Origin: Candidatus Uhrbacteria bacterium | GTDB lineage: Bacteria > Patescibacteriota > Patescibacteriia > UBA9934 > GWF2-40-263 | Direction: 5' to 3' | Assembly: GCA_026395055.1 (NCBI GenBank) | Contig: JAPLZK010000002.1 | Span: 128,154 to 192,153, forward strand | DNA length: 64,000 nucleotides | Shown here: positions 1 through 64,000 of the stretch, one piece after another | How the letters are laid out: every line of letters starts with the position of its first letter | Position numbering within the stretch: position 1 is the stretch's first letter | Made by a program: the position numbers and the translations under genes | The notes under the pieces: model-generated | Database searches by the model: none | What the model was told of the DNA's origin: nothing | The model's input: the letters and a program-made list of their open reading frames with translations, nothing else

Positions 1-1
1 T

Positions 2-703
2 AAAGATGTTTCGTTTCGCTACACAGAAGACAAAGAAGTTTTACACCACATAAATCTCACGCTTGAGAAAGGAAAGACCTATGCCCTTGTTGGGCCAACA
101 GGCGGAGGAAAGACCACAACCGCGTCACTCATGGCGCGATTATATGATCCAACAGATGGAGCCATTTTTTTTGAAGGTCGAGATATTCGCACATTCGATT
201 CGGTTGAGCGCACGCAAAAGATCGGATTCATTTTGCAAGAGCCTATTCTTTTTTCGGGAACGGTTCGAGAAAATATTTTGTACGGGAATGATTCGTACAA
301 AGATTTTTCAAACGAGGATCTCATAAAAGTTTTACATGATGCGGAACTTGAAAGTCTCCTCGTGCGATTCGATGGTGGACTTGAGGCAAAGGTTGCAACC
401 TCTGGGGATTCACTTTCGCTGGGACAAAAACAATTAATCGCGTTCATGCGTGCCGTGCTACGAAATCCCGAGTTGCTCATCCTCGACGAAGCAACCGCGA
501 ACATCGACACAGTTACCGAGCAGTTGCTCGAGGATATTCTGAAGAAACTTCCAAAGGAAACAACGCGTGTGATCATTGCACACCGTTTGAATACCATTGA
601 GAACGCGGACGAGATTTTCTTTGTGAACAACGGGGAGGTGTCGCTTGCAGGTTCCATGGAACACGCAGTGGACATGTTGTTGCATGGGAAGCGGGAAAGT
701 TAA
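2..703 (+). CDS. ABC transporter ATP-binding domain, C-terminal part (5' end outside window)
   Basis: Frame-2 translation carries Walker A GPTGGGKTT, the ABC signature LSLGQKQ, Walker B LLILDEAT and an H-loop (IAHRL). Stop at 701-703. Confidence 0.85.
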   Translation, partial: KDVSFRYTEDKEVLHHINLTLEKGKTYALVGPTGGGKTTTASLMARLYDPTDGAIFFEGRDIRTFDSVERTQKIGFILQEPILFSGTVRENILYGNDSYKDFSNEDLIKVLHDAELESLLVRFDGGLEAKVATSGDSLSLGQKQLIAFMRAVLRNPELLILDEATANIDTVTEQLLEDILKKLPKETTRVIIAHRLNTIENADEIFFVNNGEVSLAGSMEHAVDMLLHGKRES

Positions 704-721
704 TTTCGAAATGGATTATAA

Positions 722-748
722 GCAGGGTGTTCTCACCCTGCTTTTTGG
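722..748 (+). terminator. Rho-independent terminator after the ABC gene
   Basis: Hairpin aagcagggtg/caccctgctt followed by TTTTT. Confidence 0.6.
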
Positions 749-756
749 TTACAAAA

Positions 757-785
757 AACCCGCACATGTTAGGCGGGTTGAGACA
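757..785 (-). terminator. Rho-independent terminator for the minus-strand NUDIX gene (overlaps its stop codon)
   Basis: On the minus strand: acccgcctaacatgtgcgggt followed by TTTTTT. Confidence 0.55.
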
Positions 786-1332
786 GGAAGAACTGTCGGA
801 TGGCTTCCGTGTGGGTCGAGAAACAGGCCTCGACGGCTTCGTAGACGATGACGCGTTCGAGAACTTCGCTGTTTGGGACAAACGGAGCGAGGTCTTTTTC
901 GTGAATGGCGCCCGCGAGGCAGAAGCAGAGCAAGGATCTGTGGCCAGTTGCGCTTTCGTACGGATACGGGCGAAACGGTTCGAGAGTGGTTGGATCCGTG
1001 ATCGCCACACCTTCCTCGTCGAGTTCGCGTGCCGCGCCTGTGCGCCAGTTTTCGATCTCGAGGTAACCACCAGCAAGGGCAATTTCGCCAATACATGGTT
1101 TGATTCCTCGTCGTACGAGTGCGAGACCAACTTTTCCGTCTTTGCGAATAACGGGTTGCAGAACAACCATGACAGGAATGGGATTGTCCCAAAATGGGTT
1201 ACCGCATTCCTGACAGACGCGTGGCCAGGTTTTTGTTTGTGCGAAGGCAACTCCGCAACAGGACGAAAAACGATTGCGTTCATTTGGCATGAGGGATGAT
1301 CTCCTTTGGAACAAATCGTTGAGTTCGTTCAA
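769..1332 (-). CDS. NUDIX hydrolase with an N-terminal Cys-rich zinc ribbon (NudC-like NADH pyrophosphatase candidate)
   Basis: Cys pattern CC...C-x2-C ahead of a NUDIX box (GGYLEIENWRTGAARELDEEGV). Architecture resembles NudC. The start may be the internal Met (MPNERN). Confidence 0.6.
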   Translation of the reverse strand: MNELNDLFQRRSSLMPNERNRFSSCCGVAFAQTKTWPRVCQECGNPFWDNPIPVMVVLQPVIRKDGKVGLALVRRGIKPCIGEIALAGGYLEIENWRTGAARELDEEGVAITDPTTLEPFRPYPYESATGHRSLLCFCLAGAIHEKDLAPFVPNSEVLERVIVYEAVEACFSTHTEAIRQFFLSQPA

Positions 1333-1373
1333 CGATTTGTGAAAAGGGACGAGACATAGTCTCGTCGAGCGTT

Positions 1374-2525
1374 CTAGATTGCAAGCATACGATTGATGCC
1401 GAGTTTCGCTTGAGCCGCAATGGACTTTTGAATGTGCACCTCGCGTTCATTCGAGATTGGATTGCGCGGATCGCAGCAGTCGTCGCAAAGGACGATTTCA
1501 ATGCGATCCTGCTCCAGACTCACAAGCAATTTCTCAAACGAGTTCGCTTTCATGAATTTGCAGACGGCCTGATCACTCACAGGAACGAATTCTTTTTCCG
1601 GCATCGCTTTACGCAACCGGTAAATCATTCCGCTTTCGGTTGCGATGAGAAACCGTTTAGCGGGCGACACGCGCGCACGTTCGAGCATTTGAGATGTAGA
1701 AAGAAAGTAGGCGCGTTCTTTTGGAATCACTCCCGCATTCAATTTCATAAGACACGAGTTTGCACATCCGCATTCCGGATGAATGATGAGTTCTGCGTCC
1801 GGATCATCGTCCATCGCATTTTCAATCACGTGTTCGCCAATCTTCTCATGTACGTAACAGCAGGCGTGAAACCCGTTGAAGGATTCCATGTAGACGTCGA
1901 CGCGCTTCGGATCAACGCCAAATTGATTGGCGGCCTTTGTGCGCATGACGTAGCCCAGGAACTTATCTGGGCACACAAGAATTTGCGAGGTCGGATGTTC
2001 TTTTGCCGCGACCGCGATGACACGATCGGTATTGCCCGACGTGCAAATGTAATCGGAAATGCTTTTGAGGTACGCGTCTGAATTGATGTAGGTGATGACC
2101 ACGCCGTTTGGGTGGAGTCGTTTCCACTTCTCAATCCATGCATGGTTGGTTCCAAAGACGAGCGAACAGCCGAGGGCGTCCGGAGTATCTGGAACAAAGA
2201 CGCGTGTCTTGTCTCCCGAAATGATTTTTGCGGTCGCGCCCATAAAGAACACACTTTGGAAATCGACGCGCGGAGCTTTTCGTCGATCCACTTCACGACT
2301 GAGTTCAAGCGAATCGCCAACAAGGTCGGCGAGCTCATGAAACTCAGGTGGCAGATAATTGTGCGCAGCAATGAACGAGTGCTTCTCCGCTGCACGTGCA
2401 CGAATTTGGATGGCGAGCTCCGCGAGTTCACGACACCGATCGAGGGTGTAGACACCTGGATACAAATCCGAGGCGAATCGAGAAAAGTTGTCGTGGTACT
2501 GACGGGCAAGATCTACTGCATTCAT
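1374..2525 (-). CDS. nadA: Quinolinate synthase NadA
   Basis: 383-aa ORF with the NadA hallmarks: conserved His/Cys [4Fe-4S] ligand context (HPECGC, HACCYVHE) and the three-repeat NadA layout. Confidence 0.8.
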   Translation of the reverse strand: MNAVDLARQYHDNFSRFASDLYPGVYTLDRCRELAELAIQIRARAAEKHSFIAAHNYLPPEFHELADLVGDSLELSREVDRRKAPRVDFQSVFFMGATAKIISGDKTRVFVPDTPDALGCSLVFGTNHAWIEKWKRLHPNGVVITYINSDAYLKSISDYICTSGNTDRVIAVAAKEHPTSQILVCPDKFLGYVMRTKAANQFGVDPKRVDVYMESFNGFHACCYVHEKIGEHVIENAMDDDPDAELIIHPECGCANSCLMKLNAGVIPKERAYFLSTSQMLERARVSPAKRFLIATESGMIYRLRKAMPEKEFVPVSDQAVCKFMKANSFEKLLVSLEQDRIEIVLCDDCCDPRNPISNEREVHIQKSIAAQAKLGINRMLAI

Positions 2526-2597
2526 GGAGTCTCCTTCTGGAACAAGACATCGAATGATTCAATGGCTTGGGAAGAAAGGGGAGTCAACGAGAGGGAA

Positions 2598-2626
2598 AAT
2601 GTATCGATAAAAGAGCTTTATGTCAA
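2598..2626 (-). promoter_or_regulatory. Candidate sigma70 promoter for nadA
   Basis: On the minus strand: TTGACA, 17-bp spacer, TACATT, about 70 nt upstream of the nadA ATG. Confidence 0.5.
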
Positions 2627-2640
2627 TAAAGGCGGCCATC

Positions 2641-2722
2641 TTAGGGATTAGGGGTAAGGGGCGAGGGGTTCGTAAAGCCAATTGGCTACTAGTCCCTAAA
2701 CCCTAATCCCTTACCCCTCCCA
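2641..2722. repeat. G-rich/C-rich imperfect hairpin element (TTAGGG-like heptamer runs around a central GCCAATTGGC palindrome)
   Basis: ttagggattaggggtaaggggcgagggg ... gccaattggc ... ccctaaaccctaatcccttacccctccc. The two arms are approximately reverse-complementary. Related to the elements at 22748-22820 and 21041-21077. Confidence 0.7.
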
Positions 2723-2725
2723 CGA

Positions 2726-2754
2726 TTGACAAAATGCCCAAAATCGGGTAGGAT
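2726..2754 (+). promoter_or_regulatory. Candidate sigma70 promoter for mqo
   Basis: TTGACA (2726-2731), 17-bp spacer, TAGGAT. Followed by RBS aggagg and the ATG at 2796. Confidence 0.55.
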
Positions 2755-2795
2755 CCTCCCTCGTCTCAATGTGAAATGGCGAGTAGGAGGAAAGC

Positions 2796-4115
2796 ATGTA
2801 CGACGTAATTGTGATTGGCCACGGTGTTACCGGCGCAGGCTTGGAATGGGTCTTGAGCCGCTATTCGAATGCAACGCGCATTTTGGGTATCGAACGACGC
2901 AAGGGCGCCGGCATGGTGAACTCGAATGTCACAAACAATTCGCAAACGCTTCACAAGGGCGATATCGAAAGCAATTATCCGCTCGATAAAGCTTTGCAAG
3001 TGAAGTGGGGTGCGGATTTGCTCGGCGCGTTCGTTGATCAGAATTTGCCTCACGGCAAGCTTGTCATACCGAAGCAATTGATTGCTGTTGGTGATGAGGT
3101 CGATGAGCTCACGAAACGGTTTCATCAGTTCAAACCGCATTATCCGGACATTCAGTTGTTGGATGGAAACGGCATTGCCGAACTCGAACCGCTTGTGATG
3201 GAGGGGCGCGATCCGAAGCAAAAGATTGCGTCGCTCTACAGTCCTCGCGGTCACGCGGTGAATTACCATCTTCTCGCAGAGAAGTTTGTGGATCTCGCAA
3301 AGGCGAGTGGTAAAGAGATCGATATTCGCTACAACACATCTGTACAACGCATCGAACGTACTGCGCATGGGTTCAATGTTCATGCCGACGGTGTTGTACA
3401 TTCTGCGAAGTTTGTGAGCGTATCGGCCGGCTCTGCAAGCCTGCTCTTTGCTCACGCGCTCGGCTACGAGCTTGACCTCGCGCTTCTCCCCGTTGCCGGA
3501 AGTTTCTACACCAACAAGCGTGTTGGAGGATTGCTTCAGGGCAAAGTCTACACGATGCAGGATCCAAAACTGCCGTTCGCGGCCGTTCACGGAGATCCGG
3601 CTGTGTACAACACGGATGAAACGCGTTTCGGTCCCACGGCTCGTCCACTTCCGCTTCTCGAGCGCGATTCGTGGCGGACGCTCGCGGAATTTCTCGACAT
3701 CGGCACCGTGACCCCGCGTGGGATCTGGAGCCTTCTCAAGATCATCTCGGATCCGACCATTGGATCGTTCGCTCTTTGGAATATGGTGTTCGACATTCCG
3801 TGGATCGGCAAACATGCATTCCTGCGCGACGCGCGTAAGATCGTGCCGAGTCTCGGTATTGATGACATCATGCTCGACAAGGGCGCGGGTGGCGTGCGTG
3901 GTCAGCCGATCAGTTTGAAAACGGGTTCGATCGTAAAAGGTCGCGACCGTTTCATTCCGAAGGATGCGCCGATCGCCTTCACTCTCGCTCCGTCGCCCGG
4001 CGCATCCTATTGCCTTGGCAACGCGGTCGAACTCGCGCGCGCCATGGTCGAACGTGTTCCGGGATTTCAGTTTGATGAGCAACGTCTGCTCGCGGATCTG
4101 AAACTTGACGCGTAA
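2796..4115 (+). CDS. mqo: Malate:quinone oxidoreductase-family FAD-dependent oxidoreductase
   Basis: N-terminal FAD-binding motif DVIVIGHGVTGAG. Segment NNSQTLHKGDIESNY and especially PLVMEGRDPKQKIA closely resemble conserved Mqo blocks. Length 439 aa, shorter than E. coli Mqo. Confidence 0.65.
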   Translation: MYDVIVIGHGVTGAGLEWVLSRYSNATRILGIERRKGAGMVNSNVTNNSQTLHKGDIESNYPLDKALQVKWGADLLGAFVDQNLPHGKLVIPKQLIAVGDEVDELTKRFHQFKPHYPDIQLLDGNGIAELEPLVMEGRDPKQKIASLYSPRGHAVNYHLLAEKFVDLAKASGKEIDIRYNTSVQRIERTAHGFNVHADGVVHSAKFVSVSAGSASLLFAHALGYELDLALLPVAGSFYTNKRVGGLLQGKVYTMQDPKLPFAAVHGDPAVYNTDETRFGPTARPLPLLERDSWRTLAEFLDIGTVTPRGIWSLLKIISDPTIGSFALWNMVFDIPWIGKHAFLRDARKIVPSLGIDDIMLDKGAGGVRGQPISLKTGSIVKGRDRFIPKDAPIAFTLAPSPGASYCLGNAVELARAMVERVPGFQFDEQRLLADLKLDA

Positions 4116-4160
4116 GTATTTCTTCTAAGAGTCTCGCTTCGAGTCTCTTTTTTTTATGCA

Positions 4161-4190
4161 TTGACGTGAAGTTTTTTTTGTGAGAATATT
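4161..4190 (+). promoter_or_regulatory. Possible promoter for the 4217 gene
   Basis: TTGACG, 18-bp spacer, AATATT. RBS ggaga sits before the ATG at 4217. Confidence 0.35.
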
Positions 4191-4216
4191 TTGTCGCCTC
4201 GTTCTTTGGAGAAGCC

Positions 4217-4816
4217 ATGCTTGATTTGTTGATTGATGCCCATACGCATCCAGACCCTCTTGTCTTTCTGCGCATGTTTCGTGAAGATGAATCGGCGTAT
4301 CAAACCCTTTTGCAGATGTTGCGCTTTGTCCTGCATGAACGTGAGATTCAACCACCGTTTCATGTGGTCGATGTCCTTCATCGTCATCCATTCGTTGGTG
4401 GCGAGCAATTGGTGCCAGGTGGATTTCCTTCGCGCATCAAACGTCCACATCGTGAAGCGCGTCAGGTTGTCCCTGCCGTGTACACGGATTTCGATCCTGA
4501 ACGGGATTTGGAAACGCGTCGCTCTCAACTGTTTGCGATGTTTGAGGAGGATGATGACGTTGAAGATCCGGAAGCACGCTCGTTGCGAAAATCCATGCAT
4601 CAATTTTTCAGCTATGCGTTTTCACGTGGCGACCTGATCGCGTGTCATGAACCCATGCTGTTTGTTTCCGGTGGCGGATTTGCAATGCGTGAAGGAGGAT
4701 TCAGATCGCATCCAAGTGTCAAAAGTATTTTCTTCGTGCCAGATCTTCGCGCACAAGAATCTGGAAAACTCCGCCGTGGTATTAAACGCACACCACAGTT
4801 CTCTCATCCTTGCTGA
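4217..4816 (+). CDS. Hypothetical protein
   Basis: 199-aa ORF with an RBS, a plausible promoter upstream and a terminator immediately downstream. No recognisable family. Confidence 0.5.
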   Translation: MLDLLIDAHTHPDPLVFLRMFREDESAYQTLLQMLRFVLHEREIQPPFHVVDVLHRHPFVGGEQLVPGGFPSRIKRPHREARQVVPAVYTDFDPERDLETRRSQLFAMFEEDDDVEDPEARSLRKSMHQFFSYAFSRGDLIACHEPMLFVSGGGFAMREGGFRSHPSVKSIFFVPDLRAQESGKLRRGIKRTPQFSHPC

Positions 4817-4833
4817 CCTCGGTCAGTTTTTTT
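4813..4833 (+). terminator. Rho-independent terminator
   Basis: ctgacc-tcg-ggtcag followed by TTTTTTT. Confidence 0.6.
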
Positions 4834-4837
4834 GTAT

Positions 4838-4871
4838 CAAAAACACGCATCAAGGGATGCGTGTTTTTTTA
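4838..4871. terminator. Bidirectional terminator hairpin
   Basis: acacgcatc-aaggg-gatgcgtgt flanked by an A-run upstream and a T-run downstream. Confidence 0.6.
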
Positions 4872-4873
4872 CG

Positions 4874-5092
4874 CTATCTTTTCAGAATGAGTCCAAGATA
4901 AAAGATCCATGTGGCACCAGCGATCAGAAAGAGAAGTGAGCACGCAAGAATCCAAATCAGGAATGCGCCAAGGAACAGGGAAGTGCGGACATGAAATCCA
5001 AACCAGATTCCAAGGAGACAAAGTATACACATGACAAAGCTTCCAAATGCATACTTCCATTTATTTTTTCGCATGTCGTCTGTGATCGGCAT
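4874..5092 (-). CDS. Small hydrophobic membrane protein (hypothetical)
   Basis: 72-aa ORF with two predicted TM helices. Its start abuts the HU stop and a terminator follows it. Confidence 0.4.
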   Translation of the reverse strand: MPITDDMRKNKWKYAFGSFVMCILCLLGIWFGFHVRTSLFLGAFLIWILACSLLFLIAGATWIFYLGLILKR

Positions 5093-5094
5093 AG

Positions 5095-5385
5095 TTAAAC
5101 CGATCGTTTGCCTTTCAAGGTATCTTTCAAGGCTTTTCCCGCTTTAAACTTAGGCACGACAACAGACGGAATGGTGATGGGTTCGCTTGGTTTTTGTGGA
5201 TTCACTCCAATACGTCCTTTGCGTTCGCGCGCAGAGAAGGTGCCGAAACCCGCAATAGTGACTTCGCCACCGCTTGCGAGTTCTCTTGTAACGATCTCTT
5301 CAAAGAGGGCGATGAAATCATCGCCTAATTTTTTAGAGATCTGCAATTTTTCGGCGATGCGTGTCGCCAGTTCTGCTTTGTTCAT
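5095..5385 (-). CDS. hup: DNA-binding protein HU
   Basis: 96 aa with HU/IHF family motifs (GFGTF, arm RNPQKPSEPITIP, KAGKALKD). Confidence 0.85.
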   Translation of the reverse strand: MNKAELATRIAEKLQISKKLGDDFIALFEEIVTRELASGGEVTIAGFGTFSARERKGRIGVNPQKPSEPITIPSVVVPKFKAGKALKDTLKGKRSV

Positions 5386-5406
5386 ATTGCTCTTATTCTA
5401 CACGAT

Positions 5407-6966
5407 TTATCGAGCGTACTCAATGACACGTGTCTCACGAATAATGGTTACTTTGATTTCACCTGGATAGCTTAATTCGGATTCGATCTTGTTTGCGATG
5501 TCTTTTGCAAGTTGGTAGGACGCAAGATCGGTAATTTTTTCTGGATGAATGAAGACGCGAACTTCGCGTCCGGCTTGAATGGCGTAGACTTTTTCGACAC
5601 CTTCAAACGCGCTCGCTGTGCGTTCCAATTCTTCCATGCGCTGAATGAAGTTCTCGAGTGATTGCTTACGAGCACCAGGGCGAGCTCCGCTGATTGCATC
5701 CGCAGCTTTTACGATGGCACCTTCGATGGTGCGAGGTCGATCCTCATGATGAGCGATGGATTGGTAGCAAATTTCTTCTGGGAATCCAAACTTCTTCATG
5801 ATGTTGTATCCAATTTCTGGATGCGCCCCTTGCATGTCGTGATCCACAGCTTTTCCAATATCGTGGAACAATCCACCTTTTTTACAGACGAAGACATCTG
5901 CTCCAAGTTCTTCCGCCATCATTCCAGCCAAGGTTCCAACTTCAATAGAGTGTTGAAGAGCGTTTTGTCCGTAACTTGTACGGAAACGCATGCGACCTAA
6001 AATGGAAATGAGTTTTGGGTCAATAGAGGAAACGGGAATCCCAAGTTGATATAACGCATCTTCTCCATTTTTCTTGAGCTCCTGTGACAAAGATTTTTTT
6101 GCCTCCATGATAGATTCTTCAATACGTGCCGGTTGAATGCGTCCGTCTTTAATGAGGGCATCAAGCGCACGCTTCGCGACTTGTCGGCGAATAGGGGAGA
6201 ATCCACTGATCGTAATAATGTTTGGTGTGTCATCAACAATGATTTCTGTTCCGGTTTGAAGTTCGATGGCTTTAATGTTGCGTCCTTCTTTTCCGATGAT
6301 ACGTCCTTTCATTTCATCATTTGGAAGTTCAACAGCGGTTGTTGTTCCGTCTACGGAGACAGAAGAGGCGAAACGTGTGATGGCGAGCGAAAGAAGTTTG
6401 CGTGCTTTAATTTCGATTTCTTCTTCGGTCATTTCTTCCATTTTTCGCAAACGACTTTGGAGCGCTTCTTGTGAATCTACCTCGATTTGTTTCATGAGGC
6501 GATCTTCTGCTTGTTCCTTTGTAAGCTTGGCGATCTCTTGGAGTTTTTCGTTTTGTTCAAGTTTGATGATTTCGATGTTGAGTTTTACATCTTCAATCTG
6601 TTTCTTTTGATCTTCCAGTTTTGTTTTTTTGTCTTCGATCTCGATCAGTTTTTGATCAAACAGCTCTTCACGTTTTTCCAAGCGCTTTTGTTGTTCCTGA
6701 ACTTCACGACGTCGTGTTTGTTCTTCTTGTTTTGCTTCCTCAATGATTTTGATGGATCGTTCTTTTGCTTCGATCAATACGTCTTGCTGCTTTGCTTTTG
6801 TCTCTGCAAGGATTTCTTGTTGTTTGTTCTTGGCTTCGTTTAGAATTTTTTCTGCGCGATTTTCTGCGTCATCTGCCAGACGAGCCGCTTTTGCTTTGCG
6901 ATACGTATAACCCGCAGCTGCACCACCTCCGAGTCCGACAAGGAGGAGTAGGAATGAAATAAACAT
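5407..6966 (-). CDS. rny: Ribonuclease Y
   Basis: N-terminal TM helix, a long coiled-coil (KQQ.../EEE...), a KH domain (GRIIGKEGRNIKA) and an HD domain (HSIEVG...HDIGK). The start is probably the internal Met at about 6966 rather than 7035. Confidence 0.85.
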   Translation of the reverse strand: MFISFLLLLVGLGGGAAAGYTYRKAKAARLADDAENRAEKILNEAKNKQQEILAETKAKQQDVLIEAKERSIKIIEEAKQEEQTRRREVQEQQKRLEKREELFDQKLIEIEDKKTKLEDQKKQIEDVKLNIEIIKLEQNEKLQEIAKLTKEQAEDRLMKQIEVDSQEALQSRLRKMEEMTEEEIEIKARKLLSLAITRFASSVSVDGTTTAVELPNDEMKGRIIGKEGRNIKAIELQTGTEIIVDDTPNIITISGFSPIRRQVAKRALDALIKDGRIQPARIEESIMEAKKSLSQELKKNGEDALYQLGIPVSSIDPKLISILGRMRFRTSYGQNALQHSIEVGTLAGMMAEELGADVFVCKKGGLFHDIGKAVDHDMQGAHPEIGYNIMKKFGFPEEICYQSIAHHEDRPRTIEGAIVKAADAISGARPGARKQSLENFIQRMEELERTASAFEGVEKVYAIQAGREVRVFIHPEKITDLASYQLAKDIANKIESELSYPGEIKVTIIRETRVIEYAR

Positions 6967-7090
6967 AAAATAAAACTTCTCAAATCTTGAGAAGTTCAAA
7001 CTGGGCCCCGAGATGGCTCGAGGCAAAAAATTCAATGACGTTTGGAATTATCGCAAAAACAACTTCGTGTGAAGACTGAAGTCTCTGGAG

Positions 7091-7131
7091 CTCTCCCCTG
7101 CCTGAGGGGAGAGGAGGAGAGGGGTGGGAGG
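7091..7131. repeat. G-rich palindromic mini-element (CCCCTGC-loop-GGGGAG followed by a G-run)
   Basis: ctctcccctgcctgaggggagaggaggagaggggtgggagg. Member of the short hairpin plus G-run family. Confidence 0.6.
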
Positions 7132-7219
7132 CAAATTGTTTGTGATAGAAAAATCCATATTCATCGAACAGCCTGAACTTCTGAAGAACTTTTTTCTCAA
7201 GAATTACACAAAAAGAGTA

Positions 7220-7250
7220 CCAAAAAGCCGTTCTTACGTCAAACGGCTTA
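7220..7250 (-). terminator. Terminator of truB
   Basis: Minus strand: aagccgtt-loop-aacggctt followed by TTTTT. Confidence 0.55.
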
Positions 7251-7956
7251 AAAATGATTCTATTTGGATGAGGTGAGATTCGATGTTTGCAGGGTCGAGC
7301 TTGTCGAAGGTGAAAGCCTCTTCGATCTTGAATGGTCCGATCAGTGTCCGTCGAAGTTCAGAAACGTACCCACCAACCCCGAGTTTCGCCCCGAGATCCC
7401 GAGCGATCGAACGAATATAGGTCCCGGAAGAGCAGTGAATGCGGAGGCTTACTTCCCGCAATGCCCCTCCTGCAAAGGAAGGGTTGGGGGAGGTTTCGAG
7501 CGCATCAATCGAATAAATGGTCACTCTGCGTGGTTCCACGAGTGTTGGGGTTCCAGCACGAGCAAGTTCATAAAGCTTTTTTCCCTGGACTTTGATGGCT
7601 GCATACGTCGGCGGAACTTGGTCGATTTCGCCTATAAAAGTTTTCAGAGTTTCGTCGATTTGCTCTTTTGTCAGGTTTTCCGTCGAAACAGGCTCTGAAA
7701 TCTCACCCTTTATGTCGTCTGTGGTAGATGTGGCCCCCAAAACAAACGTCGCTTCATACCATTTATCGAGACCAACGAATTTTTGAAGCTCGCGGGTGCA
7801 TTCTCTGGAAACCGCAACCAAAAGCAACCCGGTCGCAAATGGGTCAAGCGTACCGGCATGGCCAATACGTTTTTCCTCCGTTAAACGGCGAAGTCGTGCC
7901 ACGACGTCAAAGGAGGTAATTCCTTCAGGTTTGTCGATAAGAATGAAACCTTTCAT
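7234..7956 (-). CDS. truB: tRNA pseudouridine(55) synthase TruB
   Basis: Motifs GHAGTLDP and LIDKPEGITSFDVV. The start is likely the internal Met (MKGFILIDKP). Confidence 0.85.
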   Translation of the reverse strand: MKGFILIDKPEGITSFDVVARLRRLTEEKRIGHAGTLDPFATGLLLVAVSRECTRELQKFVGLDKWYEATFVLGATSTTDDIKGEISEPVSTENLTKEQIDETLKTFIGEIDQVPPTYAAIKVQGKKLYELARAGTPTLVEPRRVTIYSIDALETSPNPSFAGGALREVSLRIHCSSGTYIRSIARDLGAKLGVGGYVSELRRTLIGPFKIEEAFTFDKLDPANIESHLIQIESFLSRLT

Positions 7957-8017
7957 AGATATTCGAATCATACGTGATGGATGATGGATTGACAAAAAGG
8001 TTCGACACGCATTTTCA

Positions 8018-8046
8018 TTGACCAAACAAGCTTTTTCTTTTATACT
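8018..8046 (+). promoter_or_regulatory. Candidate promoter for infB
   Basis: TTGACC, 17-bp spacer, TATACT, 12 nt upstream of the ATG at 8058. Confidence 0.5.
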
Positions 8047-8057
8047 CGCACCAACCT

Positions 8058-10100
8058 ATGAATATTACAGAACTAGCTCGTCGTCTTCGTGTTCGCCCTG
8101 ATGAGCTCTTGCAAAAATTGCCAGAGCTCGGTTTTGCGGTTGGTGCACGTGCCATTAAGGTAGACGACCGCCAAGCACAAAAAATCATTGAAGCGTGGGC
8201 AGAAATGAGTCGAAAAGATCGTCTTGCCCGAAAAATGGAAATGCAAAAAGCGCATTCCGGACAACGACTTGAAATGCCAGAAGAAGATCGTAAGCCCGTG
8301 AAGATTCCTGCAATCACCACGGTGCGCGATTTTGCGTCTCTGTTGAATTTGTCCGTGCCTCGCATCATGCAAGAGCTCATGAAGAACGGAATTCTTGCAA
8401 GTATTAACGAACGTATCGACTTTGATACCGCATCTATTATTGCAGAAGATCTTGGATTTCGTGCGGAGCTTGATACAAATACAAAAAATAATAATGAGGA
8501 CACTTCGGGAATCGACAAAATTCGCGAACGATCAGATAGTGAAAAGAAAGAAGATTTGGTTACACGCCCACCGGTTATTGTTGTCATGGGACACGTTGAT
8601 CATGGTAAAACAAAATTGTTGGACGCGATCCGTACAACAAACGTGATGGCAACAGAAGCCGGAGGAATCACACAGCACATTGGTGCGTATCAAGTGGAAC
8701 GTAACGGTCGTCATCTCACATTTATTGATACTCCAGGGCACGAAGCGTTTACGGTTATGCGTTCTCGTGGAGCAAAGGTTGCAGACATCGCTATTCTTGT
8801 GGTCGCGGCAGATGACGGTGTGCAACCACAAACAAAAGAAGCCATTAACATCATCAAATCCGCAAACCTTCCATTCATTGTTGCACTCAACAAGATTGAT
8901 AAAGAGGGAGCAAACATTGATCGTGTCAAAGGACAGCTTGCGGAACTCGGTATCACATCAGAAGATTGGGGTGGAACAAGTATTGTGGTTCCTGTTTCTG
9001 CGCGTGAAGGAAAAAATATTGATCAATTGCTAGACATGTTGCTCCTTGTCACAGACATGGAGAAAGATCACATTGTTGCAAATCCAAAAGCGCGTGCGAT
9101 TGGAACGGTTGTGGAATCACACGTGGATACAGGAACCGGTCCTGTTGCAACCGTGCTTGTTCAAAGTGGAACGCTTAGTGTTGGGGACACATTGTCTATT
9201 CGTGACACGCTTTATGGTCGCGTTCGCGCCATGAAAGATTGGAATGGAAAAACACTTGTGAAAGCAACACCATCTACTCCTGTTGAGATCGTTGGATTTA
9301 AAGTCGCACCAGCTGTGGGTGATGTCATGGACGTTCCAGATCCATCCAAGGAATTGAAAAAAATGAAAGCAACAGACAGCTCGATGAAAGCAACAGAAGA
9401 AATGGCATCTATTCATCACACACAGGCGCAATCAGAAGAATCCAAGTCAGAGGAAAATAAGAAACATGTTTTGCCACTCATCATTCGCTCAGACGTTCTT
9501 GGGTCCCTTGAAGCAATCTTGGGAATGATCGATAAAATCAAACATGCAGACGTTTCCGTAAAAGTTATCAAGAAAGGACTTGGAAACATTACGGATACAG
9601 ATGTGCAAGACGCAGAAGCAGGCGGAGCGATTATCATGGCGTTTAATACGCGTCCAAACGGAACGGCCGAGATTCTAGCACGTGACAAACATGTCTCCAT
9701 CCGTAAGTATGATATTATTTACAAACTGTTTGATGACGTGATTGAAGAGTTGAAGAAATTGCTTCCGGCAGAACTCATTATTACGGAACTTGGTGGATTT
9801 GAAGTGGTCAAAGTCTTCCGTAAAACAGATCATGGATTTATTGTGGGAGGAAAAGTAAAGAAATCAAAAATCCTCCCAAAGACCAAGTTGCGTATTTCAC
9901 GTAACGGCGAATATGTTGGTGAAGGAGAGATCCTTGCACTTCAACTGGGTCCAGGAGAAATCAAAGAAGGACAACCCGGACAAGAAATCGGTTTGTCGTT
10001 CAAAGGAAAAGTAAAACCAGAAGAAGGAGATATCTTCGAAACATATACAGAAGAGAAGATTACAAAGTTATTTAAGATCGAAGGGATCGACGCGCGATAA
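8058..10100 (+). CDS. infB: Translation initiation factor IF-2
   Basis: G-domain motifs [13 protein letters not shown] and NKID, plus the C-terminal beta-barrel region. 680 aa. Confidence 0.9.
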   Translation: MNITELARRLRVRPDELLQKLPELGFAVGARAIKVDDRQAQKIIEAWAEMSRKDRLARKMEMQKAHSGQRLEMPEEDRKPVKIPAITTVRDFASLLNLSVPRIMQELMKNGILASINERIDFDTASIIAEDLGFRAELDTNTKNNNEDTSGIDKIRERSDSEKKEDLVTRPPVIVVMGHVDHGKTKLLDAIRTTNVMATEAGGITQHIGAYQVERNGRHLTFIDTPGHEAFTVMRSRGAKVADIAILVVAADDGVQPQTKEAINIIKSANLPFIVALNKIDKEGANIDRVKGQLAELGITSEDWGGTSIVVPVSAREGKNIDQLLDMLLLVTDMEKDHIVANPKARAIGTVVESHVDTGTGPVATVLVQSGTLSVGDTLSIRDTLYGRVRAMKDWNGKTLVKATPSTPVEIVGFKVAPAVGDVMDVPDPSKELKKMKATDSSMKATEEMASIHHTQAQSEESKSEENKKHVLPLIIRSDVLGSLEAILGMIDKIKHADVSVKVIKKGLGNITDTDVQDAEAGGAIIMAFNTRPNGTAEILARDKHVSIRKYDIIYKLFDDVIEELKKLLPAELIITELGGFEVVKVFRKTDHGFIVGGKVKKSKILPKTKLRISRNGEYVGEGEILALQLGPGEIKEGQPGQEIGLSFKGKVKPEEGDIFETYTEEKITKLFKIEGIDAR

Positions 10101-10229
10101 TAAAATTCCAAGAGAATAAATACGAATATCGAATAACGAAATTCGAAAACCAAAGAAATTATTTACCTGTTTTCGTCTTTCGGATTTCGAGTTTCGAATT
10201 TATTCATTCTTGGTGCTTAATTTTACCTT

Positions 10230-10550
10230 ATGTCCGAGCTTGTCCTCACAGAAGAAAATTTTGATCAATCCGTTTTACAGGCAGATAAACTAGTTCTCGT
10301 AGATTTTTGGGCATCGTGGTGCGGACCATGCAAAATGATGGCGCCGGTTCTTGAAGAGCTCGCACAGGAAATGGATTCTGTGATCATCGGAAAAATAAAT
10401 GTTGATGAACAGTCTTCGCTTGCACAGCGTTTCAACATTCTCTCCATTCCTACATTTATTTTGTTCAAGAAGGGGGAAGTCATCGAACAGTTTTCGGGAG
10501 CAATGGCAAAACAGGCACTCAAAGATCACGTTGAAAAACACCTTTCTTAA
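10230..10550 (+). CDS. trxA: Thioredoxin
   Basis: Active-site motif WCGPC. 106 aa. Confidence 0.9.
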   Translation: MSELVLTEENFDQSVLQADKLVLVDFWASWCGPCKMMAPVLEELAQEMDSVIIGKINVDEQSSLAQRFNILSIPTFILFKKGEVIEQFSGAMAKQALKDHVEKHLS

Positions 10551-10600
10551 AGCAATAAAGAGTCGCAAAGAATATTTGCGACTCTTTGCTATGTTTATCT

Positions 10601-11536
10601 ATGGAAATACAAGATCTCATCATTATCGGTTCGGGTCCAGCAGGATACACGGCAGCAATTTACGCTGCGCGTGCAGAATTAAAACCTGTTTTATTTGAAG
10701 GACAGGTTGCAGGTGGTCAACCGGGTGGGCAACTCATGCTCACAACGGACGTTGAAAACTTTCCAGGATTCCCCGCAGGAATCATGGGGCCAGATCTCAT
10801 GGTTGAAATGAAAAAACAAGCAGAGCGATTTGGAACAAACATCATTCCAAAAGATGTTACGCGTGTAGATTTTTCCGTGCGACCATTCCTTGTTGTTTCT
10901 GGTGACGACGAATATCGCGCAAACAGCGTCATTATTTGTACGGGTGCACAAGCAAAGTGGCTTGGGGTTCCAGGGGAACAAACATTTCAAGGTCGCGGAG
11001 TTTCTGCCTGTGCAACCTGTGACGGATTTTTCTTCAAAGAAAAACAGGTCGTGGTTGTTGGTGGGGGAGATGCGGCATTGGAAGAAGCAAATTTTCTTAC
11101 GCGTTTTGCCTCAAAGCTCACACTTCTTGTTCGATCTGAAACATTACGTGCATCAAAGATCATGCAAGAACGTATGAAAGCAAATCCAAAAATTGAAATT
11201 TTGTGGAATACAGAAGTTGCAGAAGTGGTTGGAGATGTAAAGATGACAGGACTCAAATTAAAAAACAATAAAACAGGTGAGGTGTCGGATTTTGCTGCGG
11301 ATGGACTTTTCGTGGCGATTGGTCACAAGCCGAACACAGAATTGTTTCAAGGGCAGCTCGAACTCGACTCGGTTGGATATATCGTGACGCAACCACATTC
11401 AACGGCGACAAGTGTTGAGGGGGTGTATGCGGGAGGAGACGTTGCAGATCATGTGTACCGTCAAGCCATCAGTGCCGCGGGAACAGGATGTATGGCCGCG
11501 CTCGACGCAGAACGATTCCTAAGCCGAAACCACTAA
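10601..11536 (+). CDS. trxB: Thioredoxin-disulfide reductase
   Basis: Motifs GSGPAGYTAA, the redox CATC and GGGDAA. The start is likely MEIQDL at 10601. Confidence 0.9.
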   Translation: MEIQDLIIIGSGPAGYTAAIYAARAELKPVLFEGQVAGGQPGGQLMLTTDVENFPGFPAGIMGPDLMVEMKKQAERFGTNIIPKDVTRVDFSVRPFLVVSGDDEYRANSVIICTGAQAKWLGVPGEQTFQGRGVSACATCDGFFFKEKQVVVVGGGDAALEEANFLTRFASKLTLLVRSETLRASKIMQERMKANPKIEILWNTEVAEVVGDVKMTGLKLKNNKTGEVSDFAADGLFVAIGHKPNTELFQGQLELDSVGYIVTQPHSTATSVEGVYAGGDVADHVYRQAISAAGTGCMAALDAERFLSRNH

Positions 11537-11547
11537 AAGACCAACAA

Positions 11548-11578
11548 AAACATCCTGTTTTATCAGGATGTTTTTTTG
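11548..11578 (+). terminator. Rho-independent terminator after trxB
   Basis: catcctg-tttta-caggatg followed by TTTTTTT. Confidence 0.7.
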
Positions 11579-11587
11579 TTACATCCA

Positions 11588-11616
11588 TTGACAAAACCGT
11601 GATTTTTTGATACATT
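11588..11616 (+). promoter_or_regulatory. Candidate sigma70 promoter for the APC transporter gene
   Basis: TTGACA, 17-bp spacer, TACATT. Confidence 0.55.
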
Positions 11617-11669
11617 ATGCGCTTCGCGTGCGGACGGCGCGCGCGATGTTCTTGCAACTTGGAGGTGTT

Positions 11670-13625
11670 ATGCAACCGATTCCTGAAGAGGCTTCTTCTT
11701 TGTCTCGTGCGTGGAAATGGATTGTTGGCAGGCCACGGAGTCTTGCGGATAACCGGATCTTTCATCAGTTGTCTTTGATTCCGTTTCTTGCATGGGTTGG
11801 ACTTGGAGCAGATGGACTTTCGTCCTCTGCCTACGGTCCGCCTGAATCCTTCGCCGCGCTCGGTGAACATCGTTGGCTCGCGCTCGCGCTTGCGACCATG
11901 ACCGCCGTTACCGTGCTCATCATCTCGATGGCATATACGCGCATCATTGCCGCGTTCCCGAATGGGGGTGGTGGCTATGTGGTTGCGACGCGTTTGCTTG
12001 GGCCGGTACCGGGAGTTGTTTCCGGTTCCGCGCTTCTTGTGGACTATATGCTCACGGTCACGGTTTCGATCGCGGCTGCGGGTGATGCGCTGTTCAGTTT
12101 TCTTCCGGTCGGCGCGCTTGTGTTCAAGCTCGCATTCGAGATTTTCATCTTGACCGGTATGATTCTTCTGAACTTACGCGGTGTGCGTGAGGCGATTCTT
12201 CCACTCGTTCCTGTATTCCTCTTGTTTCTCGTGACGCACATCGTGCTGATCGCGGCTGGACTTTTCAGTCCGCATACGACTGCGCCAATTGTGTCACAGG
12301 TTACGGTAGGGTTTCACACAAGCTACACCAAACTCGGCATGCTTGGGATGTTTCTCTTGTTTGCACGCGCGTGGTCGCTTGGTGGTGGAACGTATACGGG
12401 TATTGAAGCTGTGTCGAATGGTCTTCCGATCTTGCGTGAGCCGCGTGCGAAAACCGCGCGTATCACCATGACGTACATGGCCGCTTCGCTTGCCCTTACT
12501 GCTGCGGGTCTGCTCATCTGCTATTTGCTTGCGGACGTGCATCCCGTTGATGGTCAAACGTTGAACGCAATCCTTGCGGAACGCGTCTCACAGGGTTGGC
12601 CTGGTGGCAAAATGTTTTCGGTCGTCACGTTGATTGCAGAAGGTGCATTGCTTGTCGTTGGAGCCCAAGCGGGCTTTCTTGATGGGCCGCGTGTCCTTTC
12701 GAACATGGCGCTTGATGGCTGGGCACCGCGGCGTTTCGCTGCGTTGTCGCAACAGCTCACCACGCAAAACGGCATTATGCTGATTGGCGGAGCTTCGCTC
12801 CTTGCTCTTTGGTATACGAAGGGTGATGTAGGACAGCTTGTCGTCATGTATAGCATCAACGTGTTTCTCACGTTCTCGCTTTCCATGCTCGGCATGCTCC
12901 GGAAGTCGATTCGTAAGAAGAGTTTTTCGGACATCCTGTTGTTCACGATCGCATTCGTCTTGTGCGCTTCGATTCTCTGTGTGACGGCGTTTGAGAAATT
13001 TCTTGACGGCGGATGGATCACGCTTGTGGTTACGTTCGGACTCGTCATGCTCTTTGTCGCCATTCGCTCACATTATCGCGCGGTGGCAAATCAATTGCCG
13101 TCGCTTGATGCAGACTTGCCGCAAATTGAATTGCCGGAAGTTGTCACGCATTCTGTGCTTGATCCGAGTTCTGCAACCGCCGCGATTCTCGTTGGTGGAT
13201 ACAATGGTGTTGGTCATCAGACACTGAATGTGATTCAACAGACCTTTCCTGGTCACTACAAAAATGTCGTTTTCATTGCGGTTGGGACCGTGGATTCTGC
13301 AACCATCAAAGATGAACACGAGCTCCAAGTGCTTCGTGCACGGACGCATGAGTCCACACAGCGGTACGTTCTTTTGGGACAATCGCTCGGATTGAATGCA
13401 ACCGGAATGGACTGTGTTGGAACCGACCCTGTCCAAGAGCTCGAAAAGCTTTGTCTCATTGCAGCAACGGTTTATCCAAGCATTACGTTCTTTGCTGGAC
13501 AGATCATTTTCGGAAAAGAAAAGTGGTGGCACACGTTCCTCCACAATCATACTGCGGACGGACTGCAAAAGCGTTTGCAAGTTGATGGTCACACGATGGT
13601 GATCCTCCCCGTCCGTCTTCACTGA
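11670..13625 (+). CDS. APC-superfamily permease (amino-acid/KimA-like transporter) with a C-terminal cytoplasmic extension
   Basis: About 12 predicted TM helices, an APC-like GGGGY motif and RBS ggaggtg before the ATG at 11670. GC-rich. Confidence 0.6.
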   Translation: MQPIPEEASSLSRAWKWIVGRPRSLADNRIFHQLSLIPFLAWVGLGADGLSSSAYGPPESFAALGEHRWLALALATMTAVTVLIISMAYTRIIAAFPNGGGGYVVATRLLGPVPGVVSGSALLVDYMLTVTVSIAAAGDALFSFLPVGALVFKLAFEIFILTGMILLNLRGVREAILPLVPVFLLFLVTHIVLIAAGLFSPHTTAPIVSQVTVGFHTSYTKLGMLGMFLLFARAWSLGGGTYTGIEAVSNGLPILREPRAKTARITMTYMAASLALTAAGLLICYLLADVHPVDGQTLNAILAERVSQGWPGGKMFSVVTLIAEGALLVVGAQAGFLDGPRVLSNMALDGWAPRRFAALSQQLTTQNGIMLIGGASLLALWYTKGDVGQLVVMYSINVFLTFSLSMLGMLRKSIRKKSFSDILLFTIAFVLCASILCVTAFEKFLDGGWITLVVTFGLVMLFVAIRSHYRAVANQLPSLDADLPQIELPEVVTHSVLDPSSATAAILVGGYNGVGHQTLNVIQQTFPGHYKNVVFIAVGTVDSATIKDEHELQVLRARTHESTQRYVLLGQSLGLNATGMDCVGTDPVQELEKLCLIAATVYPSITFFAGQIIFGKEKWWHTFLHNHTADGLQKRLQVDGHTMVILPVRLH

Positions 13626-13652
13626 ACTCTCGCTCGAGAGTTCTTTTTTTGT
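13624..13652 (+). terminator. Rho-independent terminator
   Basis: aactctcg..cgagagtt followed by CTTTTTTT. Confidence 0.6.
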
Positions 13653-13686
13653 TTATAGTGGATAACACATTCTCCGTTGACGCGTT

Positions 13687-13715
13687 GGATGGTTTCGATT
13701 AGAGTGTTTTCTTCA
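13687..13715 (+). promoter_or_regulatory. Candidate promoter
   Basis: TTGACG, 17-bp spacer, TAGAGT. RBS gaaggag sits before the ATG at 13747. Confidence 0.5.
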
Positions 13716-13746
13716 CAACGTGTGAAGCGATTTTGAAGGAGTTGTC

Positions 13747-14217
13747 ATGGCGATGCCTACAATGGAAACATGGACAGATGAAGAACGGTGGTTCACGAAT
13801 AACATGTTGTTGATCACGATCCCATCTCTGCTCACCTTTGTTTTGTCTGTCCTTTTTGGATGCAGTGAAAACTTCTGTCTCCTTGCATACGGATCGATCT
13901 GGGCCATCTTTGCCCTAAAACAATTGTGTAGAGAGGATCTGATGGGTAGCACGCCATTCGTCTGTTACGGCGCGCCACTCCTTATGAACATCGTTGCCAA
14001 TCTGGTCGTTGTTGTCCTTGCCGTGAAGGAACAGCCGTATGTTCGCGAAGAGATTGTCTCGGCGATCATCCTAACGCTCACGATTCTCTGGTCTGTTGTG
14101 CGTCAGAAGAAAGATTTGTCGTTGAAACGAGCGTTCGGCGTTCTCGCGATTCAACTTTCTTTTACGGCGGTCACGCTTTACAGCATCGTCACCTATTACA
14201 TGTCGAGCCATCAGTAA
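13747..14217 (+). CDS. Hypothetical integral membrane protein
   Basis: 156 aa with about 4 TM helices and its own promoter and terminator. Confidence 0.5.
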   Translation: MAMPTMETWTDEERWFTNNMLLITIPSLLTFVLSVLFGCSENFCLLAYGSIWAIFALKQLCREDLMGSTPFVCYGAPLLMNIVANLVVVVLAVKEQPYVREEIVSAIILTLTILWSVVRQKKDLSLKRAFGVLAIQLSFTAVTLYSIVTYYMSSHQ

Positions 14218-14221
14218 CCCT

Positions 14222-14247
14222 TGAGTCCACTTCGGACTCTTTTTTAT
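14222..14247 (+). terminator. Rho-independent terminator
   Basis: gagtcc-acttc-ggactc followed by TTTTTT. Confidence 0.65.
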
Positions 14248-14362
14248 TTATCCATTGACATCTGACGCATTTTCGTGTTCACTCTCGTTGGATCAAGGGC
14301 GCGGTGTCCTTGAAGTTCCTTGCAACACTTCGATACGCTCAGTGCCTAACGGGGAGACTTCC

Positions 14363-15490
14363 ATGTCGAATCGAGAATCTCAAATCGAGCGAGAGCGCCG
14401 ATGGGTTGTGAAAAAGTTTGATCCGTTATTTCTTGGTCGTGCGACGGAAGTGCAGCAGATCGTTCAGGGATATTTCGATGTTCTTGAAGATCAAAGCTTT
14501 CGTGTTCGCATTATCGATGACGAGCGAGCCATTGTGAATTTGAAGACGGGTACTGGAGAGGTGCGTAAAGAAGAAGAGGAATCTGCTTCTCTCCGACTGG
14601 CGCGCATCATGCTTTCTGCAACGTCGTTTCGTGTCGAAAAGACGCGGCATGTCATTGATGGATGGGAACTCGATGTGTTCAAGGGTCCGCTCGCAGGGAT
14701 TGTGATCCTTGAATACGAAGCACATGGCGACGAACCGATTCCGCCTCTTCCGTCATGGATTCATGATGCGATCGATGTGACGGACTCGCTCACGAATCTG
14801 CATCTCGCGCGCATGGCAAAAGAAATAAGCGGCGATGTGAATGAGCACGTCTCGCGCTATCTTGAACCGCGCTTGCCAAAGATTGTTCTCACAGGAGGGC
14901 CGTGCTCTGGGAAGAGTACGCTCATGCGTGAGGTGATCGAGAAATACGGCGATCGCGTGCATTGTGTACCCGAGGTTGCATCGATCTTGATTGCGCAGGT
15001 TGGGATTCTGCCGAGTGCGACAGACGAAAAACACAATGCGCGCTTTCAACAAATTCTTTATCGTGTACAGCGGTCGTTTGAAGAAGCGGCTGAGTTGCAA
15101 GCGATGAAGGATGGAAAGCAGGCGATTGTGCTTGATCGAGGAACGGTTGATGCCGTTGCGTACCTTCATGGGGAAGACAATCTCAAACGGCAGGCACACT
15201 TCACGATTGCGACCGGTCTTTCTGTGCGTGCAGAATTGAATCGGTATGCGCAAGTGATTTGCTTGGCTCCTCCGACTCGTGATGTCTTCGAGACACACAG
15301 AACAAACAATCCTGCGCGGAGCGAAACGTACGAACAAGCTGTAGAGCTTGGACGACGTTCGCATGCGGCTTGGCATGTGACAGGCTACCCAGAATGGAAT
15401 TACGTCCACTTCAAACAGGTCGATGGTAAAACATGGGTCGCAAAGCGCGATGCCGCGTTCAAGATTCTCGACTTTTATATTGATCGCTGA
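14363..15490 (+). CDS. CYTH-domain protein fused to a C-terminal P-loop NTPase/kinase (AAA_28/NadR-kinase-like)
   Basis: N-terminal CYTH-like strands: RRWVV, YFD, RVRI, ExKxxxG(E/T)xR (NLKTGTGEVRKEE) and EYE. C-terminal Walker A GGPCSGKST with a DRGT Walker-B-like motif. Start chosen at MSNRES (RBS ggggaga), because a TTGACA-type promoter (14255-14283) lies inside the longer six-frame ORF. Confidence 0.55.
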   Translation: MSNRESQIERERRWVVKKFDPLFLGRATEVQQIVQGYFDVLEDQSFRVRIIDDERAIVNLKTGTGEVRKEEEESASLRLARIMLSATSFRVEKTRHVIDGWELDVFKGPLAGIVILEYEAHGDEPIPPLPSWIHDAIDVTDSLTNLHLARMAKEISGDVNEHVSRYLEPRLPKIVLTGGPCSGKSTLMREVIEKYGDRVHCVPEVASILIAQVGILPSATDEKHNARFQQILYRVQRSFEEAAELQAMKDGKQAIVLDRGTVDAVAYLHGEDNLKRQAHFTIATGLSVRAELNRYAQVICLAPPTRDVFETHRTNNPARSETYEQAVELGRRSHAAWHVTGYPEWNYVHFKQVDGKTWVAKRDAAFKILDFYIDR

Positions 15491-15512
15491 ACCCATTCGG
15501 GTTCTTTTTTTA
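15487..15512 (+). terminator. Rho-independent terminator
   Basis: gaaccc-attc-gggttc followed by TTTTTTT. Confidence 0.65.
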
Positions 15513-15516
15513 TGTA

Positions 15517-15546
15517 CAAAAAAAGACATCCAGAATGGATGTCGAG
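15517..15546 (-). terminator. Terminator for the minus-strand hypothetical gene
   Basis: Minus strand: gacatccattctggatgtc followed by TTTTTTT. Confidence 0.6.
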
Positions 15547-15548
15547 AA

Positions 15549-16460
15549 CTATGCGGCGTCTGTAATGGTGACTTCTTGGTTTGCTTCGGCGAATGGCTCT
15601 CGTCGAACAAACGGTTGTGAGCGATCCGTGTCGATGAAGTGTTGAAGATGTTTCACATCTGCTTCATACACCATCAGGTCGTACATATTTCCGTTTGTCT
15701 TTCCAACAACGGCGCGACAGGAGCGAAACGCTCCGTCATAGAGATTCTCCATTTCACGCGCACCGTCAAAGATGCGACGACGATCTCCGGATTTGTATGC
15801 AGGGTCTTCGTCGTTTGGTCGCGTGTGAACGTGTTCGATGACGAGCGGCGTGTTTGGTCGGCCGGCTTTGACGCTTACGCACCAGTTGTCTCGTTTGTTG
15901 TTGAGAATGATGAGATCAATCCCAAGCATACAATCTTCGAAAACGGAGGGGAGAAACACTCGACCCTGATTGGTTTCAAGAAACGTGCAAACGGTGCGTG
16001 CACAAGATGCGGCACCAACGAAAGAGGTTTCCCAGGCGTACTGATCAATTCCTCCCGCGCGTCCGAGAAGGTAAATCAGGTTGAGTTCTTGTGGGTGTAC
16101 GTCGATGAGCAATTTTGTCATGCGGTGTTGGATCATACATCCAAGAACAACGCGTGACCTGCGCTCTCGATCGTTCGCCTTGTCGTGATCGAAATGCTTC
16201 ATGAGTTTGTGAAGCAAGATTGTGTCAAACAAAAGGCGTTCGATGCGAGTGAGTCGAATCATGTAGGGGACGTCTGTGGTTGCGAGGTGCAACTCAAAGA
16301 TTTTTTCATGCGTCTGAACATGTCCCGTCAGGAACAACTGATAAGACGACGGAACGGACACGGGGAAGCGTGCATAGACGTTTGCACGCTTGATAGTGTC
16401 TGGCTGGAAGCGAAGCTTCTCACCCTTTGGTTCCATGGTATTCAGCTCGTTATGTTCCAT
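15549..16460 (-). CDS. Hypothetical protein (unrecognised family)
   Basis: Long ORF convergent with the CYTH gene and carrying its own terminator. The start is uncertain (the internal Met at 16460 is preferred over 16508). Contains a GRAGG-type glycine motif but no confident family assignment. Confidence 0.45.
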   Translation of the reverse strand: MEHNELNTMEPKGEKLRFQPDTIKRANVYARFPVSVPSSYQLFLTGHVQTHEKIFELHLATTDVPYMIRLTRIERLLFDTILLHKLMKHFDHDKANDRERRSRVVLGCMIQHRMTKLLIDVHPQELNLIYLLGRAGGIDQYAWETSFVGAASCARTVCTFLETNQGRVFLPSVFEDCMLGIDLIILNNKRDNWCVSVKAGRPNTPLVIEHVHTRPNDEDPAYKSGDRRRIFDGAREMENLYDGAFRSCRAVVGKTNGNMYDLMVYEADVKHLQHFIDTDRSQPFVRREPFAEANQEVTITDAA

Positions 16461-16598
16461 CAAAAAACGATCCAACACAATTGACCTCACGACGACGGCA
16501 CACGCCATCTTTGCGGAAAAGGACGATATCGAAGACTACCAAGAGAAACCTGTTGCGTCAAGGCTTTCTGTTTGTGATTGTGGTATAAAGGAGCTGTT

Positions 16599-18353
16599 AT
16601 GAAAAATCGATTCACCCATTTCCTTCTCGGAATTCTTTGTATTCTTGTTTTGATCTTTTCGATTTCGCGCTTTTATGCTCCTAAACAAGATCCTCGCCAG
16701 GTCTTCTCAAGTGGAATTCTTTCAAAATCCTTTTTCGATGATGCGTATAAAGCGGTTCCAAAACAGTCGCACGTGAGGGTGTTGTCCGTACTCAGCGCAC
16801 ATCATTTATTGATCGCAAATAAAATAGCAGAACTGTTTGATCGGATTGGATCTCGTCAGGTCCGAACGGTTGTTTTATTAAGTCCAAATCATTTTGATCA
16901 AGGAAAAACATCTGCACAAATAACGACAGGGAATTGGCAAACCCCCTATGGGATTCTTTCAACAGATGATGCGGCTGTGAAAAAGCTTGTTGCGTCGGTA
17001 GGACTCTCAATCGAGCCCAAGACGTTTATGAAGGAACACGGCATTCGTGCACTTACACCTTTTGTAAAACGATCCTTCCCAAACGCACGTCTTGTTCCAA
17101 TTGTTCTGCATGATGCGCTTTCAACTGAAAAAGCGGATGCGCTCGGTGTGGCTATCGCAAAAGAATTACCAAATGCGGTCGTGATCGCTTCTGCAGATAT
17201 TTCACATTATCTTCCAGAGTACGCTGCGACATATCACGACGAGGTAACACTTAATGCTCTCGAATCTGATGGGTGTAACGGGTGTGAATTAGAAGTAGAT
17301 GCAAATAGTGTGCTGCGCGTTTTATTTTCTTCGAATCGTGCTCGGGGTTCTGAAACATGGAATCTAACAGACCACGATTCTTCCCTTGGACTCGGAGTTG
17401 GGTCACAGCCAAAAGAAAATACTTCGCATATCCTTGGGTACTTTACAAAGGGGAAACCGAAGAATGAACCATTTGCCGCGATTCACGTAATTGGTGACGT
17501 TATGTTAGATCGAGATGTTCGAACAAAAATCACTGCTTATGGTGAAGCATATCCGTGGGAAAATATGCATCGATTTTTATCCGGCTCCAATCTCGTTGTC
17601 GGAAACCTGGAGGGAACGATTGGAACTATGACGAGTGATCATGCTTCTGTTGCACCGTACCGATTTATTTTCGATCCAAAATCCGTAGAAGCAATGAAGC
17701 CGTATGTTGATTTAGTAAGTTTGGCGAATAATCATTCTGGCGATCGTTTGGCAGACGGGGAAACAGAAACACGTGATGCATTGAGGCAACTCAATCTTCC
17801 GTGGTTTGGTTCGTATCACAATTCAGATATGCGAGTGGATCGGGTTGTGGGAAATAGGCAGATTGCCTTTGTTGCTTATCACGCGTTCGCTCCAAATGAA
17901 GAAGGTCTGAAAAAAGAAATTCACGATGCAAAAGAGGTTGGGAAATTCGTGATCGTGTATCCGCATTGGGGAACAGAATATGATCCATTGCCAGACGAGC
18001 AACAAAAACATCTTGCAGAACTTATGTCAGACGCGGGCGCAGATTTGATCATCGGAGGACACCCACATGTCGCGCAAGGATTCGATCAAATCGGAAAAAC
18101 ACCTATCGCATGGTCTCTTGGAAATTTTGTGTTCGATCAACCCATGTCGGACACATGGATGGCGATGACGCTCGGTGTTATACTGAAACAAAATTCCGTC
18201 GAACTTTACTTGTTGCCAGTGAATACAAAGAACGGTCAGCCGACCGTTGTGTCAGATCATGATGCAAAGACATTTTTTTCATCTCTTGCGGCAAGGTCGG
18301 CACCAGACTTCCAAGAACAAATTAAACAAGGACATCTAATTTTTTCTCGATAG
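16599..18353 (+). CDS. Membrane-anchored fusion: Memo-like (AmmeMemoRadiSam system protein B family) domain plus CapA/PgsA-type metallophosphatase domain
   Basis: N-terminal TM helix. Memo-like segment (VLSAHH..., LLSPNHF). C-terminal CapA family motifs (IGDVMLDR, GNLEG, SLANNHSGD, HWG..Y). Confidence 0.55.
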   Translation: MKNRFTHFLLGILCILVLIFSISRFYAPKQDPRQVFSSGILSKSFFDDAYKAVPKQSHVRVLSVLSAHHLLIANKIAELFDRIGSRQVRTVVLLSPNHFDQGKTSAQITTGNWQTPYGILSTDDAAVKKLVASVGLSIEPKTFMKEHGIRALTPFVKRSFPNARLVPIVLHDALSTEKADALGVAIAKELPNAVVIASADISHYLPEYAATYHDEVTLNALESDGCNGCELEVDANSVLRVLFSSNRARGSETWNLTDHDSSLGLGVGSQPKENTSHILGYFTKGKPKNEPFAAIHVIGDVMLDRDVRTKITAYGEAYPWENMHRFLSGSNLVVGNLEGTIGTMTSDHASVAPYRFIFDPKSVEAMKPYVDLVSLANNHSGDRLADGETETRDALRQLNLPWFGSYHNSDMRVDRVVGNRQIAFVAYHAFAPNEEGLKKEIHDAKEVGKFVIVYPHWGTEYDPLPDEQQKHLAELMSDAGADLIIGGHPHVAQGFDQIGKTPIAWSLGNFVFDQPMSDTWMAMTLGVILKQNSVELYLLPVNTKNGQPTVVSDHDAKTFFSSLAARSAPDFQEQIKQGHLIFSR

Positions 18354-18357
18354 CTTT

Positions 18358-20247
18358 ATGGAAATCGTTACTCCGTTAATACCTTCTGTGCCACCAATGC
18401 AAGAAGTTCCACCACCAACGCAATCAGGATCTGTGTCAAAAAAGACATTGATGATTGTAGGGGTTGTCGTTCTTGTTCTTGTTGCTGCAGGTCTCGCGGC
18501 CATTTTGTTCATGCGTCCACGGCCAGGTATAAAGTCTGGGGTCGTTTCAACACAAGGAATGTTAAAGGAAAATGCGACAACAACTCCATCCACAGATCCA
18601 AATAGTGTTTCGATGAAGTGGGTTGCTCCTGTTGATGGTAAATTCGCAGAAACAGAATTGCCCGATGTTTTTGTTTCGCTCATCATGTCTACATTTGATA
18701 AAGAATATCTTGCGTATATAAATAAAGATGCATCAGGTAAGGTGCGTACCCCAGCAGAGGTAAAACAAAATCTCGAAATGAAAGCGTTCACCATTGGAAT
18801 GGTATCTGGAGGAAAATACGATGGCTCGACTCTCATGATGGGGGAATGGGTAGAGGGTTGGGAAATGGGTTCGACAGGAATGAATTTTTATTACCTTTTG
18901 AATCAAGAGAAGCACATAACCGTATTTGGAAAATACCTTCTGTCATTCAGTTACTTTAGTAACATGGATGGAGATTCATTTACAAAAAAGTTTCACTCAA
19001 CGGATCTCGCAGAATTTTCAAAAACAGCTTCTGTAGATGATGAGATCTCTCTTGCAGAATTTGAGATTCCAAATAAACTCGCAGATGCAGATGGTCACAC
19101 ATTCACATTCGAGAATCTTGCAAAAACAACAAGCGAGCTTAAGCCTGTTTCTGCGGCTCGTACCATGGAAATGATCGCACCAGATACACAACGAAAATTC
19201 CAAATGTCGTTTGACTCAGGAATGTATTTTTCTCTTGTGCGTCCAGATGGGTATACCGTTCATTACAGATACGATATTCCATTTGATGGAGATCAAGGGA
19301 AAGAAGTTGATTGGAGTGACGGGACGATCATGGGAACGAGTAAATACGCAACGTCACGTTCAACAGGATGCGGATATTCTTCCCCAGATGTTGTCACAGA
19401 AATCCCCGAGATGGTTCCAGGGGGTCATGTGACAGATGTAAAAGGAGTTACGTACGATTTTTACAAACCCGTTTGGGCAGCAAAGGATACGATAAAAGCG
19501 GATCCATCCGATGGACTACAAATGACAGATGCTCAGATGTATTATCAAAACTACGAACAACGCTTGTCATGGGATACAACGAACAAAACCGTTGCGTCTT
19601 ATGAAGGATTCATGAAAATGCATCCGATGTTTCTTTGGAAAGATCCGTTTGGTCGCTGGCTTCGTTTCACAAATGAAAATGTTCAGTCTGCTGCAGAGTG
19701 TGGAAAGCCTGTCATTTATCTTTATCCAACCGTTACGTCGAGTATTGATGTCACCCTCGCGCCAAAAGGTGGATTCACCTATACAGAACCCGTGTATCGC
19801 AATGGTTGGCGCGTAACCGCTTCACCAGATGGAACATTGGTAAACCGCGATGACAACAAAATGTATCCATATTTATTCTGGGAAGGTCTTGGGGGAACGT
19901 ATGTTTCCCCACAAGATTTCTGGGTCGTGAAGAAAGCAGACATTCATCGTTTTCTGGGTGTGACCCTTGCAAAGATTGGACTCAACAAAAAAGAAGTCAC
20001 TGACTTTGAAGAGTTCTGGGAGCCAAAAATGCAAGCGGCGCCATACTACAAAATTGGATTCCACGGAACACGTGTCATGAATGAGATCGCACCAATGACC
20101 ATTTCGATTCAACCAGACACAACACTCCGTGTGCTCATGGATTACTCAGAATTACAAAAACCAATCGTAGAACACCCACCAACATTAATAGGAACCCCTG
20201 TCAGAAAAGGATTTACGGTGATCGAGTGGGGAGGAGTTTTGCGATAA
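18358..20247 (+). CDS. Hypothetical membrane-anchored extracytoplasmic protein
   Basis: 629 aa with a single N-terminal TM helix after a Pro-rich leader. Sits 4 nt after the preceding gene (likely operon) and is followed by a terminator. Confidence 0.5.
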   Translation: MEIVTPLIPSVPPMQEVPPPTQSGSVSKKTLMIVGVVVLVLVAAGLAAILFMRPRPGIKSGVVSTQGMLKENATTTPSTDPNSVSMKWVAPVDGKFAETELPDVFVSLIMSTFDKEYLAYINKDASGKVRTPAEVKQNLEMKAFTIGMVSGGKYDGSTLMMGEWVEGWEMGSTGMNFYYLLNQEKHITVFGKYLLSFSYFSNMDGDSFTKKFHSTDLAEFSKTASVDDEISLAEFEIPNKLADADGHTFTFENLAKTTSELKPVSAARTMEMIAPDTQRKFQMSFDSGMYFSLVRPDGYTVHYRYDIPFDGDQGKEVDWSDGTIMGTSKYATSRSTGCGYSSPDVVTEIPEMVPGGHVTDVKGVTYDFYKPVWAAKDTIKADPSDGLQMTDAQMYYQNYEQRLSWDTTNKTVASYEGFMKMHPMFLWKDPFGRWLRFTNENVQSAAECGKPVIYLYPTVTSSIDVTLAPKGGFTYTEPVYRNGWRVTASPDGTLVNRDDNKMYPYLFWEGLGGTYVSPQDFWVVKKADIHRFLGVTLAKIGLNKKEVTDFEEFWEPKMQAAPYYKIGFHGTRVMNEIAPMTISIQPDTTLRVLMDYSELQKPIVEHPPTLIGTPVRKGFTVIEWGGVLR

Positions 20248-20252
20248 GAATC

Positions 20253-20290
20253 AAAACGCACGAGTCAATCGTGCGTTTTTATTTTTGGAA
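20253..20290 (+). terminator. Rho-independent terminator
   Basis: acgcacga-gtcaa-tcgtgcgt followed by TTTTTATTTTT. Confidence 0.7.
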
Positions 20291-20304
20291 GGTTTTTGCT
20301 ACAT

Positions 20305-20333
20305 TTGCCTCAAGCCCTTATCTTCGATATCAT
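20305..20333 (+). promoter_or_regulatory. Candidate promoter for leuS
   Basis: TTGCCT, 17-bp spacer, TATCAT, just upstream of the ATG at 20343. Confidence 0.45.
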
Positions 20334-20342
20334 CCTCTTATT

Positions 20343-22745
20343 ATGAGCTATAACCATCAGGAAATCGAAAAGAAATGGCAAGCCAAGTGGGCGGCCGCTC
20401 GAACGGGGTATGTTGACGAGTCTGTATCTCGTGACAATGCGCTTTATTACTTGATTATGTTCCCGTATCCGTCTGGTTCCGGGCTTCACGTTGGACACGT
20501 GGAATCGCAAGCCGCGATTGATATTTTGGCGCGTATGGAGCGTATGCGCGGAAAGAATGTTTTGTGCCCGATCGGTTACGATGCGTTCGGACTTCCAGCT
20601 GAGAACTATGCCATCAAGACAGGTGTGCATCCGTCCGTCACCACAAAAGCCGCGATTGAGAACTTTCACAATCAAATGCAATCGCTTGGTTTGTCTTTTG
20701 ATTGGTCGCGCGAAATCTCGACCGCGGATCCTGAATATTACAAATGGACGCAGTGGTTGTTTTTGTTGTTTTACAAAAATGGATTGGCTTATCGAAAAAA
20801 ATCTCCCGTGAACTGGTGTGAAGGGTGTCACACGGTTCTTGCGAATGAACAAGTTGTTGCCGGTGCGTGTGAGCGCTGCGGCACGGTTGTGATTCAAAAA
20901 GATTTAGAGCAGTGGTTTTTTAACATCACAAAATACGCAGACCGACTGCTCGCCGGCCTCGATTCGCTCGATTGGCCAGAAAAGATTAAGTCGATGCAAC
21001 GCAACTGGATTGGAAAATCGGTTGGGGCAGAGGTGACGTTCGGGGTGGAGGGGCGAGGGGTTAGGGGCGAGGGGCTAGCCGTAACGGTTTTCACAACGCG
21101 TCCTGATACATTGTTTGGCGCAACCTATTTGGTTCTTGCGCCAGAACATGCGCTCGTTGATTCAATTGTCACGGATGAATATCGATCGGCTATTGAAGCG
21201 TATCGCATTGCGGCATCAAAAAAATCTGCGCTTGAGCGTACGGAATTACAAAAAGAAAAGTCCGGTGCGTTTACGGGATCATTCGCCATCAACCCGGCAA
21301 CAGGAGAAAAGATTCCTGTTTGGATTGCAGACTACGTCATTACCACATATGGAACGGGAGCGATCATGGCGGTGCCAGCGCACGATGCGCGAGATTTTGA
21401 ATTTGCCAAAAAATATCAGTTGCCAATAAAAGTTGTTGTTGCAAAGGATGGAGAAGAGTTGGAAGGATTTTTTGAAGAAGGCCTCGCGGTTCATTCAGAT
21501 TTTTTGAATGGCCTCTCGACCAAAGACGCAAAACAAAAAATGATTGCTTGGCTTGAAGAGAAGGGGATTGGAAACGCAAAGACTACATTCCGTATTCGCG
21601 ATTGGCTCGTGTCTCGTCAACGTTATTGGGGAGCACCGATTCCAATTATTTGGTGTGAAGATCACGGGGCGCAAGCGGTTGAAGAAGTTCAATTGCCTGT
21701 CGAGTTGCCAACGGACGTTGATTTTAAACCAACAGGAGAATCGCCACTCGTTGACTCAAAAACATTTCACGATGTGAAATGTCCGGTGTGTGGAAAAGAC
21801 GCGCGTCGCGAGTCAGACACAATGGATACATTCGTAGATTCTTCTTGGTACTATCTTCGCTATACAGATCCGCACAACCCAAATGCGTTCGCGGATAAAT
21901 CGAAGGTAGATTATTGGTGTCCGGTTGATCTGTACCTTGGTGGTGCAGAACACGCGGTGATGCACTTGTTGTACGCACGCTTCTTTGCGTATGCGCTTCA
22001 TGATCTTGGTTATCTCAATTTCGAGGAACCGTTTATGAAGTTGCGCAACCAAGGACTCATTCTTGGACCCGATGGTGACAAGATGTCAAAGTCAAAGGGG
22101 AACGTGGTGAATCCAGATGAAGTTGTCTCAGAATACGGAGCTGATGCGCTTCGGATGTACGAAATGTTCATGGGTCCACTCGAAGACGCAAAGCCATGGG
22201 ACACAAAGGGAGTTGTTGGGATTCGTCGTTTTCTCGACAAGGTTGAGCGATTAGGAGAACGGGTGCAGGGAGCACCAGATGCGGGTGTTCAACGAACATT
22301 GCATAAAGCCATAAAAAAAGTTACGGCAGACCTGGAAGAATTAAAATTCAACACAGCGATTTCACAGCTCATGATCGTGGTGAATGAATTTTCCGCCGCG
22401 ACTTCGATCAACAAAGAAACATTTGAATCATTTTTGAAACTCCTCGCACCTCTTGCGCCGCATTTGGCAGAAGAGTTGTGGGAGAAGCTTGGGCACGCAA
22501 CGTCGATCTTTGCAGAGTCATGGCCAATGTTCGACGCGGCAATGATCGTTGATGATGTTGTAGAAATGGGAGTTCAGGTCAACGGAAAAGTTCGCGGAAC
22601 AATCTCGATTGCACCAACAGCAGATGAAGCGATCGCAAAAGATCTTGCCATGGCAGAACCAAATGTTGTGAAATGGATCGAAGGAAAAGAAATTGCAAAA
22701 ATTATTTACGTCCCAGGAAAAATCTTTAATATTGTTGTGAGATAA
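20343..22745 (+). CDS. leuS: Leucine--tRNA ligase
   Basis: HIGH-type motif (PYPSGSGLHVGH), editing domain with TTRPDTLFGATY, KMSKS motif present. Start at MSYNHQEIEKKWQ. Confidence 0.9.
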   Translation: MSYNHQEIEKKWQAKWAAARTGYVDESVSRDNALYYLIMFPYPSGSGLHVGHVESQAAIDILARMERMRGKNVLCPIGYDAFGLPAENYAIKTGVHPSVTTKAAIENFHNQMQSLGLSFDWSREISTADPEYYKWTQWLFLLFYKNGLAYRKKSPVNWCEGCHTVLANEQVVAGACERCGTVVIQKDLEQWFFNITKYADRLLAGLDSLDWPEKIKSMQRNWIGKSVGAEVTFGVEGRGVRGEGLAVTVFTTRPDTLFGATYLVLAPEHALVDSIVTDEYRSAIEAYRIAASKKSALERTELQKEKSGAFTGSFAINPATGEKIPVWIADYVITTYGTGAIMAVPAHDARDFEFAKKYQLPIKVVVAKDGEELEGFFEEGLAVHSDFLNGLSTKDAKQKMIAWLEEKGIGNAKTTFRIRDWLVSRQRYWGAPIPIIWCEDHGAQAVEEVQLPVELPTDVDFKPTGESPLVDSKTFHDVKCPVCGKDARRESDTMDTFVDSSWYYLRYTDPHNPNAFADKSKVDYWCPVDLYLGGAEHAVMHLLYARFFAYALHDLGYLNFEEPFMKLRNQGLILGPDGDKMSKSKGNVVNPDEVVSEYGADALRMYEMFMGPLEDAKPWDTKGVVGIRRFLDKVERLGERVQGAPDAGVQRTLHKAIKKVTADLEELKFNTAISQLMIVVNEFSAATSINKETFESFLKLLAPLAPHLAEELWEKLGHATSIFAESWPMFDAAMIVDDVVEMGVQVNGKVRGTISIAPTADEAIAKDLAMAEPNVVKWIEGKEIAKIIYVPGKIFNIVVR
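21041..21077. repeat. In-frame G-rich repeat insertion inside leuS (GGGG-N-GAGGGG-TTAGGGG units)
   Basis: ggggtggaggggcgaggggttaggggcgaggggctag encodes GVEGRGVRGEGLA immediately before the conserved TTRPDT block. Same unit type as the intergenic elements at 2641 and 22748. Confidence 0.65.
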
Positions 22746-22747
22746 AA

Positions 22748-22820
22748 TAGGGACGAGGGGTTAGGGGCTAGGGGTTAGGATGGCCGATCGGCTACTAATC
22801 CCTCGTCCCTCGTCCCTCAC
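22748..22820. repeat. G-rich/C-rich imperfect hairpin element with a central GCCGATCGGC palindrome
   Basis: gggacgaggggttaggggctaggggttagg ... ggccgatcggc ... taatccctcgtccctcgtccctc. Sits between the leuS stop and the ugd start. Confidence 0.7.
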
Positions 22821-22831
22821 TCCTTTCCTGT

Positions 22832-24142
22832 ATGAACTTGGTGATTGTTGGAACGGGCTATGTTGGCCTTACATCTGCACTTGGATACACGCAACTCGGA
22901 CACCGAGTTGCGTGTGTTGACGTGGATGCAGAAAAAATTGCGCAGCTTGATCTTGGTCATGTGCCATTCTTCGAGGCGGGCCTCTCGGACGTGCTGCATA
23001 TTGCACAAGAATCTGGTTCGATTATTTTTACAACAGATCTTGCGTCTGTTTTGTCAGAAGCAGAACTTGTTTTGTTTGCTGTCGGAACGCCATCGACCTC
23101 GACGGGGGAAGCGAACTTGTCGTATCTCTTGCATGCTGCACGCGACGTTGGTCGATATCTCGACCACGAGGTTCTTCTCGTTGTGAAGAGCACGGTTCCG
23201 GTTGGAACCAATCAACGCGTTCTGGAAGTTGTGCGTGAGGCAATGACCGCAGCGGGTCGACAAGATCTCACGAGCCTGATTCAGATTGCATCGCTCCCAG
23301 AATTTTTGCGAGAAGGAAGTGCACTTGCAGATTTTATGGCACCAGAACGTATTGTTGTTGGGGCAGAAGACGAAGTGGCTTATCGAATGATTGAAGAATT
23401 ACATCGTGGAATACAAACGACGTGGGTGAAAACGACGATCGAAACGGCTGAACTTACAAAGTACGCAGCAAACGCCATGCTCGCCACAAAGATCTCGTTT
23501 ATTAACGAGATCGCAAATATTGCCGAACGAACCGGGGCAAATGTGGTCGACATCGCACATGCGATTGGACTCGACTCGCGCATTGGCCCACATTTTTTAA
23601 ATGCCGGAATTGGTTATGGTGGTTCGTGTTTTCCAAAAGATGTTTCAGCGTTGCGACAGATTGCGGGATCCATTGGGTATGATTTTAAATTGTTGTCTGC
23701 GGTGATTGAGGTGAATAATCACCAGCGCGATATCTTTTTGAAAAAAATCCAAGATGTTCTTGGAGACCTGAAAGGTCGCCGCATTGCGGTTTGGGGTCTT
23801 GCCTTTAAACCGGGGACGGACGACGTTCGTGAATCTGCAGCCATCGATCTGGTTCGACGACTCTATGCGCTTGGTGCAGACGTATTGGCCTATGATCCAA
23901 AAGGAATGGAAACGGCGAAACGCGTTTTACCAGATGGAATTCAATTTGCTCCAACCGCGATTGATGCGGCAGAGGGGGCAGAGGCACTTGTTGTGTTGAC
24001 GGAGTGGCCAGAATTTCGTGATGTCTCTTTTACAACGTTAAAAGCACGTATGCTGGATCCGATTGTGTTTGATGGAAGAAATTGTCTGCGAGATGTACGA
24101 CTCGAAAAATTTGGATTTACCTATGTGGGAGTTGGGATTTAA
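22832..24142 (+). CDS. ugd: UDP-glucose 6-dehydrogenase
   Basis: N-terminal NAD-binding motif GTGYVGL, catalytic GGSCFPKD and UDPG_MGDP dehydrogenase C-terminal motifs. Confidence 0.85.
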   Translation: MNLVIVGTGYVGLTSALGYTQLGHRVACVDVDAEKIAQLDLGHVPFFEAGLSDVLHIAQESGSIIFTTDLASVLSEAELVLFAVGTPSTSTGEANLSYLLHAARDVGRYLDHEVLLVVKSTVPVGTNQRVLEVVREAMTAAGRQDLTSLIQIASLPEFLREGSALADFMAPERIVVGAEDEVAYRMIEELHRGIQTTWVKTTIETAELTKYAANAMLATKISFINEIANIAERTGANVVDIAHAIGLDSRIGPHFLNAGIGYGGSCFPKDVSALRQIAGSIGYDFKLLSAVIEVNNHQRDIFLKKIQDVLGDLKGRRIAVWGLAFKPGTDDVRESAAIDLVRRLYALGADVLAYDPKGMETAKRVLPDGIQFAPTAIDAAEGAEALVVLTEWPEFRDVSFTTLKARMLDPIVFDGRNCLRDVRLEKFGFTYVGVGI

Positions 24143-25634
24143 AAAGATCATCGCATCGCCATCAAGAACATTCATGCTTCTTGCGGCGATGTTTTGTTTT
24201 GGCATTCTTCTTGGTCCGCTCACAATTGGAATCTCGACGAATGTATATGTTGCGTCTCTCGCAATCTGTGTTTTAAGTTTCGCATTCACCCCTCCTTCAC
24301 AAGGAGGGGTTGGGGGTGGTCGCATTATTGCGCTTGTAATTTTTCTTTTTATCTTCGGATTATTCCGTTATCAACAAAGTGAAATTCCAAAAAATATCCC
24401 AACGGTTCGAGATCATGTTGGTTCACTCATACGCGTCGAAGGGGATGTCGTTTCTGAACCATCGATGGGCGCAAAATCCCAACAGGTAACGATTGGCCAT
24501 GTTCATGTTGTCGATGCGCCCGTATTCGGAAATGTCCTAGTCTCCCTCCCCTTAACAGGGGGAGGGTCGGGGTGGGGGCATGTCTTCTATGGAGACCATC
24601 TTGTTTTTTCTTGTTCGATGCAAATTCCCCGACCGTTCAGTGGGTTCGCGTACGATCGATACTTACAAGCGAAGGGAACGCTCGCGCTTTGTCGCTTTCC
24701 GCATGATCTTGAGCGTGTGCCATCGACACACGTGTCCGTCGTTGGTTCGATCCTCGCACTCAAAGGAGACATTGTCTTGTTAATGAAACGGGTCTTTCCT
24801 GAACCACACGCTTCGTTTTTATTCGGCCTTGTCTTTGGAGGGAATGTCGGCCTCGATAAAGATCTTCAAAACGATTTTGCGAAAACGGGAACGTCACACA
24901 TTCTCGCCGCATCTGGTTTCAATGTCTCACTTTTCACATTCGTCTTCTTTGGTTTCGTGATTCAATATCTCGGCCGTAAGCGCGGTGCGATTGCCACAGC
25001 GATTCTTCTTGTTGCCTATGTCATCATGGCTGGCGCGACGGCGGCCGTCGTGCGAGCTGCAGTTTTTGGAAGTGTCCTCCTCGTCGGTTCAACAATCGGG
25101 CGCCGCGCATCAATTGTGAATACACTTCTGTTTACCGCAGCGCTCATGTTGTTCTACAATCCTCGCTGGCTCCTTGACGATGTTGGTTTCCAACTTTCGT
25201 TCGTCGCATTCGTTGCAATCATTTTCGTCGCACCACGTCTCGAGACGCATCTTGCATTTGTTCCAGAGCAACTTGGGATTCGAGACGCACTTGCGGGTTC
25301 ACTCTCTGCGATCGTTCTTACATTACCGATCATGCTCTGGCAGTTCGGTGCCATCTCGCTCGTTGCTCCATTTGCAAATGTGTTTGTTCTTCCGATCGTT
25401 CCATTTCTCATGCTCTACACAATCGTGATCTTGCCGATTGCGTGGATCTCAACATCGATCGGACAACTCATTGCACTCCCATCACTCTTTGGTTCGAAGT
25501 ACATGCTTGCGATTATTTCCACGTTTGCTTCTCCGGGATTTGCGTCCGTTTCTGTTCCATTTGCACACATTGGCGCAATCGTTATCGCGATAGCACTCGG
25601 AATCGGATGCGTTGCTTATTTACGAAAGGCATGA
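24123..25634 (+). CDS. comEC: ComEC/Rec2-family competence membrane protein (no metallo-beta-lactamase domain)
   Basis: Polytopic membrane protein with the competence domain (FLFGLVFGG...GTSHILAASGFNVS...). Starts at MWELGFKK, overlapping the ugd 3' end by 20 nt in another frame. Confidence 0.75.
   Translation: MWELGFKKIIASPSRTFMLLAAMFCFGILLGPLTIGISTNVYVASLAICVLSFAFTPPSQGGVGGGRIIALVIFLFIFGLFRYQQSEIPKNIPTVRDHVGSLIRVEGDVVSEPSMGAKSQQVTIGHVHVVDAPVFGNVLVSLPLTGGGSGWGHVFYGDHLVFSCSMQIPRPFSGFAYDRYLQAKGTLALCRFPHDLERVPSTHVSVVGSILALKGDIVLLMKRVFPEPHASFLFGLVFGGNVGLDKDLQNDFAKTGTSHILAASGFNVSLFTFVFFGFVIQYLGRKRGAIATAILLVAYVIMAGATAAVVRAAVFGSVLLVGSTIGRRASIVNTLLFTAALMLFYNPRWLLDDVGFQLSFVAFVAIIFVAPRLETHLAFVPEQLGIRDALAGSLSAIVLTLPIMLWQFGAISLVAPFANVFVLPIVPFLMLYTIVILPIAWISTSIGQLIALPSLFGSKYMLAIISTFASPGFASVSVPFAHIGAIVIAIALGIGCVAYLRKA
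24288..24320. repeat. In-frame palindromic G-rich mini-element inside comEC (copy 1)
   Basis: cccctcc-ttcacaa-ggagggg followed by ttgggggtgg. Encodes TPPSQGGVGGG. Confidence 0.65.
24541..24579. repeat. In-frame palindromic G-rich mini-element inside comEC (copy 2)
   Basis: ctccctcccc-ttaaca-gggggaggg followed by tcggggtggggg. Encodes LPLTGGGSGWG. Confidence 0.65.
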
Positions 25635-25671
25635 TATCTTTGCGTCAAATTAACTTGTAACCCTTCTTTCT

Positions 25672-26130
25672 ATGGCAGATGTACAACGCACCCTCGTCCT
25701 TCTTAAACCAGACGCTCTTCAACGCGATTTGCTCGGAGAAATCCTTACGCGCTTTGAACGCAAGGGTCTCAAGATCATCGGACTCAAGTTGTTTCAACTT
25801 TCGGACGAACAACTGAACGTGCACTACGCACACCTTGCAGAAAAATCTTTTTTTGCAGACTTGAAAACATTCATGAAGCACACACCGGTTGTTGGAATCG
25901 TGCTTGAAGGAATGGAAGCTATTGCAGAAGTTCGCAAGATGATTGGTTCTACAAATCCATTGCAAGCAGATGCAGGAACGGTACGCGCAGATTTTTCTAT
26001 GAACGTTTCTTCAAACTTAGTGCATGCATCTGACTCTGTTGAGAACGCGGCAGAAGAAGTAAAACGATTCTTTAAAGAGGAAGAATTGTTCGCCTACGCA
26101 AAAATCACCGACCAATACATCTTTGGTTAA
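25672..26130 (+). CDS. ndk: Nucleoside diphosphate kinase
   Basis: Motifs RTLVLLKPD and NLVHASDS (catalytic His context). 152 aa. Confidence 0.9.
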   Translation: MADVQRTLVLLKPDALQRDLLGEILTRFERKGLKIIGLKLFQLSDEQLNVHYAHLAEKSFFADLKTFMKHTPVVGIVLEGMEAIAEVRKMIGSTNPLQADAGTVRADFSMNVSSNLVHASDSVENAAEEVKRFFKEEELFAYAKITDQYIFG

Positions 26131-26134
26131 TCAC

Positions 26135-26165
26135 AAAAAACCCTGAGCACGGCTCAGGGTTTTTG
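26135..26165 (+). terminator. Rho-independent terminator after ndk
   Basis: ccctgagc-acg-gctcaggg followed by TTTTT. Confidence 0.7.
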
Positions 26166-26167
26166 AA

Positions 26168-26196
26168 TTGACAAGCGTCGAAGATTTCGTTACTGT
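26168..26196 (+). promoter_or_regulatory. Candidate promoter for the 26228 gene
   Basis: TTGACA, 17-bp spacer, TACTGT. RBS ggagg sits before the ATG at 26228. Confidence 0.45.
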
Positions 26197-26227
26197 TCAC
26201 CTTCGTTCTTTTGGGTTTGGAGGAAAA

Positions 26228-27355
26228 ATGATTCATTGGAAGCAGTTAGATGAATGGCAGAAGGATTGGCTGAACGTGGATGTGGATGCGCTCAAAAAGC
26301 GACGAGAATTCTTACGACGCGCTCCACTGCGTGATCAGGCCTTGTTTGTTGATTCGCTTCAAGTTGTTCGCCAAGGACGACGCGAGTTGATGAAAGACTT
26401 CGCCGCCATTTACGCACATCAAACGGGATTGGATTCTGCGATTGCAAGCACGCCACACATGGATCGTTTGCTTGAACTTGCAGAACGTCATCGCGATGGT
26501 GGGTCTCCGGATCCTCGTCGGTGGTTTGAGGCGTTGAGTTTGTTTGACCAAGCGCTCGCCATCGCACGTATTGAATACAAAGATCCACTCGAATCGGTTG
26601 GACGCGACCTTGAAGTTTTGTTGGACTTTTTATGGAGCACGTTTTTTGATGATGAGTACAAGCGCATTCATCTGCATGCGTACCATGATCCTACAAAACA
26701 ATTCATCGTCACAGAAGACGACGTTTCCATAGATGAGCCACTGATTCGTCCAGGGTTGATTCATCGAGTCTATCCATTGGATTGTCGCCGTATCACAAGT
26801 GGCGGTATTGCGTTCATGGATGATCGTATCAAAGGAGCCTTTTCGACGTGGTTGAAGATTGGGCGAAAAATGAAAGATGGGATCGTGACAGATACCTATA
26901 ATGTCACAGATCGTTGCGGTCTTACATTCGTTGTTCCAACACGCGCAGACCTTGTTGAGTTTGCTCTATCGCTTCTTGATACATTGTTGAAAAACGGTGC
27001 AGAGGAGCTTGAAAAGTTGTCAGAGGCGGGTGAAGACGTTGCCGCGGATCCAACAAATCGAAGCTCCTCTTCGATGTATCGTATGGCAAAGATGCTTGTT
27101 ATGTGGCATGAGCGTGAATATGAATTCCAGTTCATTACGTTTCATGATTACTTCACCGCAAAACGTTCGCTCACGGATGCGAATCATGATCTTTATAAGC
27201 TGAGGCAGGCATGCGGCTTTTCCTTTCCGTATCTGTGGCCTACGTCCATTTACGGGATCGAGTGGGAACAAGAACATGTTCGAAACGATTTGCGTGCATG
27301 GAAAATCGACCAACTTGGTTGGCACGTGAATGGAAAACATTCCGTAAATCTTTGA
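26228..27355 (+). CDS. Hypothetical protein, possible RelA/SpoT-like (nucleotidyltransferase-fold) alarmone-synthetase-type domain
   Basis: Weak but ordered matches to RelA/SpoT synthetase motifs: D..GL.FVV (VTDRCGLTFVV), YR..H-like (MYRMAKMLVMWH), and EFQFIT...H.LYK resembling E(I/V)Q(I/L)RT...H..YK. Plus an unrecognised N-terminal region. Confidence 0.35.
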   Translation: MIHWKQLDEWQKDWLNVDVDALKKRREFLRRAPLRDQALFVDSLQVVRQGRRELMKDFAAIYAHQTGLDSAIASTPHMDRLLELAERHRDGGSPDPRRWFEALSLFDQALAIARIEYKDPLESVGRDLEVLLDFLWSTFFDDEYKRIHLHAYHDPTKQFIVTEDDVSIDEPLIRPGLIHRVYPLDCRRITSGGIAFMDDRIKGAFSTWLKIGRKMKDGIVTDTYNVTDRCGLTFVVPTRADLVEFALSLLDTLLKNGAEELEKLSEAGEDVAADPTNRSSSSMYRMAKMLVMWHEREYEFQFITFHDYFTAKRSLTDANHDLYKLRQACGFSFPYLWPTSIYGIEWEQEHVRNDLRAWKIDQLGWHVNGKHSVNL

Positions 27356-27382
27356 GATCGCGCCTGCGATCTCTTTTTGTTT
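27355..27382 (+). terminator. Rho-independent terminator
   Basis: gatcgc-gcct-gcgatc followed by TCTTTTTGTTT. Confidence 0.55.
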
Positions 27383-27385
27383 CTG

Positions 27386-27414
27386 TTGACAATTCAGGGC
27401 GCATACAATATATT
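27386..27414 (+). promoter_or_regulatory. Strong consensus sigma70-like promoter
   Basis: TTGACA, exact 17-bp spacer, TATATT. RBS ggagg and the ATG at 27453 follow. Confidence 0.6.
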
Positions 27415-27452
27415 CGCTCTCGTGTCTCAATGGTTTTTTCTTCGGAGGCTCC

Positions 27453-27947
27453 ATGTTTCTTCAGTCACGTTTTCAGTTTTTGGCTACCTGGGATTCGCTG
27501 AGGCCCAAAGTTCAGCGCGCGTTCCTTGCGGGAAAGATCACGTATGAGGAGGCGCAACAGTTCTCGACACGTTCGTGTCTTGAGAACAAGCGACTCAACG
27601 TACAGGTGGAACTTCTTCACACCAAGCGTCATGAAGTTCTGTTCCGCACGCATGCGGACATCAACAATCCGCACAAAGACATTCAAGCACTCGCCGATGA
27701 ACTTGATCGCATGCCGGAACACGTTGCCATGCAGGTGATGGGTGGCAAGCTCACGCTCGTGCAAGCGCGCTTCGCGGATCGCAACAAGTTTGGCGCGAAA
27801 GGCGTGCAAGACTTGTGCCACACGAACACGCCGACGCTTCCGTATCGCGTGCGCAAATTTGCGTCCGGCACGGAACATTCGGTTCGCAGCTTCGTCCAGG
27901 TTCGTTCGCGCAGTCGCTTTGCGCATCCGTCCTCGCGGCGCAAGTAA
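27453..27947 (+). CDS. Hypothetical basic protein
   Basis: 164-aa ORF with a consensus promoter and RBS. Arg-rich C-terminus, no recognised family, GC-rich. Confidence 0.5.
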   Translation: MFLQSRFQFLATWDSLRPKVQRAFLAGKITYEEAQQFSTRSCLENKRLNVQVELLHTKRHEVLFRTHADINNPHKDIQALADELDRMPEHVAMQVMGGKLTLVQARFADRNKFGAKGVQDLCHTNTPTLPYRVRKFASGTEHSVRSFVQVRSRSRFAHPSSRRK

Positions 27948-28009
27948 TTCCTTCTCGATCTCCTTTTCATAGGAGGTCTTTTTTGTTTGGTGTGATATTC
28001 TACGTCCGT

Positions 28010-28789
28010 ATGATTGGTATTTTTGATTCTGGGATGGGTGGTCTGACGGTCGCCATGGCGATTCGTGAGCGTGCACCGCTCGCAGATTTTGTGTACTTCG
28101 CGGATCTTGCAAACATGCCGTTTGGAGAAAAGTCTGAGGAAGAACTTTTACACATCACAAAACACGCGATTCAATTTTTGATGGATCACGGTGCAACAGA
28201 GATTGTCGCTGCGTGTAATAGCGTCTCCATGCTTGCATCTGGTTTGCGATCAGAAATTCATATTCCCATTATGGAAATGTCCGAGCCGACGGTTTGCGCA
28301 CTTGCACAGGACCACCCCCAACCCCTCCTTGTAAAGGAGGAGAGTTTGCCATCTATTCTTGTTGTGGCAACAGAAGCAACGGTTCGATCGGGGATGTATG
28401 CGCGGGCGTTTGCCGCACAAGGAATCAAGATTGAGTCGATGGCGATTCCTGTACTCGCATCTGCAATTGAGCGAGATGCGTCTCGGATGGAACTTCGAGA
28501 AATTATTTTACCTGCCGTCAAGTATGCAATCACGATGAATGCGAAGACTCTCGTGCTTGGTTGCACACAATACCCATTCGCTCGATCTCTTTTTGAAGAG
28601 ATGTTTTTTGAACAAAACTATTTCATCGAAGTGTTTGATCCAGCCGACGCCGTTGCAGAAGAAGTCGTTTCACAATTTGATGTGCGGGGAAGGGGAGAGC
28701 AAACGTTTTTCGTTTCCAAGTCTTCCGAGGTGTTCGATCGATCTGTTCGAGAGTTCTTCAGTTCCAAATCATTGATCTCGATTCCTTGA
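28010..28789 (+). CDS. murI: Glutamate racemase
   Basis: N-terminal FDSGMGGLTV, then CNSVS and a second conserved Cys region (VLGCTQYPF). Start at MIGIFDSG. Confidence 0.85.
   Translation: MIGIFDSGMGGLTVAMAIRERAPLADFVYFADLANMPFGEKSEEELLHITKHAIQFLMDHGATEIVAACNSVSMLASGLRSEIHIPIMEMSEPTVCALAQDHPQPLLVKEESLPSILVVATEATVRSGMYARAFAAQGIKIESMAIPVLASAIERDASRMELREIILPAVKYAITMNAKTLVLGCTQYPFARSLFEEMFFEQNYFIEVFDPADAVAEEVVSQFDVRGRGEQTFFVSKSSEVFDRSVREFFSSKSLISIP
28311..28342. repeat. In-frame palindromic mini-element inside murI (inverted orientation: C-run then hairpin)
   Basis: cacccccaa-cccctcctt-gtaaa-ggaggag. Encodes HPQPLLVKEES. Confidence 0.6.
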
Positions 28790-28841
28790 CAAATTGTCTT
28801 TACACAGGTATTTTGCGCGAGCACTTGTGCACGAGGTTTAC

Positions 28842-30149
28842 ATGGAACAGATTGCAGAAATGGCTCATCGGATTCGCATTCACGATTTTACGTTTTGCGC
28901 GCAGCCAAACGCAGACGGGTTCTCGCTCGGAGAAATTCCTGGCATTGGTATGTACCCAGATCGTTCCGCCCTTCTTCAGGGAACATGTTTCCTGGATGGG
29001 GGATTGCATACAGATGTGGCAGAAGAACATCTTCATATGTATCTGCATCCGCTTGGAATTGGTGCGAAAGAAATTCGGTTCGTGAAAGGCGAATCGTTGT
29101 TCGAGGGGATTTTGAACGATCCGTTTGAACGCACTCGTCTGTGTCGCGAATTGTCGAATGGCGTTCCGACTACGCTTGAGGCGTTCTCTGCATCTGATGC
29201 GTGGGATCGATTTGTAGGAGCGCTCAACATTGATCCGTCTCGTTTGCGCACACCGGCAACGTCTGTGATGCGCACGCTCGATGACAAAGAAGCTATTCGT
29301 CGCCTCGCACACACGCTTGGTCTTGACGACGTGTTTCCGAAACACGTGTTTACCCTTGATGTGCACGAAACACTCGCGCGTATTCAAGAGTTTCGTGTTC
29401 AGTTCCCGCAACTGATTGTGGTGAAGCGCCCGGATTTGGAAAGTGGTGTTGGGCAATTGCTCATTGATCCGCAAACGTCCGAAGAACAGATTTTCGCCTA
29501 TGTGCGAGAGTACTGCACGGGACATCGTCCGATCATTGTGGAAGAAGGAGTGTTTGGCATCGAAGGTTCAGTTCAGTGGCACGTGAGTCCGCAAGGATTG
29601 GAATCAAGATTCTTTAGCCTGCAGTACACACACGCCGGAACACACCAAGGAAATGTGATTGCCCCTACGGGCGTGGCATGTCTTCCGGAAGATTGGCCGC
29701 TCGCATGGCGTGAGCGTGTCGTAGAAAAGATCTGGGCGACCACGGAAACATTTGTGAAGTGGGTCGCCGCTCGTGGGTTCATTGGTCCAATCGGATTCGA
29801 TTTCATCATGAACAAAAACGCATTCTCTCTTCTTGAGTGCAATGCGCGCACAACGGCCGCAACGTATCTTGAAAGTGTGCGTTGGCAGATTGAACGACAA
29901 GGACACGCAAACGTCACTGCCGCCATGAAGAACGCGTATCCAAAACGCGCACGCACATGGAAAGATTCTGTGCGCATGCTGGAACAACATTCGAACAACC
30001 TTGCGTTCAATGCAAAGACCGGTGTTGGGGTGATTGTCGCAAATCCGCGACTGTTTCATTTGGATTCTCCGAAGTGTTTGCTCATCTCTGCGGGTGCGGA
30101 CATTGCGCAAGCAGAGTCGTCTCTTGAACAAGCGCGAAAGATTCTCTGA
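28842..30149 (+). CDS. ATP-grasp superfamily amide-bond ligase with a pre-ATP-grasp N-terminal region (glutathionylspermidine-synthase-like family)
   Basis: C-terminal motif GPIGFDFIMNKNAFSLLECNARTTA matches the GSP-synthetase-type ATP-grasp core (E.N.R). Start at MEQIAEM. Immediately downstream of murI. Confidence 0.5.
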   Translation: MEQIAEMAHRIRIHDFTFCAQPNADGFSLGEIPGIGMYPDRSALLQGTCFLDGGLHTDVAEEHLHMYLHPLGIGAKEIRFVKGESLFEGILNDPFERTRLCRELSNGVPTTLEAFSASDAWDRFVGALNIDPSRLRTPATSVMRTLDDKEAIRRLAHTLGLDDVFPKHVFTLDVHETLARIQEFRVQFPQLIVVKRPDLESGVGQLLIDPQTSEEQIFAYVREYCTGHRPIIVEEGVFGIEGSVQWHVSPQGLESRFFSLQYTHAGTHQGNVIAPTGVACLPEDWPLAWRERVVEKIWATTETFVKWVAARGFIGPIGFDFIMNKNAFSLLECNARTTAATYLESVRWQIERQGHANVTAAMKNAYPKRARTWKDSVRMLEQHSNNLAFNAKTGVGVIVANPRLFHLDSPKCLLISAGADIAQAESSLEQARKIL

Positions 30150-30225
30150 TCCGTTTTCTGCGGATCTTTTTTTGTGGATAAGTACTTTACTTGACTAAAG
30201 TGCTTGGCTTTGATAGACTTTGTGT

Positions 30226-30537
30226 ATGAATCTGAATACCCCTGAAATTGAAGACTTGCTCAGAACCATTCGTTCGCTGCAAACACAGAAAGACGCCAAG
30301 GCGTTCTTTCGGGATTTACTCACAGAAAAAGAGATTCAAGAGTTGAGCATGCGCTGGAAAGCTGCGCAAATGCTTGCAGAGAACATTCCTTACGTTGAAA
30401 TTCAAAAACAAACGGGCCTCAGTTCTGCAACCGTCGCCCGCATTTCTAAATGGTTATCCTCTGGTATGAACGGCTACAAAAAAATGATCACACGTAATTC
30501 ACATACGCACCCTTCACCCAAGAAGGCGCGGTCTTAG
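30226..30537 (+). CDS. TrpR-like YerC/YecD family protein
   Basis: LLTEKEIQELSMRWKAAQML...GLSSATVARISKWL is typical of the small TrpR-related YerC/YecD family. Confidence 0.65.
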   Translation: MNLNTPEIEDLLRTIRSLQTQKDAKAFFRDLLTEKEIQELSMRWKAAQMLAENIPYVEIQKQTGLSSATVARISKWLSSGMNGYKKMITRNSHTHPSPKKARS

Positions 30538-30559
30538 CATTCCGGTTTTTCGGAGTGAG

Positions 30560-30590
30560 ACACCCTTCTTGGTTGAAGGGTGTTTTTGTT
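30560..30590 (+). terminator. Rho-independent terminator
   Basis: acacccttc-ttggtt-gaagggtgt followed by TTTTGTTT. Confidence 0.65.
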
Positions 30591-30595
30591 TCTAG

Positions 30596-30631
30596 GCCCT
30601 CCCCCTGCAAAGGGGGAGCTGGAGGGGGTTC
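30596..30631. repeat. Palindromic G-rich mini-element overlapping the RBS of the GNAT gene
   Basis: ccctccccct-gcaaa-gggggag followed by ctggagggggtt. The ggaggggg run lies 6 nt upstream of the ATG at 30634. Confidence 0.6.
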
Positions 30632-30633
30632 CC

Positions 30634-31227
30634 ATGCGTATTCGTCGGTTTCAAATGAAAGACATGGTAGAGATGGTTGTGTTGTATCAGAAATGTTTTT
30701 CAGAGGCGCCGTGGTTTGAGGTGCATGATGCAAAAGATGTGCAACGCATGTTTCGAAAATATGCGAAGACGGATGCAAAACCGGATATGGTTGTGTGTGT
30801 CTGTGAACAAGATGGTCGTTTGGTTGGGGGAGCGATCGGTTTCCACATCTGGTATAAACAAGAGGTGCTCAAATTGATTTCGGCACATTGCGAAATCCAT
30901 TTCAGCGCACACGACTCTGTTGATCGTGAACCGTACCAAGAAATTCAGGGAGTCTTCTACTTCGCCGAACTGTTTGTGGATCCGTCTGTTCGTGGACAGG
31001 GAATTGGAAAGGCCTTGATTGAAGAGCGTCTTGCGTTTGCTCGTCGTCGTGGTTATCAGAAAGGAGTTGTTCGCACGTCTCTGGATCAAAAAGTGATTCA
31101 GCATCTCTACAAAGATCAACTTGGGTTCAAAGAAGTTGCGCGTCAGGCGTTGCTTGCGAAGAAGTTGATTGACGGTGTCGAAGAGGAACTCGCGTACACG
31201 AGTGTGATCATGGTCGGAAAAATTTAG
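30634..31227 (+). CDS. GNAT family N-acetyltransferase
   Basis: Acetyl-CoA binding motif (VDPSVRGQGIGKALIEE) and GNAT fold features. Start at MRIRRFQ. Confidence 0.75.
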   Translation: MRIRRFQMKDMVEMVVLYQKCFSEAPWFEVHDAKDVQRMFRKYAKTDAKPDMVVCVCEQDGRLVGGAIGFHIWYKQEVLKLISAHCEIHFSAHDSVDREPYQEIQGVFYFAELFVDPSVRGQGIGKALIEERLAFARRRGYQKGVVRTSLDQKVIQHLYKDQLGFKEVARQALLAKKLIDGVEEELAYTSVIMVGKI

Positions 31228-31258
31228 ATGGGCGGGTCTCGACCCGCCCCTACGTCTA

Positions 31259-31288
31259 CAGACGCAACTTCATGCGTCTGTTTTTTTT
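31259..31288 (+). terminator. Rho-independent terminator
   Basis: cagacgca-acttca-tgcgtctg followed by TTTTTTTT. Preceded by an extra GC hairpin gggcgggtc-tcg-acccgccc (31230-31249). Confidence 0.7.
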
Positions 31289-31296
31289 GTTCAACA

Positions 31297-31328
31297 AAAA
31301 ACCTCCCTGTGCATGTGCAGAGGGAGGC
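31297..31328 (-). terminator. Terminator for nadE (minus strand)
   Basis: Minus strand: cctccctctgcacatgcacagggagg followed by TTTTTT. Confidence 0.6.
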
Positions 31329-31334
31329 GAGAGA

Positions 31335-33323
31335 TTACAGGCTGAGCTCTTCGATCATGGCGAGGACTTCCTCGATCCAGAGCGTGAGCGTGACGTCCGC
31401 AGGCGCGCGCCAATCGCCGCGAGGGCTGAGCGAGACACTTGCAACCTTGGGGCAGTCCGGCAGGTTTTGCCGTTTGAATTGCGCGTTTGAGAACCGAGTC
31501 AGAAACGCGAGGAGCCATTTCAGAATCGTTACGCGATCATATTCGCCCGCGAACGTGAGTTCCGCGAGCCAGGCAATTTTCCGCGGTGCGTAACCGTTTC
31601 GGATCATGTGCCAGAGGAAAAAGTCATGCAGGATGTACGGACCAATGAGATCTTCGGTCAATTGTTCGATCTCACCAGCCTTCTTTGGCTTTGTGAGTTC
31701 GGGCGAGATGGGCGTAGCGAGCACATCAAGGATTGCCTTGCGGATTTCCTTGAAGAGCTCAATGTCCGCCGCATAGCGCACGAGATATTTCACGAGGGTC
31801 TTCGGGATGTCGCCATTGGGGTTGTACATCGACTGTTGATCGCCGTTGTACGTGCACCAACCTTGCGCAATCTCAGAGAGGTCCCCGGTGCCAATCACGA
31901 ACCCGAGGTCCATGAGAATGTGCGTGCGTTCACGCGCTTGGGCGTTTTCGCACTTGAGGCACGTCCAGCACGGCTCGTGTCCAATGCTTCGCAGATGCGT
32001 CGTCACATTTTTCACAATCGAGATGTCTTTCCAGGTGACACCCGTTTGCCGGATGAGCTTCAGCGCATTTTTCTTGGTGCGCTTCGATGTGCCAGCTCCT
32101 GGCATGGTCACAGCAAGGATGCCCTTGCGATCCCAACCGAGTTCATCGAACGCACGAAGAACGAAGAGAAACGCGAGGAGCGAATCGAGGCCGCCCGAGA
32201 TGCCAATGACGACATCGCGGCGACCGGTTCCTTTTTCGAAACTCATGAGCCGACGCTTGAGCGCGGTCACGACGTGAGCATAAATGTCTTCGCACCGTTC
32301 GGTGCGCTTTTTTTCATCCGACGGAACAAACGGGAGTTTGTTCAGGTTGATGCGAGGCGCGGCAGCGATTTTGTCATCGACCGACTCGATCGTACATTCG
32401 ATATGTCGAAACGTTTTCGGATCGACCATGGAGGTCTGACCGAAACTTCCGGACATGAATCGTTCGCGTTCGAGCTTCTCCACGTCCACATCCGTGATGA
32501 GGAGTTGAGGTTCGAACTGAAACGGCTTGGAGCGTATGCGCATGTGACCGTTTTCTGCGATCATCGCGTCGCCGTCAAAGATGACGTCGCCGGAAGATTC
32601 CCACGGACCAGACGAAACATACAGGTACGCGCTCATGCAGTGTGCGGCCTGTTGCGTCACGAGGTCGTAGCGATACGAGCCCTTTCCGATCTCGCTGTTT
32701 GAAGCAGAGAGATTCGTAAGAATCGTCGCGCCCGCGTTCGCTTGGTGCGAACTCGGGGGGATCGGCATCCAGAGATCTTCGCAGATCTCGGTGCCGAGGC
32801 AAAAGATGCGGCGTTTGTTCGAACCGGTTCCGACGAACACATCGATCACATGATCGGTGCCGAAGGGGACACGTTGTCCGCAGAGTTCCACTTCCGATAC
32901 GGTCGCTTCGTACCCAGGCCGAAACCATCGCCCTTCGTAGAAGTGTTTGTAGTTCGGAATGAACGTCTTTGGCGTGATGCAGAGGATTACGCCTTTGTGC
33001 ATCGTGACCGCAACGTTGAACAACTTCTGGTTCACGAGCAGCGGCATGCCGACTTGAATGATCATGTCTGCATCGGCCGTTGTTTTGAGTAGCAAGCTCA
33101 ATCCGTCGATCGCTTTCTCATGGAGAAACGGTTGCAAGAACAGATCGCCGCAGGTGTAGCCCGTGAGCGACAGTTCTGGGAATGTGAGGAGCTGAACATG
33201 TTGATACGCTGCTTCCCCGACAAGCTTCGCCATTTCAAAAACGTTCATGAGCGGATTGGTGACATGCACCATCGGCACAGCAACCGCTGTACGAACAAGT
33301 CCAAACGCATTCTTGGGTTTCAT
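31335..33323 (-). CDS. nadE: Glutamine-dependent NAD+ synthetase (CN-hydrolase plus NAD synthetase domains)
   Basis: N-terminal nitrilase/CN-hydrolase domain, C-terminal PP-loop SGGLDS, 662 aa. RBS aaggaga. Confidence 0.85.
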   Translation of the reverse strand: MKPKNAFGLVRTAVAVPMVHVTNPLMNVFEMAKLVGEAAYQHVQLLTFPELSLTGYTCGDLFLQPFLHEKAIDGLSLLLKTTADADMIIQVGMPLLVNQKLFNVAVTMHKGVILCITPKTFIPNYKHFYEGRWFRPGYEATVSEVELCGQRVPFGTDHVIDVFVGTGSNKRRIFCLGTEICEDLWMPIPPSSHQANAGATILTNLSASNSEIGKGSYRYDLVTQQAAHCMSAYLYVSSGPWESSGDVIFDGDAMIAENGHMRIRSKPFQFEPQLLITDVDVEKLERERFMSGSFGQTSMVDPKTFRHIECTIESVDDKIAAAPRINLNKLPFVPSDEKKRTERCEDIYAHVVTALKRRLMSFEKGTGRRDVVIGISGGLDSLLAFLFVLRAFDELGWDRKGILAVTMPGAGTSKRTKKNALKLIRQTGVTWKDISIVKNVTTHLRSIGHEPCWTCLKCENAQARERTHILMDLGFVIGTGDLSEIAQGWCTYNGDQQSMYNPNGDIPKTLVKYLVRYAADIELFKEIRKAILDVLATPISPELTKPKKAGEIEQLTEDLIGPYILHDFFLWHMIRNGYAPRKIAWLAELTFAGEYDRVTILKWLLAFLTRFSNAQFKRQNLPDCPKVASVSLSPRGDWRAPADVTLTLWIEEVLAMIEELSL

Positions 33324-33373
33324 AGTGTCTCCTTGTCTTCTCGGTTGTAGGGAGCAGAATCAATTCGTCTGAT

Positions 33374-33428
33374 CTTCACGCGCTGACACATGTCGGCGGG
33401 TGGAGAAAAGGGCGATGTAAACATCGCC
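33374..33428. promoter_or_regulatory. Conserved intergenic module, copy A
   Basis: Inverted repeat cttcacgcgctgaca-ca-tgtcggcgggtggag, then aaaag, then hairpin ggcgatgtaaacatcgcc. On the minus strand this reads as hairpin, CUUUUCUCC, then the inverted repeat, upstream of the nadE RBS. Confidence 0.6.
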
Positions 33429-33479
33429 AGATGTTGTAGGGACAGGTCGTGACCTGTCCGATCGAATACGATCATGGGT

Positions 33480-34427
33480 CTAGTACAGAATATCGCCGTT
33501 GTGATCCCAGTTGCGGTAACCGTGACCATCGGGCTTGTGCACGATCGACTTCATGACCGTGCCGCCGTTTGCTTCTTCACAACGCGCGAACGTAACGTTC
33601 ACGCCGTGCGACTTCTCATCGAAAATGCCACCGACCAGGAACACAGGTGTGCCCCAGGGGAGTGGATTGCCGATGCGGACACCGTGCAGTTTTTGCTCGC
33701 CAAATTCGGTGAACTCAGCTTGCAGAGGCGCGATGTCGATCCAGTTCTTTGCGTTCCAGTCCACGACTTCTTGCGTTGCGCGGCCAACCGACTCCGGCCG
33801 CCATACTTCACGAATCACCACCATCTGCACACCGAGATTGCCCAGCACTTTGATGTACTCGAGAATCCCCGCAGCATCTTTCACGCCCGACTTGTTGATG
33901 ACAAGTGATGCACGCACAAGGAGTCCGAGTTCACGACATCGTTTGATAAGATCGGCGGGCGATTTCTTGATCAACATGAGTCCACGATTCTGTTCGAAGT
34001 CGTGGCTTGCAATCGAGAGTGTGATCATGGTGAGACCATAGCTGACCAAAGTGTCGAGCAAATGCTCTTTTGGCATGCCTGCCTGAAAAAGAAATCCGTT
34101 CGTATGCATATCTACAAGCGGAAGATATTTCGCACATTCCGTCACAACGTTCACGAGGTATTCTGGCGATTCCTGACTCGGATCCGCGCGACCCGTGAGA
34201 ATTGCATGCGTCGCGCCTGTGCGCTCAGCGAACCGGAGTCCGACGCGCAGTCGGTGTAGTTCGCATGTCTTCACGTCTTTTTCGTTTTCCATTTCCGTCC
34301 CGGGTGTTGTGCGACTGATGCAGAATTTGCATCCAGCCGTGCAGCGTTCTCGTGTCGAAAGCTGAACGGAAATGCTTTGCGCGCGCATCTGTCCGGAGCC
34401 GTGGGCGATTTGCCGATGTTCTGTCAT
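33480..34427 (-). CDS. Radical SAM protein (activase-like family)
   Basis: CxxxCxxC motif (CTAGCKFC), LTGRADP (LTGGEP-like) and TNG motifs. The start is the second Met (RBS gaaggag), because the longer six-frame ORF reads through the upstream intergenic element. Confidence 0.7.
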   Translation of the reverse strand: MTEHRQIAHGSGQMRAQSISVQLSTRERCTAGCKFCISRTTPGTEMENEKDVKTCELHRLRVGLRFAERTGATHAILTGRADPSQESPEYLVNVVTECAKYLPLVDMHTNGFLFQAGMPKEHLLDTLVSYGLTMITLSIASHDFEQNRGLMLIKKSPADLIKRCRELGLLVRASLVINKSGVKDAAGILEYIKVLGNLGVQMVVIREVWRPESVGRATQEVVDWNAKNWIDIAPLQAEFTEFGEQKLHGVRIGNPLPWGTPVFLVGGIFDEKSHGVNVTFARCEEANGGTVMKSIVHKPDGHGYRNWDHNGDILY

Positions 34428-34445
34428 TTGAATGTACTCCTTCAC

Positions 34446-34501
34446 CTTCACACGTCGACGAAATTGTCGGCGGGTGGAGAAAAGAGGTGAGAGACTCACC
34501 T
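34446..34501. promoter_or_regulatory. Conserved intergenic module, copy B
   Basis: cttcacacgtcgac-gaaatt-gtcggcgggtggag, then aaaag, then hairpin aggtgagagactcacct. Confidence 0.6.
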
Positions 34502-34523
34502 GAGAGAGTTGAACGCTGGAAGA

Positions 34524-35159
34524 TTACATGCCCCCTGTATTCGGCCAGCGTGTTTTGGGCGCGGCTTTCAGACGGCGGATTTCTTCTTTCAGTCGCATGT
34601 TCTGAATGTACAAACGAAATGCGTAGACGCGCAGATCGACGCAGACGTAGGTGTCTGCAAGAAATTCTTCTTCGGACACCCAATGGCGGATGATCTCTTC
34701 GCCCTCACCTGCAAGGCCGAATGTATCGTCGTCATGACCGGAAAGTTGATCGATCGTGATCTGTGCGTAGCAAAGGTGCGTGCGTTCCGGAATGATTCCG
34801 ACCGAGAGCACCATACTCACACCATTGTTCAAAACGATGATGGATTCTTCTGGGATGGTTGCGCCGAGTTCTTCCGAACCTTCCGCGACACACAGTTGCT
34901 TTGGCGAAACGTTTCGATCGAACCGACCTGCGAATGGGGTGATGAGTTCACCGGTTGGGTTCTCATCTGTCTGCACCGCAATGTGTGGCGAGCGAATGAG
35001 AAGCACACGCTTGTTCACGACGTCGTGGAGAATTCCGGCGACCGAGTCTGTGCAACGTACGATGTACCAGGGATTGCCCGTGACGGGGTGTTCCCATTCT
35101 TCGAGTCGCAAGAATTTGTTTTCGTAAAGGACGCGAACGAATGTTGCGGGTTTGGACAT
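34524..35159 (-). CDS. NUDIX hydrolase, ADP-ribose pyrophosphatase-like
   Basis: NUDIX box AGRFDRNVSPKQLCVAEGSEELG aligns with the NudF-type GX5EX7REUXEEXGU motif. RBS aaggag. Confidence 0.6.
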   Translation of the reverse strand: MSKPATFVRVLYENKFLRLEEWEHPVTGNPWYIVRCTDSVAGILHDVVNKRVLLIRSPHIAVQTDENPTGELITPFAGRFDRNVSPKQLCVAEGSEELGATIPEESIIVLNNGVSMVLSVGIIPERTHLCYAQITIDQLSGHDDDTFGLAGEGEEIIRHWVSEEEFLADTYVCVDLRVYAFRLYIQNMRLKEEIRRLKAAPKTRWPNTGGM

Positions 35160-35177
35160 GTGAGGAACTCCTTCTGA

Positions 35178-35233
35178 TCTTCACGCGTCGATAAGATATC
35201 GGCGAGTGGAGAAAAGGCTCGAGCGTTTCGAGC
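35178..35233. promoter_or_regulatory. Conserved intergenic module, copy C
   Basis: cttcacgcgtcgata-ag-tatcggcgagtggag, then aaaag, then hairpin gctcgagcgtttcgagc. Confidence 0.6.
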
Positions 35234-35243
35234 AGGTGTTGTC

Positions 35244-36500
35244 CTAGACCTGGCACGTGACATTCACGTGTGTGTACCGATCATAGTTTGTGAGGCGCTT
35301 CACGCGCGTCACAGAGGATTTGCGTCCGGTCAGTTTCTTTCGGTTGTCCGAGAGTTTGACGGTCGCGCGTCCACAGATGTGCGTGAGCTTGCAGACAATC
35401 GAGAGGGCTTTCAGTCCACGATTGTTTTTATAGGATTGGAATCCCATGTTATTGCCGAGGTTCGTGCCCCAACCAAATGCGAGCTTGATGCGACCACGGA
35501 AGTGCGCGTTCAGTTTCACAATGAGTCGTGCATCGAGACCGTCCGAGAAGACAATCAATTTCGTTTTCGGATCGATGCCGATCGATTCGTAGTACGCGAT
35601 AACTTTCTCCCCGTACGCAAACGGGTCGCCGGAATCGTGACGTGTTCCGATCCACTTCTTTGCAAACGCTTCGAAGTGTTCAAGAAAGTAGTCAGAGCCG
35701 TACGTGTCCGAGAGTGCAATGGAAAGGATTGTGCCATAGAGGGCAAACCATTGTTCAAGGAGAAGTTCGTGCGAGTACATGTACCCGGCCGCGTCATCCT
35801 CTTTGTGGTAGATGCCTTGATACCCCATGTCCATTTCGTGGGCGATGGTGCCGATCGCATCGATACCGAGTTCGATCGCAATCCAAATGTTTGACGTGCC
35901 GGTAAACTGCGCGCCTATTTTTGCGGTGCAGGTTGCGGCAACTTCACGCTGCCATTCGTAACTCCAACGACGACGCGTGCTGAAATCGGAGACGATCGCG
36001 TCCGACTCCATCACAATCTCGATGTTCTCGATCAACTTGTCACGGCCAGAGGCGAGGACTTCTTCTTCGGTGAGACCAAGCTCTGTGCACTTCGCGCGGA
36101 AGTACAGGCGGTTGACCACGTTCATGATGAACGTTTCCCACATCGTGATTGCCGTCCACTTGCCCCGCGCATGAATGGCGAGCTTGCCCTTCACAACGCC
36201 GACATGAATATCGGAGAGCTTGTAGGATTTCAGCCACGTCAGAAATGCAGGCTGCAATTGCCGACCAAGTGTCGGATGATTCCGAAGGCGTTCGATCATC
36301 TCGTCCGTCATCGTCATCTGCTTGATGTGGTCGAGTTCTGCTTGGACTTGCTCGATCGTCATGAAGTCGAGCAGATTCACATCTGTCCGATTCTTGAACG
36401 TGAATCGTCCCCTCCGTTTGCGCTGATGGAGCCAGATGAACTGGAGCATCATCAGTTTGTACTTGTCTGTATCGAGTAAGTTTTTGACGATGTCGAACAT
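35244..36500 (-). CDS. pncB: Nicotinate phosphoribosyltransferase
   Basis: N-terminal LLDTDKYKLMMLQ motif characteristic of NAPRTase, with size (about 420 aa) consistent. Start at MFDIVKN with RBS aaggaga. Confidence 0.75.
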   Translation of the reverse strand: MFDIVKNLLDTDKYKLMMLQFIWLHQRKRRGRFTFKNRTDVNLLDFMTIEQVQAELDHIKQMTMTDEMIERLRNHPTLGRQLQPAFLTWLKSYKLSDIHVGVVKGKLAIHARGKWTAITMWETFIMNVVNRLYFRAKCTELGLTEEEVLASGRDKLIENIEIVMESDAIVSDFSTRRRWSYEWQREVAATCTAKIGAQFTGTSNIWIAIELGIDAIGTIAHEMDMGYQGIYHKEDDAAGYMYSHELLLEQWFALYGTILSIALSDTYGSDYFLEHFEAFAKKWIGTRHDSGDPFAYGEKVIAYYESIGIDPKTKLIVFSDGLDARLIVKLNAHFRGRIKLAFGWGTNLGNNMGFQSYKNNRGLKALSIVCKLTHICGRATVKLSDNRKKLTGRKSSVTRVKRLTNYDRYTHVNVTCQV

Positions 36501-36656
36501 CGTGTTCTCCTTGTGCAAAAAGGACAGACCCACGAACGTCTTTCGTTCGTGAGAGAAATGTGCCCTCGAGCGCACATGCGCTCGAGAAAACGTTTCTTGG
36601 TCTTTCGAGAAAAATATCCTCGGGGCTGAATGTTCAGCCCCGGGAAGAAGAAGGAA

Positions 36657-38045
36657 TTACAGTTCGCTGATGCGACGCTGCAAATCTGTTTCTGGAAAGA
36701 ACGCGAGTTCTGCGGTTGCGGTTGTGCTTCTGCGAATGGACATGGAGTTCAGTTCGCCGAGTGGAACGCCGTCGCAGAAACCACGCATCGGTCGCTTGTC
36801 TTTGCTCATCGCTTCGAATCGAATGTGTGTATCGATCGGAAGCGGTTCGTTTTTCCAGTGGTGGGAACATACGCAGCTTCCAACGAGTTGGAGCATCTGC
36901 GTGCCAGGAATGAGACGCGAGCCACCCATGCGGTATGCGTATCCTGTTGATCCAGCCGCAGTTGAAACGAGCATGACGTCTGACATGATGGGATCGAATT
37001 TCACTTCGCCATTCATGAGGACACGTGTCCAAATGGTTTGTCCGCTCAGGCGATCAACCCATGCGTCGTTGAACGCGAGCATGGATGCGTGTTCGCCTGT
37101 GACGGATTCTGCTTCCACGTAGAGCAGGGACTCTGTGTACGTTTTGAGTTCACGACACGCGCGGAGTTTTTCCACGATCGTCGCTTCGTCAAAGTCGTTG
37201 AGCAGAAATCCTTTTGTTCCTCGGTTGAGGCCGAAGAACGGAACGTGATCGCGCCAGAGGCGACGAATGGTGTGAAGCATGAAGCCGTCGCCGCCGATGA
37301 CGACAACGCAGTTGTGTTGTCCTGGATCTGTTTGAAACGCGGATGCGAGTTTTGCCGCAATGCTCACCGCGTTTGCGTTTTGATCATTCGCCACAATGAG
37401 TGGCTGCATGGGTTCCGCAAATTTTGCTGGTCCACGCAGAACGCGTCCTGTGAACAACTGGTGTCGTTCCATGAACGCCGCAACAGCTGGCGACACAAGA
37501 GTTTCGATTGATTGGTGCTTGAAGATCCGTTCGCGAATTTCCGAACTGGATCCACGAAGGGTTGGTTCGATGATCGTGTGGTGCGGCGGAAGATCTTCCG
37601 GCACACACTTCACTCCATAGCGCATGTGCACCATGAAATGCAACTCGTTCCAAACTTCCTGTCCACGAAACCACGTTCGATGAATTTCCGATTGACCACG
37701 CGCGCCGCCGGCAATGATGTCGGCGCCGATGACGTGGCAAATTTCGTGATTCGGATAGAGGGCACGATAACGCTGATCGATATCGTACGAACGGGTGAAC
37801 ACCGAATGCTCAAGATCCGTAAGATCAATTTCGACACGCGGAATGCGGCCGAACGCGAGATCACACAGGGCTGCGCGAAACGCGAGCGAAAGATCATTGG
37901 TCGTTTCTTTGTCCGGTCGTGGTCCACACGGAATGACGATGAGACGATCATCAGGACCGAGCCTGTTCGCAAGTTTGCGAATGATCGCTTCGTGATGTAA
38001 TCCCGGAGGGCAGAAACTTCCACCGTACAGAAAAATCGTTGGCAT
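36657..38045 (-). CDS. Bifunctional fusion: NaMN/NMN adenylyltransferase (NadD-like) plus NAD kinase (NadK)
   Basis: N-terminal GGSFCPPGLHH (cytidylyltransferase (H/T)xGH-type motif). C-terminal NAD kinase motifs GGDGFML and DVMLVSTAAGSTGYAYRMGGSRL. Start at MPTIFLYGG with RBS gaaggag. Confidence 0.7.
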   Translation of the reverse strand: MPTIFLYGGSFCPPGLHHEAIIRKLANRLGPDDRLIVIPCGPRPDKETTNDLSLAFRAALCDLAFGRIPRVEIDLTDLEHSVFTRSYDIDQRYRALYPNHEICHVIGADIIAGGARGQSEIHRTWFRGQEVWNELHFMVHMRYGVKCVPEDLPPHHTIIEPTLRGSSSEIRERIFKHQSIETLVSPAVAAFMERHQLFTGRVLRGPAKFAEPMQPLIVANDQNANAVSIAAKLASAFQTDPGQHNCVVVIGGDGFMLHTIRRLWRDHVPFFGLNRGTKGFLLNDFDEATIVEKLRACRELKTYTESLLYVEAESVTGEHASMLAFNDAWVDRLSGQTIWTRVLMNGEVKFDPIMSDVMLVSTAAGSTGYAYRMGGSRLIPGTQMLQLVGSCVCSHHWKNEPLPIDTHIRFEAMSKDKRPMRGFCDGVPLGELNSMSIRRSTTATAELAFFPETDLQRRISEL

Positions 38046-38060
38046 GGTGTACTCCTTCAG

Positions 38061-38120
38061 CTTCAGCGTCCCAGGAGTGGGGCGCTTAAGAAAAGGGCAG
38101 AGTTCGAGAACTCCGCGAGA
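38061..38120. promoter_or_regulatory. Degenerate copy D of the intergenic module
   Basis: cttcagcgtcccaggagtggggcgcttaagaaaaggg followed by hairpin gcagagttcgagaactccgc. On the minus strand this is a hairpin plus CCCUUUUCUU. Confidence 0.45.
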
Positions 38121-38133
38121 GAATGAACGAATC

Positions 38134-38904
38134 CTAGTTGCGTGCGATGAAGCCGAACGATTGCAGGGCTTGTCGCAGTTCAATCGGATCATCTTTGTTG
38201 ATGACGAACAGGTTGCCGGCGCTTGGCGTGAGCGTTCCTGCTTCGAGCTCGGCGGCAATCTCGTCCGCGGCACGACCGGATCCCTTGATCACGTACGTGG
38301 GCCAGCCGTTCTTGACCGAGCGCATGACTTCGTCGCGCGTGATTGGTCCGCCGTTCCATGCGATTACGCCGACCTGGTTGAATCCAGCATGTGCTTTCAG
38401 GTTGGACATGAGTTCGAAGGCAGCATTCAGATCGCCGTCCCAGTCGAGCTTGCCTTCTGCACCATCTTGCACAAGCAGAATGGCGTTCATGGCCGGATTC
38501 GGCGCAGTGCCGTAATCGTCGAGCGTCAGATGTGATTCGCCCGTGAGACGCAAGACGTCTGTACGCGGGGCGGAGCCGAGTGCAATGCATTCGGGATTTG
38601 ATGCCGCGATGAAACCGGGAATGTCTGTGACCATGGGGTCAAGAACAATGTCTTTGTCGAACTGACGCGTGCCACCCGACCAGATCATTCCCTTGAAGCC
38701 TTCGAGGGCCATCAGGAAAAAGCCGATCATGGCACGCTTGTCATCACTATTCATTCCTTTGCATCCGCCGCTGATGCGCAGACACACTTTCTCTCCCGCA
38801 CGCGTTGCCATGAGGGCGAACGTTGCGGGGATTTGATTGCGCTTGTCTTGCACGAGCAGGTAGGTCTTGCCGCCAGGCGCGGTCACGGTTCTTGCTGTTG
38901 TCAT
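38134..38904 (-). CDS. LOG/SLOG-like Rossmann-fold protein, paralog 1
   Basis: LOG-like glycine motifs SGGCKGM and WSGGTRQ (GGGxxG-like) and KGSGRAADE (PGGxGTxEE-like). Paralogous to the neighbouring 257-aa ORF. Confidence 0.5.
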   Translation of the reverse strand: MTTARTVTAPGGKTYLLVQDKRNQIPATFALMATRAGEKVCLRISGGCKGMNSDDKRAMIGFFLMALEGFKGMIWSGGTRQFDKDIVLDPMVTDIPGFIAASNPECIALGSAPRTDVLRLTGESHLTLDDYGTAPNPAMNAILLVQDGAEGKLDWDGDLNAAFELMSNLKAHAGFNQVGVIAWNGGPITRDEVMRSVKNGWPTYVIKGSGRAADEIAAELEAGTLTPSAGNLFVINKDDPIELRQALQSFGFIARN

Positions 38905-38931
38905 CACTGCCTTTACGAACTTCCTAATTTT

Positions 38932-39705
38932 CTACGCCTGTGATTTCACGAGACGCAGTTTCTCCGGGGGAAGGATCCCGAAAGAAATGAGATGTTGCCT
39001 GATGTCGTCAGAATCTTTTTCTGCGACACGGACGTTTGGGTGTGACTCGAGAAACGCCTTGTTGCTCGCATACACATCCGCGTTGCGACCGCTGCCCCTG
39101 ATGAGCAGAACTGGCCAACCGCGTTTTGCGGTTGCGAGGATCTCGCGTTCCGTCACACCACCGCCGTTGTAGACGATGAGCAGTGATTTGAAATCGGCGA
39201 ACTCACGCAGGTCTTTTATGATCTGCAGACATTCTTCGAACTCCGCGTCCCAAATGGCCGGCTGATCCGGCGACACTTGAACCAGCAGACACATATCTTG
39301 GTTTGGATGAATGATCGTACGGTAGGTATCGACGTCACTCTCCGAAACCACGAGTCCGTGTTCCGTGATCTTGATGTCAGAAGTTCTTGGAACGACTCCA
39401 AGGGAAACCATGTTCGGACAGACCTCGCGTATGTGCGACGGAATCTCAGTGATCCCGGGCACAATGTTCGACGCATCTTGTTTCTCGATCATGCGCGTGC
39501 CACCAAAGAGCATGGCGCCCGCAAATCCAGAGAACGCTTCTGCGAAGAGTGAAAGAAAATCTCGCGCATCTTCCGCAGACATGTATCCGCACCCGCCCGT
39601 GAGCCGTACAACAACTCGATTGCGAGCAGTCGTGAGTTTGAGGGCGATCTTTACCGACTGGTCTCCTTCGTTCTTCACGAATAAGGAGGGAATGATGGTA
39701 GACAT
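38932..39705 (-). CDS. LOG/SLOG-like Rossmann-fold protein, paralog 2
   Basis: Same architecture and length as paralog 1 (RLTGGCGYM, FGGTRM, RGSGRNAD). RBS aaggaga. Confidence 0.5.
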   Translation of the reverse strand: MSTIIPSLFVKNEGDQSVKIALKLTTARNRVVVRLTGGCGYMSAEDARDFLSLFAEAFSGFAGAMLFGGTRMIEKQDASNIVPGITEIPSHIREVCPNMVSLGVVPRTSDIKITEHGLVVSESDVDTYRTIIHPNQDMCLLVQVSPDQPAIWDAEFEECLQIIKDLREFADFKSLLIVYNGGGVTEREILATAKRGWPVLLIRGSGRNADVYASNKAFLESHPNVRVAEKDSDDIRQHLISFGILPPEKLRLVKSQA

Positions 39706-39726
39706 CGTGTCTCCTTGTGGTGTGAG

Positions 39727-39800
39727 CCTTCGATTTCAGAACCTCATTGTTGGGGTGCTGAAGAAAAGGGCTCTACATTTCGTTTTGCTGATTTGTATGT
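39727..39800. promoter_or_regulatory. Degenerate copy E of the intergenic module, also the pncA terminator region
   Basis: cttcgatttcagaacctcattgttggggtgctgaagaaaaggg followed by hairpin gctctacat...atggagagc. Confidence 0.45.
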
Positions 39801-39843
39801 GCAAGGTGAAATGGAGAGCGGGGGAGAGAAAGAGCGAATTGCC

Positions 39844-40602
39844 TTAGGTGTGGATCTGATCCGAGTTGATGCACTTCACGCCGCGAGCGATGAGGCGCGC
39901 TTCCATGAAGGCAATCGAGCCGGGGTAGTCGCCATCCGGAGGCAAACCAACGGAGCGCGTGCAGTCGCGGACGATGTAGGACTCGAAGCCTTCGAGTGCC
40001 GCGTCTTCGGCTGTGAAGCCAACGCAGAAGTCGAACGCGAGACCGACGATGAACACGCGCTTGATGCCGCGTTCCTTCAGGATGCGACCAAGACCAGTCG
40101 GCATCCAAAGCGTGTCGCGAAACGCGCTGTAGCTGTCGACGCGCGGATCCGTTCCCTTCGGGAAGTGCAGAATGAACGCGTCGTCGAGATCGCGCAGGCC
40201 GTCGAAGAGACGAATCTCGTTTGTGGTCATATCGGCATGTTCGTCCCAGAGGAGCGTTTCATGCCGATTGAGGCGCATGAGGTAGGCGATCAAATCTTCG
40301 CGGGTGAAGAGTGCATGCTTCGCAATCTTGACCTTGTTTTGCAGAACTTCCGTGATGGTGAGCGGACCGCGGGCCCGTTTCACGTAGGAGGTTCGGTAGT
40401 TGATGTGACCCCTCGGGTGCGCATCGAAGACGTTGAAACGTTGGCGGCGCTTGAACTTCAGAACGAGTTCCCGGAGGACCCCGATGATATCAAGCGCGCC
40501 AGGCACCGGCAGTCCACCATCTGGACCAAATGCATTTGTCGCATCAACGACGATGACCGCATCGCCTTTGCCGATCTTGATCAAACCTTCGAAATTCAGC
40601 AT
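39844..40602 (-). CDS. pncA: Nicotinamidase/pyrazinamidase (isochorismatase family)
   Basis: Isochorismatase-fold motifs VVDATNAF, FDAHP.GH and the catalytic Cys context GLAFDFCV. Confidence 0.7.
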   Translation of the reverse strand: MLNFEGLIKIGKGDAVIVVDATNAFGPDGGLPVPGALDIIGVLRELVLKFKRRQRFNVFDAHPRGHINYRTSYVKRARGPLTITEVLQNKVKIAKHALFTREDLIAYLMRLNRHETLLWDEHADMTTNEIRLFDGLRDLDDAFILHFPKGTDPRVDSYSAFRDTLWMPTGLGRILKERGIKRVFIVGLAFDFCVGFTAEDAALEGFESYIVRDCTRSVGLPPDGDYPGSIAFMEARLIARGVKCINSDQIHT

Positions 40603-40607
40603 GACTC

Positions 40608-40635
40608 ACCTCAATCCCCACGGTGGGGAGGTTCA
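40608..40635. repeat. G-rich palindromic mini-element at the pncA 5' end
   Basis: cctcaatcccca-cgg-tggggaggtt. May supply the SD on the minus strand (ggaggtgagtcATG). Confidence 0.5.
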
Positions 40636-40817
40636 ACGAACAGAATCTGCGGAAAACACTGTGTCATCTGCAGATGAATTCATTGAAAAAACGCTTTTTG
40701 AGAACCGGGGAGAATACCTGATTTTGGCCATTTTGTCAATGGTTTTCGGTTGGTTTACACGAACGAACCCTGAGCGGCCCTTTTCGAGGCTTTTTCGTTG
40801 GAAGGTGCTGTAAATTA

Positions 40818-40844
40818 AAGTAAGTGTAGACTATACACTTACTT
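40818..40844. promoter_or_regulatory. Perfect 11-bp-arm inverted repeat, candidate operator
   Basis: AAGTAAGTGTA-gacta-TACACTTACTT between the nrtR 3' end and the pncA upstream region. Shares the GTGTA...TACAC core with the palindrome at 41582-41596. Confidence 0.45.
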
Positions 40845-40854
40845 ATGTCAAGAC

Positions 40855-40897
40855 CCAATAAAAACGCACCAATCTTTCGATTTGGTGCGTTTGGTTT
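40855..40897. terminator. Bidirectional Rho-independent terminator (for nrtR on the minus strand)
   Basis: acgcaccaa-tctttcgat-ttggtgcgt flanked by A-runs and T-runs. Confidence 0.65.
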
Positions 40898-40908
40898 TGT
40901 CTCATTTG

Positions 40909-41574
40909 TTACATAATTTCCACGTATTCCAGCTTTCGGTGCTTGAACTTATAGAGCTCAGCGGGGCGGTTGGCTTCGCCGCCACGTTTCTTTCCAACAG
41001 GAACGATGAGATCCAGAGCCAAAATGCGCTTGCGGAAGTTGCGTTTATCTACGGTTGTATCAAGAATAATCTCGTAAACACGCTGTAAATCTGTGAGAGT
41101 GAATTCGTCAGGGAGCAAGCTCCAGGCGATGTTTGTGTATTGTAATCGGCTTTTGAGGCGCGTAATGGCTTCCTTGGCAATGATTTTGTGATCATAAGCC
41201 AATTCGGGAAGTTTTTTTACGGGCCACCATTTCACGTCCGCATACTTGTCTGACGTTTTGAGCTGAACGGTGTCAGAGATGAGGGCGAATGACGCAACGG
41301 AAATGACACGTTCTAATTGATCGCGATCAATTGCATCAAATGTTTTCAGTTGTTCAAGGTAGATATTTGAAACTCCTGTCTGTTCTTTTAAAATGCGAAT
41401 GGCGGTCTGTTCTGTGGTTTCTGCGTCCTCAACACGTCCGCCAGGGAAGGCCCAAAGTCCTGTGTAAGGTTTCTTTTTCATTTGGATGAGAAGTGCACAA
41501 AGTTGGTCATCTTTTACGGTAAAGATGACGGTATCAACCGCAACGACGATAGATTGTTTTGTGGATGGGGACAT
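40909..41574 (-). CDS. nrtR: NrtR-family transcriptional regulator (NUDIX-like domain plus C-terminal winged-helix)
   Basis: N-terminal NUDIX box (GGRVEDAETTEQTAIRILKEQTGV) and a C-terminal about 90-aa wHTH-like region. This architecture is diagnostic of NrtR regulators of NAD metabolism. Confidence 0.65.
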   Translation of the reverse strand: MSPSTKQSIVVAVDTVIFTVKDDQLCALLIQMKKKPYTGLWAFPGGRVEDAETTEQTAIRILKEQTGVSNIYLEQLKTFDAIDRDQLERVISVASFALISDTVQLKTSDKYADVKWWPVKKLPELAYDHKIIAKEAITRLKSRLQYTNIAWSLLPDEFTLTDLQRVYEIILDTTVDKRNFRKRILALDLIVPVGKKRGGEANRPAELYKFKHRKLEYVEIM

Positions 41575-41581
41575 AAGTGTT

Positions 41582-41596
41582 TGTGTAAATTACACA
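41582..41596. promoter_or_regulatory. 7-1-7 palindrome immediately upstream of the nrtR start, candidate autoregulatory operator
   Basis: TGTGTAA-a-TTACACA located 8-22 nt upstream of the nrtR ATG. Confidence 0.45.
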
Positions 41597-41697
41597 CAAA
41601 GTATCAGAGAATGAACGCTTCGTCAAGTTTACCTGCCGGCAGGTAGGTGGAAAAAAGCGCGCCTGAGACGTATACTGTGCGCACTAACTGAAATTGT

Positions 41698-42111
41698 ATG
41701 AAATACCGTCAGATTCTGAATCATCGTCCCGCAATGAAGTTTCGTTATGTTTTTTATACGCCTCTCGTTTTTTTTCAGTTCATCCCGATCGTGATTCTTG
41801 ACCTCTCTTTGGAGATTTACCATCAGATCGGATTTCGCCTCATGGGAATTCCTTGTCTAGACCGAAAAAATTTCATTCGCATGGATCGTCACAAGCTTTC
41901 GTATTTAACGTGGTATGAAAAAATTGGGTGTGCCTATTGCGGGTACGTAAACGGATGGTTTCGTTATGCGAGTGCAATCGCTGGTGAGACAGAAAAATAT
42001 TGGTGCGGAATCATGCATAAAAAATATAATGGATTCAAACCGCCAGAGCATCACGCAGACTATTTACCTTTTGGCGATGAAAAGGCGTTTGATGAATTTG
42101 TGAAGAAATAA
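41698..42111 (+). CDS. Hypothetical Cys-containing membrane protein
   Basis: 137 aa with an N-terminal hydrophobic segment and CAYCGY/WCG motifs. Confidence 0.45.
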   Translation: MKYRQILNHRPAMKFRYVFYTPLVFFQFIPIVILDLSLEIYHQIGFRLMGIPCLDRKNFIRMDRHKLSYLTWYEKIGCAYCGYVNGWFRYASAIAGETEKYWCGIMHKKYNGFKPPEHHADYLPFGDEKAFDEFVKK

Positions 42112-42112
42112 T

Positions 42113-42409
42113 ATGGAACGAGAAAAACAACCGTATGTTCCTCCGATGACAGGGGAAGAAGCGCTCGCCATGTTTGGGGATCGTCGATTGCTTGATTTGG
42201 AAGAAGCACGCAAGCATCTTGGAACACGGGTTGATGAAACGGCAAAAGAAATTGCGAACATGCAAATGGATCCAGAACCAGATTGGGAAGAGATTTCAAA
42301 AAAAGAATTAGAGCTCGATCAAACAAGAGAGAAGCTCAAAGAAACAAATCAACTCATTCGAAAGGCCGCACAAGATTTTGGAACAAAACGCGGGCCGCTT
42401 ACCCTGTAA
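42113..42409 (+). CDS. Hypothetical small charged protein
   Basis: 98 aa, translationally coupled to the preceding ORF. Confidence 0.4.
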   Translation: MEREKQPYVPPMTGEEALAMFGDRRLLDLEEARKHLGTRVDETAKEIANMQMDPEPDWEEISKKELELDQTREKLKETNQLIRKAAQDFGTKRGPLTL

Positions 42410-42415
42410 GAACTT

Positions 42416-43714
42416 ATGTCTGTATTTCATATTACTGGCGGAAAGCCACTTGTTGGCGAAATTGCTGTTTCTGGCGCAAAGAATGCTGCTTCAAAAATGC
42501 TGATCGCAACACTGCTCACGTCAGAACCAGTTGTGCTCAAAAATGTTCCGCGCCAACAAGAAACACAAATCACTCAGGAAATTATTGAAGCGGTTGGAGC
42601 AAAGATTGATTGGCGATCGCAGAATGAAGTGTGTGTCACCACTTCGAGCATCCGCTCCACAAACGCAACATCCCTTTCGCGAAAAAATCGCATTAGTATT
42701 TTGGCACTCGCGCCACTTTTGCATCGTGCAGGTGAGGCTTTTGTTCCTCGAGTAGGAGGGGATGCCATCGGACCACGTCCGGTGAATTTTCATATTGATA
42801 TTTTGAAAAAAATGGGCGCAGAAATTCTCGAGACCGAGAATGGGTATCAAGCGAGTGTGAAGAAAAAATTAAAAGGAACATTGATTGAACTCGCATATCC
42901 ATCGGTTGGTGCAACAGAAACAGCCATCCTCGCCGGTGTTCTCGCAGAAGGTCGAACAACTATTCGAAACGCAGCGGGTGAACCAGAGGTCAAACAATTG
43001 ATCATGATGCTCCAAAACATGGGAGCCATTATTCAAATCAACTCCGGACGATGGATTGAAATTTTTGGAGTAGAAAAATTGCGTGGGACAGAAGTCGCCG
43101 TGATGCCGGATCGTATGGAAGCGGCGTCCTATGCATCAATGGCCATTGGAACGCGTGGAGAAATTCTCGTCCGTGGCGCAGAGCATGCGCATATGATGTC
43201 GTTCTTAAATGCGGTGCGACGCATCGGTGGGGAATATGAGGTGAAACCGAATGGAATTTTATTTCGAGGAACACGTCCACTCAAAGGAATTGAACTCGAG
43301 ACAGACACACACCCAGGGTTTATGACGGATTGGCAACAGCCATTCGTTACGGTGCTTACGCAGGCTGTGGGAACCTCGGTTGTACACGAGACGGTGTACG
43401 AGGAACGATTCGGTTACACAGATGCCCTTAAAAAAATGGGAGCAGATATCTCACTTTTCTCAAACTGTCTTGGAGAAATTGAATGTCGATTTAAAGGAAT
43501 GAATTACAAACACTCGGCGGTGATTAATGGTCCATCGAAACTTCACGCGGCAGAAGTAGAAGTTCCTGACATTCGCGCCGGACTCGCGTTCGTTGTCGCG
43601 GCACTTATTGCCGACGGCACTTCAACACTCACGGGAATTGAACATCTTGATCGTGGGTATGAAAACCTTGAAGAGAAACTTCGGGGTGTTGGTGCAGATA
43701 TTAAACGAATCTAA
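42416..43714 (+). CDS. murA: UDP-N-acetylglucosamine 1-carboxyvinyltransferase
   Basis: EPSP-synthase-fold MurA. N-terminal GAKNAA, catalytic loop region, 432 aa. Confidence 0.85.
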   Translation: MSVFHITGGKPLVGEIAVSGAKNAASKMLIATLLTSEPVVLKNVPRQQETQITQEIIEAVGAKIDWRSQNEVCVTTSSIRSTNATSLSRKNRISILALAPLLHRAGEAFVPRVGGDAIGPRPVNFHIDILKKMGAEILETENGYQASVKKKLKGTLIELAYPSVGATETAILAGVLAEGRTTIRNAAGEPEVKQLIMMLQNMGAIIQINSGRWIEIFGVEKLRGTEVAVMPDRMEAASYASMAIGTRGEILVRGAEHAHMMSFLNAVRRIGGEYEVKPNGILFRGTRPLKGIELETDTHPGFMTDWQQPFVTVLTQAVGTSVVHETVYEERFGYTDALKKMGADISLFSNCLGEIECRFKGMNYKHSAVINGPSKLHAAEVEVPDIRAGLAFVVAALIADGTSTLTGIEHLDRGYENLEEKLRGVGADIKRI

Positions 43715-43726
43715 TTGTGTCATTGC

Positions 43727-43800
43727 GAGGAGTTCGACGACGAAGCAATCTTGCGCTTCGTGTCGAAAAGATTGCCGCGCTTCGCTCGCAATGACATGCA
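43727..43800. repeat. Long nested imperfect palindrome between murA and the M50 protease gene
   Basis: gtcattgcgag...gaagcaatctt...aagattgc...ctcgcaatgac, nested inverted repeats about 74 bp, no T-tract. Confidence 0.5.
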
Positions 43801-43808
43801 AATAAAAT

Positions 43809-44492
43809 ATGTTCCTCACCCTCCTTTTTTCCTCACCACCTCTCGCTCTCGCTTGGATCATCGCGATTTTATTTTCGCTCACGGTTCATGAATTTTCTCA
43901 TGGTCTCATGGCAAAGGTGAGAGGGGATCTGACAGCTGAACGTGAAGGACGCCTCACATTGAATCCACTCGCACACCTTGACGTGTTTGGATTTATTCCA
44001 TTGCTTCTCTTTGGATTTGGTTGGGCAAAACCCGTTCCGTTTAATCCGTACAATTTAAAAAATCCCAAATGGGATTCTGTATTAATTGCGCTTGCAGGGC
44101 CCGCATCAAACTTGATCATCGCAATAGTGTGTTCGATGGCATTTCGATATTTGGTTGTTGGAGGAATACTATCATCGTACAGTTTGCTTTCCGCATTTCT
44201 CTTTTTCTTCATCTTGCTCAATTTATTTTTGATGTTGTTCAATATCATCCCCATTGAGCCACTCGACGGTTCCAAATTATTTTTCGCGCTCTTCGATGCG
44301 CCAAAGTATGAGCAGCTTCGTCGTTTCGTGTTTGTGCGCGGTCCTCAGATGTTGATGTTTGCTGTCTTTATCTCGCTCCTCACAAACATCGACATCTTCT
44401 TTTTTATCTCGCGACCTGCATATGCCATTTGTCATTCTCTGACCGGAACAAGTTGTGAGGCGTATCAGAGCATGTTGTTTTCCTCACTTTAG
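43809..44492 (+). CDS. Site-2 protease family (peptidase M50) membrane metalloprotease
   Basis: HEFSHG (HExxH) inside a TM helix, a second conserved Asp-containing helix (LDGSKL) and a polytopic membrane topology. Confidence 0.75.
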   Translation: MFLTLLFSSPPLALAWIIAILFSLTVHEFSHGLMAKVRGDLTAEREGRLTLNPLAHLDVFGFIPLLLFGFGWAKPVPFNPYNLKNPKWDSVLIALAGPASNLIIAIVCSMAFRYLVVGGILSSYSLLSAFLFFFILLNLFLMLFNIIPIEPLDGSKLFFALFDAPKYEQLRRFVFVRGPQMLMFAVFISLLTNIDIFFFISRPAYAICHSLTGTSCEAYQSMLFSSL

Positions 44493-44561
44493 AAAAATGT
44501 ACAAAAGAATGCATTTCGATTATGCTCTAAAGAGACCAACAAAATCTCTTCAAAGAATCTT

Positions 44562-45206
44562 ATGAAAAAAATTTCACATCTTATTTCAGTGTTCGTCATA
44601 GCTTCCGTTCTTGTCTTGCCACAAGCGGCTGTTTTGGCAGCAACAAATTCGGCAAGCTTTGCGGTTGTTTATAACGGCTACGGAACAGTAGCTCAGGCAA
44701 GTGGTGTTGTGAATTTAATTCCAATGGCTGCAACACAACCCTCTGAAACACATGCAGCACTTGTCGTGAGTAAACAAAGTGTTCATCAACCGTTTCAGTT
44801 GAGTTACACCATGAAAACCACACAACAGCTTCGCACCGGTTCCACCCCAAATCCGTGGGAGGTGGGTTGGTTCTTGTTTGGTTATAAGAGTACGGGTGCG
44901 TTCAAGTATTTGGTTATGAAACCGGACGGATACGGATTTGAACTCGGAGAATCGCTCTTGAACAATAATCAGAATTTTCTCTACACCTCCGCGTTTAACC
45001 AAGATTTGTTCCCAATTAATACGGATTATAATGTCACTGTTCTTGCCAGAAAGAACGTGGTGACCGTGACTGTAAACGGTAAAAAGTCCCTGCAATACAC
45101 GCTTTCCTCAAAAGATACGCTCTCCTTGGACGGCCAATACGGGTTTTATACAGAAGACGCGGCTGTACAGGTTTCAAACATCAAAATGCAGCAGCTCATG
45201 AAGTAA
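44562..45206 (+). CDS. Hypothetical secreted protein
   Basis: Signal peptide (MKKISHLISVFVIASVLVLPQAAVLA) with a terminator downstream. Confidence 0.5.
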   Translation: MKKISHLISVFVIASVLVLPQAAVLAATNSASFAVVYNGYGTVAQASGVVNLIPMAATQPSETHAALVVSKQSVHQPFQLSYTMKTTQQLRTGSTPNPWEVGWFLFGYKSTGAFKYLVMKPDGYGFELGESLLNNNQNFLYTSAFNQDLFPINTDYNVTVLARKNVVTVTVNGKKSLQYTLSSKDTLSLDGQYGFYTEDAAVQVSNIKMQQLMK

Positions 45207-45207
45207 A

Positions 45208-45242
45208 CCAAAACCGGACGTTTCAAACGTCCGGTTTTTTGG
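45208..45242 (+). terminator. Rho-independent terminator
   Basis: ccggacgtt-tca-aacgtccgg followed by TTTTTT. Confidence 0.7.
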
Positions 45243-45272
45243 TGGAAAAACGCAGAAAATCCCCATAAACAC

Positions 45273-45301
45273 TTGACAAAAGTGCGATTTTGTGGTATAT
45301 T
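45273..45301 (+). promoter_or_regulatory. Consensus sigma70-like promoter for hrpA
   Basis: TTGACA, 17-bp spacer, TATATT with a TGg extension. Confidence 0.6.
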
Positions 45302-45406
45302 AGTCCGTCAGAAATTGGGCGAAGTCCGTCCCGTTTTTGTGCGATTGTTCGATAAAACCGAACCTTTCGATGTATTGGTTTCACTCAATTTCAAAGAGGT
45401 GATGAC

Positions 45407-48400
45407 GTGTCTGACAAAATTTTTGTCCTTCCGTTTGATGCGTACGTGGACGAGTTTCTTGAACTCGTGCGCCGAAACCAGGTTGTCATTCTCGCGGCCG
45501 AAACCGGCGCGGGAAAGTCCACCAAAGCACCACTCGCTCTGCTGAACGCAGGGCTCGGTGGCAACAAGCTGATTGGGGTTTCCGAACCTCGACGTCCGGC
45601 GGCAACGCTGCTCGCAAAGTGGGTGGCAGAACTGCACGGAACCGAATTCGGGACCGTGGTCGGCTATCAGATTGGTCAGGACAAGCAGATCTCGAAAGAG
45701 TCTGAGCTCGTGTTCCTGACCGAAGGTGTTCTCTTGAACCAGCTCCATTCGGATCCGCTTCTTTCGCACTACGGCATCATCTGCCTCGACGAGGTGCATG
45801 AGCGTGGCGTGAATCAAGATCTCCTGATGGCACTCGTGAAGAGCGTGCTCCCGAAGCGGCCCGACCTCAAGGTTGTGGTCATGTCGGCCACGATCGACAC
45901 AGATAAGTTCGCGAAGTACTTCGGCAATGCTCCTGTGCTCACGGTCCCCGGTCGGGTTTTCCCGGTTGCGGTTCGCTACGCAGAAGACACGCCGAATGCG
46001 GGCCGCATGGTGGATGCGATGATTGAGAAGATTCTAGAGATTTTGCACGGCAACGAGCCGGGCGACATCCTCGCGTTCCTTCCGGATCAAGCGAGCATCA
46101 CGCAGGTCGTGAGCAAGCTCGAAAAGGAAAAGGAGCGCGAGCTCTCGCGTTATCGGTTCCTGCCGCTTTACGGCTCGCAGGCGCCCGATGATCAGGCGGA
46201 AGTGTTCAAGGTGGATGGTCGCCGTCGCATCATTGTGGCGACGAACATCGCGGAAACCTCGCTCACGATTGACGGCGTCCGACATGTGGTCGACTCCGGG
46301 CAAATTAAGGCGACGGTTTACGTCGACGCCAACATGTCCGCGCTGCAAGTGACCGAGCATTCGCAAGCTGGTTGCAATCAGCGCAAGGGACGTGCGGGTC
46401 GGACGCAAAATGGTATTTGCCATCGTCTGTTCTGCGAGGCAGATTTCGAAAGCCGCGTGGCGTTCACGAAGCCGGAGATCTTGAGCATGTCGCTCGATCA
46501 GGTTCTCTTGGATCTGCGTTGCCTGAAGTACACCCTCGCGGAAATTCTCAGCCTCGACCTCATGGACGCTCCGAAGACCCAGCAATGGAAAGACGCTGAA
46601 AAGCGTCTGAAGATGCTTGGTGCGATCGGTGCGGATGGTGCGGTCACCGAGGATGGTGTGCGGATGAAGCGGTTCCACGTGGAGCCGATGATTGGCCGCA
46701 TGATCCTTGAAGGCGAGAAGCACGGATGTTTGGAAGAAGTGATCACGATCAGTGCGTGCCTTGCCGGTACGCGTCCGATCTTCATTCGTCCGAAAGATCG
46801 GTATGCAGAAGCGGACCGCGCGAAAAAAGGATTTGATGATCCGAACTCGGATCTGCTCACCCTTCTCAAGGTGTGGCGGCAATGGGATCGGACGGACGGA
46901 GATTATCGGTGGGCGAGAGAGAATTTCCTTTCTTCGAGGGCTCTCAGTCAGGTGGATCGCATGCGCGACCAGCTGATGCGGACGCTCGAGCGGGAAGGGG
47001 TTCCGTATTCGTCTTCGAAAGATGAACTTGGTCTTCGCAAGGCTGTTGCGGCCGGGCTCATCGTCAATATTGCCCAGAAGTCTGGGCGATTCAACTATTC
47101 CTGGAATGATCGCTCGACGTTTGTCTCCCCCGGCTCCGCGCTGTTTGGAGATAACCCGCCGCAAATGCTTGTGTGTGTGAAGGCGATGGAAACCACGAAC
47201 GATCGTGGAACCAAAACCTACATGCATGGATGCCATGCGATCGAACCGAGTTGGCTTTCGGAGCTCGTGCCTGCAGAGGCGTGCGCGATGGAAGTGAATT
47301 TGGAAAAAGATTATGTGACGCGCGAACTTCAGCTGAAGTATCGGCGGACCTGGAACGGAATCGAACTCGAGCATAAAACCTTGGAGACGATTCCAGAAGC
47401 ACTCATTCCGTTCATTGCCGCTTCGGTGACGAAGCAGCTTGTCGACGGGTATGGGTACTTCTGTGACAATGCGACGCAGCTCGTAAAGCTGTGGAAGCAG
47501 ATTGTTCCGTCTGTGCCGTGGAGTGTCTTTGGGGAAGAGCGTACCAAGCGTATTCAGCCGTTTGCGGAAACGTTTGCAAAAGCGATTGCGAAAAAGATTG
47601 CGGGCTTGCCCACGATCCGACTCGTTCTCGCCGCAATCGAATCCGTCATCGCGGAAGATGTTCTGATGGGTGACGCGCTCAAGGCGTATCAGATCGAGCA
47701 CGAAGCAGAAATGCGGCGTGACCGTGAGATGATCGCAGAGCGCGCTCGTCGTGAAGAAGAAACTCGTAAGGCGAACGAAAAAGCGCAAGCTGAATTCGCT
47801 CCGCTGCGCGAAGAGTTCGCGGCACTCGATGCTCGTGTGCGTGCCCTCGGGTACGTGTTCGACTATTCGGGCGGTACGCGCATGGATTTCCGCGACAATA
47901 ATCAGCGTGAGATCGCTCGCAGAAACGTGAACAGCACTTACGCGTATGATCTCTCGACGGCGCGGTACGAACTGCAACAGTACACGGCGATCGTCGAACG
48001 GCTGGAGCGTGCCAACGCCCCGAAGTTTGATCTGACCCGCGTCATCTACGCACAAGTACGCGCAGTCATGCCGGTTTGTCCTGTCTGTGGCGGAGCGTGG
48101 AATGATTCCTTCGTTTGTACGCAAGTGCACTCGCCGGATCAGGTCATCGCAAAGCATGGTCAGAATGACTGGCTCATCGGTGAGTTCAAGACGGATCGGG
48201 ACGAGACGGTTGCGAGCGTAAGCATCGAACGTCGTCGCACTTCCGTGAAGCTCGAATTTGAAGTCGGTGAGAATCAGGCTTGGTCGTACAAGGCGTTCAA
48301 GTTTATCGCGTTCAATCCGAACATCATTGTTCTGTCGCCGGCCTTGGTTGCGGATCGCGAGATCATCCTCCTCTGGCTTGCGGAACTCGAAGAAGCAAAG

Positions 48401-48727
48401 CGAGCTCTCGAAGCCGAACTCGCATTTGTTGCAGACCTCAAGCGGAAGGTAACGACCGGTGAGGTGATTTGTCTCAAGTTTCGGGATCGTGGCAATGGCA
48501 CCATGGTCGCAGATTACAAGCGCGAGCTTGTCGAAGCGCCCTACGGTGACGATCTGTCTCGGTATCCGAGCTCGGGAGATTCCTGGTGGTGTCATGTGAT
48601 TCCCGGGAGCGGCCCGACTAAAATCGCCCTTTACCGCAAGGTGGGGGTGACCAAGGTCGATGTCGAAAAAGTCCTCAAGGACGGCCTCGACATGTTCCCG
48701 GGCCTCCCAAGCCAGCTCCTGCAGTAG
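45407..48727 (+). CDS. hrpA: DEAH-box ATP-dependent helicase HrpA-like with a long C-terminal extension
   Basis: Motifs AETGAGKST (motif I), DEVHER (motif II), TNIAETSLT and QRKGRAGR (motif VI), plus HA2/OB-like regions. About 450 extra C-terminal residues with a coiled-coil and CPVCGG. Confidence 0.75.
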   Translation: MSDKIFVLPFDAYVDEFLELVRRNQVVILAAETGAGKSTKAPLALLNAGLGGNKLIGVSEPRRPAATLLAKWVAELHGTEFGTVVGYQIGQDKQISKESELVFLTEGVLLNQLHSDPLLSHYGIICLDEVHERGVNQDLLMALVKSVLPKRPDLKVVVMSATIDTDKFAKYFGNAPVLTVPGRVFPVAVRYAEDTPNAGRMVDAMIEKILEILHGNEPGDILAFLPDQASITQVVSKLEKEKERELSRYRFLPLYGSQAPDDQAEVFKVDGRRRIIVATNIAETSLTIDGVRHVVDSGQIKATVYVDANMSALQVTEHSQAGCNQRKGRAGRTQNGICHRLFCEADFESRVAFTKPEILSMSLDQVLLDLRCLKYTLAEILSLDLMDAPKTQQWKDAEKRLKMLGAIGADGAVTEDGVRMKRFHVEPMIGRMILEGEKHGCLEEVITISACLAGTRPIFIRPKDRYAEADRAKKGFDDPNSDLLTLLKVWRQWDRTDGDYRWARENFLSSRALSQVDRMRDQLMRTLEREGVPYSSSKDELGLRKAVAAGLIVNIAQKSGRFNYSWNDRSTFVSPGSALFGDNPPQMLVCVKAMETTNDRGTKTYMHGCHAIEPSWLSELVPAEACAMEVNLEKDYVTRELQLKYRRTWNGIELEHKTLETIPEALIPFIAASVTKQLVDGYGYFCDNATQLVKLWKQIVPSVPWSVFGEERTKRIQPFAETFAKAIAKKIAGLPTIRLVLAAIESVIAEDVLMGDALKAYQIEHEAEMRRDREMIAERARREEETRKANEKAQAEFAPLREEFAALDARVRALGYVFDYSGGTRMDFRDNNQREIARRNVNSTYAYDLSTARYELQQYTAIVERLERANAPKFDLTRVIYAQVRAVMPVCPVCGGAWNDSFVCTQVHSPDQVIAKHGQNDWLIGEFKTDRDETVASVSIERRRTSVKLEFEVGENQAWSYKAFKFIAFNPNIIVLSPALVADREIILLWLAELEEAKRALEAELAFVADLKRKVTTGEVICLKFRDRGNGTMVADYKRELVEAPYGDDLSRYPSSGDSWWCHVIPGSGPTKIALYRKVGVTKVDVEKVLKDGLDMFPGLPSQLLQ

Positions 48728-48736
48728 AGGTTTTCT

Positions 48737-48776
48737 TGCCCCAGGTGTTCTCTGAACACCTGGGGTTTTTCTTTTC
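48737..48776 (+). terminator. Rho-independent terminator after hrpA
   Basis: ccccaggtgtt-ctctg-aacacctgggg followed by TTTTTCTTTT. Confidence 0.7.
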
Positions 48777-48785
48777 CCCAATATT

Positions 48786-48814
48786 CTTGACGCTTTTTCC
48801 CCTCCGTGATATCT
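48786..48814 (+). promoter_or_regulatory. Candidate promoter of the str operon
   Basis: TTGACG, 17-bp spacer, TATCTT. Confidence 0.45.
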
Positions 48815-48888
48815 TTTCGGCACATAAAACGCTGCTGAAACTCTGAAATTTGTCGACCTCAATGTCTTGAGTTTTTTCTTTTTTTATC

Positions 48889-48921
48889 TAAACCCTAGTC
48901 CCTCGTCCCTAATCCCTCCCA
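48889..48921. repeat. C-rich half-element (complement of GGGAGGGATTAGGGACGAGGGACTAGGG) in the rpsL leader
   Basis: aaaccctagtccctcgtccctaatccctccc directly upstream of the rpsL ATG. Same heptamer units as 2641 and 22748, on the opposite strand. Confidence 0.55.
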
Positions 48922-48923
48922 CT

Positions 48924-49352
48924 ATGCCAACAGTCAACCAACTTATTCGCAAAGGACGCACAAGCAAAGGATCCAAGTCAAAGTCACCTGCCATGCAGTA
49001 CACGTTTGACTCCTTGCACCGCAAAAAGACGAGCTTGGTAAAAGGAAGTCCATTTAAACGTGGAGTTTGTGTAAAGGTAGCAACCATGACTCCAAAGAAG
49101 CCAAACTCTGCTATTCGTAAAATCGCCCGCGTGCGTCTTTCAAACGGAACAGAAGTAAACGCTTACATTCCAGGTGAAGGTCACAACTTGCAAGAGCACT
49201 CCATCGTCATGATTCGTGGCGGAAAGGTGAAAGATCTTCCAGGTGTTCGTTATCACATCGTTCGCGGTGTCTATGACGCCCAAGGAGTAAAGGGTCGTAT
49301 GCAAGGCCGTTCAAAATACGGAGCACAACGTCCTAAGGCAAAGAAAGCGTAA
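48924..49352 (+). CDS. rpsL: 30S ribosomal protein S12
   Basis: [12 protein letters not shown]...PKKPNSA.RK. Confidence 0.9.
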
Positions 49353-49424
49353 AATCTCATTCATGAGTGGAGTACCTGATTATTGAGTCGGGGAATAAAT
49401 TCCATTCGATTACTTCAAAACATT

Positions 49425-49892
49425 ATGCGCGGAAAAAAAGCTACTCGACGTGAGATTACCCCAGACCCTAAGTTCGGAAATGTTGTTGTTGCAAAACTCA
49501 TCAACACCATCATGCAAAACGGAAAAAAGACGGTTGCACAAGGAATTGTGTATGACGCGTTTGAATTGATGAACAAAAAAACAAGCGAAGACCCAATTGA
49601 AACTTTTGAAAAAGCTCTTAAAAACGTGATGCCATCTCTTGAAGTGAAGTCAAAGCGCGTTGGTGGAGCAAACTATCAAGTTCCAATGTCTGTTCGCGGC
49701 GATCGCCGTTATCTTTTGACATTTCGTTGGATCATTACAGCAGCTCGTGCAAAAAAGGGTCGTCGTATGGCAGAAAAACTTTCTGATGAATTGCTTGCGG
49801 CTGCAAACGGAGAAGGGGATGCTGTGAAGAAGAAATTGGATGTTCAACGTATGGCTGAGGCAAACCGTGCCTTTGCTCACTTCGCAAAGTAA
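49425..49892 (+). CDS. rpsG: 30S ribosomal protein S7
   Basis: S7 family. Start at MRGKKA. Confidence 0.85.
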   Translation: MRGKKATRREITPDPKFGNVVVAKLINTIMQNGKKTVAQGIVYDAFELMNKKTSEDPIETFEKALKNVMPSLEVKSKRVGGANYQVPMSVRGDRRYLLTFRWIITAARAKKGRRMAEKLSDELLAAANGEGDAVKKKLDVQRMAEANRAFAHFAK

Positions 49893-49934
49893 ATTCCAAT
49901 TCTTTAAACCTCTCAAACCTTTCAATCATTCTTT

Positions 49935-52034
49935 ATGCCTAGAGAATACCCGCTACAAGACGTTCGTAACTTTGGAATTTTCGCTCACATCGATGCTGGA
50001 AAAACAACCGTTTCTGAACGTGTGCTTTTTTACACAGGAAAGAAACACAAAATCGGTGAAGTTCACGAAGGTGCAGCAACCATGGACTGGATGGAACAAG
50101 AAAAAGAACGTGGAATTACCATCACAGCCGCTGCAACAACGTGTTTTTGGAAAGATCACCAATTGAACTTGATTGATACCCCAGGACACATCGACTTTAC
50201 CGTTGAAGTAAAGCGCTCAATGCGCGTGCTCGACGGCGGAATTGCGGTGTTTGATGGTGTTGCCGGAGTGGAGCCACAATCCGAAACAAACTGGCGCTAT
50301 GCAGATGACTTTAAAGTGCCTCGTATTGTTTTTATTAACAAATTAGATCGCACAGGAGCGGATTTTTATAAGGACGTTGCTTCGGTTCACAATCGTTTGA
50401 CCAAGCGTGCGTACTGCATTCAACTTCCAATCGGAACAGAAGGTGGATTCAATGGAATCATCGATTTGTTGAAGATGCGTGCATTCATGTATCGCGATGA
50501 AGCAGGGCGAGAAGTAGAAGAAGTTGATATCCCAGAAGAATACAAAGCAAAAGCAGAAGAATACCGAACAATCTTAGTTGAAGCCGTTTGTGAAAACGAC
50601 GAAAAATTGATGGAAAAGTATTTGGCAGGTGAATTCATTACAGAAGCAGAAATGAATCCTGTTATTCGTCGCACAACTATTTCAAACGAATTCATTCCAA
50701 TCATGTGTGGTTCTGCGCTTAAAAACAAAGGTGTTCAACTTTTGTTGGATGCGGTTGTTGCATACTTGCCAAGCCCACTTGATGTTCCGTCTTTTCACGG
50801 AACAGATCCAGATGATCATGAAATCATCATTGATCGTCATTCCTCTGATTCTGAACCATTCGCAGCTCTCGCGTTTAAGATCGCCGCTGATCCATTTGTT
50901 GGAAAGCTCGCCTTCTTCCGCGTGTACTCTGGTTCCGTAAAAGCAGGAACATACATTTTGAACGCATCAAACGGGGCAAAAGAACGTGTCGGACGCATTG
51001 TCCGCTTGCACGCAAACACACGTGAAGAAATTCAAGAAGTGTTTGCTGGTGAAATTGCCGCAATGGTAGGACTCAAAGAAACATTTACCGGTCACACCCT
51101 TTGTGATCCTGAAAACCCAATCTTGCTTGAGGCAATTGTGTTCCCAGAACCAGTTATCTCCATCGCCATTGAACCAAAAACAAAAGGAGACCAAGAAAAA
51201 ATGGGTGTTGCTCTGCAAAAACTTGCAGAAGAAGATCCAACCTTCCGTGTTCGCACAGACGAAGAAACAAACCAAGTTATTATTTCCGGAATGGGAGAAT
51301 TGCACTTGGACATTATTGTGGACCGTATGCGTCGCGAGTTCTCTGTGGATTGTAACGTTGGAACCCCTCAAGTTTCTTATCGTGAAACGATTAAAGGAAA
51401 TGCGGTTGGAGAAGGAAAATACGTCCGTCAAACAGGTGGAAAAGGACAATACGGACACGCGGTTGTGCGTATTGAAAAACTTCCACCAGGTTCTGGATTC
51501 GAATTCGAAGAAGAAATCAAAGGTGGTTCTGTTCCAAAAGAATTTTTTAACCCAATTGAAAAAGGGGCTCACGAAGCCGCTGATCGCGGAGTTCTCGCGG
51601 GTTACCCACTCTTGGACGTTAAAGTTATTTTGACAGACGGTTCCTTCCACGACGTTGACTCTTCAGAAGCTGCCTTTAAAATCGCAGGTTCTATGGCCTT
51701 CCAAGACGCCGCTCACAAAGCGGGTGTTGAATTGCTCGAGCCTGTCATGAAAGTAGAATCTGTCACACCAGAAGATTTCATGGGAGCGGTTGTCGGAGAT
51801 TTGAACGCAAAACGCGGACAAATTCAAAGCATGGAAGATCGCTCTGGTGCAAAGGTCATCACGGCATTTGTTCCGCTCGCCGAAATGTTCGGTTACGCAA
51901 CAACGTTGCGTAGTATGACCCAAGGTCGCGCAAGTTACTCCATGGAATTTGATCACTACGATTCCGTTCCATCAAACGTTTCAAAAGAAATTATTGAAAA
52001 ACGCGGAGGACAAAACCGTCGCGTGGGAAACTAG
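49935..52034 (+). CDS. fusA: Elongation factor G
   Basis: Motifs [17 protein letters not shown] and NKLDR. 699 aa. Confidence 0.9.
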
Positions 52035-52039
52035 AAAAA

Positions 52040-52078
52040 CTAAAACCGAGCCTCATATAGGGCTCGGTTTTAGTTTTT
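52040..52078. terminator. Bidirectional terminator between fusA and the convergent methyltransferase gene
   Basis: aaaaccgagcc-tcatatag-ggctcggtttt. Confidence 0.7.
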
Positions 52079-52612
52079 ACGATAGAGTCGAACGTTATCA
52101 ATCGTTCTCTCCTCCTTCCACTTCGGAAACTTAAACCCATTCGCTACCACTCGCGCGCCGATCGGTAATTCTTTTTGTAATTTCTCTTCAATCCCTTTCA
52201 TGGCGTACGAGATTTGGTAAAGCAGAACAAGATTTGTGCTCGATACATCAACGTGCCAAAATGAATCAGGATGAATTTCGATTTTGTCCGTAAGATTTTC
52301 TTTTTCGATCAACTCGCGTGATTGTTTTACAAGCCAGTGTTGAATCTCATAGCCGATGGATTTTTTCGCTCCGGCTTTTGCAGCAGCAATGAGTAATCGA
52401 CCATCACCAGATCCAAGATCCACGACAATATCGGATGGTTGAATTTGCGCGAGTTCGATCATATCATCAATCGCTTCAGGTGGTGTTCCTACAAATAATC
52501 CGCCACCAGCAAACGCGGGAATCATGAGACGAATAAGTGATCGCGTAGCGAAAAATAAATAGACGATGGAGGTGATTCCAATAATTGCTAGGATACTATA
52601 AAGATAAAACAT
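52070..52612 (-). CDS. Class I SAM-dependent methyltransferase with an N-terminal TM helix
   Basis: Motif I VVDLGSGDGRLL. 180 aa. Confidence 0.6.
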   Translation of the reverse strand: MFYLYSILAIIGITSIVYLFFATRSLIRLMIPAFAGGGLFVGTPPEAIDDMIELAQIQPSDIVVDLGSGDGRLLIAAAKAGAKKSIGYEIQHWLVKQSRELIEKENLTDKIEIHPDSFWHVDVSSTNLVLLYQISYAMKGIEEKLQKELPIGARVVANGFKFPKWKEERTIDNVRLYRKN

Positions 52613-53629
52613 ATGATTCCCAAAAAAGTATTAACAGCGTTCGGGTTTGACCAAAATGCTTCTTCAAAGCAACTTTCGTCCGGACTCATTCACCAAACGT
52701 ATCTCATAAAGAATGATCGTAAACAGTATATCATTCAACGATTACACCCGGTACTTGCAACACCTGAGATTGCAAACGATTTTTTGTCCGTGACAAAATA
52801 TTTACACAAAGAAAAATTTCTCGCGCCCGAATGTGTTCTCTCTAAAAAAGGCGAGGTGTTGGTTGATGATGGAAAATGGAAGTGGCGTGCACAGACATTT
52901 GTTTCAGGGAAAACCGTTCATCTATTAAAAGATATAAAGATGGCGAAAGAGGCGGGGGAGGTCTATGCGCGTTTTCACGAGACAATGGCAATCGTGCCGT
53001 ATGAATTTCAATCCAAAAAAGTTTCGCATGATACAGAAAAGATTTTTGAAACGTTTCGTCATACTGTAGATGTATATCGTGACTCTGAACGCATGCTTGA
53101 TGTGATTCATGATGTTGTGTTTCTTCTTGAACAAACACCAAAGTATTTCTTGCCGAAGTCATTACCACTCCGTGTCATCCACGGTGATCCAAAAATTTCA
53201 AACATTTTGTTTGATGCATCGGGAAAAGCAAAATCAATTGTAGATCTTGATACATGTAATCGACGACCAATTCTTGTTGAGCTTGGGGATGCATTTCGAT
53301 CCTGGTGTGGGGGGAGGGAAGACGATGTAAAGAATGTGTTTTCCATCCCAATGTTCCGTGCGGCGTGGAAGGGGTATGCATCAAACGCAACGTTTCTTAC
53401 GAAAATAGAGCGGAAATACGTTGGTAAAGCTATTGGAACGATCACACTCGAACTTGCGTGTCGATTTATGACGGATTATTTTGTCGATGACTATTTTGGC
53501 TGGGATCCGTCACGTTATTCCTCCAGACGAGCACATAATCTTGCTCGAGCGAAAGGGCAGATTGCGGAATTTAAAGATTATCTAAAAAAGCGCGAAATTA
53601 TTGAAAAAATTGTACACAAAGACGCTTGA
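52613..53629 (+). CDS. Aminoglycoside phosphotransferase (APH)/homoserine-kinase-II-like kinase family protein
   Basis: Catalytic HGDPKISNILFD (HGD..N) and DLD metal-binding motif. Confidence 0.55.
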   Translation: MIPKKVLTAFGFDQNASSKQLSSGLIHQTYLIKNDRKQYIIQRLHPVLATPEIANDFLSVTKYLHKEKFLAPECVLSKKGEVLVDDGKWKWRAQTFVSGKTVHLLKDIKMAKEAGEVYARFHETMAIVPYEFQSKKVSHDTEKIFETFRHTVDVYRDSERMLDVIHDVVFLLEQTPKYFLPKSLPLRVIHGDPKISNILFDASGKAKSIVDLDTCNRRPILVELGDAFRSWCGGREDDVKNVFSIPMFRAAWKGYASNATFLTKIERKYVGKAIGTITLELACRFMTDYFVDDYFGWDPSRYSSRRAHNLARAKGQIAEFKDYLKKREIIEKIVHKDA

Positions 53630-53661
53630 CACGAGGCTCGGATCCGCTAAAATGCGGACAT

Positions 53662-54171
53662 ATGAAAGATCAGCTCAAACGTATCCTGAATCTTGTCCAA
53701 AAAACCGGGGACACGATGATTGTGACGGATCCAAATGGAGACGACGTTTACGTCGTAATGGGGCTTGATCAGTATGAAAATCTCAGAAACATAGATGTTT
53801 TTGAGCCAGAACAGGAAATAGATGAATTGGAAGGGTATCGTCAAAGCTTTCCGCAAGGTCCTTCAGCCTGGGGAGACATGGTCGAGTCAGATGAGCTTGA
53901 GACAGTAGGGGATGTCATTGATAAGAATCCAGACATCTGGAGCGTGATGAAACCTGCTGGTGAAGAGGGGGAGACCTGGGATTTGGCAAAATTATCAGAG
54001 AATGAAGCTGAAGACCTTGAAGAGAAGTATAAAAAGTATGCACAGGAGCCAGTAGCGTCAGTTTTCCCAGAAGTTCCTGCGGAGGGAAAAACAGAAGAAA
54101 TTACGCCAAAATTAGCAGAAAACGAGGATGAATTTGGAGAAGAACAGTTTTATCTCGAACCGATTGAGTAA
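53662..54171 (+). CDS. Acidic hypothetical protein with a Phd/YefM-like N-terminal segment
   Basis: N-terminus LKRILNLVQKTGDTMIVTDPNGDDVYVVMGLDQYENL resembles the Phd/YefM antitoxin fold, followed by an about 110-aa E/D-rich tail. No toxin partner nearby. Confidence 0.35.
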   Translation: MKDQLKRILNLVQKTGDTMIVTDPNGDDVYVVMGLDQYENLRNIDVFEPEQEIDELEGYRQSFPQGPSAWGDMVESDELETVGDVIDKNPDIWSVMKPAGEEGETWDLAKLSENEAEDLEEKYKKYAQEPVASVFPEVPAEGKTEEITPKLAENEDEFGEEQFYLEPIE

Positions 54172-54174
54172 GAC

Positions 54175-54203
54175 TTGCGTAATTTAAAAGGGTTTGCTAT
54201 ACT
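54175..54203 (+). promoter_or_regulatory. Candidate dedicated promoter for tuf
   Basis: TTGCGT, 17-bp spacer, TATACT, about 80 nt upstream of the tuf ATG. Confidence 0.5.
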
Positions 54204-54283
54204 TTCGCCTGTCTCGAAAGACCAAGTAATTTCGATAAATAAGCAAAAATTAATTTTGGGCGGCTCCGCCCTTTCTCATTTCT

Positions 54284-55477
54284 ATGGCAGAAGCATTTGC
54301 GCGCAACAAGCCGCACGTTAACGTTGGAACCATCGGTCACGTTGACCACGGTAAAACGACAACAACAGCTGCCCTCCTCGCCGTTTTGGGTGCGAGAGGA
54401 TTGGCTGCACAATCAAAGGGAATGGACGATTTGGATAAAGCACCAGAGTCAAAAGCTCGTGGAATCACAATCGCAACCGCTCACTGTGAATATGAGTCAG
54501 AAAAGCGTCACTACGCTCACGTGGACTGTCCAGGACACGCTGACTACATCAAGAACATGATCACAGGTGCTGCTCAAATGGACGGCGCAATCTTGGTTGT
54601 TTCTGCTGCAGACGGCCCAATGCCACAAACTCGTGAGCACATTTTGCTCGCACACCAAGTTGGAGTTCCAGCTATGGTGGTCTTCTTGAACAAAGTTGAC
54701 ATGGTAGATGATCCAGAACTTATTGATCTTGTTGAAGAAGAAGTTCGTGATCTTTTGAAAAAATACAAATTCCCTGGAGATGAAGTGCCTGTTATTCGCG
54801 GATCCGCTTTGAAAGCACTCCAAAACCCAACAGATCCAGAAGCATCAAAGTGCATCATGGACATCGTTGCAGCTTTGGACAACTACATCCCAGAACCAGT
54901 TCGTGAAGTAGACAAGCCACTTCTTATGCCTATTGAGGACGTATTCTCAATCGAAGGTCGTGGAACCGTGGTTACAGGTCGTATCGAACGTGGAACCATC
55001 AACTTGAACGATGAAGTTCAATTGGTCGGTATTCACGAAGAACCAACAAAAACAATCGTTACCGGAATTGAAATGTTCAACAAGTCTTTGGCGCAAGGAC
55101 TTGCTGGTGACAACGCAGGAATTCTCCTTCGTGGTGTTAAGAAAGAAGACGTTGAGCGCGGAATGGTTCTTGCGAAACCAGGATCCATCACCCCTCACAC
55201 AGACTTCGAAGCTGAAATCTACGCCCTCACAAAAGAGGAAGGTGGACGCCACAAACCATTCTTTAAAGGATATAAGCCACAGTTCTACGTCCGAACAACA
55301 GACGTTACGGGTGAAGTTGTCCTTCCAGAAGGAACAGAAATGGTTATGCCTGGAGACACGGTTAGCGCAACCGTTAAATTGATTCATCCAGTTGCTCTCG
55401 AAGAAAAGATGACATTCGCAATTCGCGAAGGTGGAAAAACCGTTGGAGCTGGAATCGTTGTAAAAATTATCAAGTAA
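54284..55477 (+). CDS. tuf: Elongation factor Tu
   Basis: Motifs [17 protein letters not shown] and NKVD. 397 aa. Confidence 0.95.
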
Positions 55478-55531
55478 TTAACGAGTGGGGGGTGCTTTTC
55501 ATCCCTCACTTACCGTTCTTTCTTTCACATT

Positions 55532-55870
55532 GTGACTAATACCCCAACAAAAAAAGAACAAGAAGACAAACCACGCCTTCGTATCAAAATTCGTGCGTAT
55601 GATAGCAAGATCATTGATCAAGCTACAGAAACGATTTTGAAAACAGTAGAGCGTTCCGGAGCAAAAGTGATTGGTCCAATTCCTCTTCCAACAGAGAAGA
55701 AGAAATACACGGTCAACCGCTCAACCTTCGTTCACAAAGATTCTCGTGATCAGTTTGAAATGCGCGTTCATAAACGCATCATCGACATCACAGAAACAAC
55801 AGACAAAACCATCGATGCTCTTATGAGCTTGAACCTTCCAGCAGGTGTCGATGTCGAAATCAAAACCTAA
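55532..55870 (+). CDS. rpsJ: 30S ribosomal protein S10
   Basis: [10 protein letters not shown]...PLPT...R.HKRIIDI. Confidence 0.85.
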
Positions 55871-56097
55871 CCCTGACTTCGGTCAGGTCTCAGAGTAAAG
55901 AGATTCTCTTTCTTCCGAGATCTGTCTGAAGATCTACCAATCAATTGAACAAGGAAGAAAGATCTTATGCATCTGGTGTGTATCCTGAAGAAAACCTTCC
56001 TGAGCTTTGAGAGATTGTTGCGGAGATTATTACATTGTCCATAAACATCCTTCGTACAAGTTTACCTCCAGTATTTTGGAGATCGTTGTATTAGGGG

Positions 56098-56142
56098 CTA
56101 GAAGCCGATCGTTATTCGCAAGAATGAAGATCGACTTCTAGC
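56098..56142. repeat. Long hairpin in the rpsJ-rplC spacer, related to the ggggctag/gccgatcg repeat family
   Basis: ctagaagccgatc...gatcgacttctag (one mismatch) preceded by attaggggctag. Confidence 0.5.
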
Positions 56143-56171
56143 TTTTGTGCTAGTAAGCATTGAAAACACGT

Positions 56172-56804
56172 ATGCCATTTATCATCGGACGCAAAGTCGA
56201 AATGACACAACAATTTAAGGATGACGGTACCGTCGTTCCGGTTACGCTTATCAAAGCGGAACCAAACATCGTTACACAAATCCGTGAAGAAGCACGCGAC
56301 GGTTACGTTGCTGTGCAAATTGGATCTGAAGTCACAACCAAATCGCTCGTAAAGAGTGAAGCGGGTCACTTGCAAGATCTTCCGCAACTTAAAACCTTGC
56401 GTGAATTTCGTGTGGCTGGTGTTCCAGAAAATTATGTGCGCGGAACAGAAATCCGTGTAAGTGATTTTGTGCCCGGTACAAAAGTTGACATTGTCGGTGT
56501 TTCAAAGGGTCGTGGATTTGCTGGTGTTATGAAACGCCACCACTTCGCAGGAAGTAAAGCAACTCACGGTAACAAAGATCAACAGCGTATGGGAGGTTCC
56601 ATTGGTTCACAACGCCAAGGAAAAGTTATTAAGGGTCAGCGCATGGGTGGTCATATGGGTGACGTGCGTGTGACAGTAAAAAATCTTGAAGTCGTTTCTT
56701 TTGATGCAGATAAAAACTTACTTGCTGTCAAAGGTGCGATTCCAGGAGCTCGTGGAGGACTTATCCTGGTTCGTTCACATGAAAGAAAACAATTATGGCA
56801 GTAG
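56172..56804 (+). CDS. rplC: 50S ribosomal protein L3
   Basis: L3 family (KRHHFAG....G...Q). Start taken at MPFIIGRK. Confidence 0.85.
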   Translation: MPFIIGRKVEMTQQFKDDGTVVPVTLIKAEPNIVTQIREEARDGYVAVQIGSEVTTKSLVKSEAGHLQDLPQLKTLREFRVAGVPENYVRGTEIRVSDFVPGTKVDIVGVSKGRGFAGVMKRHHFAGSKATHGNKDQQRMGGSIGSQRQGKVIKGQRMGGHMGDVRVTVKNLEVVSFDADKNLLAVKGAIPGARGGLILVRSHERKQLWQ

Positions 56805-57430
56805 TATCCCTCTACAATACAACCGGTGCAAAAGTAGGATCGCTTACACTTGAAGCGAGCTTGTTTGACGTGAAAATGAGCCCAGCGCTTATTCACGAAG
56901 CAGTTGTTGCACAACAAGCAAACTCTAGAGAAGCAATCGCTCACACCAAAACTCGTGGTGAGGTTGCGGGCTCAAGTAAGAGACCATGGAAACAAAAAGG
57001 AACAGGACGTGCTCGTCACGGATCTACAAAGTCTCCAATTTGGATCGGTGGTGGTATCAGCTTTGGGCCACGTAATGATCGTAACTTCTCTCTCAAAATC
57101 AACAAACGCGCAAAACGAAAAGCTCTTGCAATGGTCTTGTCTGAGAAAGTTGCAACAGATCGTTTCGTCACACTCGAAGCATTTGATTTGAAGGAAGGAA
57201 AAACAAAAGAGTTGGCAATGATTCTCAAAAACTTGCCAATTTCAAAAAAGAAAACCCTCATCATTCTTCCTCCAGCACAAAAAGATATCGCGATTGCTGC
57301 AAAGAACATGAAGGGAATTGAAACAATGCCAGCCAACACGCTGAACGTTGTAGATCTTTTGAAGGCAGATGTCGTGTTGATCTCAAAAGAAGCGGTTGAA
57401 ATGGTCACTCAAATTTACAAGCGAGCGTAA
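56795..57430 (+). CDS. rplD: 50S ribosomal protein L4
   Basis: L4 family. Overlaps the rplC 3' end. Confidence 0.85.
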   Translation: MAVVSLYNTTGAKVGSLTLEASLFDVKMSPALIHEAVVAQQANSREAIAHTKTRGEVAGSSKRPWKQKGTGRARHGSTKSPIWIGGGISFGPRNDRNFSLKINKRAKRKALAMVLSEKVATDRFVTLEAFDLKEGKTKELAMILKNLPISKKKTLIILPPAQKDIAIAAKNMKGIETMPANTLNVVDLLKADVVLISKEAVEMVTQIYKRA

Positions 57431-57435
57431 ACGGT

Positions 57436-57816
57436 ATGGGAATTTTTAAAAAAAACAATTCAAAAGCGATCGTGCCGAAGGTGGCTAAAGAAAAGACAGA
57501 TGCTCCCGTTTCTGAAACAAAGAAACTTGCCGCATTCGTCTCTTCTGTGCTTATTCGCCCGATCGTAACAGAAAAGAGTGCGATTCTCGCTTCAAAAAAT
57601 TCGTATGTCTTTGCGGTTGCAAAGTCTGCAAATAAAATTGAAGTAGCCGCAGCTATTCGAAAGATGTATGGCATGTTGCCAGAGTCTGTGAACATCCAAA
57701 ATGTGCGTGGAAAATACGTACGTCGCGGAAAGGTTGATGGACATCGCAAGGCTTGGAAAAAAGCTATCGTTACATTGCCTAAAGGAAAAACTTTGAATAT
57801 TTACGAAGGGGTCTAA
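57436..57816 (+). CDS. rplW: 50S ribosomal protein L23 (with N-terminal extension)
   Basis: Core VLIRPIVTEKS... Confidence 0.8.
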   Translation: MGIFKKNNSKAIVPKVAKEKTDAPVSETKKLAAFVSSVLIRPIVTEKSAILASKNSYVFAVAKSANKIEVAAAIRKMYGMLPESVNIQNVRGKYVRRGKVDGHRKAWKKAIVTLPKGKTLNIYEGV

Positions 57817-57846
57817 TCTTGGCAGCAAACAGAATTAACAACACTT

Positions 57847-58698
57847 ATGCCAGTTAAACGCTATAAACCAACGACTGCCGGACGCCGCAATTCAAGTGTG
57901 GATACTTTTGAAGATCTCACAGCTTTTAAACCGTTGAAATCTCTTACTATCCACAAAAAGAAATTTGCAGGTCGTAATAATCAAGGAAAAATCACGGTTC
58001 GTCATCAAGGAGGGGGTGCAAAACAACGCATTCGTCTCGTAGATGCAAAGCGCGATAAATTTGATATTCCGGCAAAAGTCGCAACGATCGAATACGATCC
58101 AAACCGTGGTGCTCGTATCGCCCTTCTCTTCTATAAGGATGGAGAAAAGCGATACATTGTAGCTCCTATTGGCTTAAAGGTAGGTGATTCTGTTGTTTCT
58201 TCAAAAGTAAAAGGTGAAATTCAGACAGGAAATCGTTTCTGTCTTGAGCATATTCCAGTCGGAATTCAGGTGTATGACATCGAACTCCAACCTGGAAAAG
58301 GCGGGCAATTGGTGCGTGGAGCTGGTTCCACGGCACAGCTCATGGCCGTTGAGGGTCCTTACGCAACAGTGAAGTTGCCATCTGGAGAGATTCGGATGGT
58401 CTTCAAGCAGTGTATGGCAACCATTGGTCAAACTTCAAACCCAGATCGTCGATTGATTCGTTGGGGAAAAGCAGGTCGATCACGCCATCGCGGCATTCGT
58501 CCTTCTGTCCGTGGAAAAGCCATGAACCCAGTAGATCACCCACACGGTGGAGGAGAAGCTCGCAACTCAATTGGGTTGAAGCATCCAAAGACTCCTTCTG
58601 GAAAACCAGCGCTTGGTGTAAAGACGCGTCGCAAACAAGCTTCAGATAAACTCATCATTCAACGTCGTAAGAAGGGCCGATTCGTCGGCGGTAAGTAA
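57847..58698 (+). CDS. rplB: 50S ribosomal protein L2
   Basis: L2 family (HPHGGGEG). Confidence 0.9.
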
Positions 58699-58714
58699 TC
58701 CTATGTGACGCAGT

Positions 58715-59041
58715 TTGAAAAAAGGTCCCTACGTTCATCCGAAGCTGATCAAAAAGATCGGTAAGTTGAAAGCGGGAGACCAGACACCAATCAAAACATG
58801 GGCACGCTCTTCCACGATTACTCCGGAAATGCTTGGCTTCACATTTGCTGTGCATAACGGAAAAGATTTCATCAAAGTACGTGTCGTAGAAAACATGGTT
58901 GGACACAAGCTTGGGGAATTCTCCGCAACACGAAAGTTCGTTCGTCATGGTGGAAAGCTTCAGAAAGAATCTGAGGCAAGCGCCGGAACACCAAAAGCAG
59001 CTCCAAAAACAGCAGCAAAACCAGCTGCAAAGAAAAAATAG
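58715..59041 (+). CDS. rpsS: 30S ribosomal protein S19 (TTG start, K/A-rich C-terminal tail)
   Basis: LKKGPYVH...GHKLGEF. The ORF begins with TTG. Confidence 0.8.
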
Positions 59042-59054
59042 TGATTGAACATGT

Positions 59055-59480
59055 ATGCAAGTGAAAGCTCACGCTCGCCATATCCGCATGTCATCCCGTA
59101 AGGTCCGTCTCGTGATTGACCTCATCCGTGGTGCTCGTGTAGAAAAAGCGCAAACACAACTTCGTTTCGCAAACAAACTCGCCGCTGAACCGGTGCTGAA
59201 ACTTTTGAATTCAGCAATCGCGAACGCTGTGCATAATTTTCAACTCAACAAAGACGATTTGAAAATTACATCCATCACCGCAGACGAAGGACCTATCTTG
59301 GATCGTTGGCACCCACGTGCACATGGTCGCGCGATGCCAATTCGTAAGCGTAGTACTCACATTTCAATCACTCTCGAAGCTATTCCACTTGTTGAAAAAG
59401 GAACAGTAAAGGAAGTGGTTGCAAAACCAGTTGCAAAAAAAGTCATCTCCAAAAAAACCGTAACCTCTAAGACCGAATAA
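59055..59480 (+). CDS. rplV: 50S ribosomal protein L22
   Basis: L22 family, synteny. Confidence 0.85.
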   Translation: MQVKAHARHIRMSSRKVRLVIDLIRGARVEKAQTQLRFANKLAAEPVLKLLNSAIANAVHNFQLNKDDLKITSITADEGPILDRWHPRAHGRAMPIRKRSTHISITLEAIPLVEKGTVKEVVAKPVAKKVISKKTVTSKTE

Positions 59481-59488
59481 AAACTTCT

Positions 59489-60139
59489 ATGGGACACAAG
59501 GTACATCCAAGAGGATTCAGAATCGGAGTCACACAAGGGTGGGACAGTCTTTGGTTCGCGGATTCAAAAAATTACGTTAAACTTCTTCAAGAAGATGTAA
59601 CGATTCGTGCTTTTCTCATGAAGACATTGAAAGATGCTCTTATTGATAAGGTAGAAATCGAACGTACACGTCAGGAAATCAAGATCATGATCTACTCTGC
59701 AAAGCCTGGAATCATTATTGGTCGTGGCGGAACAGGAATTGAAGATCTTTCCAAGAAAATCAAATCAAAGTTTTTTCCTGGAAAACGTGTCAAAATGTCC
59801 ATTAACGTAAAAGAGGTTCAAAATGCATCTCTTTCAGCAATGGTTGTTGGTCAACAAATCGCAACAGACATTGAAAAACGTATGCCATTTCGTCGTGTCA
59901 TGAAAGGAACTCTTGAGCGCGTTACAAAAGCTGGAGCGAAAGGCGTGAAGGTTGCTGTAAGCGGACGCTTAAATGGATCTGAGATTGCACGTCGTGAAAT
60001 GTTGGCACAAGGAAAAATTCCTTTGCACACACTTCGCTCAGATATTGATTACGCTTCCGTTACAGCTCGCACCATCTGGGGAGCAATCGGAATCAAGGTA
60101 TGGATTAACCGAGGAGAAGTTTTCGATAAAAAAGCATAG
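59489..60139 (+). CDS. rpsC: 30S ribosomal protein S3
   Basis: KH-like domain plus GRLNGAEIAR. Confidence 0.9.
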   Translation: MGHKVHPRGFRIGVTQGWDSLWFADSKNYVKLLQEDVTIRAFLMKTLKDALIDKVEIERTRQEIKIMIYSAKPGIIIGRGGTGIEDLSKKIKSKFFPGKRVKMSINVKEVQNASLSAMVVGQQIATDIEKRMPFRRVMKGTLERVTKAGAKGVKVAVSGRLNGSEIARREMLAQGKIPLHTLRSDIDYASVTARTIWGAIGIKVWINRGEVFDKKA

Positions 60140-60150
60140 GATAGAAATTT

Positions 60151-60570
60151 ATGTTAATGCCGAAGAAGGTAAAACATCGCAAATCTCACAAAGGACGCGG
60201 TCGCGGAAAACGTCTTGCAACTCGCATGACAACCGTTGCGTTCGGAGATTTTGCTATCAAAGCAACAACAGAAGCATGGGTAACCTCACGTCAGATTGAA
60301 GCTGCTCGCCGCGCAATGACACGTGCCATTAAGCGTGGAGGAAAAGTTTGGATCCGTATTTTCCCAGATAAGCCTGTAACCTCAAAAGGTTCCGAAATGC
60401 CTATGGGAAAAGGAAAGGGAGCCGTGGATCACTACGTAGCTGTCATTCGTCCCGGAACGGTCATGTTCGAAATGGGTGGAATTTCTGAAGAACTTGCACG
60501 TCATGCACTTACGCTCGCAGCAAGTAAGCTTCCGCTCAAGACCAAGATCATCTCTCGTGAAATTGCTTAA
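60151..60570 (+). CDS. rplP: 50S ribosomal protein L16
   Basis: L16 family. Confidence 0.9.
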
Positions 60571-60575
60571 CCTGT

Positions 60576-60770
60576 ATGGATGCAAAAACTCTTCGACAAA
60601 AAACTCCAGATGCGCTTTTGCATGATATTCATGATGCAGGAGAAAAGCTGAAAGCACTTGAGTTTAAATTGTCTTCAAATCAAATTAAGAATGTGCGTGA
60701 AATTCGTCTGCTCAAAAAGCAGATGGCACGTATGCGCACACTCGTCCACGAATCTCAAAAGAACACATAA
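60576..60770 (+). CDS. rpmC: 50S ribosomal protein L29
   Basis: Size, position and coiled-coil character. Confidence 0.8.
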   Translation: MDAKTLRQKTPDALLHDIHDAGEKLKALEFKLSSNQIKNVREIRLLKKQMARMRTLVHESQKNT

Positions 60771-60773
60771 CGT

Positions 60774-61019
60774 ATGAACACAAAGATTACCACAATTCGA
60801 CGCGCATTTACTGGGGTTGTCACTTCCAACAAAATGGAAAAGACAATCGTAGTTCGTGTTGACCGAACTCTTGTGCATCCAAAATATGGAAAGCGTTATG
60901 TGCGCAGTGAAAAGTTTCACGTGCATGCACCAACGGGCACATATGAAATCGGACAAACGGTCTCATTCAAGGAATGCCGCCCGCTTTCAAAAACAAAACG
61001 TTGGACCGTTGTCGCGTAA
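60774..61019 (+). CDS. rpsQ: 30S ribosomal protein S17
   Basis: S17 family. Confidence 0.85.
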   Translation: MNTKITTIRRAFTGVVTSNKMEKTIVVRVDRTLVHPKYGKRYVRSEKFHVHAPTGTYEIGQTVSFKECRPLSKTKRWTVVA

Positions 61020-61099
61020 AACAAACAGTTCGTCGTTCGATGTTAGAAAATGATTAATCGTTTCCTGACTCGAACGACCAACTACAAACATTCAATTCT

Positions 61100-61471
61100 A
61101 TGGTACAAGAACTCTCAGTCATCAAAGTTGCAGATAATACAGGAGCGAAAAAGCTCATGGTTATTCGTGTACTTGGAGGTTTCCAAAAACGTTATGCTCA
61201 CTTGGGCGAACTTGTTGTGTGTTCAGTGAAAGAAGCTGTTCCACACGCAGCCGTCAAAAAAAGTGACGTCATCACAGCTGTGATGGTGCGTACACGTAAG
61301 GAAACACGCCGAAAAGATGGAACTTATATTCGTTTCGATGAAAACGCCGCTGTGATCATTGATAAGAAAACAAAAGATCCAAAAGGAACGCGTATTTTTG
61401 GACCAGTTGCTCGTGAATTGCGTGCGGGTGGATACAACAAAATTATTTCTCTTGCACCTGAAGTGCTCTAA
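61100..61471 (+). CDS. rplN: 50S ribosomal protein L14
   Basis: L14 family. Confidence 0.9.
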
Positions 61472-61483
61472 ATCACCCATCTT

Positions 61484-61807
61484 ATGAAAATCAAATCTGG
61501 CGACAAGGTCCGGGTTTTGACCGGAAAAGACAGAAACAAAGAGGGGAAAGTGCTTCAAGTGTTTCCAAACCTTAACCGTGTCGTTGTGGAGGGGGTAAAT
61601 ATCCTCACAAAGCACATGAAAGGACGCGGAGAACATGCAGGACAAAAAATTCAGTTTCCATCTCCTGTTCATGTCTCAAATGTTCAACTCATTTCAGAAA
61701 AGACAGGAACACATGGTCGAATTGGATACAAGATGATCGAAACAGAAGGTTTAAAGAAAAAGATTCGTGTGCTTCGTAAAAAAGGAACAACCGAGGATAT
61801 TGAATAA
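61484..61807 (+). CDS. rplX: 50S ribosomal protein L24
   Basis: KOW motif (IKSGDKVRVLTGKD). Confidence 0.85.
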   Translation: MKIKSGDKVRVLTGKDRNKEGKVLQVFPNLNRVVVEGVNILTKHMKGRGEHAGQKIQFPSPVHVSNVQLISEKTGTHGRIGYKMIETEGLKKKIRVLRKKGTTEDIE

Positions 61808-61812
61808 AAATT

Positions 61813-62355
61813 ATGTCACTCAAAGATTCATACAAAACATCTGTCGTCCCTGAACTCATGAAAGAGTTTGGGTACAAAAATGTGAATGCGGTGCCTGTGG
61901 TCAACACAGTGACACTGAATATTGGAGTTGGGCCTGGCATGAAAGATGCAAAATTCCTTGAAACAACACAAAATACTTTAAAGCGAATTACGGGTCAAAG
62001 ACCTGTTTCCACAAAAGCACGTAAATCCATTGCTGGATTCAAGATCCGTGAGGGAAGCGTTGTGGGAGTGATGGTCACGCTTCGTGGAAAGCGCATGTGG
62101 GACTTTTTAGAAAAATTGATCAACGTCTCATTGCCACGCGTACGCGACTTTCGTGGGCTTTCTCCAAAATCCTTTGATGGAAATGGAAATTACTCCATTG
62201 GTTTCAAAGAACACATGGCGTTCCCAGAAATTTCAAGTGAAGAAATTGAAATCACACATGGAATTCAAGTCACAATCGCAACATCCGCTAAAACAGATAA
62301 GGAAGCAGAAGCTTTGCTCAAACACTTGAGACTTCCTCTCAAACAAGACGCATAA
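61813..62355 (+). CDS. rplE: 50S ribosomal protein L5
   Basis: L5 family. Confidence 0.9.
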
Positions 62356-62356
62356 T

Positions 62357-62542
62357 ATGGCAACAGAAAATCAAATTGCAAAATCGAAAAAGAAACCTAA
62401 GTTCTCTACGCGCATCCACCGACGTTGTTGGAAGTGCGGAAGAAACCGTGGGTTTATGCGTGCGTTTCAGTTATGCCGTATCTGTTTTCGGGAGTTGGCA
62501 AACAAAGGAGAAATTCCAGGTGTAAGAAAATCAAGTTGGTAA
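62357..62542 (+). CDS. rpsN: 30S ribosomal protein S14 type Z (zinc-binding)
   Basis: 61 aa with C-x2-C...C-x2-C. Confidence 0.85.
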
Positions 62543-62543
62543 T

Positions 62544-62936
62544 ATGATCACAGACCCAATCTCAGACATGCTCACACGAATCCGCAACGCGCAGGCTGTT
62601 AAAAAAGCTACGCTTGCTTTGCCGTACTCGAACATCAAGTTCGCGATTGCTAAAATTCTTGTAAAAGAAGGATTTGTTGAAAAAGCCGTGATGACAACGG
62701 AATCAAAATTTCCGATGATTCAGATTGATTTGAAGTATTCAAACAATCTTCCGGCCATTCAATCTATCCAACGCGTGAGTAAACCAGGACGCCGCGTTTA
62801 TACCAAGTCAGAAGACTTGCGTTCAATTTTGTCTGGACTCGGTATTACAATCGTATCCACTTCAAACGGACTCATGACCAATAAAGAAGCGCATGCTCGT
62901 CACCTTGGTGGTGAGGTGCTTTGTGAAGTGTATTAG
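62544..62936 (+). CDS. rpsH: 30S ribosomal protein S8
   Basis: S8 family. Confidence 0.9.
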   Translation: MITDPISDMLTRIRNAQAVKKATLALPYSNIKFAIAKILVKEGFVEKAVMTTESKFPMIQIDLKYSNNLPAIQSIQRVSKPGRRVYTKSEDLRSILSGLGITIVSTSNGLMTNKEAHARHLGGEVLCEVY

Positions 62937-62947
62937 AAAAAAACTAT

Positions 62948-63505
62948 ATGTCACGTGTTGGAAAAAAACTCATTCTTATTCCGAAAGAGGTTGAAGTAAC
63001 TGTCGATGATAAATTCATCGTAGTGAAAGGCCCTAAAGGATCTTTGTCACGGACTGTTCATCCGCTTGTTTCGCTTACGCTTACAGAAGATGCGGAAGGA
63101 AAACACCTTGCAGTTTCTGTTGTTGACGAAACGGAAAAGGTGAACCGATCTCAATGGGGAACAGCACGTACATTGATTGCAAACATGATCACGGGTGTAA
63201 CGGTTGGATTCAGCAAAAAACTTGAAGTGAACGGAGTTGGTTATCGCGTAAACCTTCAAGGAAACATTTTAAACTTGATTGTGGGATACTCCCACGACGT
63301 CCCATTCCTTCTTCCTGAAGGAATTACAGCAACTGTGGAAGGAAACGTGATTACCATTATCGGAATTGATAATGAAGTTGTGGGTGAGATTGCTGCGCGT
63401 ATCCGAAAAGTACGAAAACCTGAACCTTATAAAGGAAAAGGAATCAAATACACAGATGAGGTGGTACGTCGCAAGGCTGGTAAATCACAAAAGGCAGCTG
63501 CTTAA
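62948..63505 (+). CDS. rplF: 50S ribosomal protein L6
   Basis: L6 family. Confidence 0.9.
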   Translation: MSRVGKKLILIPKEVEVTVDDKFIVVKGPKGSLSRTVHPLVSLTLTEDAEGKHLAVSVVDETEKVNRSQWGTARTLIANMITGVTVGFSKKLEVNGVGYRVNLQGNILNLIVGYSHDVPFLLPEGITATVEGNVITIIGIDNEVVGEIAARIRKVRKPEPYKGKGIKYTDEVVRRKAGKSQKAAA

Positions 63506-63514
63506 CACAAACGT

Positions 63515-63865
63515 ATGAACGGATTGAAAAAACAACTTAGCCGCGCTCGTCGCGCACATCGCACACGTGTTTCTATGCACGGAACTGAACTCAAACCACG
63601 TTTGAGTGTTTCGCGCAGCTTGAAACATATTTATGTCCAGCTCATCAATGATGATAAGGGTGTAACAATGGCTTCTTGCTCTGATAAAGAGGTGAAAACA
63701 GATGCGTCTCCAATTGAAATCGCAAAAGAAGTTGGTGAAATGATTGCAAAAAAGGCGATTGCAGCTGGTGTAGAAGCGGTTGTATTTGATCGCGGTTCAT
63801 TTCGTTATCACGGCCGCGTGGCTTCTTTGGCAGATGGAGCACGTTCAGCAGGTTTGAAGTTCTAA
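63515..63865 (+). CDS. rplR: 50S ribosomal protein L18
   Basis: L18 family. Confidence 0.85.
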   Translation: MNGLKKQLSRARRAHRTRVSMHGTELKPRLSVSRSLKHIYVQLINDDKGVTMASCSDKEVKTDASPIEIAKEVGEMIAKKAIAAGVEAVVFDRGSFRYHGRVASLADGARSAGLKF

Positions 63866-63872
63866 TTTTGAT

Positions 63873-64000
63873 ATGACAAACGCACAAACAACTTCACGAC
63901 CAAAATCATCTACACCAGATCCTAAAAAATCTTTTGGTGGAAAAGGTGATACGCGCGGAAAAGGCGGAAAACGCCCAGACCGTGATAAAAAAGAACCAAG
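63873..64000 (+). CDS. rpsE: 30S ribosomal protein S5, N-terminal part (continues beyond the window)
   Basis: ATG after rplR. Basic/Gly-rich N-terminus, position in the spc operon. Confidence 0.55.
   Translation, partial: MTNAQTTSRPKSSTPDPKKSFGGKGDTRGKGGKRPDRDKKEP

Follow-up and report, generated by a model that had tools for sequence, protein, structure and literature searches.

Two-hairpin units in the NAD genes

The window, a 64,000-nucleotide stretch of a Candidatus Uhrbacteria (Patescibacteria/CPR) chromosome, carries an island of NAD genes headed by nrtR. The host is a tiny groundwater bacterium, and NAD is the vitamin B3 cofactor. An NrtR-type operator, TAAGTGTATAGTCTACACTTA (GT-N7-AC; 40821-40841), overlaps the island promoter P1, the pncA promoter (40823-40851), and a second NrtR-type box lies at the nrtR promoter (41579-41599). 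After nadE, the island ends in a canonical intrinsic terminator (31295-31327, minus strand), CCUCCCUCUGCAcaUGCACAGGGAGG followed by UUUUUUG.

A two-hairpin RNA unit precedes almost every NAD-operon gene in this host and its relatives. Each unit consists of a short GC hairpin (HP1), directly followed by C(C)UUUUCU and then by an imperfect hairpin (HP2), at whose base the U-tract pairs with a purine tract adjoining, or within, the Shine-Dalgarno (SD) sequence. The earlier note had described five copies, A to E, on the minus (mRNA) strand, and all five were located there. For copy A, upstream of nadE, HP2 (33369-33410) is the imperfect hairpin CUUUUCUCCACCCGCCGACAuguGUCAGCGCGUGAAGAUCAG (56.9 bits, E 2.6e-9), and HP1 (33411-33428; GGCGAUGUuuACAUCGCC) directly abuts the U-tract in a terminator-like geometry; an extra hairpin lies near this HP1 at 33440-33459. 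For copy B, upstream of the radical SAM gene, the 3' base GAAGGUGAAG of HP2 (34440-34484; 66.7 bits) runs into the SD GAAGGAG, and HP1 (34485-34501) reads AGGUGAGucuCUCACCU. For copy C, upstream of the Nudix-like gene, HP2 (35170-35216; 56.1 bits) has at its base CCUUUU paired with AGAAGG of the SD, and HP1 is GCUCGaaacgCUCGAGC (35217-35233). Copy D precedes nadD-nadK; the base helix of its HP2 (38054-38096; CCUUUUCUUAAGCGCCCCAcuccUGGGACGCUGAAGCUGAAGG; 51.3 bits) covers the first SD nucleotides, and its HP1 (38097-38116; GCGGAGUUcucgAACUCUGC) is of a GCAGAG..CUCUGC type that is kept at the nadD-nadK junction in relatives. For copy E, upstream of SLOG paralog 2, HP2 (39727-39770; 47.7 bits) follows a long-range HP1 with a large loop, CUCUCCAUUUC..GAAAUGUAGAG (39771-39818). 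Rather than being degenerate, as had been proposed, copies D and E are distinct subtypes in the same register and are conserved in orthologous loci.

Moreover, the count of five was too low. The window holds at least eight units, namely these five, a variant upstream of the NAPRTase gene, one after nadA and one in the nadA leader, the last three also on the minus strand. Variant F (36528-36644), in the gap from nadDK to NAPRTase, comprises a terminator-like hairpin (36618-36644) followed by AUAUUUUUCU, a hairpin F1 (core 36560-36591) with arms of ~21 nt and reversed purine/U-tract polarity, and a hairpin F2 (36528-36559), AUUUCUCU-CACGAACG..CGUUCGUG-GGU. This variant is kept in loci L001, L002, L012, L013, L016 and L019. 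Copy G (1303-1366; z = -7.7) is not part of the island; nadA (1374-2525) and an uncharacterised 238-aa ORF (573-1289) flank it. Its HP1 (1348-1366) is GACGAGACuauGUCUCGUC, and its HP2 (1303-1347; CCUUUUCACAAAUCGUUGA..UCAACGAUUUGUUCCAAAGG) extends into the SD. The nadA leader, 30 kb from the island, carries an HP2-type hairpin without HP1 (2533-2579; z = -3.3), whose base CCUUUCU pairs with AGAAGG of the SD; the nadA promoter, TTGACA-17-TACATT (2598-2626), is upstream of it. Additionally, the pncA leader forms a hairpin on the minus strand (40631-40692) with a U-tract and then ~25-nt arms, a distinct conserved structure that may be only loosely related to the module.

Covariation, distribution and sequence constraint

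A strict pattern gave 2 matches against 0 expected, and 6 of 7 units (HP1 plus HP2, or HP2) fold with z = -2.7 to -7.7 relative to dinucleotide shuffles. As the earlier note had suggested, a covariance model was built, here from 32 copies; scanned over 301 kb, it returned 35 matches at E <= 0.003, all on the sense strand and all in NAD-operon gaps. Paired cells amount to 78%, versus 64% in shuffles, with double-sided changes at 11 of 15 pairs. Compensatory cells number 54 against 16.6 expected, a value reached in 0 of 500 shuffles (slid controls, 2-29). Of the 8 pairs predicted independently by RNAalifold, 7 show compensatory changes. In the orthologous series of copy D, for example, CCCA/UGGG is followed by CUCA/UGGG and then CUCA/UGAG, passing through G.U on the mRNA strand. 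The module is a selected secondary structure with covarying stems, as had been claimed, and the further compensatory copies that this claim called for occur both elsewhere in the genome and in relatives.

Beyond the window, ~70 units occur in the NAD operons of 13 further Patescibacteria loci (GC 43-63%), all pointing the same way as their genes. The same architecture, with unrelated sequences, is present in loci L018 and L020-L024 (GC 43-63%). The covariance-model scan found no units in ~215 kb of non-NAD sequence, and no Rfam family matched the element even at E <= 10. Judged from sequence, this is a conserved mRNA element not described to date.

An imperfect palindrome between genes might also act at the DNA level, as an operator of NrtR, which the earlier note had considered, or of another transcription factor, or as a mobile palindrome or recombination site (REP/BIME, MITE, integron attC). 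Identical HP1 hairpins are found at different junctions in different genomes, and island gene content varies, each new gene bringing a module, in line with such an element. We nevertheless regard this explanation as very improbable. NrtR binds 21-bp palindromic operators that have a GT-N7-AC core (PMC2330246), and the genuine boxes are at the pncA and nrtR promoters, not in the modules, so that an NrtR site was rejected as the module's identity. A fixed dimer-binding palindrome was likewise rejected: the arm-core spacing (CGCCGAC / GTCGRCG) varies over 4-6 nt within the A-C subtype and the predicted terminal loops over 3-7 nt among all copies, which excludes a dimer site of fixed spacing. Furthermore, the compensatory changes keep pairing rather than half-site sequence, GTTRRRY/RYYYAAC cores are not visible in the copies, and the copies occupy orthologous positions across deep lineages, in NAD operons only. 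In the gene calls of the loci compared, neither integrase nor transposase was noted.

HP1 is short, near-perfect, GC-rich and fast-evolving. It abuts the U-tract at nearly every junction, sometimes with the stop codon inside it. Each copy is headed by a GC hairpin and U-tract in terminator geometry. Such an arrangement would suit a weak intrinsic attenuator or a hairpin protecting a 3' end. The island and its neighbours end in canonical terminators with T6-T8 runs; in contrast to the long U-run at the island end, the modules have CUUUUCU. Only three U's (CUUUCC) follow HP1 in L020, L021 and L023, and real intrinsic termination is therefore unlikely there.

HP2 is nearly constant in length, at ~20 helical steps; in 52 copies, the interquartile ranges are 19-20 nt for the 5' arm and 19-21 nt for the 3' arm. 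The hairpin is thus longer than the 14-15-bp arms first described, with arms of 19-20 nt including the U-tract. Its free energy is approximately -11 to -25 kcal/mol, with many 1x1 mismatches; the 53 C.A mismatches in 50 copies point to selected weak points, not drift. The 3' base overlaps or abuts the SD in about half of the copies, at 1-17 nt from the start codon, and in about half the purine tract forms the 5' part of the SD. About half, however, have an HP2 that stops 21-64 nt short of the start codon, so that SD masking is not universal.

These features could reflect hard-wired tuning without any trans-factor or processing, HP2 being a metastable zipper (fourU/ROSE-like) that lowers translation initiation and HP1 only stabilising or attenuating. 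UUUU pairs with GAAGG/AAAGG of the SD in copies B, C, D and G, in the nadA leader and in most copies of L018, L020 and L021, and the many mismatches would hold the free energy in the above range. However, such a passive model predicts neither the constant 19-20 nt arm nor the restriction to NAD genes, and the untouched SD of about half the copies also makes it rather unlikely.

The U-tract columns are invariant in the alignment, and HP2 identity is 84-100% (mean 93%), compared with 45-76% at the four-fold sites of the flanking genes. Across lineages, only the nucleotides of the U and purine tracts are conserved; a single genome carries completely different stems in A-C, D, E, G and the nadA leader. 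These observations bear on a small-molecule riboswitch, which would be the third class related to NAD and in which HP2 would serve at once as aptamer and as expression platform. The exclusively NAD gene context would suit it, as would the RBS sequestered in part of the copies, as in the NAD+-II (pnuC motif) riboswitch (PMC7749635). However, beyond the two tracts there are no cross-lineage conserved nucleotides, the loops vary, and the mismatch positions are not universal, since the C.A of column 12-41 is U-A in copies D and E and the Y.Y of column 16-37 is C-G in copy D. Together with the lack of Rfam matches, this leaves a riboswitch highly improbable.

Strand of action

The earlier note had left the acting strand open, a legitimate question as copies A, B, C, E and G fold more stably on the plus (antisense) strand (for copy A, -35.5 kcal/mol on plus versus -24.6 on sense), and over all copies the antisense fold is more stable in 33 of 50. 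It had also described two asymmetric T-versus-C positions in HP2, both U-G compatible on the plus strand. Only one is indeed C.A, becoming G.U on plus. At the second, two pyrimidines face each other (C.C, C.U or U.C), which leaves it unpaired whichever strand is folded; a further C.A lies at the junction with the base helix. The wobble evidence from HP2 is thus ambiguous.

If the plus strand were functional, as an antisense RNA or a single-stranded DNA hairpin, its greater stability and the conversion of sense C.A mismatches into G.U would be accounted for. Against this stand 76 sense-strand G.U pairs that become A.C on the other strand, and a clear sense-strand wobble signature in HP1, which has 22 G.U pairs and 1 C.A mismatch on the sense strand versus 10 C.A or A.C mismatches on the antisense strand. 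Moreover, every copy is co-oriented with its gene, and the base helix, SD overlap and terminator-like geometry exist on the mRNA strand only. The island promoter search revealed no promoter-like site for antisense transcription. Collectively, context and HP1 favour the mRNA as the acting strand, and a functional plus strand appears quite improbable.

A proposed model of operon punctuation and comparison with known systems

The module is most likely, as far as its sequence tells, a punctuation or leader element of the sense-strand mRNA, combining a 3' stabiliser or weak attenuator with a double-stranded RNA operator of ruler length. Specifically, we propose, with a probability of roughly 0.4, cis-acting operon punctuation in which leaders closed by HP2 are matured by a nuclease. 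HP1 would belong to the upstream cistron and HP2, which also stands alone in the nadA 5' leader, to the downstream cistron, where it would keep the leader closed. A double-strand-specific or structure-guided endonuclease would then mature the polycistronic RNA, with a candidate RNase III-type cut in HP2 or an RNase Y cut in the breathing U-tract. An RNase Y gene is present (5407-7035), and no rnc gene was seen in the sequence examined. After the cut, HP1 would remain as a protective 3' end, whereas the apical hairpin would become the 5' end and the SD would be freed. HP2 would thus be an operator acting via processing and/or SD masking; the efficiency of termination, any cutting, the identity of the nuclease and the translational effect are inferred. 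The expression of each cistron would be set post-transcriptionally, downstream of a single NrtR-controlled promoter, and the element probably sets the amount of each NAD enzyme made.

Against the punctuation model stand the confinement of the element to NAD genes, for which a general nuclease alone would not account, the copies that leave the SD free, the three-U tracts of L020, L021 and L023, the more stable antisense folds and the rnc gene that was not seen. Confinement to NAD genes, found at two unlinked loci of the window and in a nadA operon of another lineage, would be expected if HP2 were the operator of an NAD-responsive factor acting in trans. This dedicated factor, an RNA-binding protein or else a small RNA pairing with the invariant CCUUUUCU strand, would open or close the helix at every NAD cistron at once. 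The invariant U-tract and the strong conservation of HP2 agree with such a regulon-specific riboregulator, and the constant length suits a shape-reading protein. However, no candidate RNA-binding gene common to all islands was found, the neighbouring unknown proteins have no informative matches, and an sRNA-like AGAAAAGG locus is absent from the window outside the modules themselves. Because the stems differ completely within one genome, the readable features would be only the shape and the U/purine base. We consider this explanation possible but doubtful.

Compared with known systems, the module shares its regulon with the NrtR operator, but that is a DNA palindrome at promoters, whereas the module is a ~45-nt structure of variable loop length. 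REPs are dispersed genome-wide, are associated with RAYT transposases, and can stabilise upstream mRNA or attenuate transcription. Similar to REP/BIME elements, the modules are imperfect GC-rich palindromes, often paired, within operons; in contrast, they are limited to orthologous positions in NAD operons. Like the NAD+-I (nadA motif) and NAD+-II riboswitches, they precede genes of NAD biosynthesis or salvage, but they match neither Rfam model, lack a conserved core, form a single hairpin without pseudoknot or tandem domains, and sit at internal junctions. In the Bacillus pyr operon, PyrR-dependent attenuators occur in the leader and at internal junctions. The module is likewise one RNA element repeated in the leader and internal junctions of a single-pathway operon, beside terminator hairpins; the order is reversed, however, with the terminator-like hairpin first and the conserved hairpin second, and no antiterminator alternative can be drawn. 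We know of no binding protein for the NAD module.

In fourU/ROSE RNA thermometers, a U run pairs with the SD in an imperfect hairpin weakened by mismatches, and of the two hairpins in the intercistronic gap of Yersinia lcrF, the second is the thermometer. HP2 resembles both in these respects, but only about half of its copies touch the SD, its length is constant at ~20 bp, and it is specific to NAD genes; to our knowledge, the module has no link to temperature. RNase III sites between the early genes of phages T7 and SP82 are hairpins that recur from one intercistronic gap to the next, span about two helical turns and contain internal loops; they punctuate polycistronic RNA and leave a protective 3' hairpin. 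The module shares this recurrence and build. It differs in its cellular metabolic operon, in the separate GC hairpin before each site, in the U-tract/purine helix touching the SD, and in having a nuclease that is a candidate only. Finally, in E. coli rpsO-pnp, the partial Rho-independent terminator T1 after the upstream cistron permits read-through, and the following long leader hairpin, cut by RNase III, governs the stability and translation of the downstream cistron (PMC5029454). In contrast to rpsO-pnp, the two hairpins of the module adjoin directly and have the U-tract in common, one operon carries the unit at up to ~10 junctions, the unit contains no sigma-70-like promoter, the only island promoters being upstream of pncA, and its cleavage is a proposal; in both systems, a terminator-like hairpin after the upstream cistron is followed by a stem-loop in the downstream leader.

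Anatomy of the intergenic units

The NAD island lies on the minus strand from 41574 to 31335, in the gene order nrtR, isochorismatase, two SLOG genes, nadD-nadK, NAPRTase, Nudix-like, radical-SAM and NAD synthetase. The nrtR product comprises Nudix and NrtR winged-helix domains, nadD-nadK is a fused gene, the Nudix-like protein is divergent, and the NAD synthetase (nadE) is glutamine-dependent. Sigma-70-like promoters (40851-40823 and 40739-40711, minus strand) were found upstream of the first enzyme gene only, the nicotinamidase-like pncA, and a canonical terminator with a U6 run closes the island 3' of nadE.

The five-gap module described in the earlier note was confirmed. Upstream of nadE, the radical-SAM gene, the Nudix-like gene, nadD-nadK and the second SLOG paralog (copies A to E, respectively), each gap presents a short GC hairpin (HP1), a C(C)UUUUCU tract, an imperfect inverted repeat (HP2) and a ribosome-binding site, in the same order on the mRNA strand. 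A strict pattern gave 2 matches against 0 expected, and fuzzy searches recovered the three close copies (A-C) at these sites only. On the mRNA strand, six of seven HP1+HP2 (or HP2) units fold well below their dinucleotide shuffles, with z from -2.7 to -7.7. Copies D and E had been taken for degenerate; instead, they keep the register of A-C with different stems, and each subtype is retained at the orthologous junction of relatives.

In the minimum-free-energy folds, the inverted repeat is lengthened downwards by base pairs between the U-tract and purines 3' of the repeat (GAAGG, AAAGG, GGAAGA or AUAAAAG). Among 52 HP2 copies of all lineages, the interquartile range is 19-20 nt for the 5' arm and 19-21 nt for the 3' arm; these hairpins have 14-21 bp, loops of 3-7 nt and 1x1 mismatches at subtype-specific positions. 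The HP1 stem ranges from 5 to 14 bp. Out of 65 junctions, about 55 have HP1 directly against the U-tract, and several HP1 hairpins take in the stop codon that ends the preceding gene. Moreover, HP1 of copies A-D and the hairpin of F, a variant in the gap between nadD-nadK and NAPRTase, pass a terminator-like scan for a GC-rich stem-loop directly before a U-rich tract. The tract after HP1 is CUUUUCU in the window and CUUUCC in L020, L021 and L023, while the operon-end terminators of the same loci carry T5-T8. In RNA thermometers of the fourU type, a U-run pairs with the Shine-Dalgarno (SD) sequence inside a hairpin that can melt. Here such pairing of the U-run is predicted in roughly half of the copies, among them B, C, D and two elements of the nadA locus (copy G and the nadA leader); the remainder stop 21-64 nt upstream of the start codon. 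The claim that both asymmetric positions of the repeat are T-versus-C proved half right: one is C.A, as claimed, and alternates with C-G, but the other is pyrimidine.pyrimidine. In a 32-copy alignment, the mismatches of the A-C type are C.A at the base-helix junction (26/32), pyrimidine.pyrimidine (23/32) and C.A alternating with C-G (11/32).

Several further features of the island were observed. The MoaA-like radical-SAM protein (33480-34445, minus strand; about 320 aa) recurs as a conserved component of NAD operons in Patescibacteria, with homologues in L012-L023; it has 150 homologues at E <= 1e-20 and no equivalog assignment. The tandem SLOG (LSDAT_prok) paralogs (38134-38907 and 38932-39705, minus strand) lie within the operon, and some relatives (L013, L002) have none or one. 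Because SLOG domains bind nucleotides or ADP-ribose, these paralogs may be sensors or processing enzymes for a ligand derived from NAD. The nadD-nadK fusion has full-length homologues of 40-41% identity in Luteolibacter and Akkermansiaceae MAGs (L004 and L005, Verrucomicrobiota; match 10001-11368) and is thus not limited to Patescibacteria. A separate long hairpin is conserved in the pncA leader (40631-40692, minus strand); in it, a U-run precedes arms of about 25 nt, and the apical GCGGAAAACACAGGGUUUCCCGC is kept in relatives. A second hairpin of this leader (40609-40631, minus strand), CCUCCCCACcgUGGGGAUUGAGG, covers the SD. On the 5' side of the nrtR -35 box, CUUUUUUCCAC leads into the perfect palindrome CCTACCTGCCGGCAGGTA (41627-41657, minus strand); the first 15 nt of this site resemble the module start, and in L001 the CTTTTTTCCACCCGC part occurs with no palindrome.

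Conservation and covariation in relatives

To compare the units between genomes, orthologous islands were fetched via the nadD-nadK protein and via radical-SAM homologues and their contigs. The two-hairpin unit is present in nearly every intercistronic gap of these islands. In close relatives (L001, L002, L012, L013, L015, L016 and L019), the unit sequences are recognisably alike. In L018, L020, L021, L022 and L023 (GC 43-63%, radical-SAM identity 53-68%), the stem sequences are unrelated and the architecture is kept; L020 by itself contributes nine units, built as HP1-CUUUCCACGAG..CUCGUGCCAAAGGAG. Only the U-tract and the purine tract are common to the window-type, L018 and L020-L024 copies, and the mismatch positions are subtype-specific. 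In riboswitches of any class, the ligand is bound by a core of nucleotides that lineages share, and a small-molecule aptamer is therefore unlikely.

Covariation was counted over a 15-pair helix in the 32-copy alignment with 500 shuffles. Paired cells amount to 78%, against 64% after shuffling, and 11 of the 15 pairs have changed on both sides. There are 54 compensatory cells where 16.6 are expected, a count reached in 0 of 500 shuffles, and controls with a slid partner gave 2-29. Independently, RNAalifold recovered 8 of the 15 helix pairs, 7 of them with compensatory changes. The orthologues of copy D form a classical compensatory path, from CCCA/UGGG in the window through CUCA/UGGG in L002 to CUCA/UGAG in L001. 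Both analyses thus bear out the selected secondary structure, with compensatory changes, that the earlier note had proposed. A MAFFT alignment of 42 diverse copies (A3) mixed the registers.

Furthermore, HP2 is under constraint: counted with its loops, it keeps 84-100% identity (mean about 93%) in pairs of relatives that keep 45-76% at four-fold degenerate sites, a comparison that leaves out L001 for both genes and L013 for nadE. HP1 changes fast in evolution. The GGCGATGTTTACATCGCC HP1 (window 33411-33428) stands between the radical-SAM gene and nadE in the window and L001, and between the Nudix-like and radical-SAM genes in L012; similarly, the GCTCGAAACGYTCGAGC HP1 (window 35217-35233) stands between NAPRTase and the Nudix-like gene in the window and between the radical-SAM gene and nadE in L015. 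Such identical hairpins at different junctions of different genomes suggest gene conversion or shuffling between modules. A repeat of CCCTACAAC at copy A, considered as a target-site duplication, is missing from orthologous loci. Another small palindromic insertion, CCCTCTCC(C/T)TCGAAGGGAGAGGG, sometimes flanked by CCCCAACCC, occurs in the relatives' intergenic gaps (L001 9935-9990 and 11455-11505; the nadD-nadK to NAPRTase and NAPRTase to Nudix gaps of L013; L016 2385-2440). The window lacks this insertion, which has the look of a miniature mobile hairpin element.

These comparisons also bear on readings of the module as a DNA site. The conserved arm cores of the A-C subtype, CGCCGAC and GTCGRCG, lie 4-6 nt apart, and this spacing, together with the covarying pairs, rules out a fixed-spacing DNA palindrome. 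An internal promoter was rejected: it would lack compensatory changes, no module contains a sigma-70-like site, the interval from HP2 to the SD is too short for one, and reading by eye shows no -10-like hexamer. The cassette sites of integrons (attC) are likewise imperfect palindromes, flanked by R''/R' cores RYYYAAC and GTTRRRY in an array beside intI. The modules are flanked by CUCCAC and GUGAAG with no GTT core, and their genes form a single conserved, syntenic pathway, so an attC site was rejected. The NrtR operator, found at promoters, is a 21-bp palindrome that has a GT-N7-AC core and half-sites at a fixed distance (PMC2330246). The modules have no GT-N7-AC symmetry; boxes fitting the consensus are found instead at 40821-40841, overlapping the promoter at 40851-40823, and at 41579-41599. 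The suggestion that the module is an NrtR site thus fails on motif and spacing.

Association with NAD genes and functional strand

Further copies with compensatory changes were found in the NAD operons of relatives and elsewhere in the genome. A covariance model, as suggested in the earlier note, gave 35 matches at E <= 0.003 in 301 kb, all 35 on the sense strand and all 35 in NAD-operon gaps; the next-best matches are weak and fall on the antisense strand of these palindromes. In about 215 kb of non-NAD sequence at E <= 10, nothing was found, antisense echoes aside, beyond two chance-level matches (E 4.5 and 9.6). When the upstream regions of all 63 window genes were scanned with a structural descriptor, HP2-like hairpins appeared at 6 of 11 NAD-locus genes and at 3 of 52 others, the latter doubtful. 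This enrichment is taken from the tighter upstream scan; a loose HP1+HP2 descriptor over all loci gave 182 matches, mostly intragenic, and exposed the nadA copy. REP/BIME or MITE elements occur in many copies spread through a genome in unrelated contexts, and the two scans (covariance model and upstream regions) rule out a dispersed repeat of this kind in the sequence covered.

The sequence-independent descriptor found a complete unit, copy G (1303-1366, minus strand), in the gap between nadA (quinolinate synthase) and the following ORF, 30 kb off the island. In addition, an HP2 without HP1 sits in the nadA 5' leader (2533-2579, minus strand), just downstream of a TTGACA-17-TACATT promoter. 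In another lineage, the nadA-GFO-Nudix operon of L024 has two units with 19-nt arms. The distant nadD-nadK loci L003-L006 have no window-type copies, and the tightly packed nadA locus L025 has no module. Collectively, the copies at nadA and in L024 and the upstream-region scan indicate that the element is tied to NAD genes rather than to one locus. The second NAD locus itself (573-2626, minus strand) consists of nadA and an uncharacterised 238-aa ORF, and no NrtR box was seen at its promoter. Divergent from nadA is a DAO/Mqo-type FAD oxidoreductase (2796-4115, plus strand), which may act like aspartate oxidase. The locus may be a lineage-specific acquisition, since the closest NadA homologues are just 68% identical.

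Regarding the strand, folding favours the plus strand for copies A, B, C, E and G, and the antisense fold is the more stable in 33 of 50 copies. Over 50 copies of HP2, the sense strand shows 76 G.U pairs alongside 53 C(5').A(3') mismatches, and this wobble evidence is ambiguous. For HP1, the sense strand has 22 G.U and 1 C.A and the antisense fold 10 C.A or A.C mismatches, the signature of a sense-strand RNA. Every copy is co-oriented with its genes, and the base helix, the SD overlap and the terminator-like geometry exist on the mRNA only. Because of these features and the HP1 signature, the functional strand is very probably that of the mRNA. We further conclude that the C.A mismatches of HP2, about fifty times commoner there than in HP1, are selected weak points and not drift.

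Known RNAs and other origins were also considered. None of the 4227 Rfam families, including the nadA/NAD+-I and pnuC/NAD+-II motifs, matched the window at gathering thresholds, and a known RNA family was rejected. At E <= 10 over 33000-42000, there were seven weak matches, of which one lay on a module part, a miRNA-precursor model scoring 21.7 bits against a gathering threshold of 90 (39770-39819, plus strand) under the long hairpin of copy E. A trans-acting sRNA with a AGAAAAGG seed in the window was rejected, the sole matches being antisense of the modules themselves. A pseudoknot between loop and start codon in copy B was discarded, the complementarity being kept in neither the window nor L001. 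A phage origin was dismissed, as the window has no megablast match to phage records and is Candidatus Uhrbacteria chromosome. No published description of the NAD-gene element was found in the literature searched. The data strongly support the view that these structured mRNA elements form a genuine family in the NAD operons of Patescibacteria, apparently one not described before.

Proposed role and known parallels

The most likely role that we infer for the unit is operon punctuation. HP1 with its short U-tract would serve as a weak attenuator, a protective 3' hairpin for the upstream cistron, or both. HP2 is assigned to the leader of the downstream cistron because it also stands alone in the nadA leader; it would form a metastable duplex of ruler length in which the U-rich linker is buried, together with the 5' half of the SD in roughly one copy out of two. 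Cleavage within HP2 or at its breathing base would split the RNA into cistrons, with HP1 remaining at the 3' end and the SD exposed. RNase III-type enzymes recognise largely duplex RNA of about two helical turns (about 20 bp), in which internal loops are common, and HP2 is of this substrate size, with arms of about 20 nt, 14-21 bp and 1x1 mismatches. No rnc gene was seen in the 64-kb window. RNase Y cuts beside hairpins, and a gene for it with RNase_Y_N, KH and HD domains lies at 5407-7035 on the minus strand, so that this enzyme is a candidate for mRNA processing guided by structure.

The usual design between co-directional genes here is a compact pair of terminator and promoter, and the NAD modules contrast with it; at an ordinary junction outside the NAD loci (30148-30219, plus strand), a canonical terminator with a T7 run and a TTGACT-17-TAGACT promoter fit within 70 nt. 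Punctuation has two weaknesses. Efficient intrinsic termination usually requires a long uninterrupted U-run, and the U-tract in several lineages is probably too short for it. Moreover, punctuation leaves the restriction to NAD genes unexplained. In the main rival account, a factor specific to this element would respond to NAD and recognise HP2 by its shape; no candidate gene for such a factor was found. In a broader reading, HP2 would be a new kind of regulon-wide riboregulator, a shape-defined operator of about 20 bp before every cistron of Patescibacteria NAD operons. Through it, one NAD-status factor (a protein, an sRNA or protonation of the conserved C.A mismatches) would set post-transcriptional control cistron by cistron in bacteria whose regulatory repertoire is minimal; we regard this as rather unlikely.

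With about 70 instances, strong covariation, fixed length and occurrence at NAD genes only, the element is a well-defined candidate cis-regulatory RNA family, ready for a covariance-model survey. To our knowledge, very few regulatory RNAs have been described from Patescibacteria (CPR), which are not yet cultivable alone and whose dependent lifestyle has NAD supply at its centre. The element offers a concrete handle on differential expression within a long operon that a single NrtR promoter serves. Even if it is merely punctuation by general RNases, it would represent an unusually regular natural architecture of terminator plus processing site. Similar to the units, RNase III sites lie between the early genes of phages T7 and SP82. 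The nearest documented parallel is E. coli rpsO-pnp, in which a read-through terminator is followed by a leader hairpin cut by RNase III (PMC5029454).

Follow-up and report, generated by a model that had tools for sequence, protein, structure and literature searches.

The stretch of DNA analysed here, hereafter the window, is a chromosomal segment of 64,000 nucleotides from a genome of Candidatus Uhrbacteria (Patescibacteria). From about 31.3 to 41.6 kb it carries nine minus-strand genes: nrtR, followed by a set of eight that runs from pncA to nadE and includes a gene for a radical-SAM (rSAM) protein. In the order of transcription, these are:

40909-41574, minus strand: nrtR, an ADP-ribose-responsive Nudix-related repressor with a Nudix domain and an NrtR winged helix (PF21906, 88 bits)
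39844-40602, minus strand: pncA-like nicotinamidase of the isochorismatase family, the first gene of the operon
38932-39705, minus strand: SLOG/LSDAT_prok protein a, a paralogue of protein b (PF18171, 33 bits)
38134-38907, minus strand: SLOG/LSDAT_prok protein b (PF18171, 38 bits)
36657-38045, minus strand: nadD-nadK fusion (NaMN adenylyltransferase and NAD kinase)
35244-36500, minus strand: pncB, nicotinate phosphoribosyltransferase, with an ATG start after AAGGAG (TIGR01514, 310 bits, above the cutoff of 269.55)
34524-35159, minus strand: nudix, a Nudix hydrolase gene directly 5' of the rSAM gene (TIGR00052, 24.8 bits)
33480-34427, minus strand: the rSAM gene (315 aa), recognized from its open reading frame, motifs and homologue alignment
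31335-33323, minus strand: nadE, glutamine-dependent NAD+ synthetase with CN_hydrolase and NAD_synthase domains, the final gene of the operon (NF002730, 724 bits against a cutoff of 473)

SLOG/LSDAT_prok protein b is predicted to be a nucleotide-binding or N-glycosidase-type protein, and the Nudix hydrolase is weakly assignable to the YffH/AdpP-like (ADP-ribose/NDP-sugar pyrophosphatase) type.

The rSAM gene reads from an ATG at 34427 to a TAG at 33480, with the SD sequence GAAGGAG about 8 nt 5' of the start; the N-termini of the homologues favour this ATG and do not support a longer form beginning at a GTG at 34499. The product displays a CX3CX2C motif in the form C29-T-A-G-C33-K-F-C36 (CTAGCKFC), the further motifs L77-TGRADP-83 and T109-N-G, and a C-terminal motif, KSIVHKPDGHGYRNW. 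Its gene is flanked by nudix (34524-35159) on one side and nadE (31335-33323) on the other. The initial annotation had described an rSAM protein of about 315 residues with CTAGCKFC, LTGRADP and TNG lying between nadE and a NUDIX gene, and each element of that description is confirmed for the minus-strand gene at 33480-34427. The cysteines C29, C33 and C36 are invariant in alignments of 33 close and 17 distant homologues, the nearest of which (84-87% identical) come from Uhrbacteria MAGs. The PF04055 profile scores 28.3 bits on the window protein, just below its gathering score of 29.5, and 32-50 bits on the relatives; most of the 160 homologue clusters carry precomputed PF04055 matches. The protein is a true radical enzyme of the [4Fe-4S]/SAM type and a bona fide member of the superfamily.

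The features expected of an NrtR regulon are present at the locus, namely an adjoining nrtR gene and a palindrome over a promoter-like site at pncA:

41580-41600, minus strand: second predicted NrtR operator, TTTGTGTGTAATTTACACAAAC, just 5' of the nrtR start
40818-40851, minus strand: promoter-like TTGACA-17-TACACT overlapped by the palindrome AAGTAAGTGTA-N5-TACACTTACTT, 5' of pncA
31296-31322, minus strand: terminator-like hairpin and T-run after nadE, at the end of the operon

Another terminator-like hairpin with a T-run lies 3' of nrtR. The palindrome AGTGTA-N5-TACACT has only two copies in the 64-kb window, both at the NAD locus, and the same is true of its core, GTGTA-N(1-7)-TACAC; the motif is also found beside nrtR and NAD clusters in eight other, distant loci. 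It is predicted to be the NrtR operator of the pncA-to-nadE operon. Given the promoter-like site at pncA and the terminator-like hairpins, the rSAM gene would be the seventh of eight genes in a single predicted NrtR-controlled transcription unit, and it is probably a core, co-transcribed member of this NAD(P) salvage operon.

A second class of signal recurs at the junctions between the genes, where we find copies of a composite module:

38046-38116, minus strand: degenerate copy 5' of nadD-nadK
35160-35233, minus strand: copy 5' of nudix
34428-34501, minus strand: copy 5' of the rSAM gene, comprising hairpin 1, CUUUUCU, CCAC, hairpin 2 and GUGAAGGUGAAGGAG (SD)
33370-33428, minus strand: copy 5' of nadE

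A further degenerate copy precedes the gene for SLOG protein a. The module begins with a GC-rich hairpin and CUUUUCU, a pair flagged by a terminator scan, and continues with CCAC, a second hairpin, GUGAAGG..GGAG (SD) and then the AUG. Its most recognizable part is the 17-mer TTCTCCACCCGCCGACA, which is exact 5' of nadE and of the rSAM gene and has two mismatches 5' of nudix: the three copies compare with 0.15 expected by chance, and the ‘same upstream module’ that the initial annotation had seen before the rSAM gene and its neighbours is real. Within the 64-kb window the module is confined to the NAD operon, and copies are found at intergenic junctions of NAD clusters in many related genomes. 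In a set of 17 copies the pairing of hairpin 2 is kept by compensatory changes at eight of nine pairs. A comparison with Rfam returned no known riboswitch and nothing at E ≤ 1 other than noise. We considered the module as an NrtR operator and set this aside: its stem covaries like an RNA structure, and a better candidate for the operator is the separate palindrome. We take the module to be an RNA-level element, either an attenuator, a processing site or a translational element.

The rSAM protein belongs to no characterized family. None of the curated families in Pfam, NCBIfam, PHROGs and PADLOC matches it above cutoff, and its best NCBIfam scores are far below the respective thresholds (WgkB, 23 against 650; MoaA TIGR02666, 21.3 bits against 284). 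Identity with MoaA was rejected on this score and on the loss of the three auxiliary-cluster cysteines, of which C283 alone is left; C283 is the sole conserved cysteine outside the cluster motif. A glycyl-radical activase was likewise ruled out: NCBIfam models of NrdG/PFL-AE activases do not match the window protein at E < 0.01, and no NrdD- or PFL-like glycyl-radical partner was called in the neighbourhoods examined. A RiPP maturase was also ruled out, as the alignments lack a Cys-rich SPASM/twitch C-terminal domain and the neighbourhoods examined contain no conserved small ORF or peptide gene. Finally, neither the viperin model NF038283 nor the PADLOC pVip models match the window protein; wider relatives of about 290 residues match the pVip models weakly, at no more than 43 bits.

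We then consider the distribution and genomic context of the family. The close family comprises 160 clusters at 90% identity, and its members, where named, are all Patescibacteria (Uhr-, Komeili-, Buchanan-, Falkow- and ‘Parcubacteria’). In 24 of 24 GTDB-species loci, and in three others, NAD genes lie around the rSAM gene. Gene order is shuffled among these, with recurring partners that include PncB, NadD/NadK, NadE, NrtR, PncA, Prs, Nudix proteins, ADP-ribosylglycohydrolase, XopQ-like nucleoside hydrolases and a deoxyribosyltransferase-like-Nudix fusion. The adjacency of Nudix and rSAM genes is seen repeatedly, as is a His_Phos_1 phosphatase (CobC-like at 39-56 bits, below cutoff) directly 5' of the rSAM gene, which it overlaps by 4 nt in one locus. 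Frequently, the rSAM gene is the first gene after nrtR or is divergent from it, with an operator; the divergent arrangement is found in three loci.

An HMM search of 1.84 billion representatives yielded 1480 matches at E ≤ 1e-3, 38 of them at E ≤ 1e-30, including a wider family of about 285-300 residues with the same C-terminal motifs. Longer proteins with aminotransferase domains, which match in the radical-SAM core only, were left out of the family. In a Paceibacteria-type clade (30-32% identity) the order is NrtR, then NadB and NadA, then NadE-rSAM-NadK-Nudix-NadD-PRTase-PncA. Another clade, with the order NrtR-rSAM-PRTase-PncA-NadE-Nudix-ARH-NadD (also seen in two further loci), is probably archaeal, of the DPANN type, because genes for a TFIIB-type zinc-ribbon protein, Kae1 and a Bud32-like protein are on the contig. 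Contigs classed as viral in IMG/VR also contain members: one of 416 kb shows a Nudix gene and, further along, NadE-rSAM (with stop/start overlap)-GIY-YIG homing endonuclease-NAPRTase, and others of 173-241 kb show a PRTase-rSAM pair. In a 735-kb phage genome a Nudix gene stands directly 5' of a 24%-identical rSAM homologue.

Across genomes the co-occurrence with NAD genes that the initial annotation had proposed to check is positive: of the 54 non-redundant loci whose flank reaches 2.5 kb or more, 47 show one or more NAD genes in the DNA that was fetched. By gene, these loci feature PRTase (33), NadE (31), NadD/K (31), PncA (22), Nudix (22) and NrtR (20). The seven loci with no NAD gene nearby include one in a 7.6-Mb genome and a phage-like one with RtcB; in two more, too short for the 54-locus count, an RNA ligase gene lies directly 5' of the rSAM relative. 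Since some relatives are beside RNA ligase or in generic phage contexts, the wider family may lack a single function. The NAD linkage nevertheless holds across clades that are 25-34% identical to the window protein and that take in ABY1-type and Paceibacteria-type Patescibacteria, a probable DPANN archaeon and viral-classed contigs, and the core set common to all of them consists of NrtR, PncA, PRTase, NadD, NadK, NadE, Nudix and rSAM, of which every member but the rSAM protein has a textbook role. Despite shuffling of gene order across bacteria, probable archaea and viruses, the rSAM gene has stayed linked to the Preiss-Handler genes and to those for NAD kinase, Nudix proteins and NrtR. This answers the caveat of the initial annotation that the protein could be a housekeeping activase in an unconserved neighbourhood: there is no NrdG/PFL-AE match, and the NAD context is conserved over divergent lineages.

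An AlphaFold2 model of the protein, built on 33 homologues, has a pLDDT of 89.8 and a pTM of 0.88. A Foldseek search with it against the PDB gave 130 matches at E ≤ 1e-3, and all 50 of the 50 listed are radical-SAM enzymes, in line with a partial or full TIM-barrel core of the radical-SAM type. Among these best 50 of the 130 the top structures are those of MoaA (TM 0.65-0.67 over 313-320 columns), followed, among the matches listed, by SkfB, viperins (TM 0.5-0.66), HydE and BlsE. The sole clear sequence matches of the family profile in the PDB are MoaA (E = 9e-6) and viperin (E = 7e-3); it takes the profile to find them, a single-sequence search returning only PqqE at E = 0.08. By these model-based and profile comparisons the rSAM protein is structurally nearest to the nucleotide-binding MoaA and then to viperin.

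In the profile alignment TG(K/R)ADP stands at the position of the GGE SAM motif, where MoaA has TGGEP, ‘DMHTNG’ is aligned to MoaA ‘GLTTNG’, and R172 takes the position of the lysine in MoaA ‘KVNVVI’ and viperin ‘KINSVI’, which we take to bind NTP phosphates in published structures. The segment ‘REVWxP’ presumably corresponds to MoaA ‘RFIEFM’, which contains R192, and the C-terminal ‘C...DGxxY’ presumably to the auxiliary-cluster region of MoaA. Invariant across the clades are C29, C33, K34, C36, T78, D106, H108, N110, R172, R206, W209, W224, K293, Y304 and W307, with C283 near-invariant; the aromatic residues conserved across the NAD-linked clades are Y191, W209, W224, Y304 and W307. The conserved basic and aromatic residues together with C283 would fit a pocket for a pyrophosphate-containing nucleotide with a cysteine taking part in the chemistry.

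To our knowledge, none of the canonical routes of NAD biosynthesis, salvage and repair includes a radical-SAM reaction. The NAD linkage, together with the textbook roles of all core members except the rSAM protein, led us to adopt a model in which it acts on an NAD-related nucleotide. In this model it would be a nucleotide-directed radical enzyme for a pyrophosphate nucleotide of the NAD pathway, catalysing a recycling or repair step outside the described pathways, a proposal for which we see the chances of being right and wrong as evenly balanced. The reduced cluster would cleave SAM to give a 5'-deoxyadenosyl radical, and this radical would take a hydrogen atom from the substrate, either at its ribose or at its (dihydro)pyridine ring. 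Candidate substrates are NAD(P)(H), NaAD and ADP-ribose, or one of their derivatives. The nucleotide may be held by K34, R172, R206 and K293 and stacked on W209, W224, W307 and Y304, with C283 as hydrogen-atom donor or relay. Cysteine hydrogen donors are found in spore photoproduct lyase and radical-SAM epimerases, which offer an analogy for C283. In conjunction with the adjacent Nudix hydrolase or phosphatase and NadE, the reaction would return to the Preiss-Handler loop an otherwise unusable NAD-derived nucleotide, for example a damaged or isomerized dinucleotide or a modified ADP-ribose. Plausible reactions would include the dehydration of NAD(P)HX in the manner of viperin, oxidation of 1,2- or 1,6-dihydro-NAD, correction of the alpha to the beta anomer, and conversion of a modified ADP-ribose; any one specific reaction is, at best, unlikely to be the right one.

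The analysis shows the gene, its motif, the class of its fold, its conserved genomic association and the operon signals. The substrate class proposed here is read from the fold neighbours and the conserved residues, and the role of C283 and the purpose of repair or recycling are inferred as well. The MoaA/viperin-like fold seen in the model would agree with the earlier suggestion of a pyridine nucleotide or an ADPR derivative as the molecule modified; what is supported is the association rather than the mechanism. The stoichiometric cost in SAM is high for routine repair and counts against a repair role. Moreover, the contribution of the enzyme may be accessory, because nearly all organisms studied so far manage NAD salvage without one of this kind. 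A more pointed formulation, to which we give somewhat less than an even chance, is that of an unknown radical-SAM reaction in the NAD(P) homeostasis of ultra-small symbionts, both Patescibacteria and probable DPANN archaea, and of some jumbo phages, with C283 as the hydrogen donor. The reactions named under this formulation are an O2-independent repair or epimerization of a damaged or isomerized pyridine dinucleotide, with NAD(P)HX, the alpha-anomer and the 1,2-/1,6-dihydro forms as the dinucleotides in question, or the radical conversion of an ADP-ribose-type breakdown product.

The nearness of the fold to viperin also raises the idea of a viperin-like dehydratase that converts NAD, ATP or another NTP to a 3'-deoxy-3',4'-didehydro or similar analogue serving as a signal, regulator or weapon and not for salvage. 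Viperins are among the nearest folds and the second-best PDB sequence match, the wider relatives have their weak pVip matches (≤43 bits), and some members are on phage-like contigs. The window protein itself, however, matches no viperin or pVip model, the setting is one of NAD housekeeping operons in minimal genomes and not of defence islands, and C283 is near-invariant, whereas viperins need no conserved active-site cysteine. We consider this reading improbable.

Of similarly low probability is a maturase or activase of an operon protein, such as NadE, the most constant neighbour, or of a small peptide. The adjacency of the rSAM and NadE genes, sometimes with stop/start overlap, is the most conserved link in the neighbourhood, and there are weak NCBIfam matches to peptide maturases, WgkB at 23 bits being an example. 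Yet the protein has no SPASM/twitch domain and just one conserved extra cysteine, it is accompanied by neither a glycyl-radical enzyme nor a conserved small ORF, no activase model matches it, and its conserved basic and aromatic residues better fit a small-molecule nucleotide pocket. The initial annotation had offered the activation of a partner enzyme as one possible role; this part of it finds no backing, there being no glycyl-radical enzyme or conserved peptide gene nearby and no SPASM domain.

A supply of the pyridine base appears very improbable. In this reading the enzyme would form nicotinate, or a substrate for the PRTase, out of some other precursor, for instance by a radical reaction that decarboxylates quinolinate or a similar pyridine carboxylate, and it would stand in for NadC or provide PncB with its substrate. 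The idea is brought to mind by the Paceibacteria-type clusters, in which NadB and NadA are found with a NAPRTase-like PRTase and no NadC/QRPTase_C is recognized alongside, by the PRTase-rSAM pairs on viral-classed contigs and by the decarboxylase BlsE among the fold matches. However, most clusters, including that of the window, have neither NadA nor NadB, the genomes with NadAB could have their NadC gene at another locus, the nearest folds bind nucleotides rather than free bases, and the presence of four conserved basic residues points to a polyphosphate as the ligand. Least probable of all is an unrelated housekeeping radical-SAM enzyme, for instance one of RNA/tRNA modification or repair, that merely travels with the NAD genes: some relatives are indeed beside an RNA ligase or near RtcB and seven loci lack NAD genes, but the linkage outlasts extensive shuffling of gene order, divergence to 25-34% identity and the boundaries of domains and viruses, and the gene is often first after, or divergent from, an nrtR with an operator.

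Returning to the NAD-nucleotide model, the linkage of an rSAM protein to NAD genes, both in deep minimal-genome lineages and in the NAD modules of phages, implies that one of the most thoroughly studied cofactor pathways still lacks a piece of its biochemistry. The substrate of the protein, once found, would define a new enzyme function and could reveal a form of NAD repair or recycling in strict anaerobes without oxygen- or ATP-dependent repair enzymes. It would also be of benefit to metabolic models for CPR and DPANN organisms and may add a component to the struggle between phage and host over NAD+. As the family is small and confidently modelled, with a clear list of candidate substrates, the question is directly testable.

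Four known systems bear comparison with the one described here. The first is MoaA, the GTP 3',8-cyclase of Moco synthesis, which the rSAM protein resembles in size (about 320-340 aa), in the N-terminal CX3CX2C and TNG motifs and in a basic residue at the NTP-phosphate position. It differs in having TG(K/R)ADP in place of GGE, and in its NAD rather than Moco context, with no moa genes nearby. The second is viperin/pVip: these too are single-cluster radical-SAM enzymes of similar size, the rSAM family has relatives in phages, and the rSAM protein, like viperin, probably binds a nucleotide. In contrast to viperin, it has an extra conserved cysteine, another C-terminal domain and a context of NAD salvage rather than defence.

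The third comprises the NrtR-controlled NAD salvage operons, with which the present clusters share a PF21906 regulator, palindromic operators and the genes pncA, pncB, nadD, nadE, nadK, prs and that for a Nudix ADPR pyrophosphatase. They are set apart from described NrtR regulons by the constant presence of the rSAM gene, together with SLOG, His_Phos_1, ARH and XopQ-like hydrolase genes. We know of no described NrtR regulon that contains a radical-SAM gene, and none was found in the literature searched. That full-text search, for radical SAM in conjunction with NrtR regulons, CPR/DPANN NAD salvage or phage NAD pathways, found no link, and within it the association of the rSAM protein with NAD genes appears to be undescribed.

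The fourth consists of the NARP1, NARP2 and NARP3 pathways of phages. NARP1 recycles ADP-ribose, NARP2 starts from nicotinamide and reaches NAD+ through nicotinamide mononucleotide, and NARP3, the newest of the phage NAD pathways, consists of PnuC and NadR (PMC13464706); as described there, none of the three includes a radical-SAM enzyme or NadE. The viral-classed contigs, with NadE-rSAM-NAPRTase and a Nudix gene, are comparable to them as portable NAD-rebuilding modules. The pathway context of the rSAM protein appears to be new, and the protein itself falls within the radical-SAM superfamily.

The NAD operon of the window combines two features that vary among related clusters:

36657-38045, minus strand: NaMN adenylyltransferase and NAD kinase as a single fused polypeptide
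38134-38907, minus strand: one of two tandem paralogous SLOG (LSDAT_prok) proteins
38932-39705, minus strand: the other SLOG paralog

The NadD-NadK fusion recurs in many of these clusters, while in others the two genes are separate. The SLOG pair is seen in Uhrbacteria-type clusters only (the window and the homologous loci L004, L006 and L039); these proteins may function as nucleotide N-glycosidases or as binders of ADPR/NMN. In their place, other lineages possess XopQ-like nucleoside hydrolases, ADP-ribosylglycohydrolases or a deoxyribosyltransferase-like-Nudix fusion. The slot directly upstream of the radical-SAM gene is likewise variable: in the window it is filled by a Nudix gene, whereas elsewhere (the three loci below and about 8 others) it is occupied by a His_Phos_1 phosphatase, whose closest resemblance, with a score below the cutoff, is to the alpha-ribazole phosphatase CobC.

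L001, 9174-10004: His_Phos_1 phosphatase gene, overlapping the radical-SAM gene by 4 nt
L002, 9180-9986: His_Phos_1 phosphatase gene
L012, 9177-9995: His_Phos_1 phosphatase gene

The G+C content of the segment bearing the operon (32001-40000) is 0.53-0.55, higher than that of the neighboring DNA (0.43-0.50); the ribosomal-protein region lies at about 0.43-0.45. The difference would be consistent with a laterally acquired operon.

In several Patescibacteria, the junctions between genes of NAD operons display a bipartite RNA module, in which a GC-rich hairpin and CUUUUCU are followed by a second hairpin and a purine-rich Shine-Dalgarno site. In the window, the NAD operon is its sole site across all 64 kb:

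39706-39790, minus strand: module copy
38046-38116, minus strand: module copy
35160-35233, minus strand: module copy
34428-34501, minus strand: module copy
33370-33428, minus strand: module copy

Further copies occur in L004, L006-L008, L011, L012, L015, L019, L021, L022 and L025. Covariation is observed in 8/9 pairs of the second stem, and an Rfam search with the module returned no matches. Its role could be that of an attenuator or processing site; alternatively, it could act in translation, as an element specific to NAD genes.

Separately, in distant lineages of the Patescibacteria, promoter-like sites beside nrtR and NAD clusters are overlapped by a palindrome, AGTGTA-N5-TACACT, which is a candidate NrtR operator of the phylum:

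40818-40851, window: palindrome
41580-41600, window: palindrome
~4910 in L035 and ~8787 in L036: palindrome
L017, L018, L023 and L027: palindrome

The Paceibacteria-type NAD clusters (L035 4951-15007; L036 1-15014) feature NadB and NadA; no NadC/QRPTase_C gene was recognized within them, the only PRTase being NAPRTase-like. Their radical-SAM proteins possess an insert with three extra cysteines adjoining the conserved cysteine (C-x2-C-x8-C-x4-C in the homolog P0134), which could constitute an auxiliary metal site. The window protein, in contrast, lacks this putative site.

Some relatives of ~290 aa lie outside NAD contexts (L031 56-1827; L032 447-2218; L029 1369-8876). For one, the coding sequence overlaps the stop codon of a gene for an RNA ligase (PF09414); for another, the gene shares a phage-like contig with those for RtcB, a metallophosphatase and a MoxR-type AAA protein. 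These settings hint at an RNA-repair-linked branch within the family.

On contigs of 173-735 kb classed as viral, NAD-synthesis genes adjoin a radical-SAM homolog (L068/L083 4441-10801; L081/L082 6112-8873; L034 9311-10888). These encode a Nudix protein, glutamine-dependent NadE and a NAPRTase-like PRTase, with a GIY-YIG homing endonuclease inserted between the radical-SAM and NAPRTase genes. Together they may represent a phage NAD module of Preiss-Handler type that differs from the phage NAD+ reconstitution pathways NARP1-3.

Follow-up and report, generated by a model that had tools for sequence, protein, structure and literature searches.

Background

To our knowledge, no member of PF18171, or of the prokaryotic LSDAT proteins generally, has been characterised experimentally, and the systems with which the locus described here can be compared are the MHR1/2 domains of TRPM channels, the LOG/PpnN enzymes and the Thoeris protein ThsA. 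In hTRPM2, MHR1/2 contacts ADP-ribose (ADPR) through R358 at the phosphates, Y295 by stacking and R302 at the adenosine ribose (PMC6759353), and the channel joins this region to a Nudix ADPR pyrophosphatase homologue. In LOG enzymes, dimerisation builds the active sites, which lie at the subunit interface (PMC4979012), and the motif Glu of PpnN/LOG activates the attacking water (bioRxiv 10.1101/2025.04.13.648610). The SLOG domains of ThsA dimerise too (bioRxiv 10.64898/2026.03.01.708072); in this protein a SLOG domain that senses 3'cADPR is fused to a Sir2 NADase effector within a defence operon, and many SLOG families have been described in conflict systems (PMC9503650). PF18171 itself goes back to a computational definition by Burroughs et al. 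2015 (cited in PMC13143021).

Here, we describe two adjacent LSDAT genes, A and B, which probably encode a two-subunit enzyme or sensor for an NAD-derived nucleotide. The fold and the family were previously known. That the genes form an obligate pair, and in which metabolic context, seems not to have been described; the strict A/B tandem and its NrtR-linked NAD-salvage setting in CPR and DPANN genomes are unmentioned in the searchable literature, which did not include Burroughs et al. 2015.

Two LSDAT paralogs in an NAD-salvage operon

The window, meaning the whole 64 kb stretch of DNA that was analysed, comes from Candidatus Uhrbacteria, a CPR bacterium, and carries an operon in the order pncA, A, B, nadD-nadK, pncB, Nudix-like gene, radical SAM gene and nadE, with a putative NrtR-type operator. 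The source organism is a symbiotic bacterium of tiny size. The genes, in the direction of transcription, are as follows:

40909..41574, minus strand: NrtR (Nudix plus winged-helix NrtR DNA-binding domain; PF21906 88 bits, PF00293 65 bits)
39844..40602, minus strand: pncA-like nicotinamidase of the isochorismatase family (Pfam PF00857), operon gene 1
38932..39705, minus strand: SLOG paralog A (LSDAT_prok), 257 aa, ATG start, upstream pair member
38134..38907, minus strand: SLOG paralog B (LSDAT_prok), 257 aa, GTG start or ATG at 38904, downstream pair member
36657..38045, minus strand: nadD-nadK fusion (NaMN adenylyltransferase plus NAD kinase; Pfam and NCBIfam)
35244..36500, minus strand: pncB (nicotinate phosphoribosyltransferase; NCBIfam TIGR01514, 310 bits against a cutoff of 269.55)
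34524..35159, minus strand: divergent Nudix-like protein, YffH/AdpP ADP-ribose pyrophosphatase type (TIGR00052, a weak 24.8 bits)
33480..34427, minus strand: radical SAM protein of no named family (CxxxCxxC in translation; PF04055 28.3 bits, slightly under cutoff)
31335..33323, minus strand: nadE (glutamine-dependent NAD synthetase; PF00795 and PF02540), final operon gene

The initial annotation had placed two adjacent 257-aa paralogs between nadD-nadK and pncA, and this arrangement was confirmed, with both open-reading frames on the minus strand, the pncA-like gene directly upstream and nadD-nadK directly downstream. BLASTP of A against B gave 33% identity across 246 residues (E 2e-41), a likeness that chance does not explain, so the two are genuine paralogs. 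Of the three glycine motifs that had been described for both proteins, GGxxGM, (W/F)(S/G)GGTR and (K/R)GSGRxAD(E/V), all are present in B (GGCKGM, WSGGTR and KGSGRAADE), whereas A has a Tyr for Gly in the first (GGCGYM), is one residue off the pattern in the second (LFGGTR) and carries the third as RGSGRNADV.

Among the surrounding genes, the pncA-like product scored 75 bits against the NCBIfam nicotinamidase/pyrazinamidase model, under that model's cutoff, and nadD-nadK was given a new start, the ATG at 38045, which has a GAAGGAG Shine-Dalgarno sequence. A Namat/NARP-type identity for the phosphoribosyltransferase was ruled out, as it passed the PncB equivalog TIGR01514. The Nudix-like protein matched NudK and ADPR pyrophosphatase among PDB sequences (E ~0.02). 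The radical SAM protein recurs in CPR NAD operons as a conserved component: in all six loci seeded with it (L055-L060, representing five distinct lineages, three of them named as CPR phyla in the source record), a homolog lies between pncB and nadE, sometimes with other genes interposed. Where CPR NAD operons lack the pair, the same slot holds other enzymes of glycosidic bonds and phosphates, namely an ADP-ribosylglycohydrolase, a DrHyd-type Nuc_deoxyri_tr2 protein or a His_Phos_1 phosphatase, which favours an enzymatic role for the pair.

A repeated hairpin element is present in every gap of the operon except that between A and B, which is 24 nt long; a gap free of the element at this position fits co-translation of the pair. 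The intergenic elements fall into two subtypes that are one column out of register with each other, so RNAalifold predicted nothing from the mixed alignment, and it gave a prediction once the elements were split by subtype. A riboswitch in the 5' UTR or the intergenic regions was rejected, as Rfam at E <= 1 yielded two matches, both weak and implausible.

Putative NrtR operators

In characterised NrtR systems, ADP-ribose frees NrtR from DNA. The NrtR gene lies 1.2 kb upstream of the pair, and the following sites were found near it:

40823..40851, minus strand: promoter-like site TTGACA, 17 nt, TACACT (promoter scan, 10/12 matches)
40824-40838, minus strand: palindrome GTGTAGACTATACAC (GTGTA-N5-TACAC), putative NrtR operator, inside the promoter-like site
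41583..41595, minus strand: second palindrome GTGTA-N3-TACAC, putative autoregulation site, directly upstream of nrtR

The pattern GTGTA-N(1-7)-TACAC occurs at two sites in the 64 kb window against 0.05 expected, and the identical palindrome motif adjoins NrtR genes in eight other loci. Together, the nearby nrtR and the NrtR-type palindrome at the operon promoter, a putative operator, suggest that the operon belongs to an NrtR regulon. In locus L033, an operon of nadK, pncB, A and B is preceded by two NrtR-type palindromes. Across the family, none of 29 non-redundant loci has such a palindrome within 350 nt upstream of A (at most 1 mismatch; background rate 2.6%), which counts against the pair acting as an enzyme of NAD recycling, the function proposed below.

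Conservation of the tandem and its neighbours

The tandem order is invariant: in all of the non-redundant loci (31 of 31), drawn from CPR bacteria and a single DPANN archaeal MAG, B directly follows A on one strand. This conserved tandem, along with the dimers formed by LOG and by ThsA SLOG domains, suggests that the products form an A:B heterodimer. Profile score separates A-type from B-type proteins across 322 relatives, indicating that the duplication is old and that both copies have been retained. The proteins, about 255-270 aa long, stand alone with no fused effector, and the relatives, of about 245-300 aa, are limited to reduced-genome CPR and DPANN lineages. Two longer proteins, P0308 (801 aa) and P0327 (705 aa), end in an A-type SLOG domain, and since a Pfam search of their N-terminal 460-540 residues gave no match, these fusions are uninformative on function.

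The link to NAD genes proposed for the pair in this genome, where NrtR-type palindromes flank the operon promoter, holds in loci outside the window as well. Of the 17 non-redundant loci that are well flanked (at least 3 kb on either side), 9 have the pair adjoined by NAD-salvage genes or NrtR, counting PncA, PncB, NadD, NadK, NadE, a Nudix gene and NrtR. Given the handful of NAD genes in a genome of roughly 1000 genes, this is far above chance and argues against a general nucleotide 5'-monophosphate nucleosidase, LOG/PpnN-like and with AMP, GMP or modified purines as its substrates, which would serve the salvage of base and ribose-5-phosphate in nucleotide-auxotrophic CPR and DPANN organisms and would be linked to NAD genes loosely. 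The confinement of the pair to reduced-genome lineages suits such a nucleosidase, as do the remaining 8 of the 17 loci, in which the pair has no nearby NAD gene and which also weigh against an NAD-recycling enzyme; we nevertheless judge a general nucleosidase distinctly unlikely, also in view of the family assignment and pocket residues described below.

The neighbourhoods bear as well on whether the pair belongs to a conflict or anti-phage system centred on NAD, the setting in which prokaryotic SLOG sensors are usually proposed to act. The number of conflict-linked SLOG families (PMC9503650) lends this some weight, but it is very improbable here, as PADLOC, run on A, B, the radical SAM protein and the Nudix-like protein, gave no match, a viral-contig scan returned no relatives, the loci inspected gene by gene held neither TIR nor Sir2, patatin or transmembrane partners, and the genes nearby serve housekeeping or salvage. 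Unlike ThsA, the pair has neither an effector nor a defence context, and its stand-alone build and the absent PADLOC match are better suited to an enzyme than to a conflict-system sensor. A viral origin of the pair was rejected on the same viral-contig scan.

Fold and family

Within the SLOG superfamily, A and B fall into LSDAT, the clade that also includes TRPM MHR1/2. The PF18171 model LSDAT_prok ('SLOG in TRPM, prokaryote') scored 38.1 bits for B and 33.1 bits for A against a gathering threshold of 25.4, and PF18139 (LSDAT_euk) scored 26.6 bits for B, marginally over its gathering threshold of 25.7, and 14.2 bits for A, under it. Most retrieved homologues bear a precomputed PF18171 label, and a search of NCBIfam found no model for the A/B proteins. 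A profile search of PDB sequences matched MHR1/2 of TRPM8 and TRPM2 (E ~4e-4). The AlphaFold model of B (pLDDT 95.4) was compared by Foldseek, and its best 50 matches were all TRPM channels (MHR1/2); for the high-confidence models, TRPM MHR1/2 was the best match, followed by LOG, MoCo-carrier, DprA and ThsA SLOG domains. The SLOG-like Rossmann fold claimed in the initial annotation is thus borne out, and can be sharpened to LSDAT. At the sequence level, the LOG profile PF03641 matched neither A nor B at E <= 0.1, and a weak match to TM1055 (E 0.2-0.46) was the sole link to LOG. This placement in LSDAT rather than LOG speaks against the general nucleosidase.

The pair and TRPM MHR1/2 have in common the GGxxT...GSGRxAD block, and where TRPM2 joins MHR1/2 to a Nudix domain, here NrtR and YffH-like Nudix genes share the operon. 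The pair differs from TRPM in consisting of two paralogs, each a stand-alone 257-aa ORF with no channel or MHR3/4 fusion. It differs from LOG/PpnN in its extra N-terminal lobe and GSGR loop, both LSDAT-specific, and in that it would be a heteromer, whereas LOG is a homodimer.

Pocket residues

Invariant residues of B are R44, G47, G48, C49, T80, R81, T94, N137, Q147, W156, D159, N185, G186, G187, T190, E193 and R212. The GSGR Arg (B R212, A R207), invariant in both paralogs, aligns with hTRPM2 R358, the residue that holds the ADPR diphosphate (PMC6759353). The hTRPM2 Y295/R302 region aligns, weakly, to W156-D157-x-D159, so that an aromatic is nearby and there is no Arg; W-D-x-(D/E) in the pair thus stands against the R302 region of TRPM2.

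Family profiles were also aligned to E. coli PpnN with hhalign, in matches that were non-significant (E 0.08-0.3) and served as a register check only; B aligned to PpnN at the wrong glycine motif. The motif NGGxxTxxE, with its Thr and Glu invariant in A and B alike, falls in the same register as LOG PGGxGTxxE against PpnN P256-E264 in a non-significant match (E 0.31), which would bring the phosphate-binding Thr and water-activating Glu of LOG/PpnN (PMC4979012; bioRxiv 10.1101/2025.04.13.648610) into line with those of the pair. Of 322 relatives, 321 keep the motif Glu (B E193, A E188), whereas in the channels its position is taken by Thr (TRPM2 Thr339) or Ile (TRPM8). The invariant W-D-x-(D/E) occupies the position of the LOG ribose-binding Arg, and in a register set by eye, which is not a significant alignment, PpnN R241 corresponds to D159/E155 and E223 to T134/T130, so that the Arg/Glu couple with which LOG and PpnN bind the ribose 2'/3'-OH is replaced. 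The pair therefore lacks two of three catalytic residues of LOG/PpnN, which excludes a mechanism identical to that of LOG, and the missing Arg/Glu pair is a further point against the general nucleosidase.

These residues can also be read as those of a heterodimeric sensor without catalytic activity, comparable to TRPM2 MHR1/2 or the ThsA SLOG domain, which would respond to ADP-ribose, NAD+ or a dinucleotide of this kind and would tune neighbouring salvage enzymes or report NAD status. Such a sensor would agree with the ligand-sensing TRPM domains being the closest structural relatives, with the invariant TRPM2 phosphate-binding Arg and the absence of the LOG catalytic Arg, and with NrtR, ADPR-responsive in characterised systems, recurring as a neighbour. 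We hold it to be possible but on the unlikely side, as no effector or output domain is fused or consistently adjacent to the pairs, which stand alone among unrelated neighbours, the water-activating Glu lost in TRPM channels is kept in the family, and the many highly conserved polar residues in both paralogs resemble an active site.

A proposed function in NAD recycling

Our leading reading, to which we give somewhat less than an even chance, is that A and B form a heteromeric LSDAT SLOG protein in NAD recycling, acting as a LOG-type N-glycosidase/phosphoribohydrolase on NMN, NAD or an ADPR-type substrate. We infer heterodimer formation, catalysis and substrate identity alike. The simplest fit would be the conversion of NMN to nicotinamide and ribose-5-phosphate, with cleavage of NAD+ to nicotinamide and ADP-ribose, or of an ADPR derivative, as alternatives. 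Freed nicotinamide would pass to the co-transcribed PncA and on through PncB, NadD, NadE and NadK, the ribose-5-phosphate could be reused for PRPP, and NrtR would turn the operon on. The W-D-x-(D/E) motif might suit a cationic pyridinium leaving group.

Against an enzyme stand the non-catalytic, ligand-sensing nature of the nearest solved relatives, TRPM MHR1/2, the replacement of the LOG Arg/Glu together with the non-significant PpnN matches, and the possibility that the retained motif Glu binds the ribose diol in a sensor. Degradation of NMN or NAD in a salvage operon also presupposes a NadD unable to use NMN and the absence of PncC. A more specific version, which we consider unlikely, is that A/B is a heterodimeric pyridine-nucleotide phosphoribohydrolase that splits NMN (alternatively NaMN or NAD+) in a single reaction into ribose-5-phosphate (or ADPR) and the free base, and that it also represents a catalytically competent, ancestor-like state that gave rise by descent to the non-catalytic, ADPR-sensing MHR1/2 of TRPM channels.

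Conclusions

CPR and DPANN are very large, salvage-dependent radiations. If the pair is an enzyme, it would fill an unassigned NAD-recycling step in them that returns NMN/NAD breakdown products to nicotinamide, and it would be a new SLOG catalytic variant with an acidic residue and Trp in place of the LOG Arg. If it is a phosphoribohydrolase, it would provide a gene for the long-known bacterial 'NMN nucleosidase' step in organisms without PncC. Since A and B are small, soluble and confidently modelled, the question is directly testable. Whether enzyme or sensor, an NrtR-type NAD/ADPR operon offers a prokaryotic context for the origin of TRPM MHR1/2 and its Nudix association, and if the ancestor-like reading is true, the partnership of an MHR1/2-type domain with a Nudix ADPR hydrolase would predate TRPM, in prokaryotic NAD operons.

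Two adjacent paralogs encode stand-alone homologues of the TRPM MHR1/2 domain

A and B lie in an operon for NAD salvage, transcribed from the minus strand in the following order:

40909..41574, minus strand, nrtR, first in minus-strand gene order
between nrtR and the promoter-like site, minus strand, terminator-like hairpin
40851..40823, minus strand, promoter-like site, TTGACA-17-TACACT
39844..40602, minus strand, pncA-like gene, directly before A and then B
38932..39705, minus strand, A, 257 aa, ATG start preceded by AGGAG
38134..38907, minus strand, B, 257 aa, GTG start or ATG at 38904
36657..38045, minus strand, nadD-nadK fusion, after B
35244..36500, minus strand, pncB, passing the PncB equivalog TIGR01514
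34524..35159, minus strand, divergent YffH/AdpP-type Nudix protein
33480..34427, minus strand, radical SAM (rSAM) protein, CxxxCxxC motif, unassigned to a specific family
31335..33323, minus strand, glutamine-dependent nadE

The initial annotation had proposed tandem 257-residue SLOG-like paralogs in an NAD cluster, and both open-reading frames and their paralogy were confirmed, the two proteins being 33% identical over 246 residues (BLASTP, E 2e-41) and their genes only 24 nt apart. The glycine-rich motifs on which that proposal was based were found in both proteins, with slight deviations in A (GGCGYM and LFGGTR). A hypothetical protein from a Candidatus Uhrbacteria MAG is 100% identical to A, which places the window in a genome of the CPR (Patescibacteria).

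Both proteins reached the Pfam gathering score of PF18171 (LSDAT_prok, 'SLOG in TRPM, prokaryote') and B narrowly exceeded that of PF18139 (LSDAT_euk), while no NCBIfam or PADLOC model matched A or B. In PDB sequence searches with profiles of 39 B-type and 41 A-type homologues, the B profile matched TRPM8 and TRPM2 chains (E ~4e-4) and the A profile, more weakly, the TRPM2 chanzyme (E 0.19), the next match after the TRPM chains being the LOG-like protein TM1055. AlphaFold modelled both proteins with high confidence (pLDDT 95.4 for B, 91.2 for A), and a Foldseek search of the PDB with the B model returned only TRPM channels among the top 50 (TRPM4, 8, 5, 2, 7, and 3). Since Pfam, profile, and structure searches all point to TRPM MHR1/2 and the SLOG fold, and not to a non-SLOG fold, A and B are stand-alone prokaryotic homologues of this domain. 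Pfam already lists both the fold and the family, and binding of NAD-derived ligands by LSDAT domains is established for TRPM2. No description of the obligate pair, its restriction to CPR and DPANN, or its membership in NrtR-linked NAD-salvage operons was found in the searchable literature, and prior mention in the family-defining 2015 paper is possible.

The pair is strictly conserved and often accompanies NAD genes

The family is rare, with 480 representatives (50% identity) at E <= 1e-3 among 1.84 billion proteins. Homologues of A and B, all unnamed 'hypothetical' proteins, came from Uhrbacteria, Falkowbacteria, Absconditabacterales, Saccharibacteria, and other Patescibacteria, as well as one MAG labelled Eisenbacteria and one Aenigmatarchaeota MAG; none was found in the viral contigs scanned. 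The only fusions seen are P0308 (801 aa) and P0327 (705 aa), relatives in which 460-540 residues without a Pfam match precede a C-terminal A-type SLOG domain.

The 53 fetched loci were grouped at 90% B identity into a non-redundant set, and pairing was counted where at least 850 nt were available upstream of B (n = 31). An A-type gene lay directly 5′ of B on the same strand in all 31, with a gap of 29-181 nt and a single exception carrying a 1161-nt insertion. This exception, L046 (364-1525), is the sole locus in which A and B are apart, and its gap encodes a 315-aa ORF. A-type and B-type proteins separated cleanly by profile score which, with the invariable pairing, means that the duplication is older than the spread of the pair and that neither copy is ever lost in these loci.

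At least 3 kb of sequence was available on both sides of the pair in 17 non-redundant loci. Nine of these had at least one of PncA, PncB, NadD/NadK, NadE, Nudix-like, rSAM, or NrtR within reach, and in the remainder the pair is a two-gene unit amid unrelated housekeeping genes. The proposed NAD-cluster placement holds in the window operon, and the link to NAD genes recurs beyond it.

The 64 kb window has just two copies of the palindrome GTGTA-N-TACAC (0.05 expected), one within the promoter-like site 5′ of pncA and the other directly upstream of nrtR. It also flanks NrtR genes at eight other loci, and two copies precede the nadK-pncB-A-B operon of L033. We read these palindromes as putative NrtR operators.

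The G+C content of the NAD operon (31335-40602) is 0.53-0.55, against 0.43-0.48 in most of the surrounding window. The Aenigmatarchaeota-labelled MAG has an operon of this type too, and the contig that carries it also holds genes for archaeal proteasome, SBDS, and TrmB. This suggests that the cluster moved horizontally between CPR and DPANN lineages. CAYOCD010000001.1 (L001/L008), titled 'uncultured Gammaproteobacteria bacterium', matches the window in gene order: in both, murA is followed by an M50 peptidase gene, a pair of small ORFs, nrtR, and the NAD operon. Together with the 87% identity between its B protein and that of the window, this makes the label look wrong; here nadD is a separate 211-aa gene between pncA and A.

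A composite element, also seen in L001, L009, and L015, occupies every gap of the NAD operon except that between A and B:

33330-33430, minus strand, composite element
34430-34505, minus strand, composite element
35165-35235, minus strand, composite element
~36560-36650, minus strand, composite element
38046-38120, minus strand, composite element
39718-39790, minus strand, composite element

Each consists of a variable GC-rich hairpin, CCUUUUCU, a conserved imperfect hairpin, and a stretch of purines, GAAGG(AG). For most copies, this stretch is the Shine-Dalgarno sequence of the gene that follows. The 21-nt core (3 copies, 0.00 expected) and the shorter core CCTTTTCTYMA (4 copies, 0.29 expected) occur only in these gaps, and Rfam held no match to the element. 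RNAalifold paired CCUUU with GAAGG in two element subtypes, with compensatory changes at five pairs in subtype 1. The element may sequester the Shine-Dalgarno sequence or serve as a processing element repeated between cistrons.

The strict tandem arrangement and the short A-B gap, free of the hairpin element found in all other operon gaps, suggest that A and B act together as a heteromer, not as independent proteins. This is consistent with LOG active sites arising by dimerisation (PMC4979012) and with the dimeric SLOG domains of ThsA (bioRxiv 10.64898/2026.03.01.708072).

Pocket residues and proposed function

In a comparison of 322 relatives (106 B-type, 153 A-type, and 63 more divergent), GG(C), GGTR, P(R/K)T, (N/H)P, Q, W-D-x-(D/E), NGG-x2-T-x2-E, and GSGR-x2-D are nearly invariant. 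In the profile alignment, the GSGR arginine (R212 in B, R207 in A) corresponds to R358 of human TRPM2, which touches both phosphates of ADPR bound at the MHR1/2 site (PMC6759353). The probable counterpart of NGGxxTxxE in LOG is the signature PGGxGTxxE, although the hhalign match of A N180-E188 onto PpnN P256-E264 was statistically non-significant. In LOG and PpnN, the 5′-phosphate is bound by this motif, whose glutamate (CgLOG E122, PpnN E264) activates water for the attack (PMC4979012; bioRxiv 10.1101/2025.04.13.648610). The glutamate is retained in 321 of the 322 relatives, whereas TRPM2 has Thr339 and TRPM8 has Ile at this position. The two other catalytic residues of LOG/PpnN are not kept: in the motif register, read by eye, the acidic residue that is invariant in W-D-x-(D/E) takes the place of PpnN R241, and a Thr takes that of E223. 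This combination of kept and lost residues suggests a hybrid pocket that joins a diphosphate clamp like that of TRPM2 and a Thr/Glu like that of LOG to a Trp/acidic pair specific to the family.

Kinship to TRPM and loss of the LOG arginine support a non-catalytic ADPR/NAD sensor, the main rival explanation. We favour an enzyme because the proteins are stand-alone, their neighbours are metabolic, and the water-activating glutamate is retained; a defence role is less likely. The simplest chemistry for such an enzyme would be cleavage of a pyridine nucleotide at its N-glycosidic bond, supplying nicotinamide to PncA. NMN, a product of NAD-dependent DNA ligase, would be the most economical substrate and would make this the canonical LOG/PpnN reaction (NMP to base and R5P) on a different base, a general NMP nucleosidase being less likely. 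With Trp and a carboxylate where LOG has Arg, the pocket would be suited to a cationic leaving group. The initial reading of the pair as SLOG-fold proteins tied to NAD metabolism is supported overall, and their function is inferred.

NAD operons without the pair

No SLOG gene was detectable in the six loci seeded with the rSAM gene (L055-L060), which fall into five distinct lineages (L058 and L060 are close relatives); source records name three of these lineages as the CPR phyla Komeilibacteria, Buchananbacteria, and Falkowbacteria. The rSAM homologue lies between pncB and nadE in all six, in some with interposed genes, and overlaps an upstream His_Phos_1 gene in three; the gene is also present in the window and other SLOG-pair loci. 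We know of no role for a radical SAM enzyme in PncA-PncB-NadD-NadE salvage. L058 (557-1489) and L060 (3940-4881) encode a conserved ~310-aa protein, 57% identical between the loci, that adjoins nadD or pncA and has a Nudix-box-like segment, GGHLDIKGYHxETAAEALIHEAxDEAG; the protein has no Pfam hit on record.

As supporting context for the proposed chemistry, these CPR operons encode different enzymes that act on glycosidic or phosphate bonds in products of NAD/ADPR:

ADP-ribosylglycohydrolase: L056, L058, L060
DrHyd-type Nuc_deoxyri_tr2 protein: L058
His_Phos_1 phosphatase: L055, L056, L058
PRPP synthetase: L056-L058

Cytokinin activation is known to proceed by two routes. In the few lineages compared here, a one-step SLOG phosphoribohydrolase in some NAD operons and a two-step phosphatase plus nucleosidase in others would form a parallel to it.
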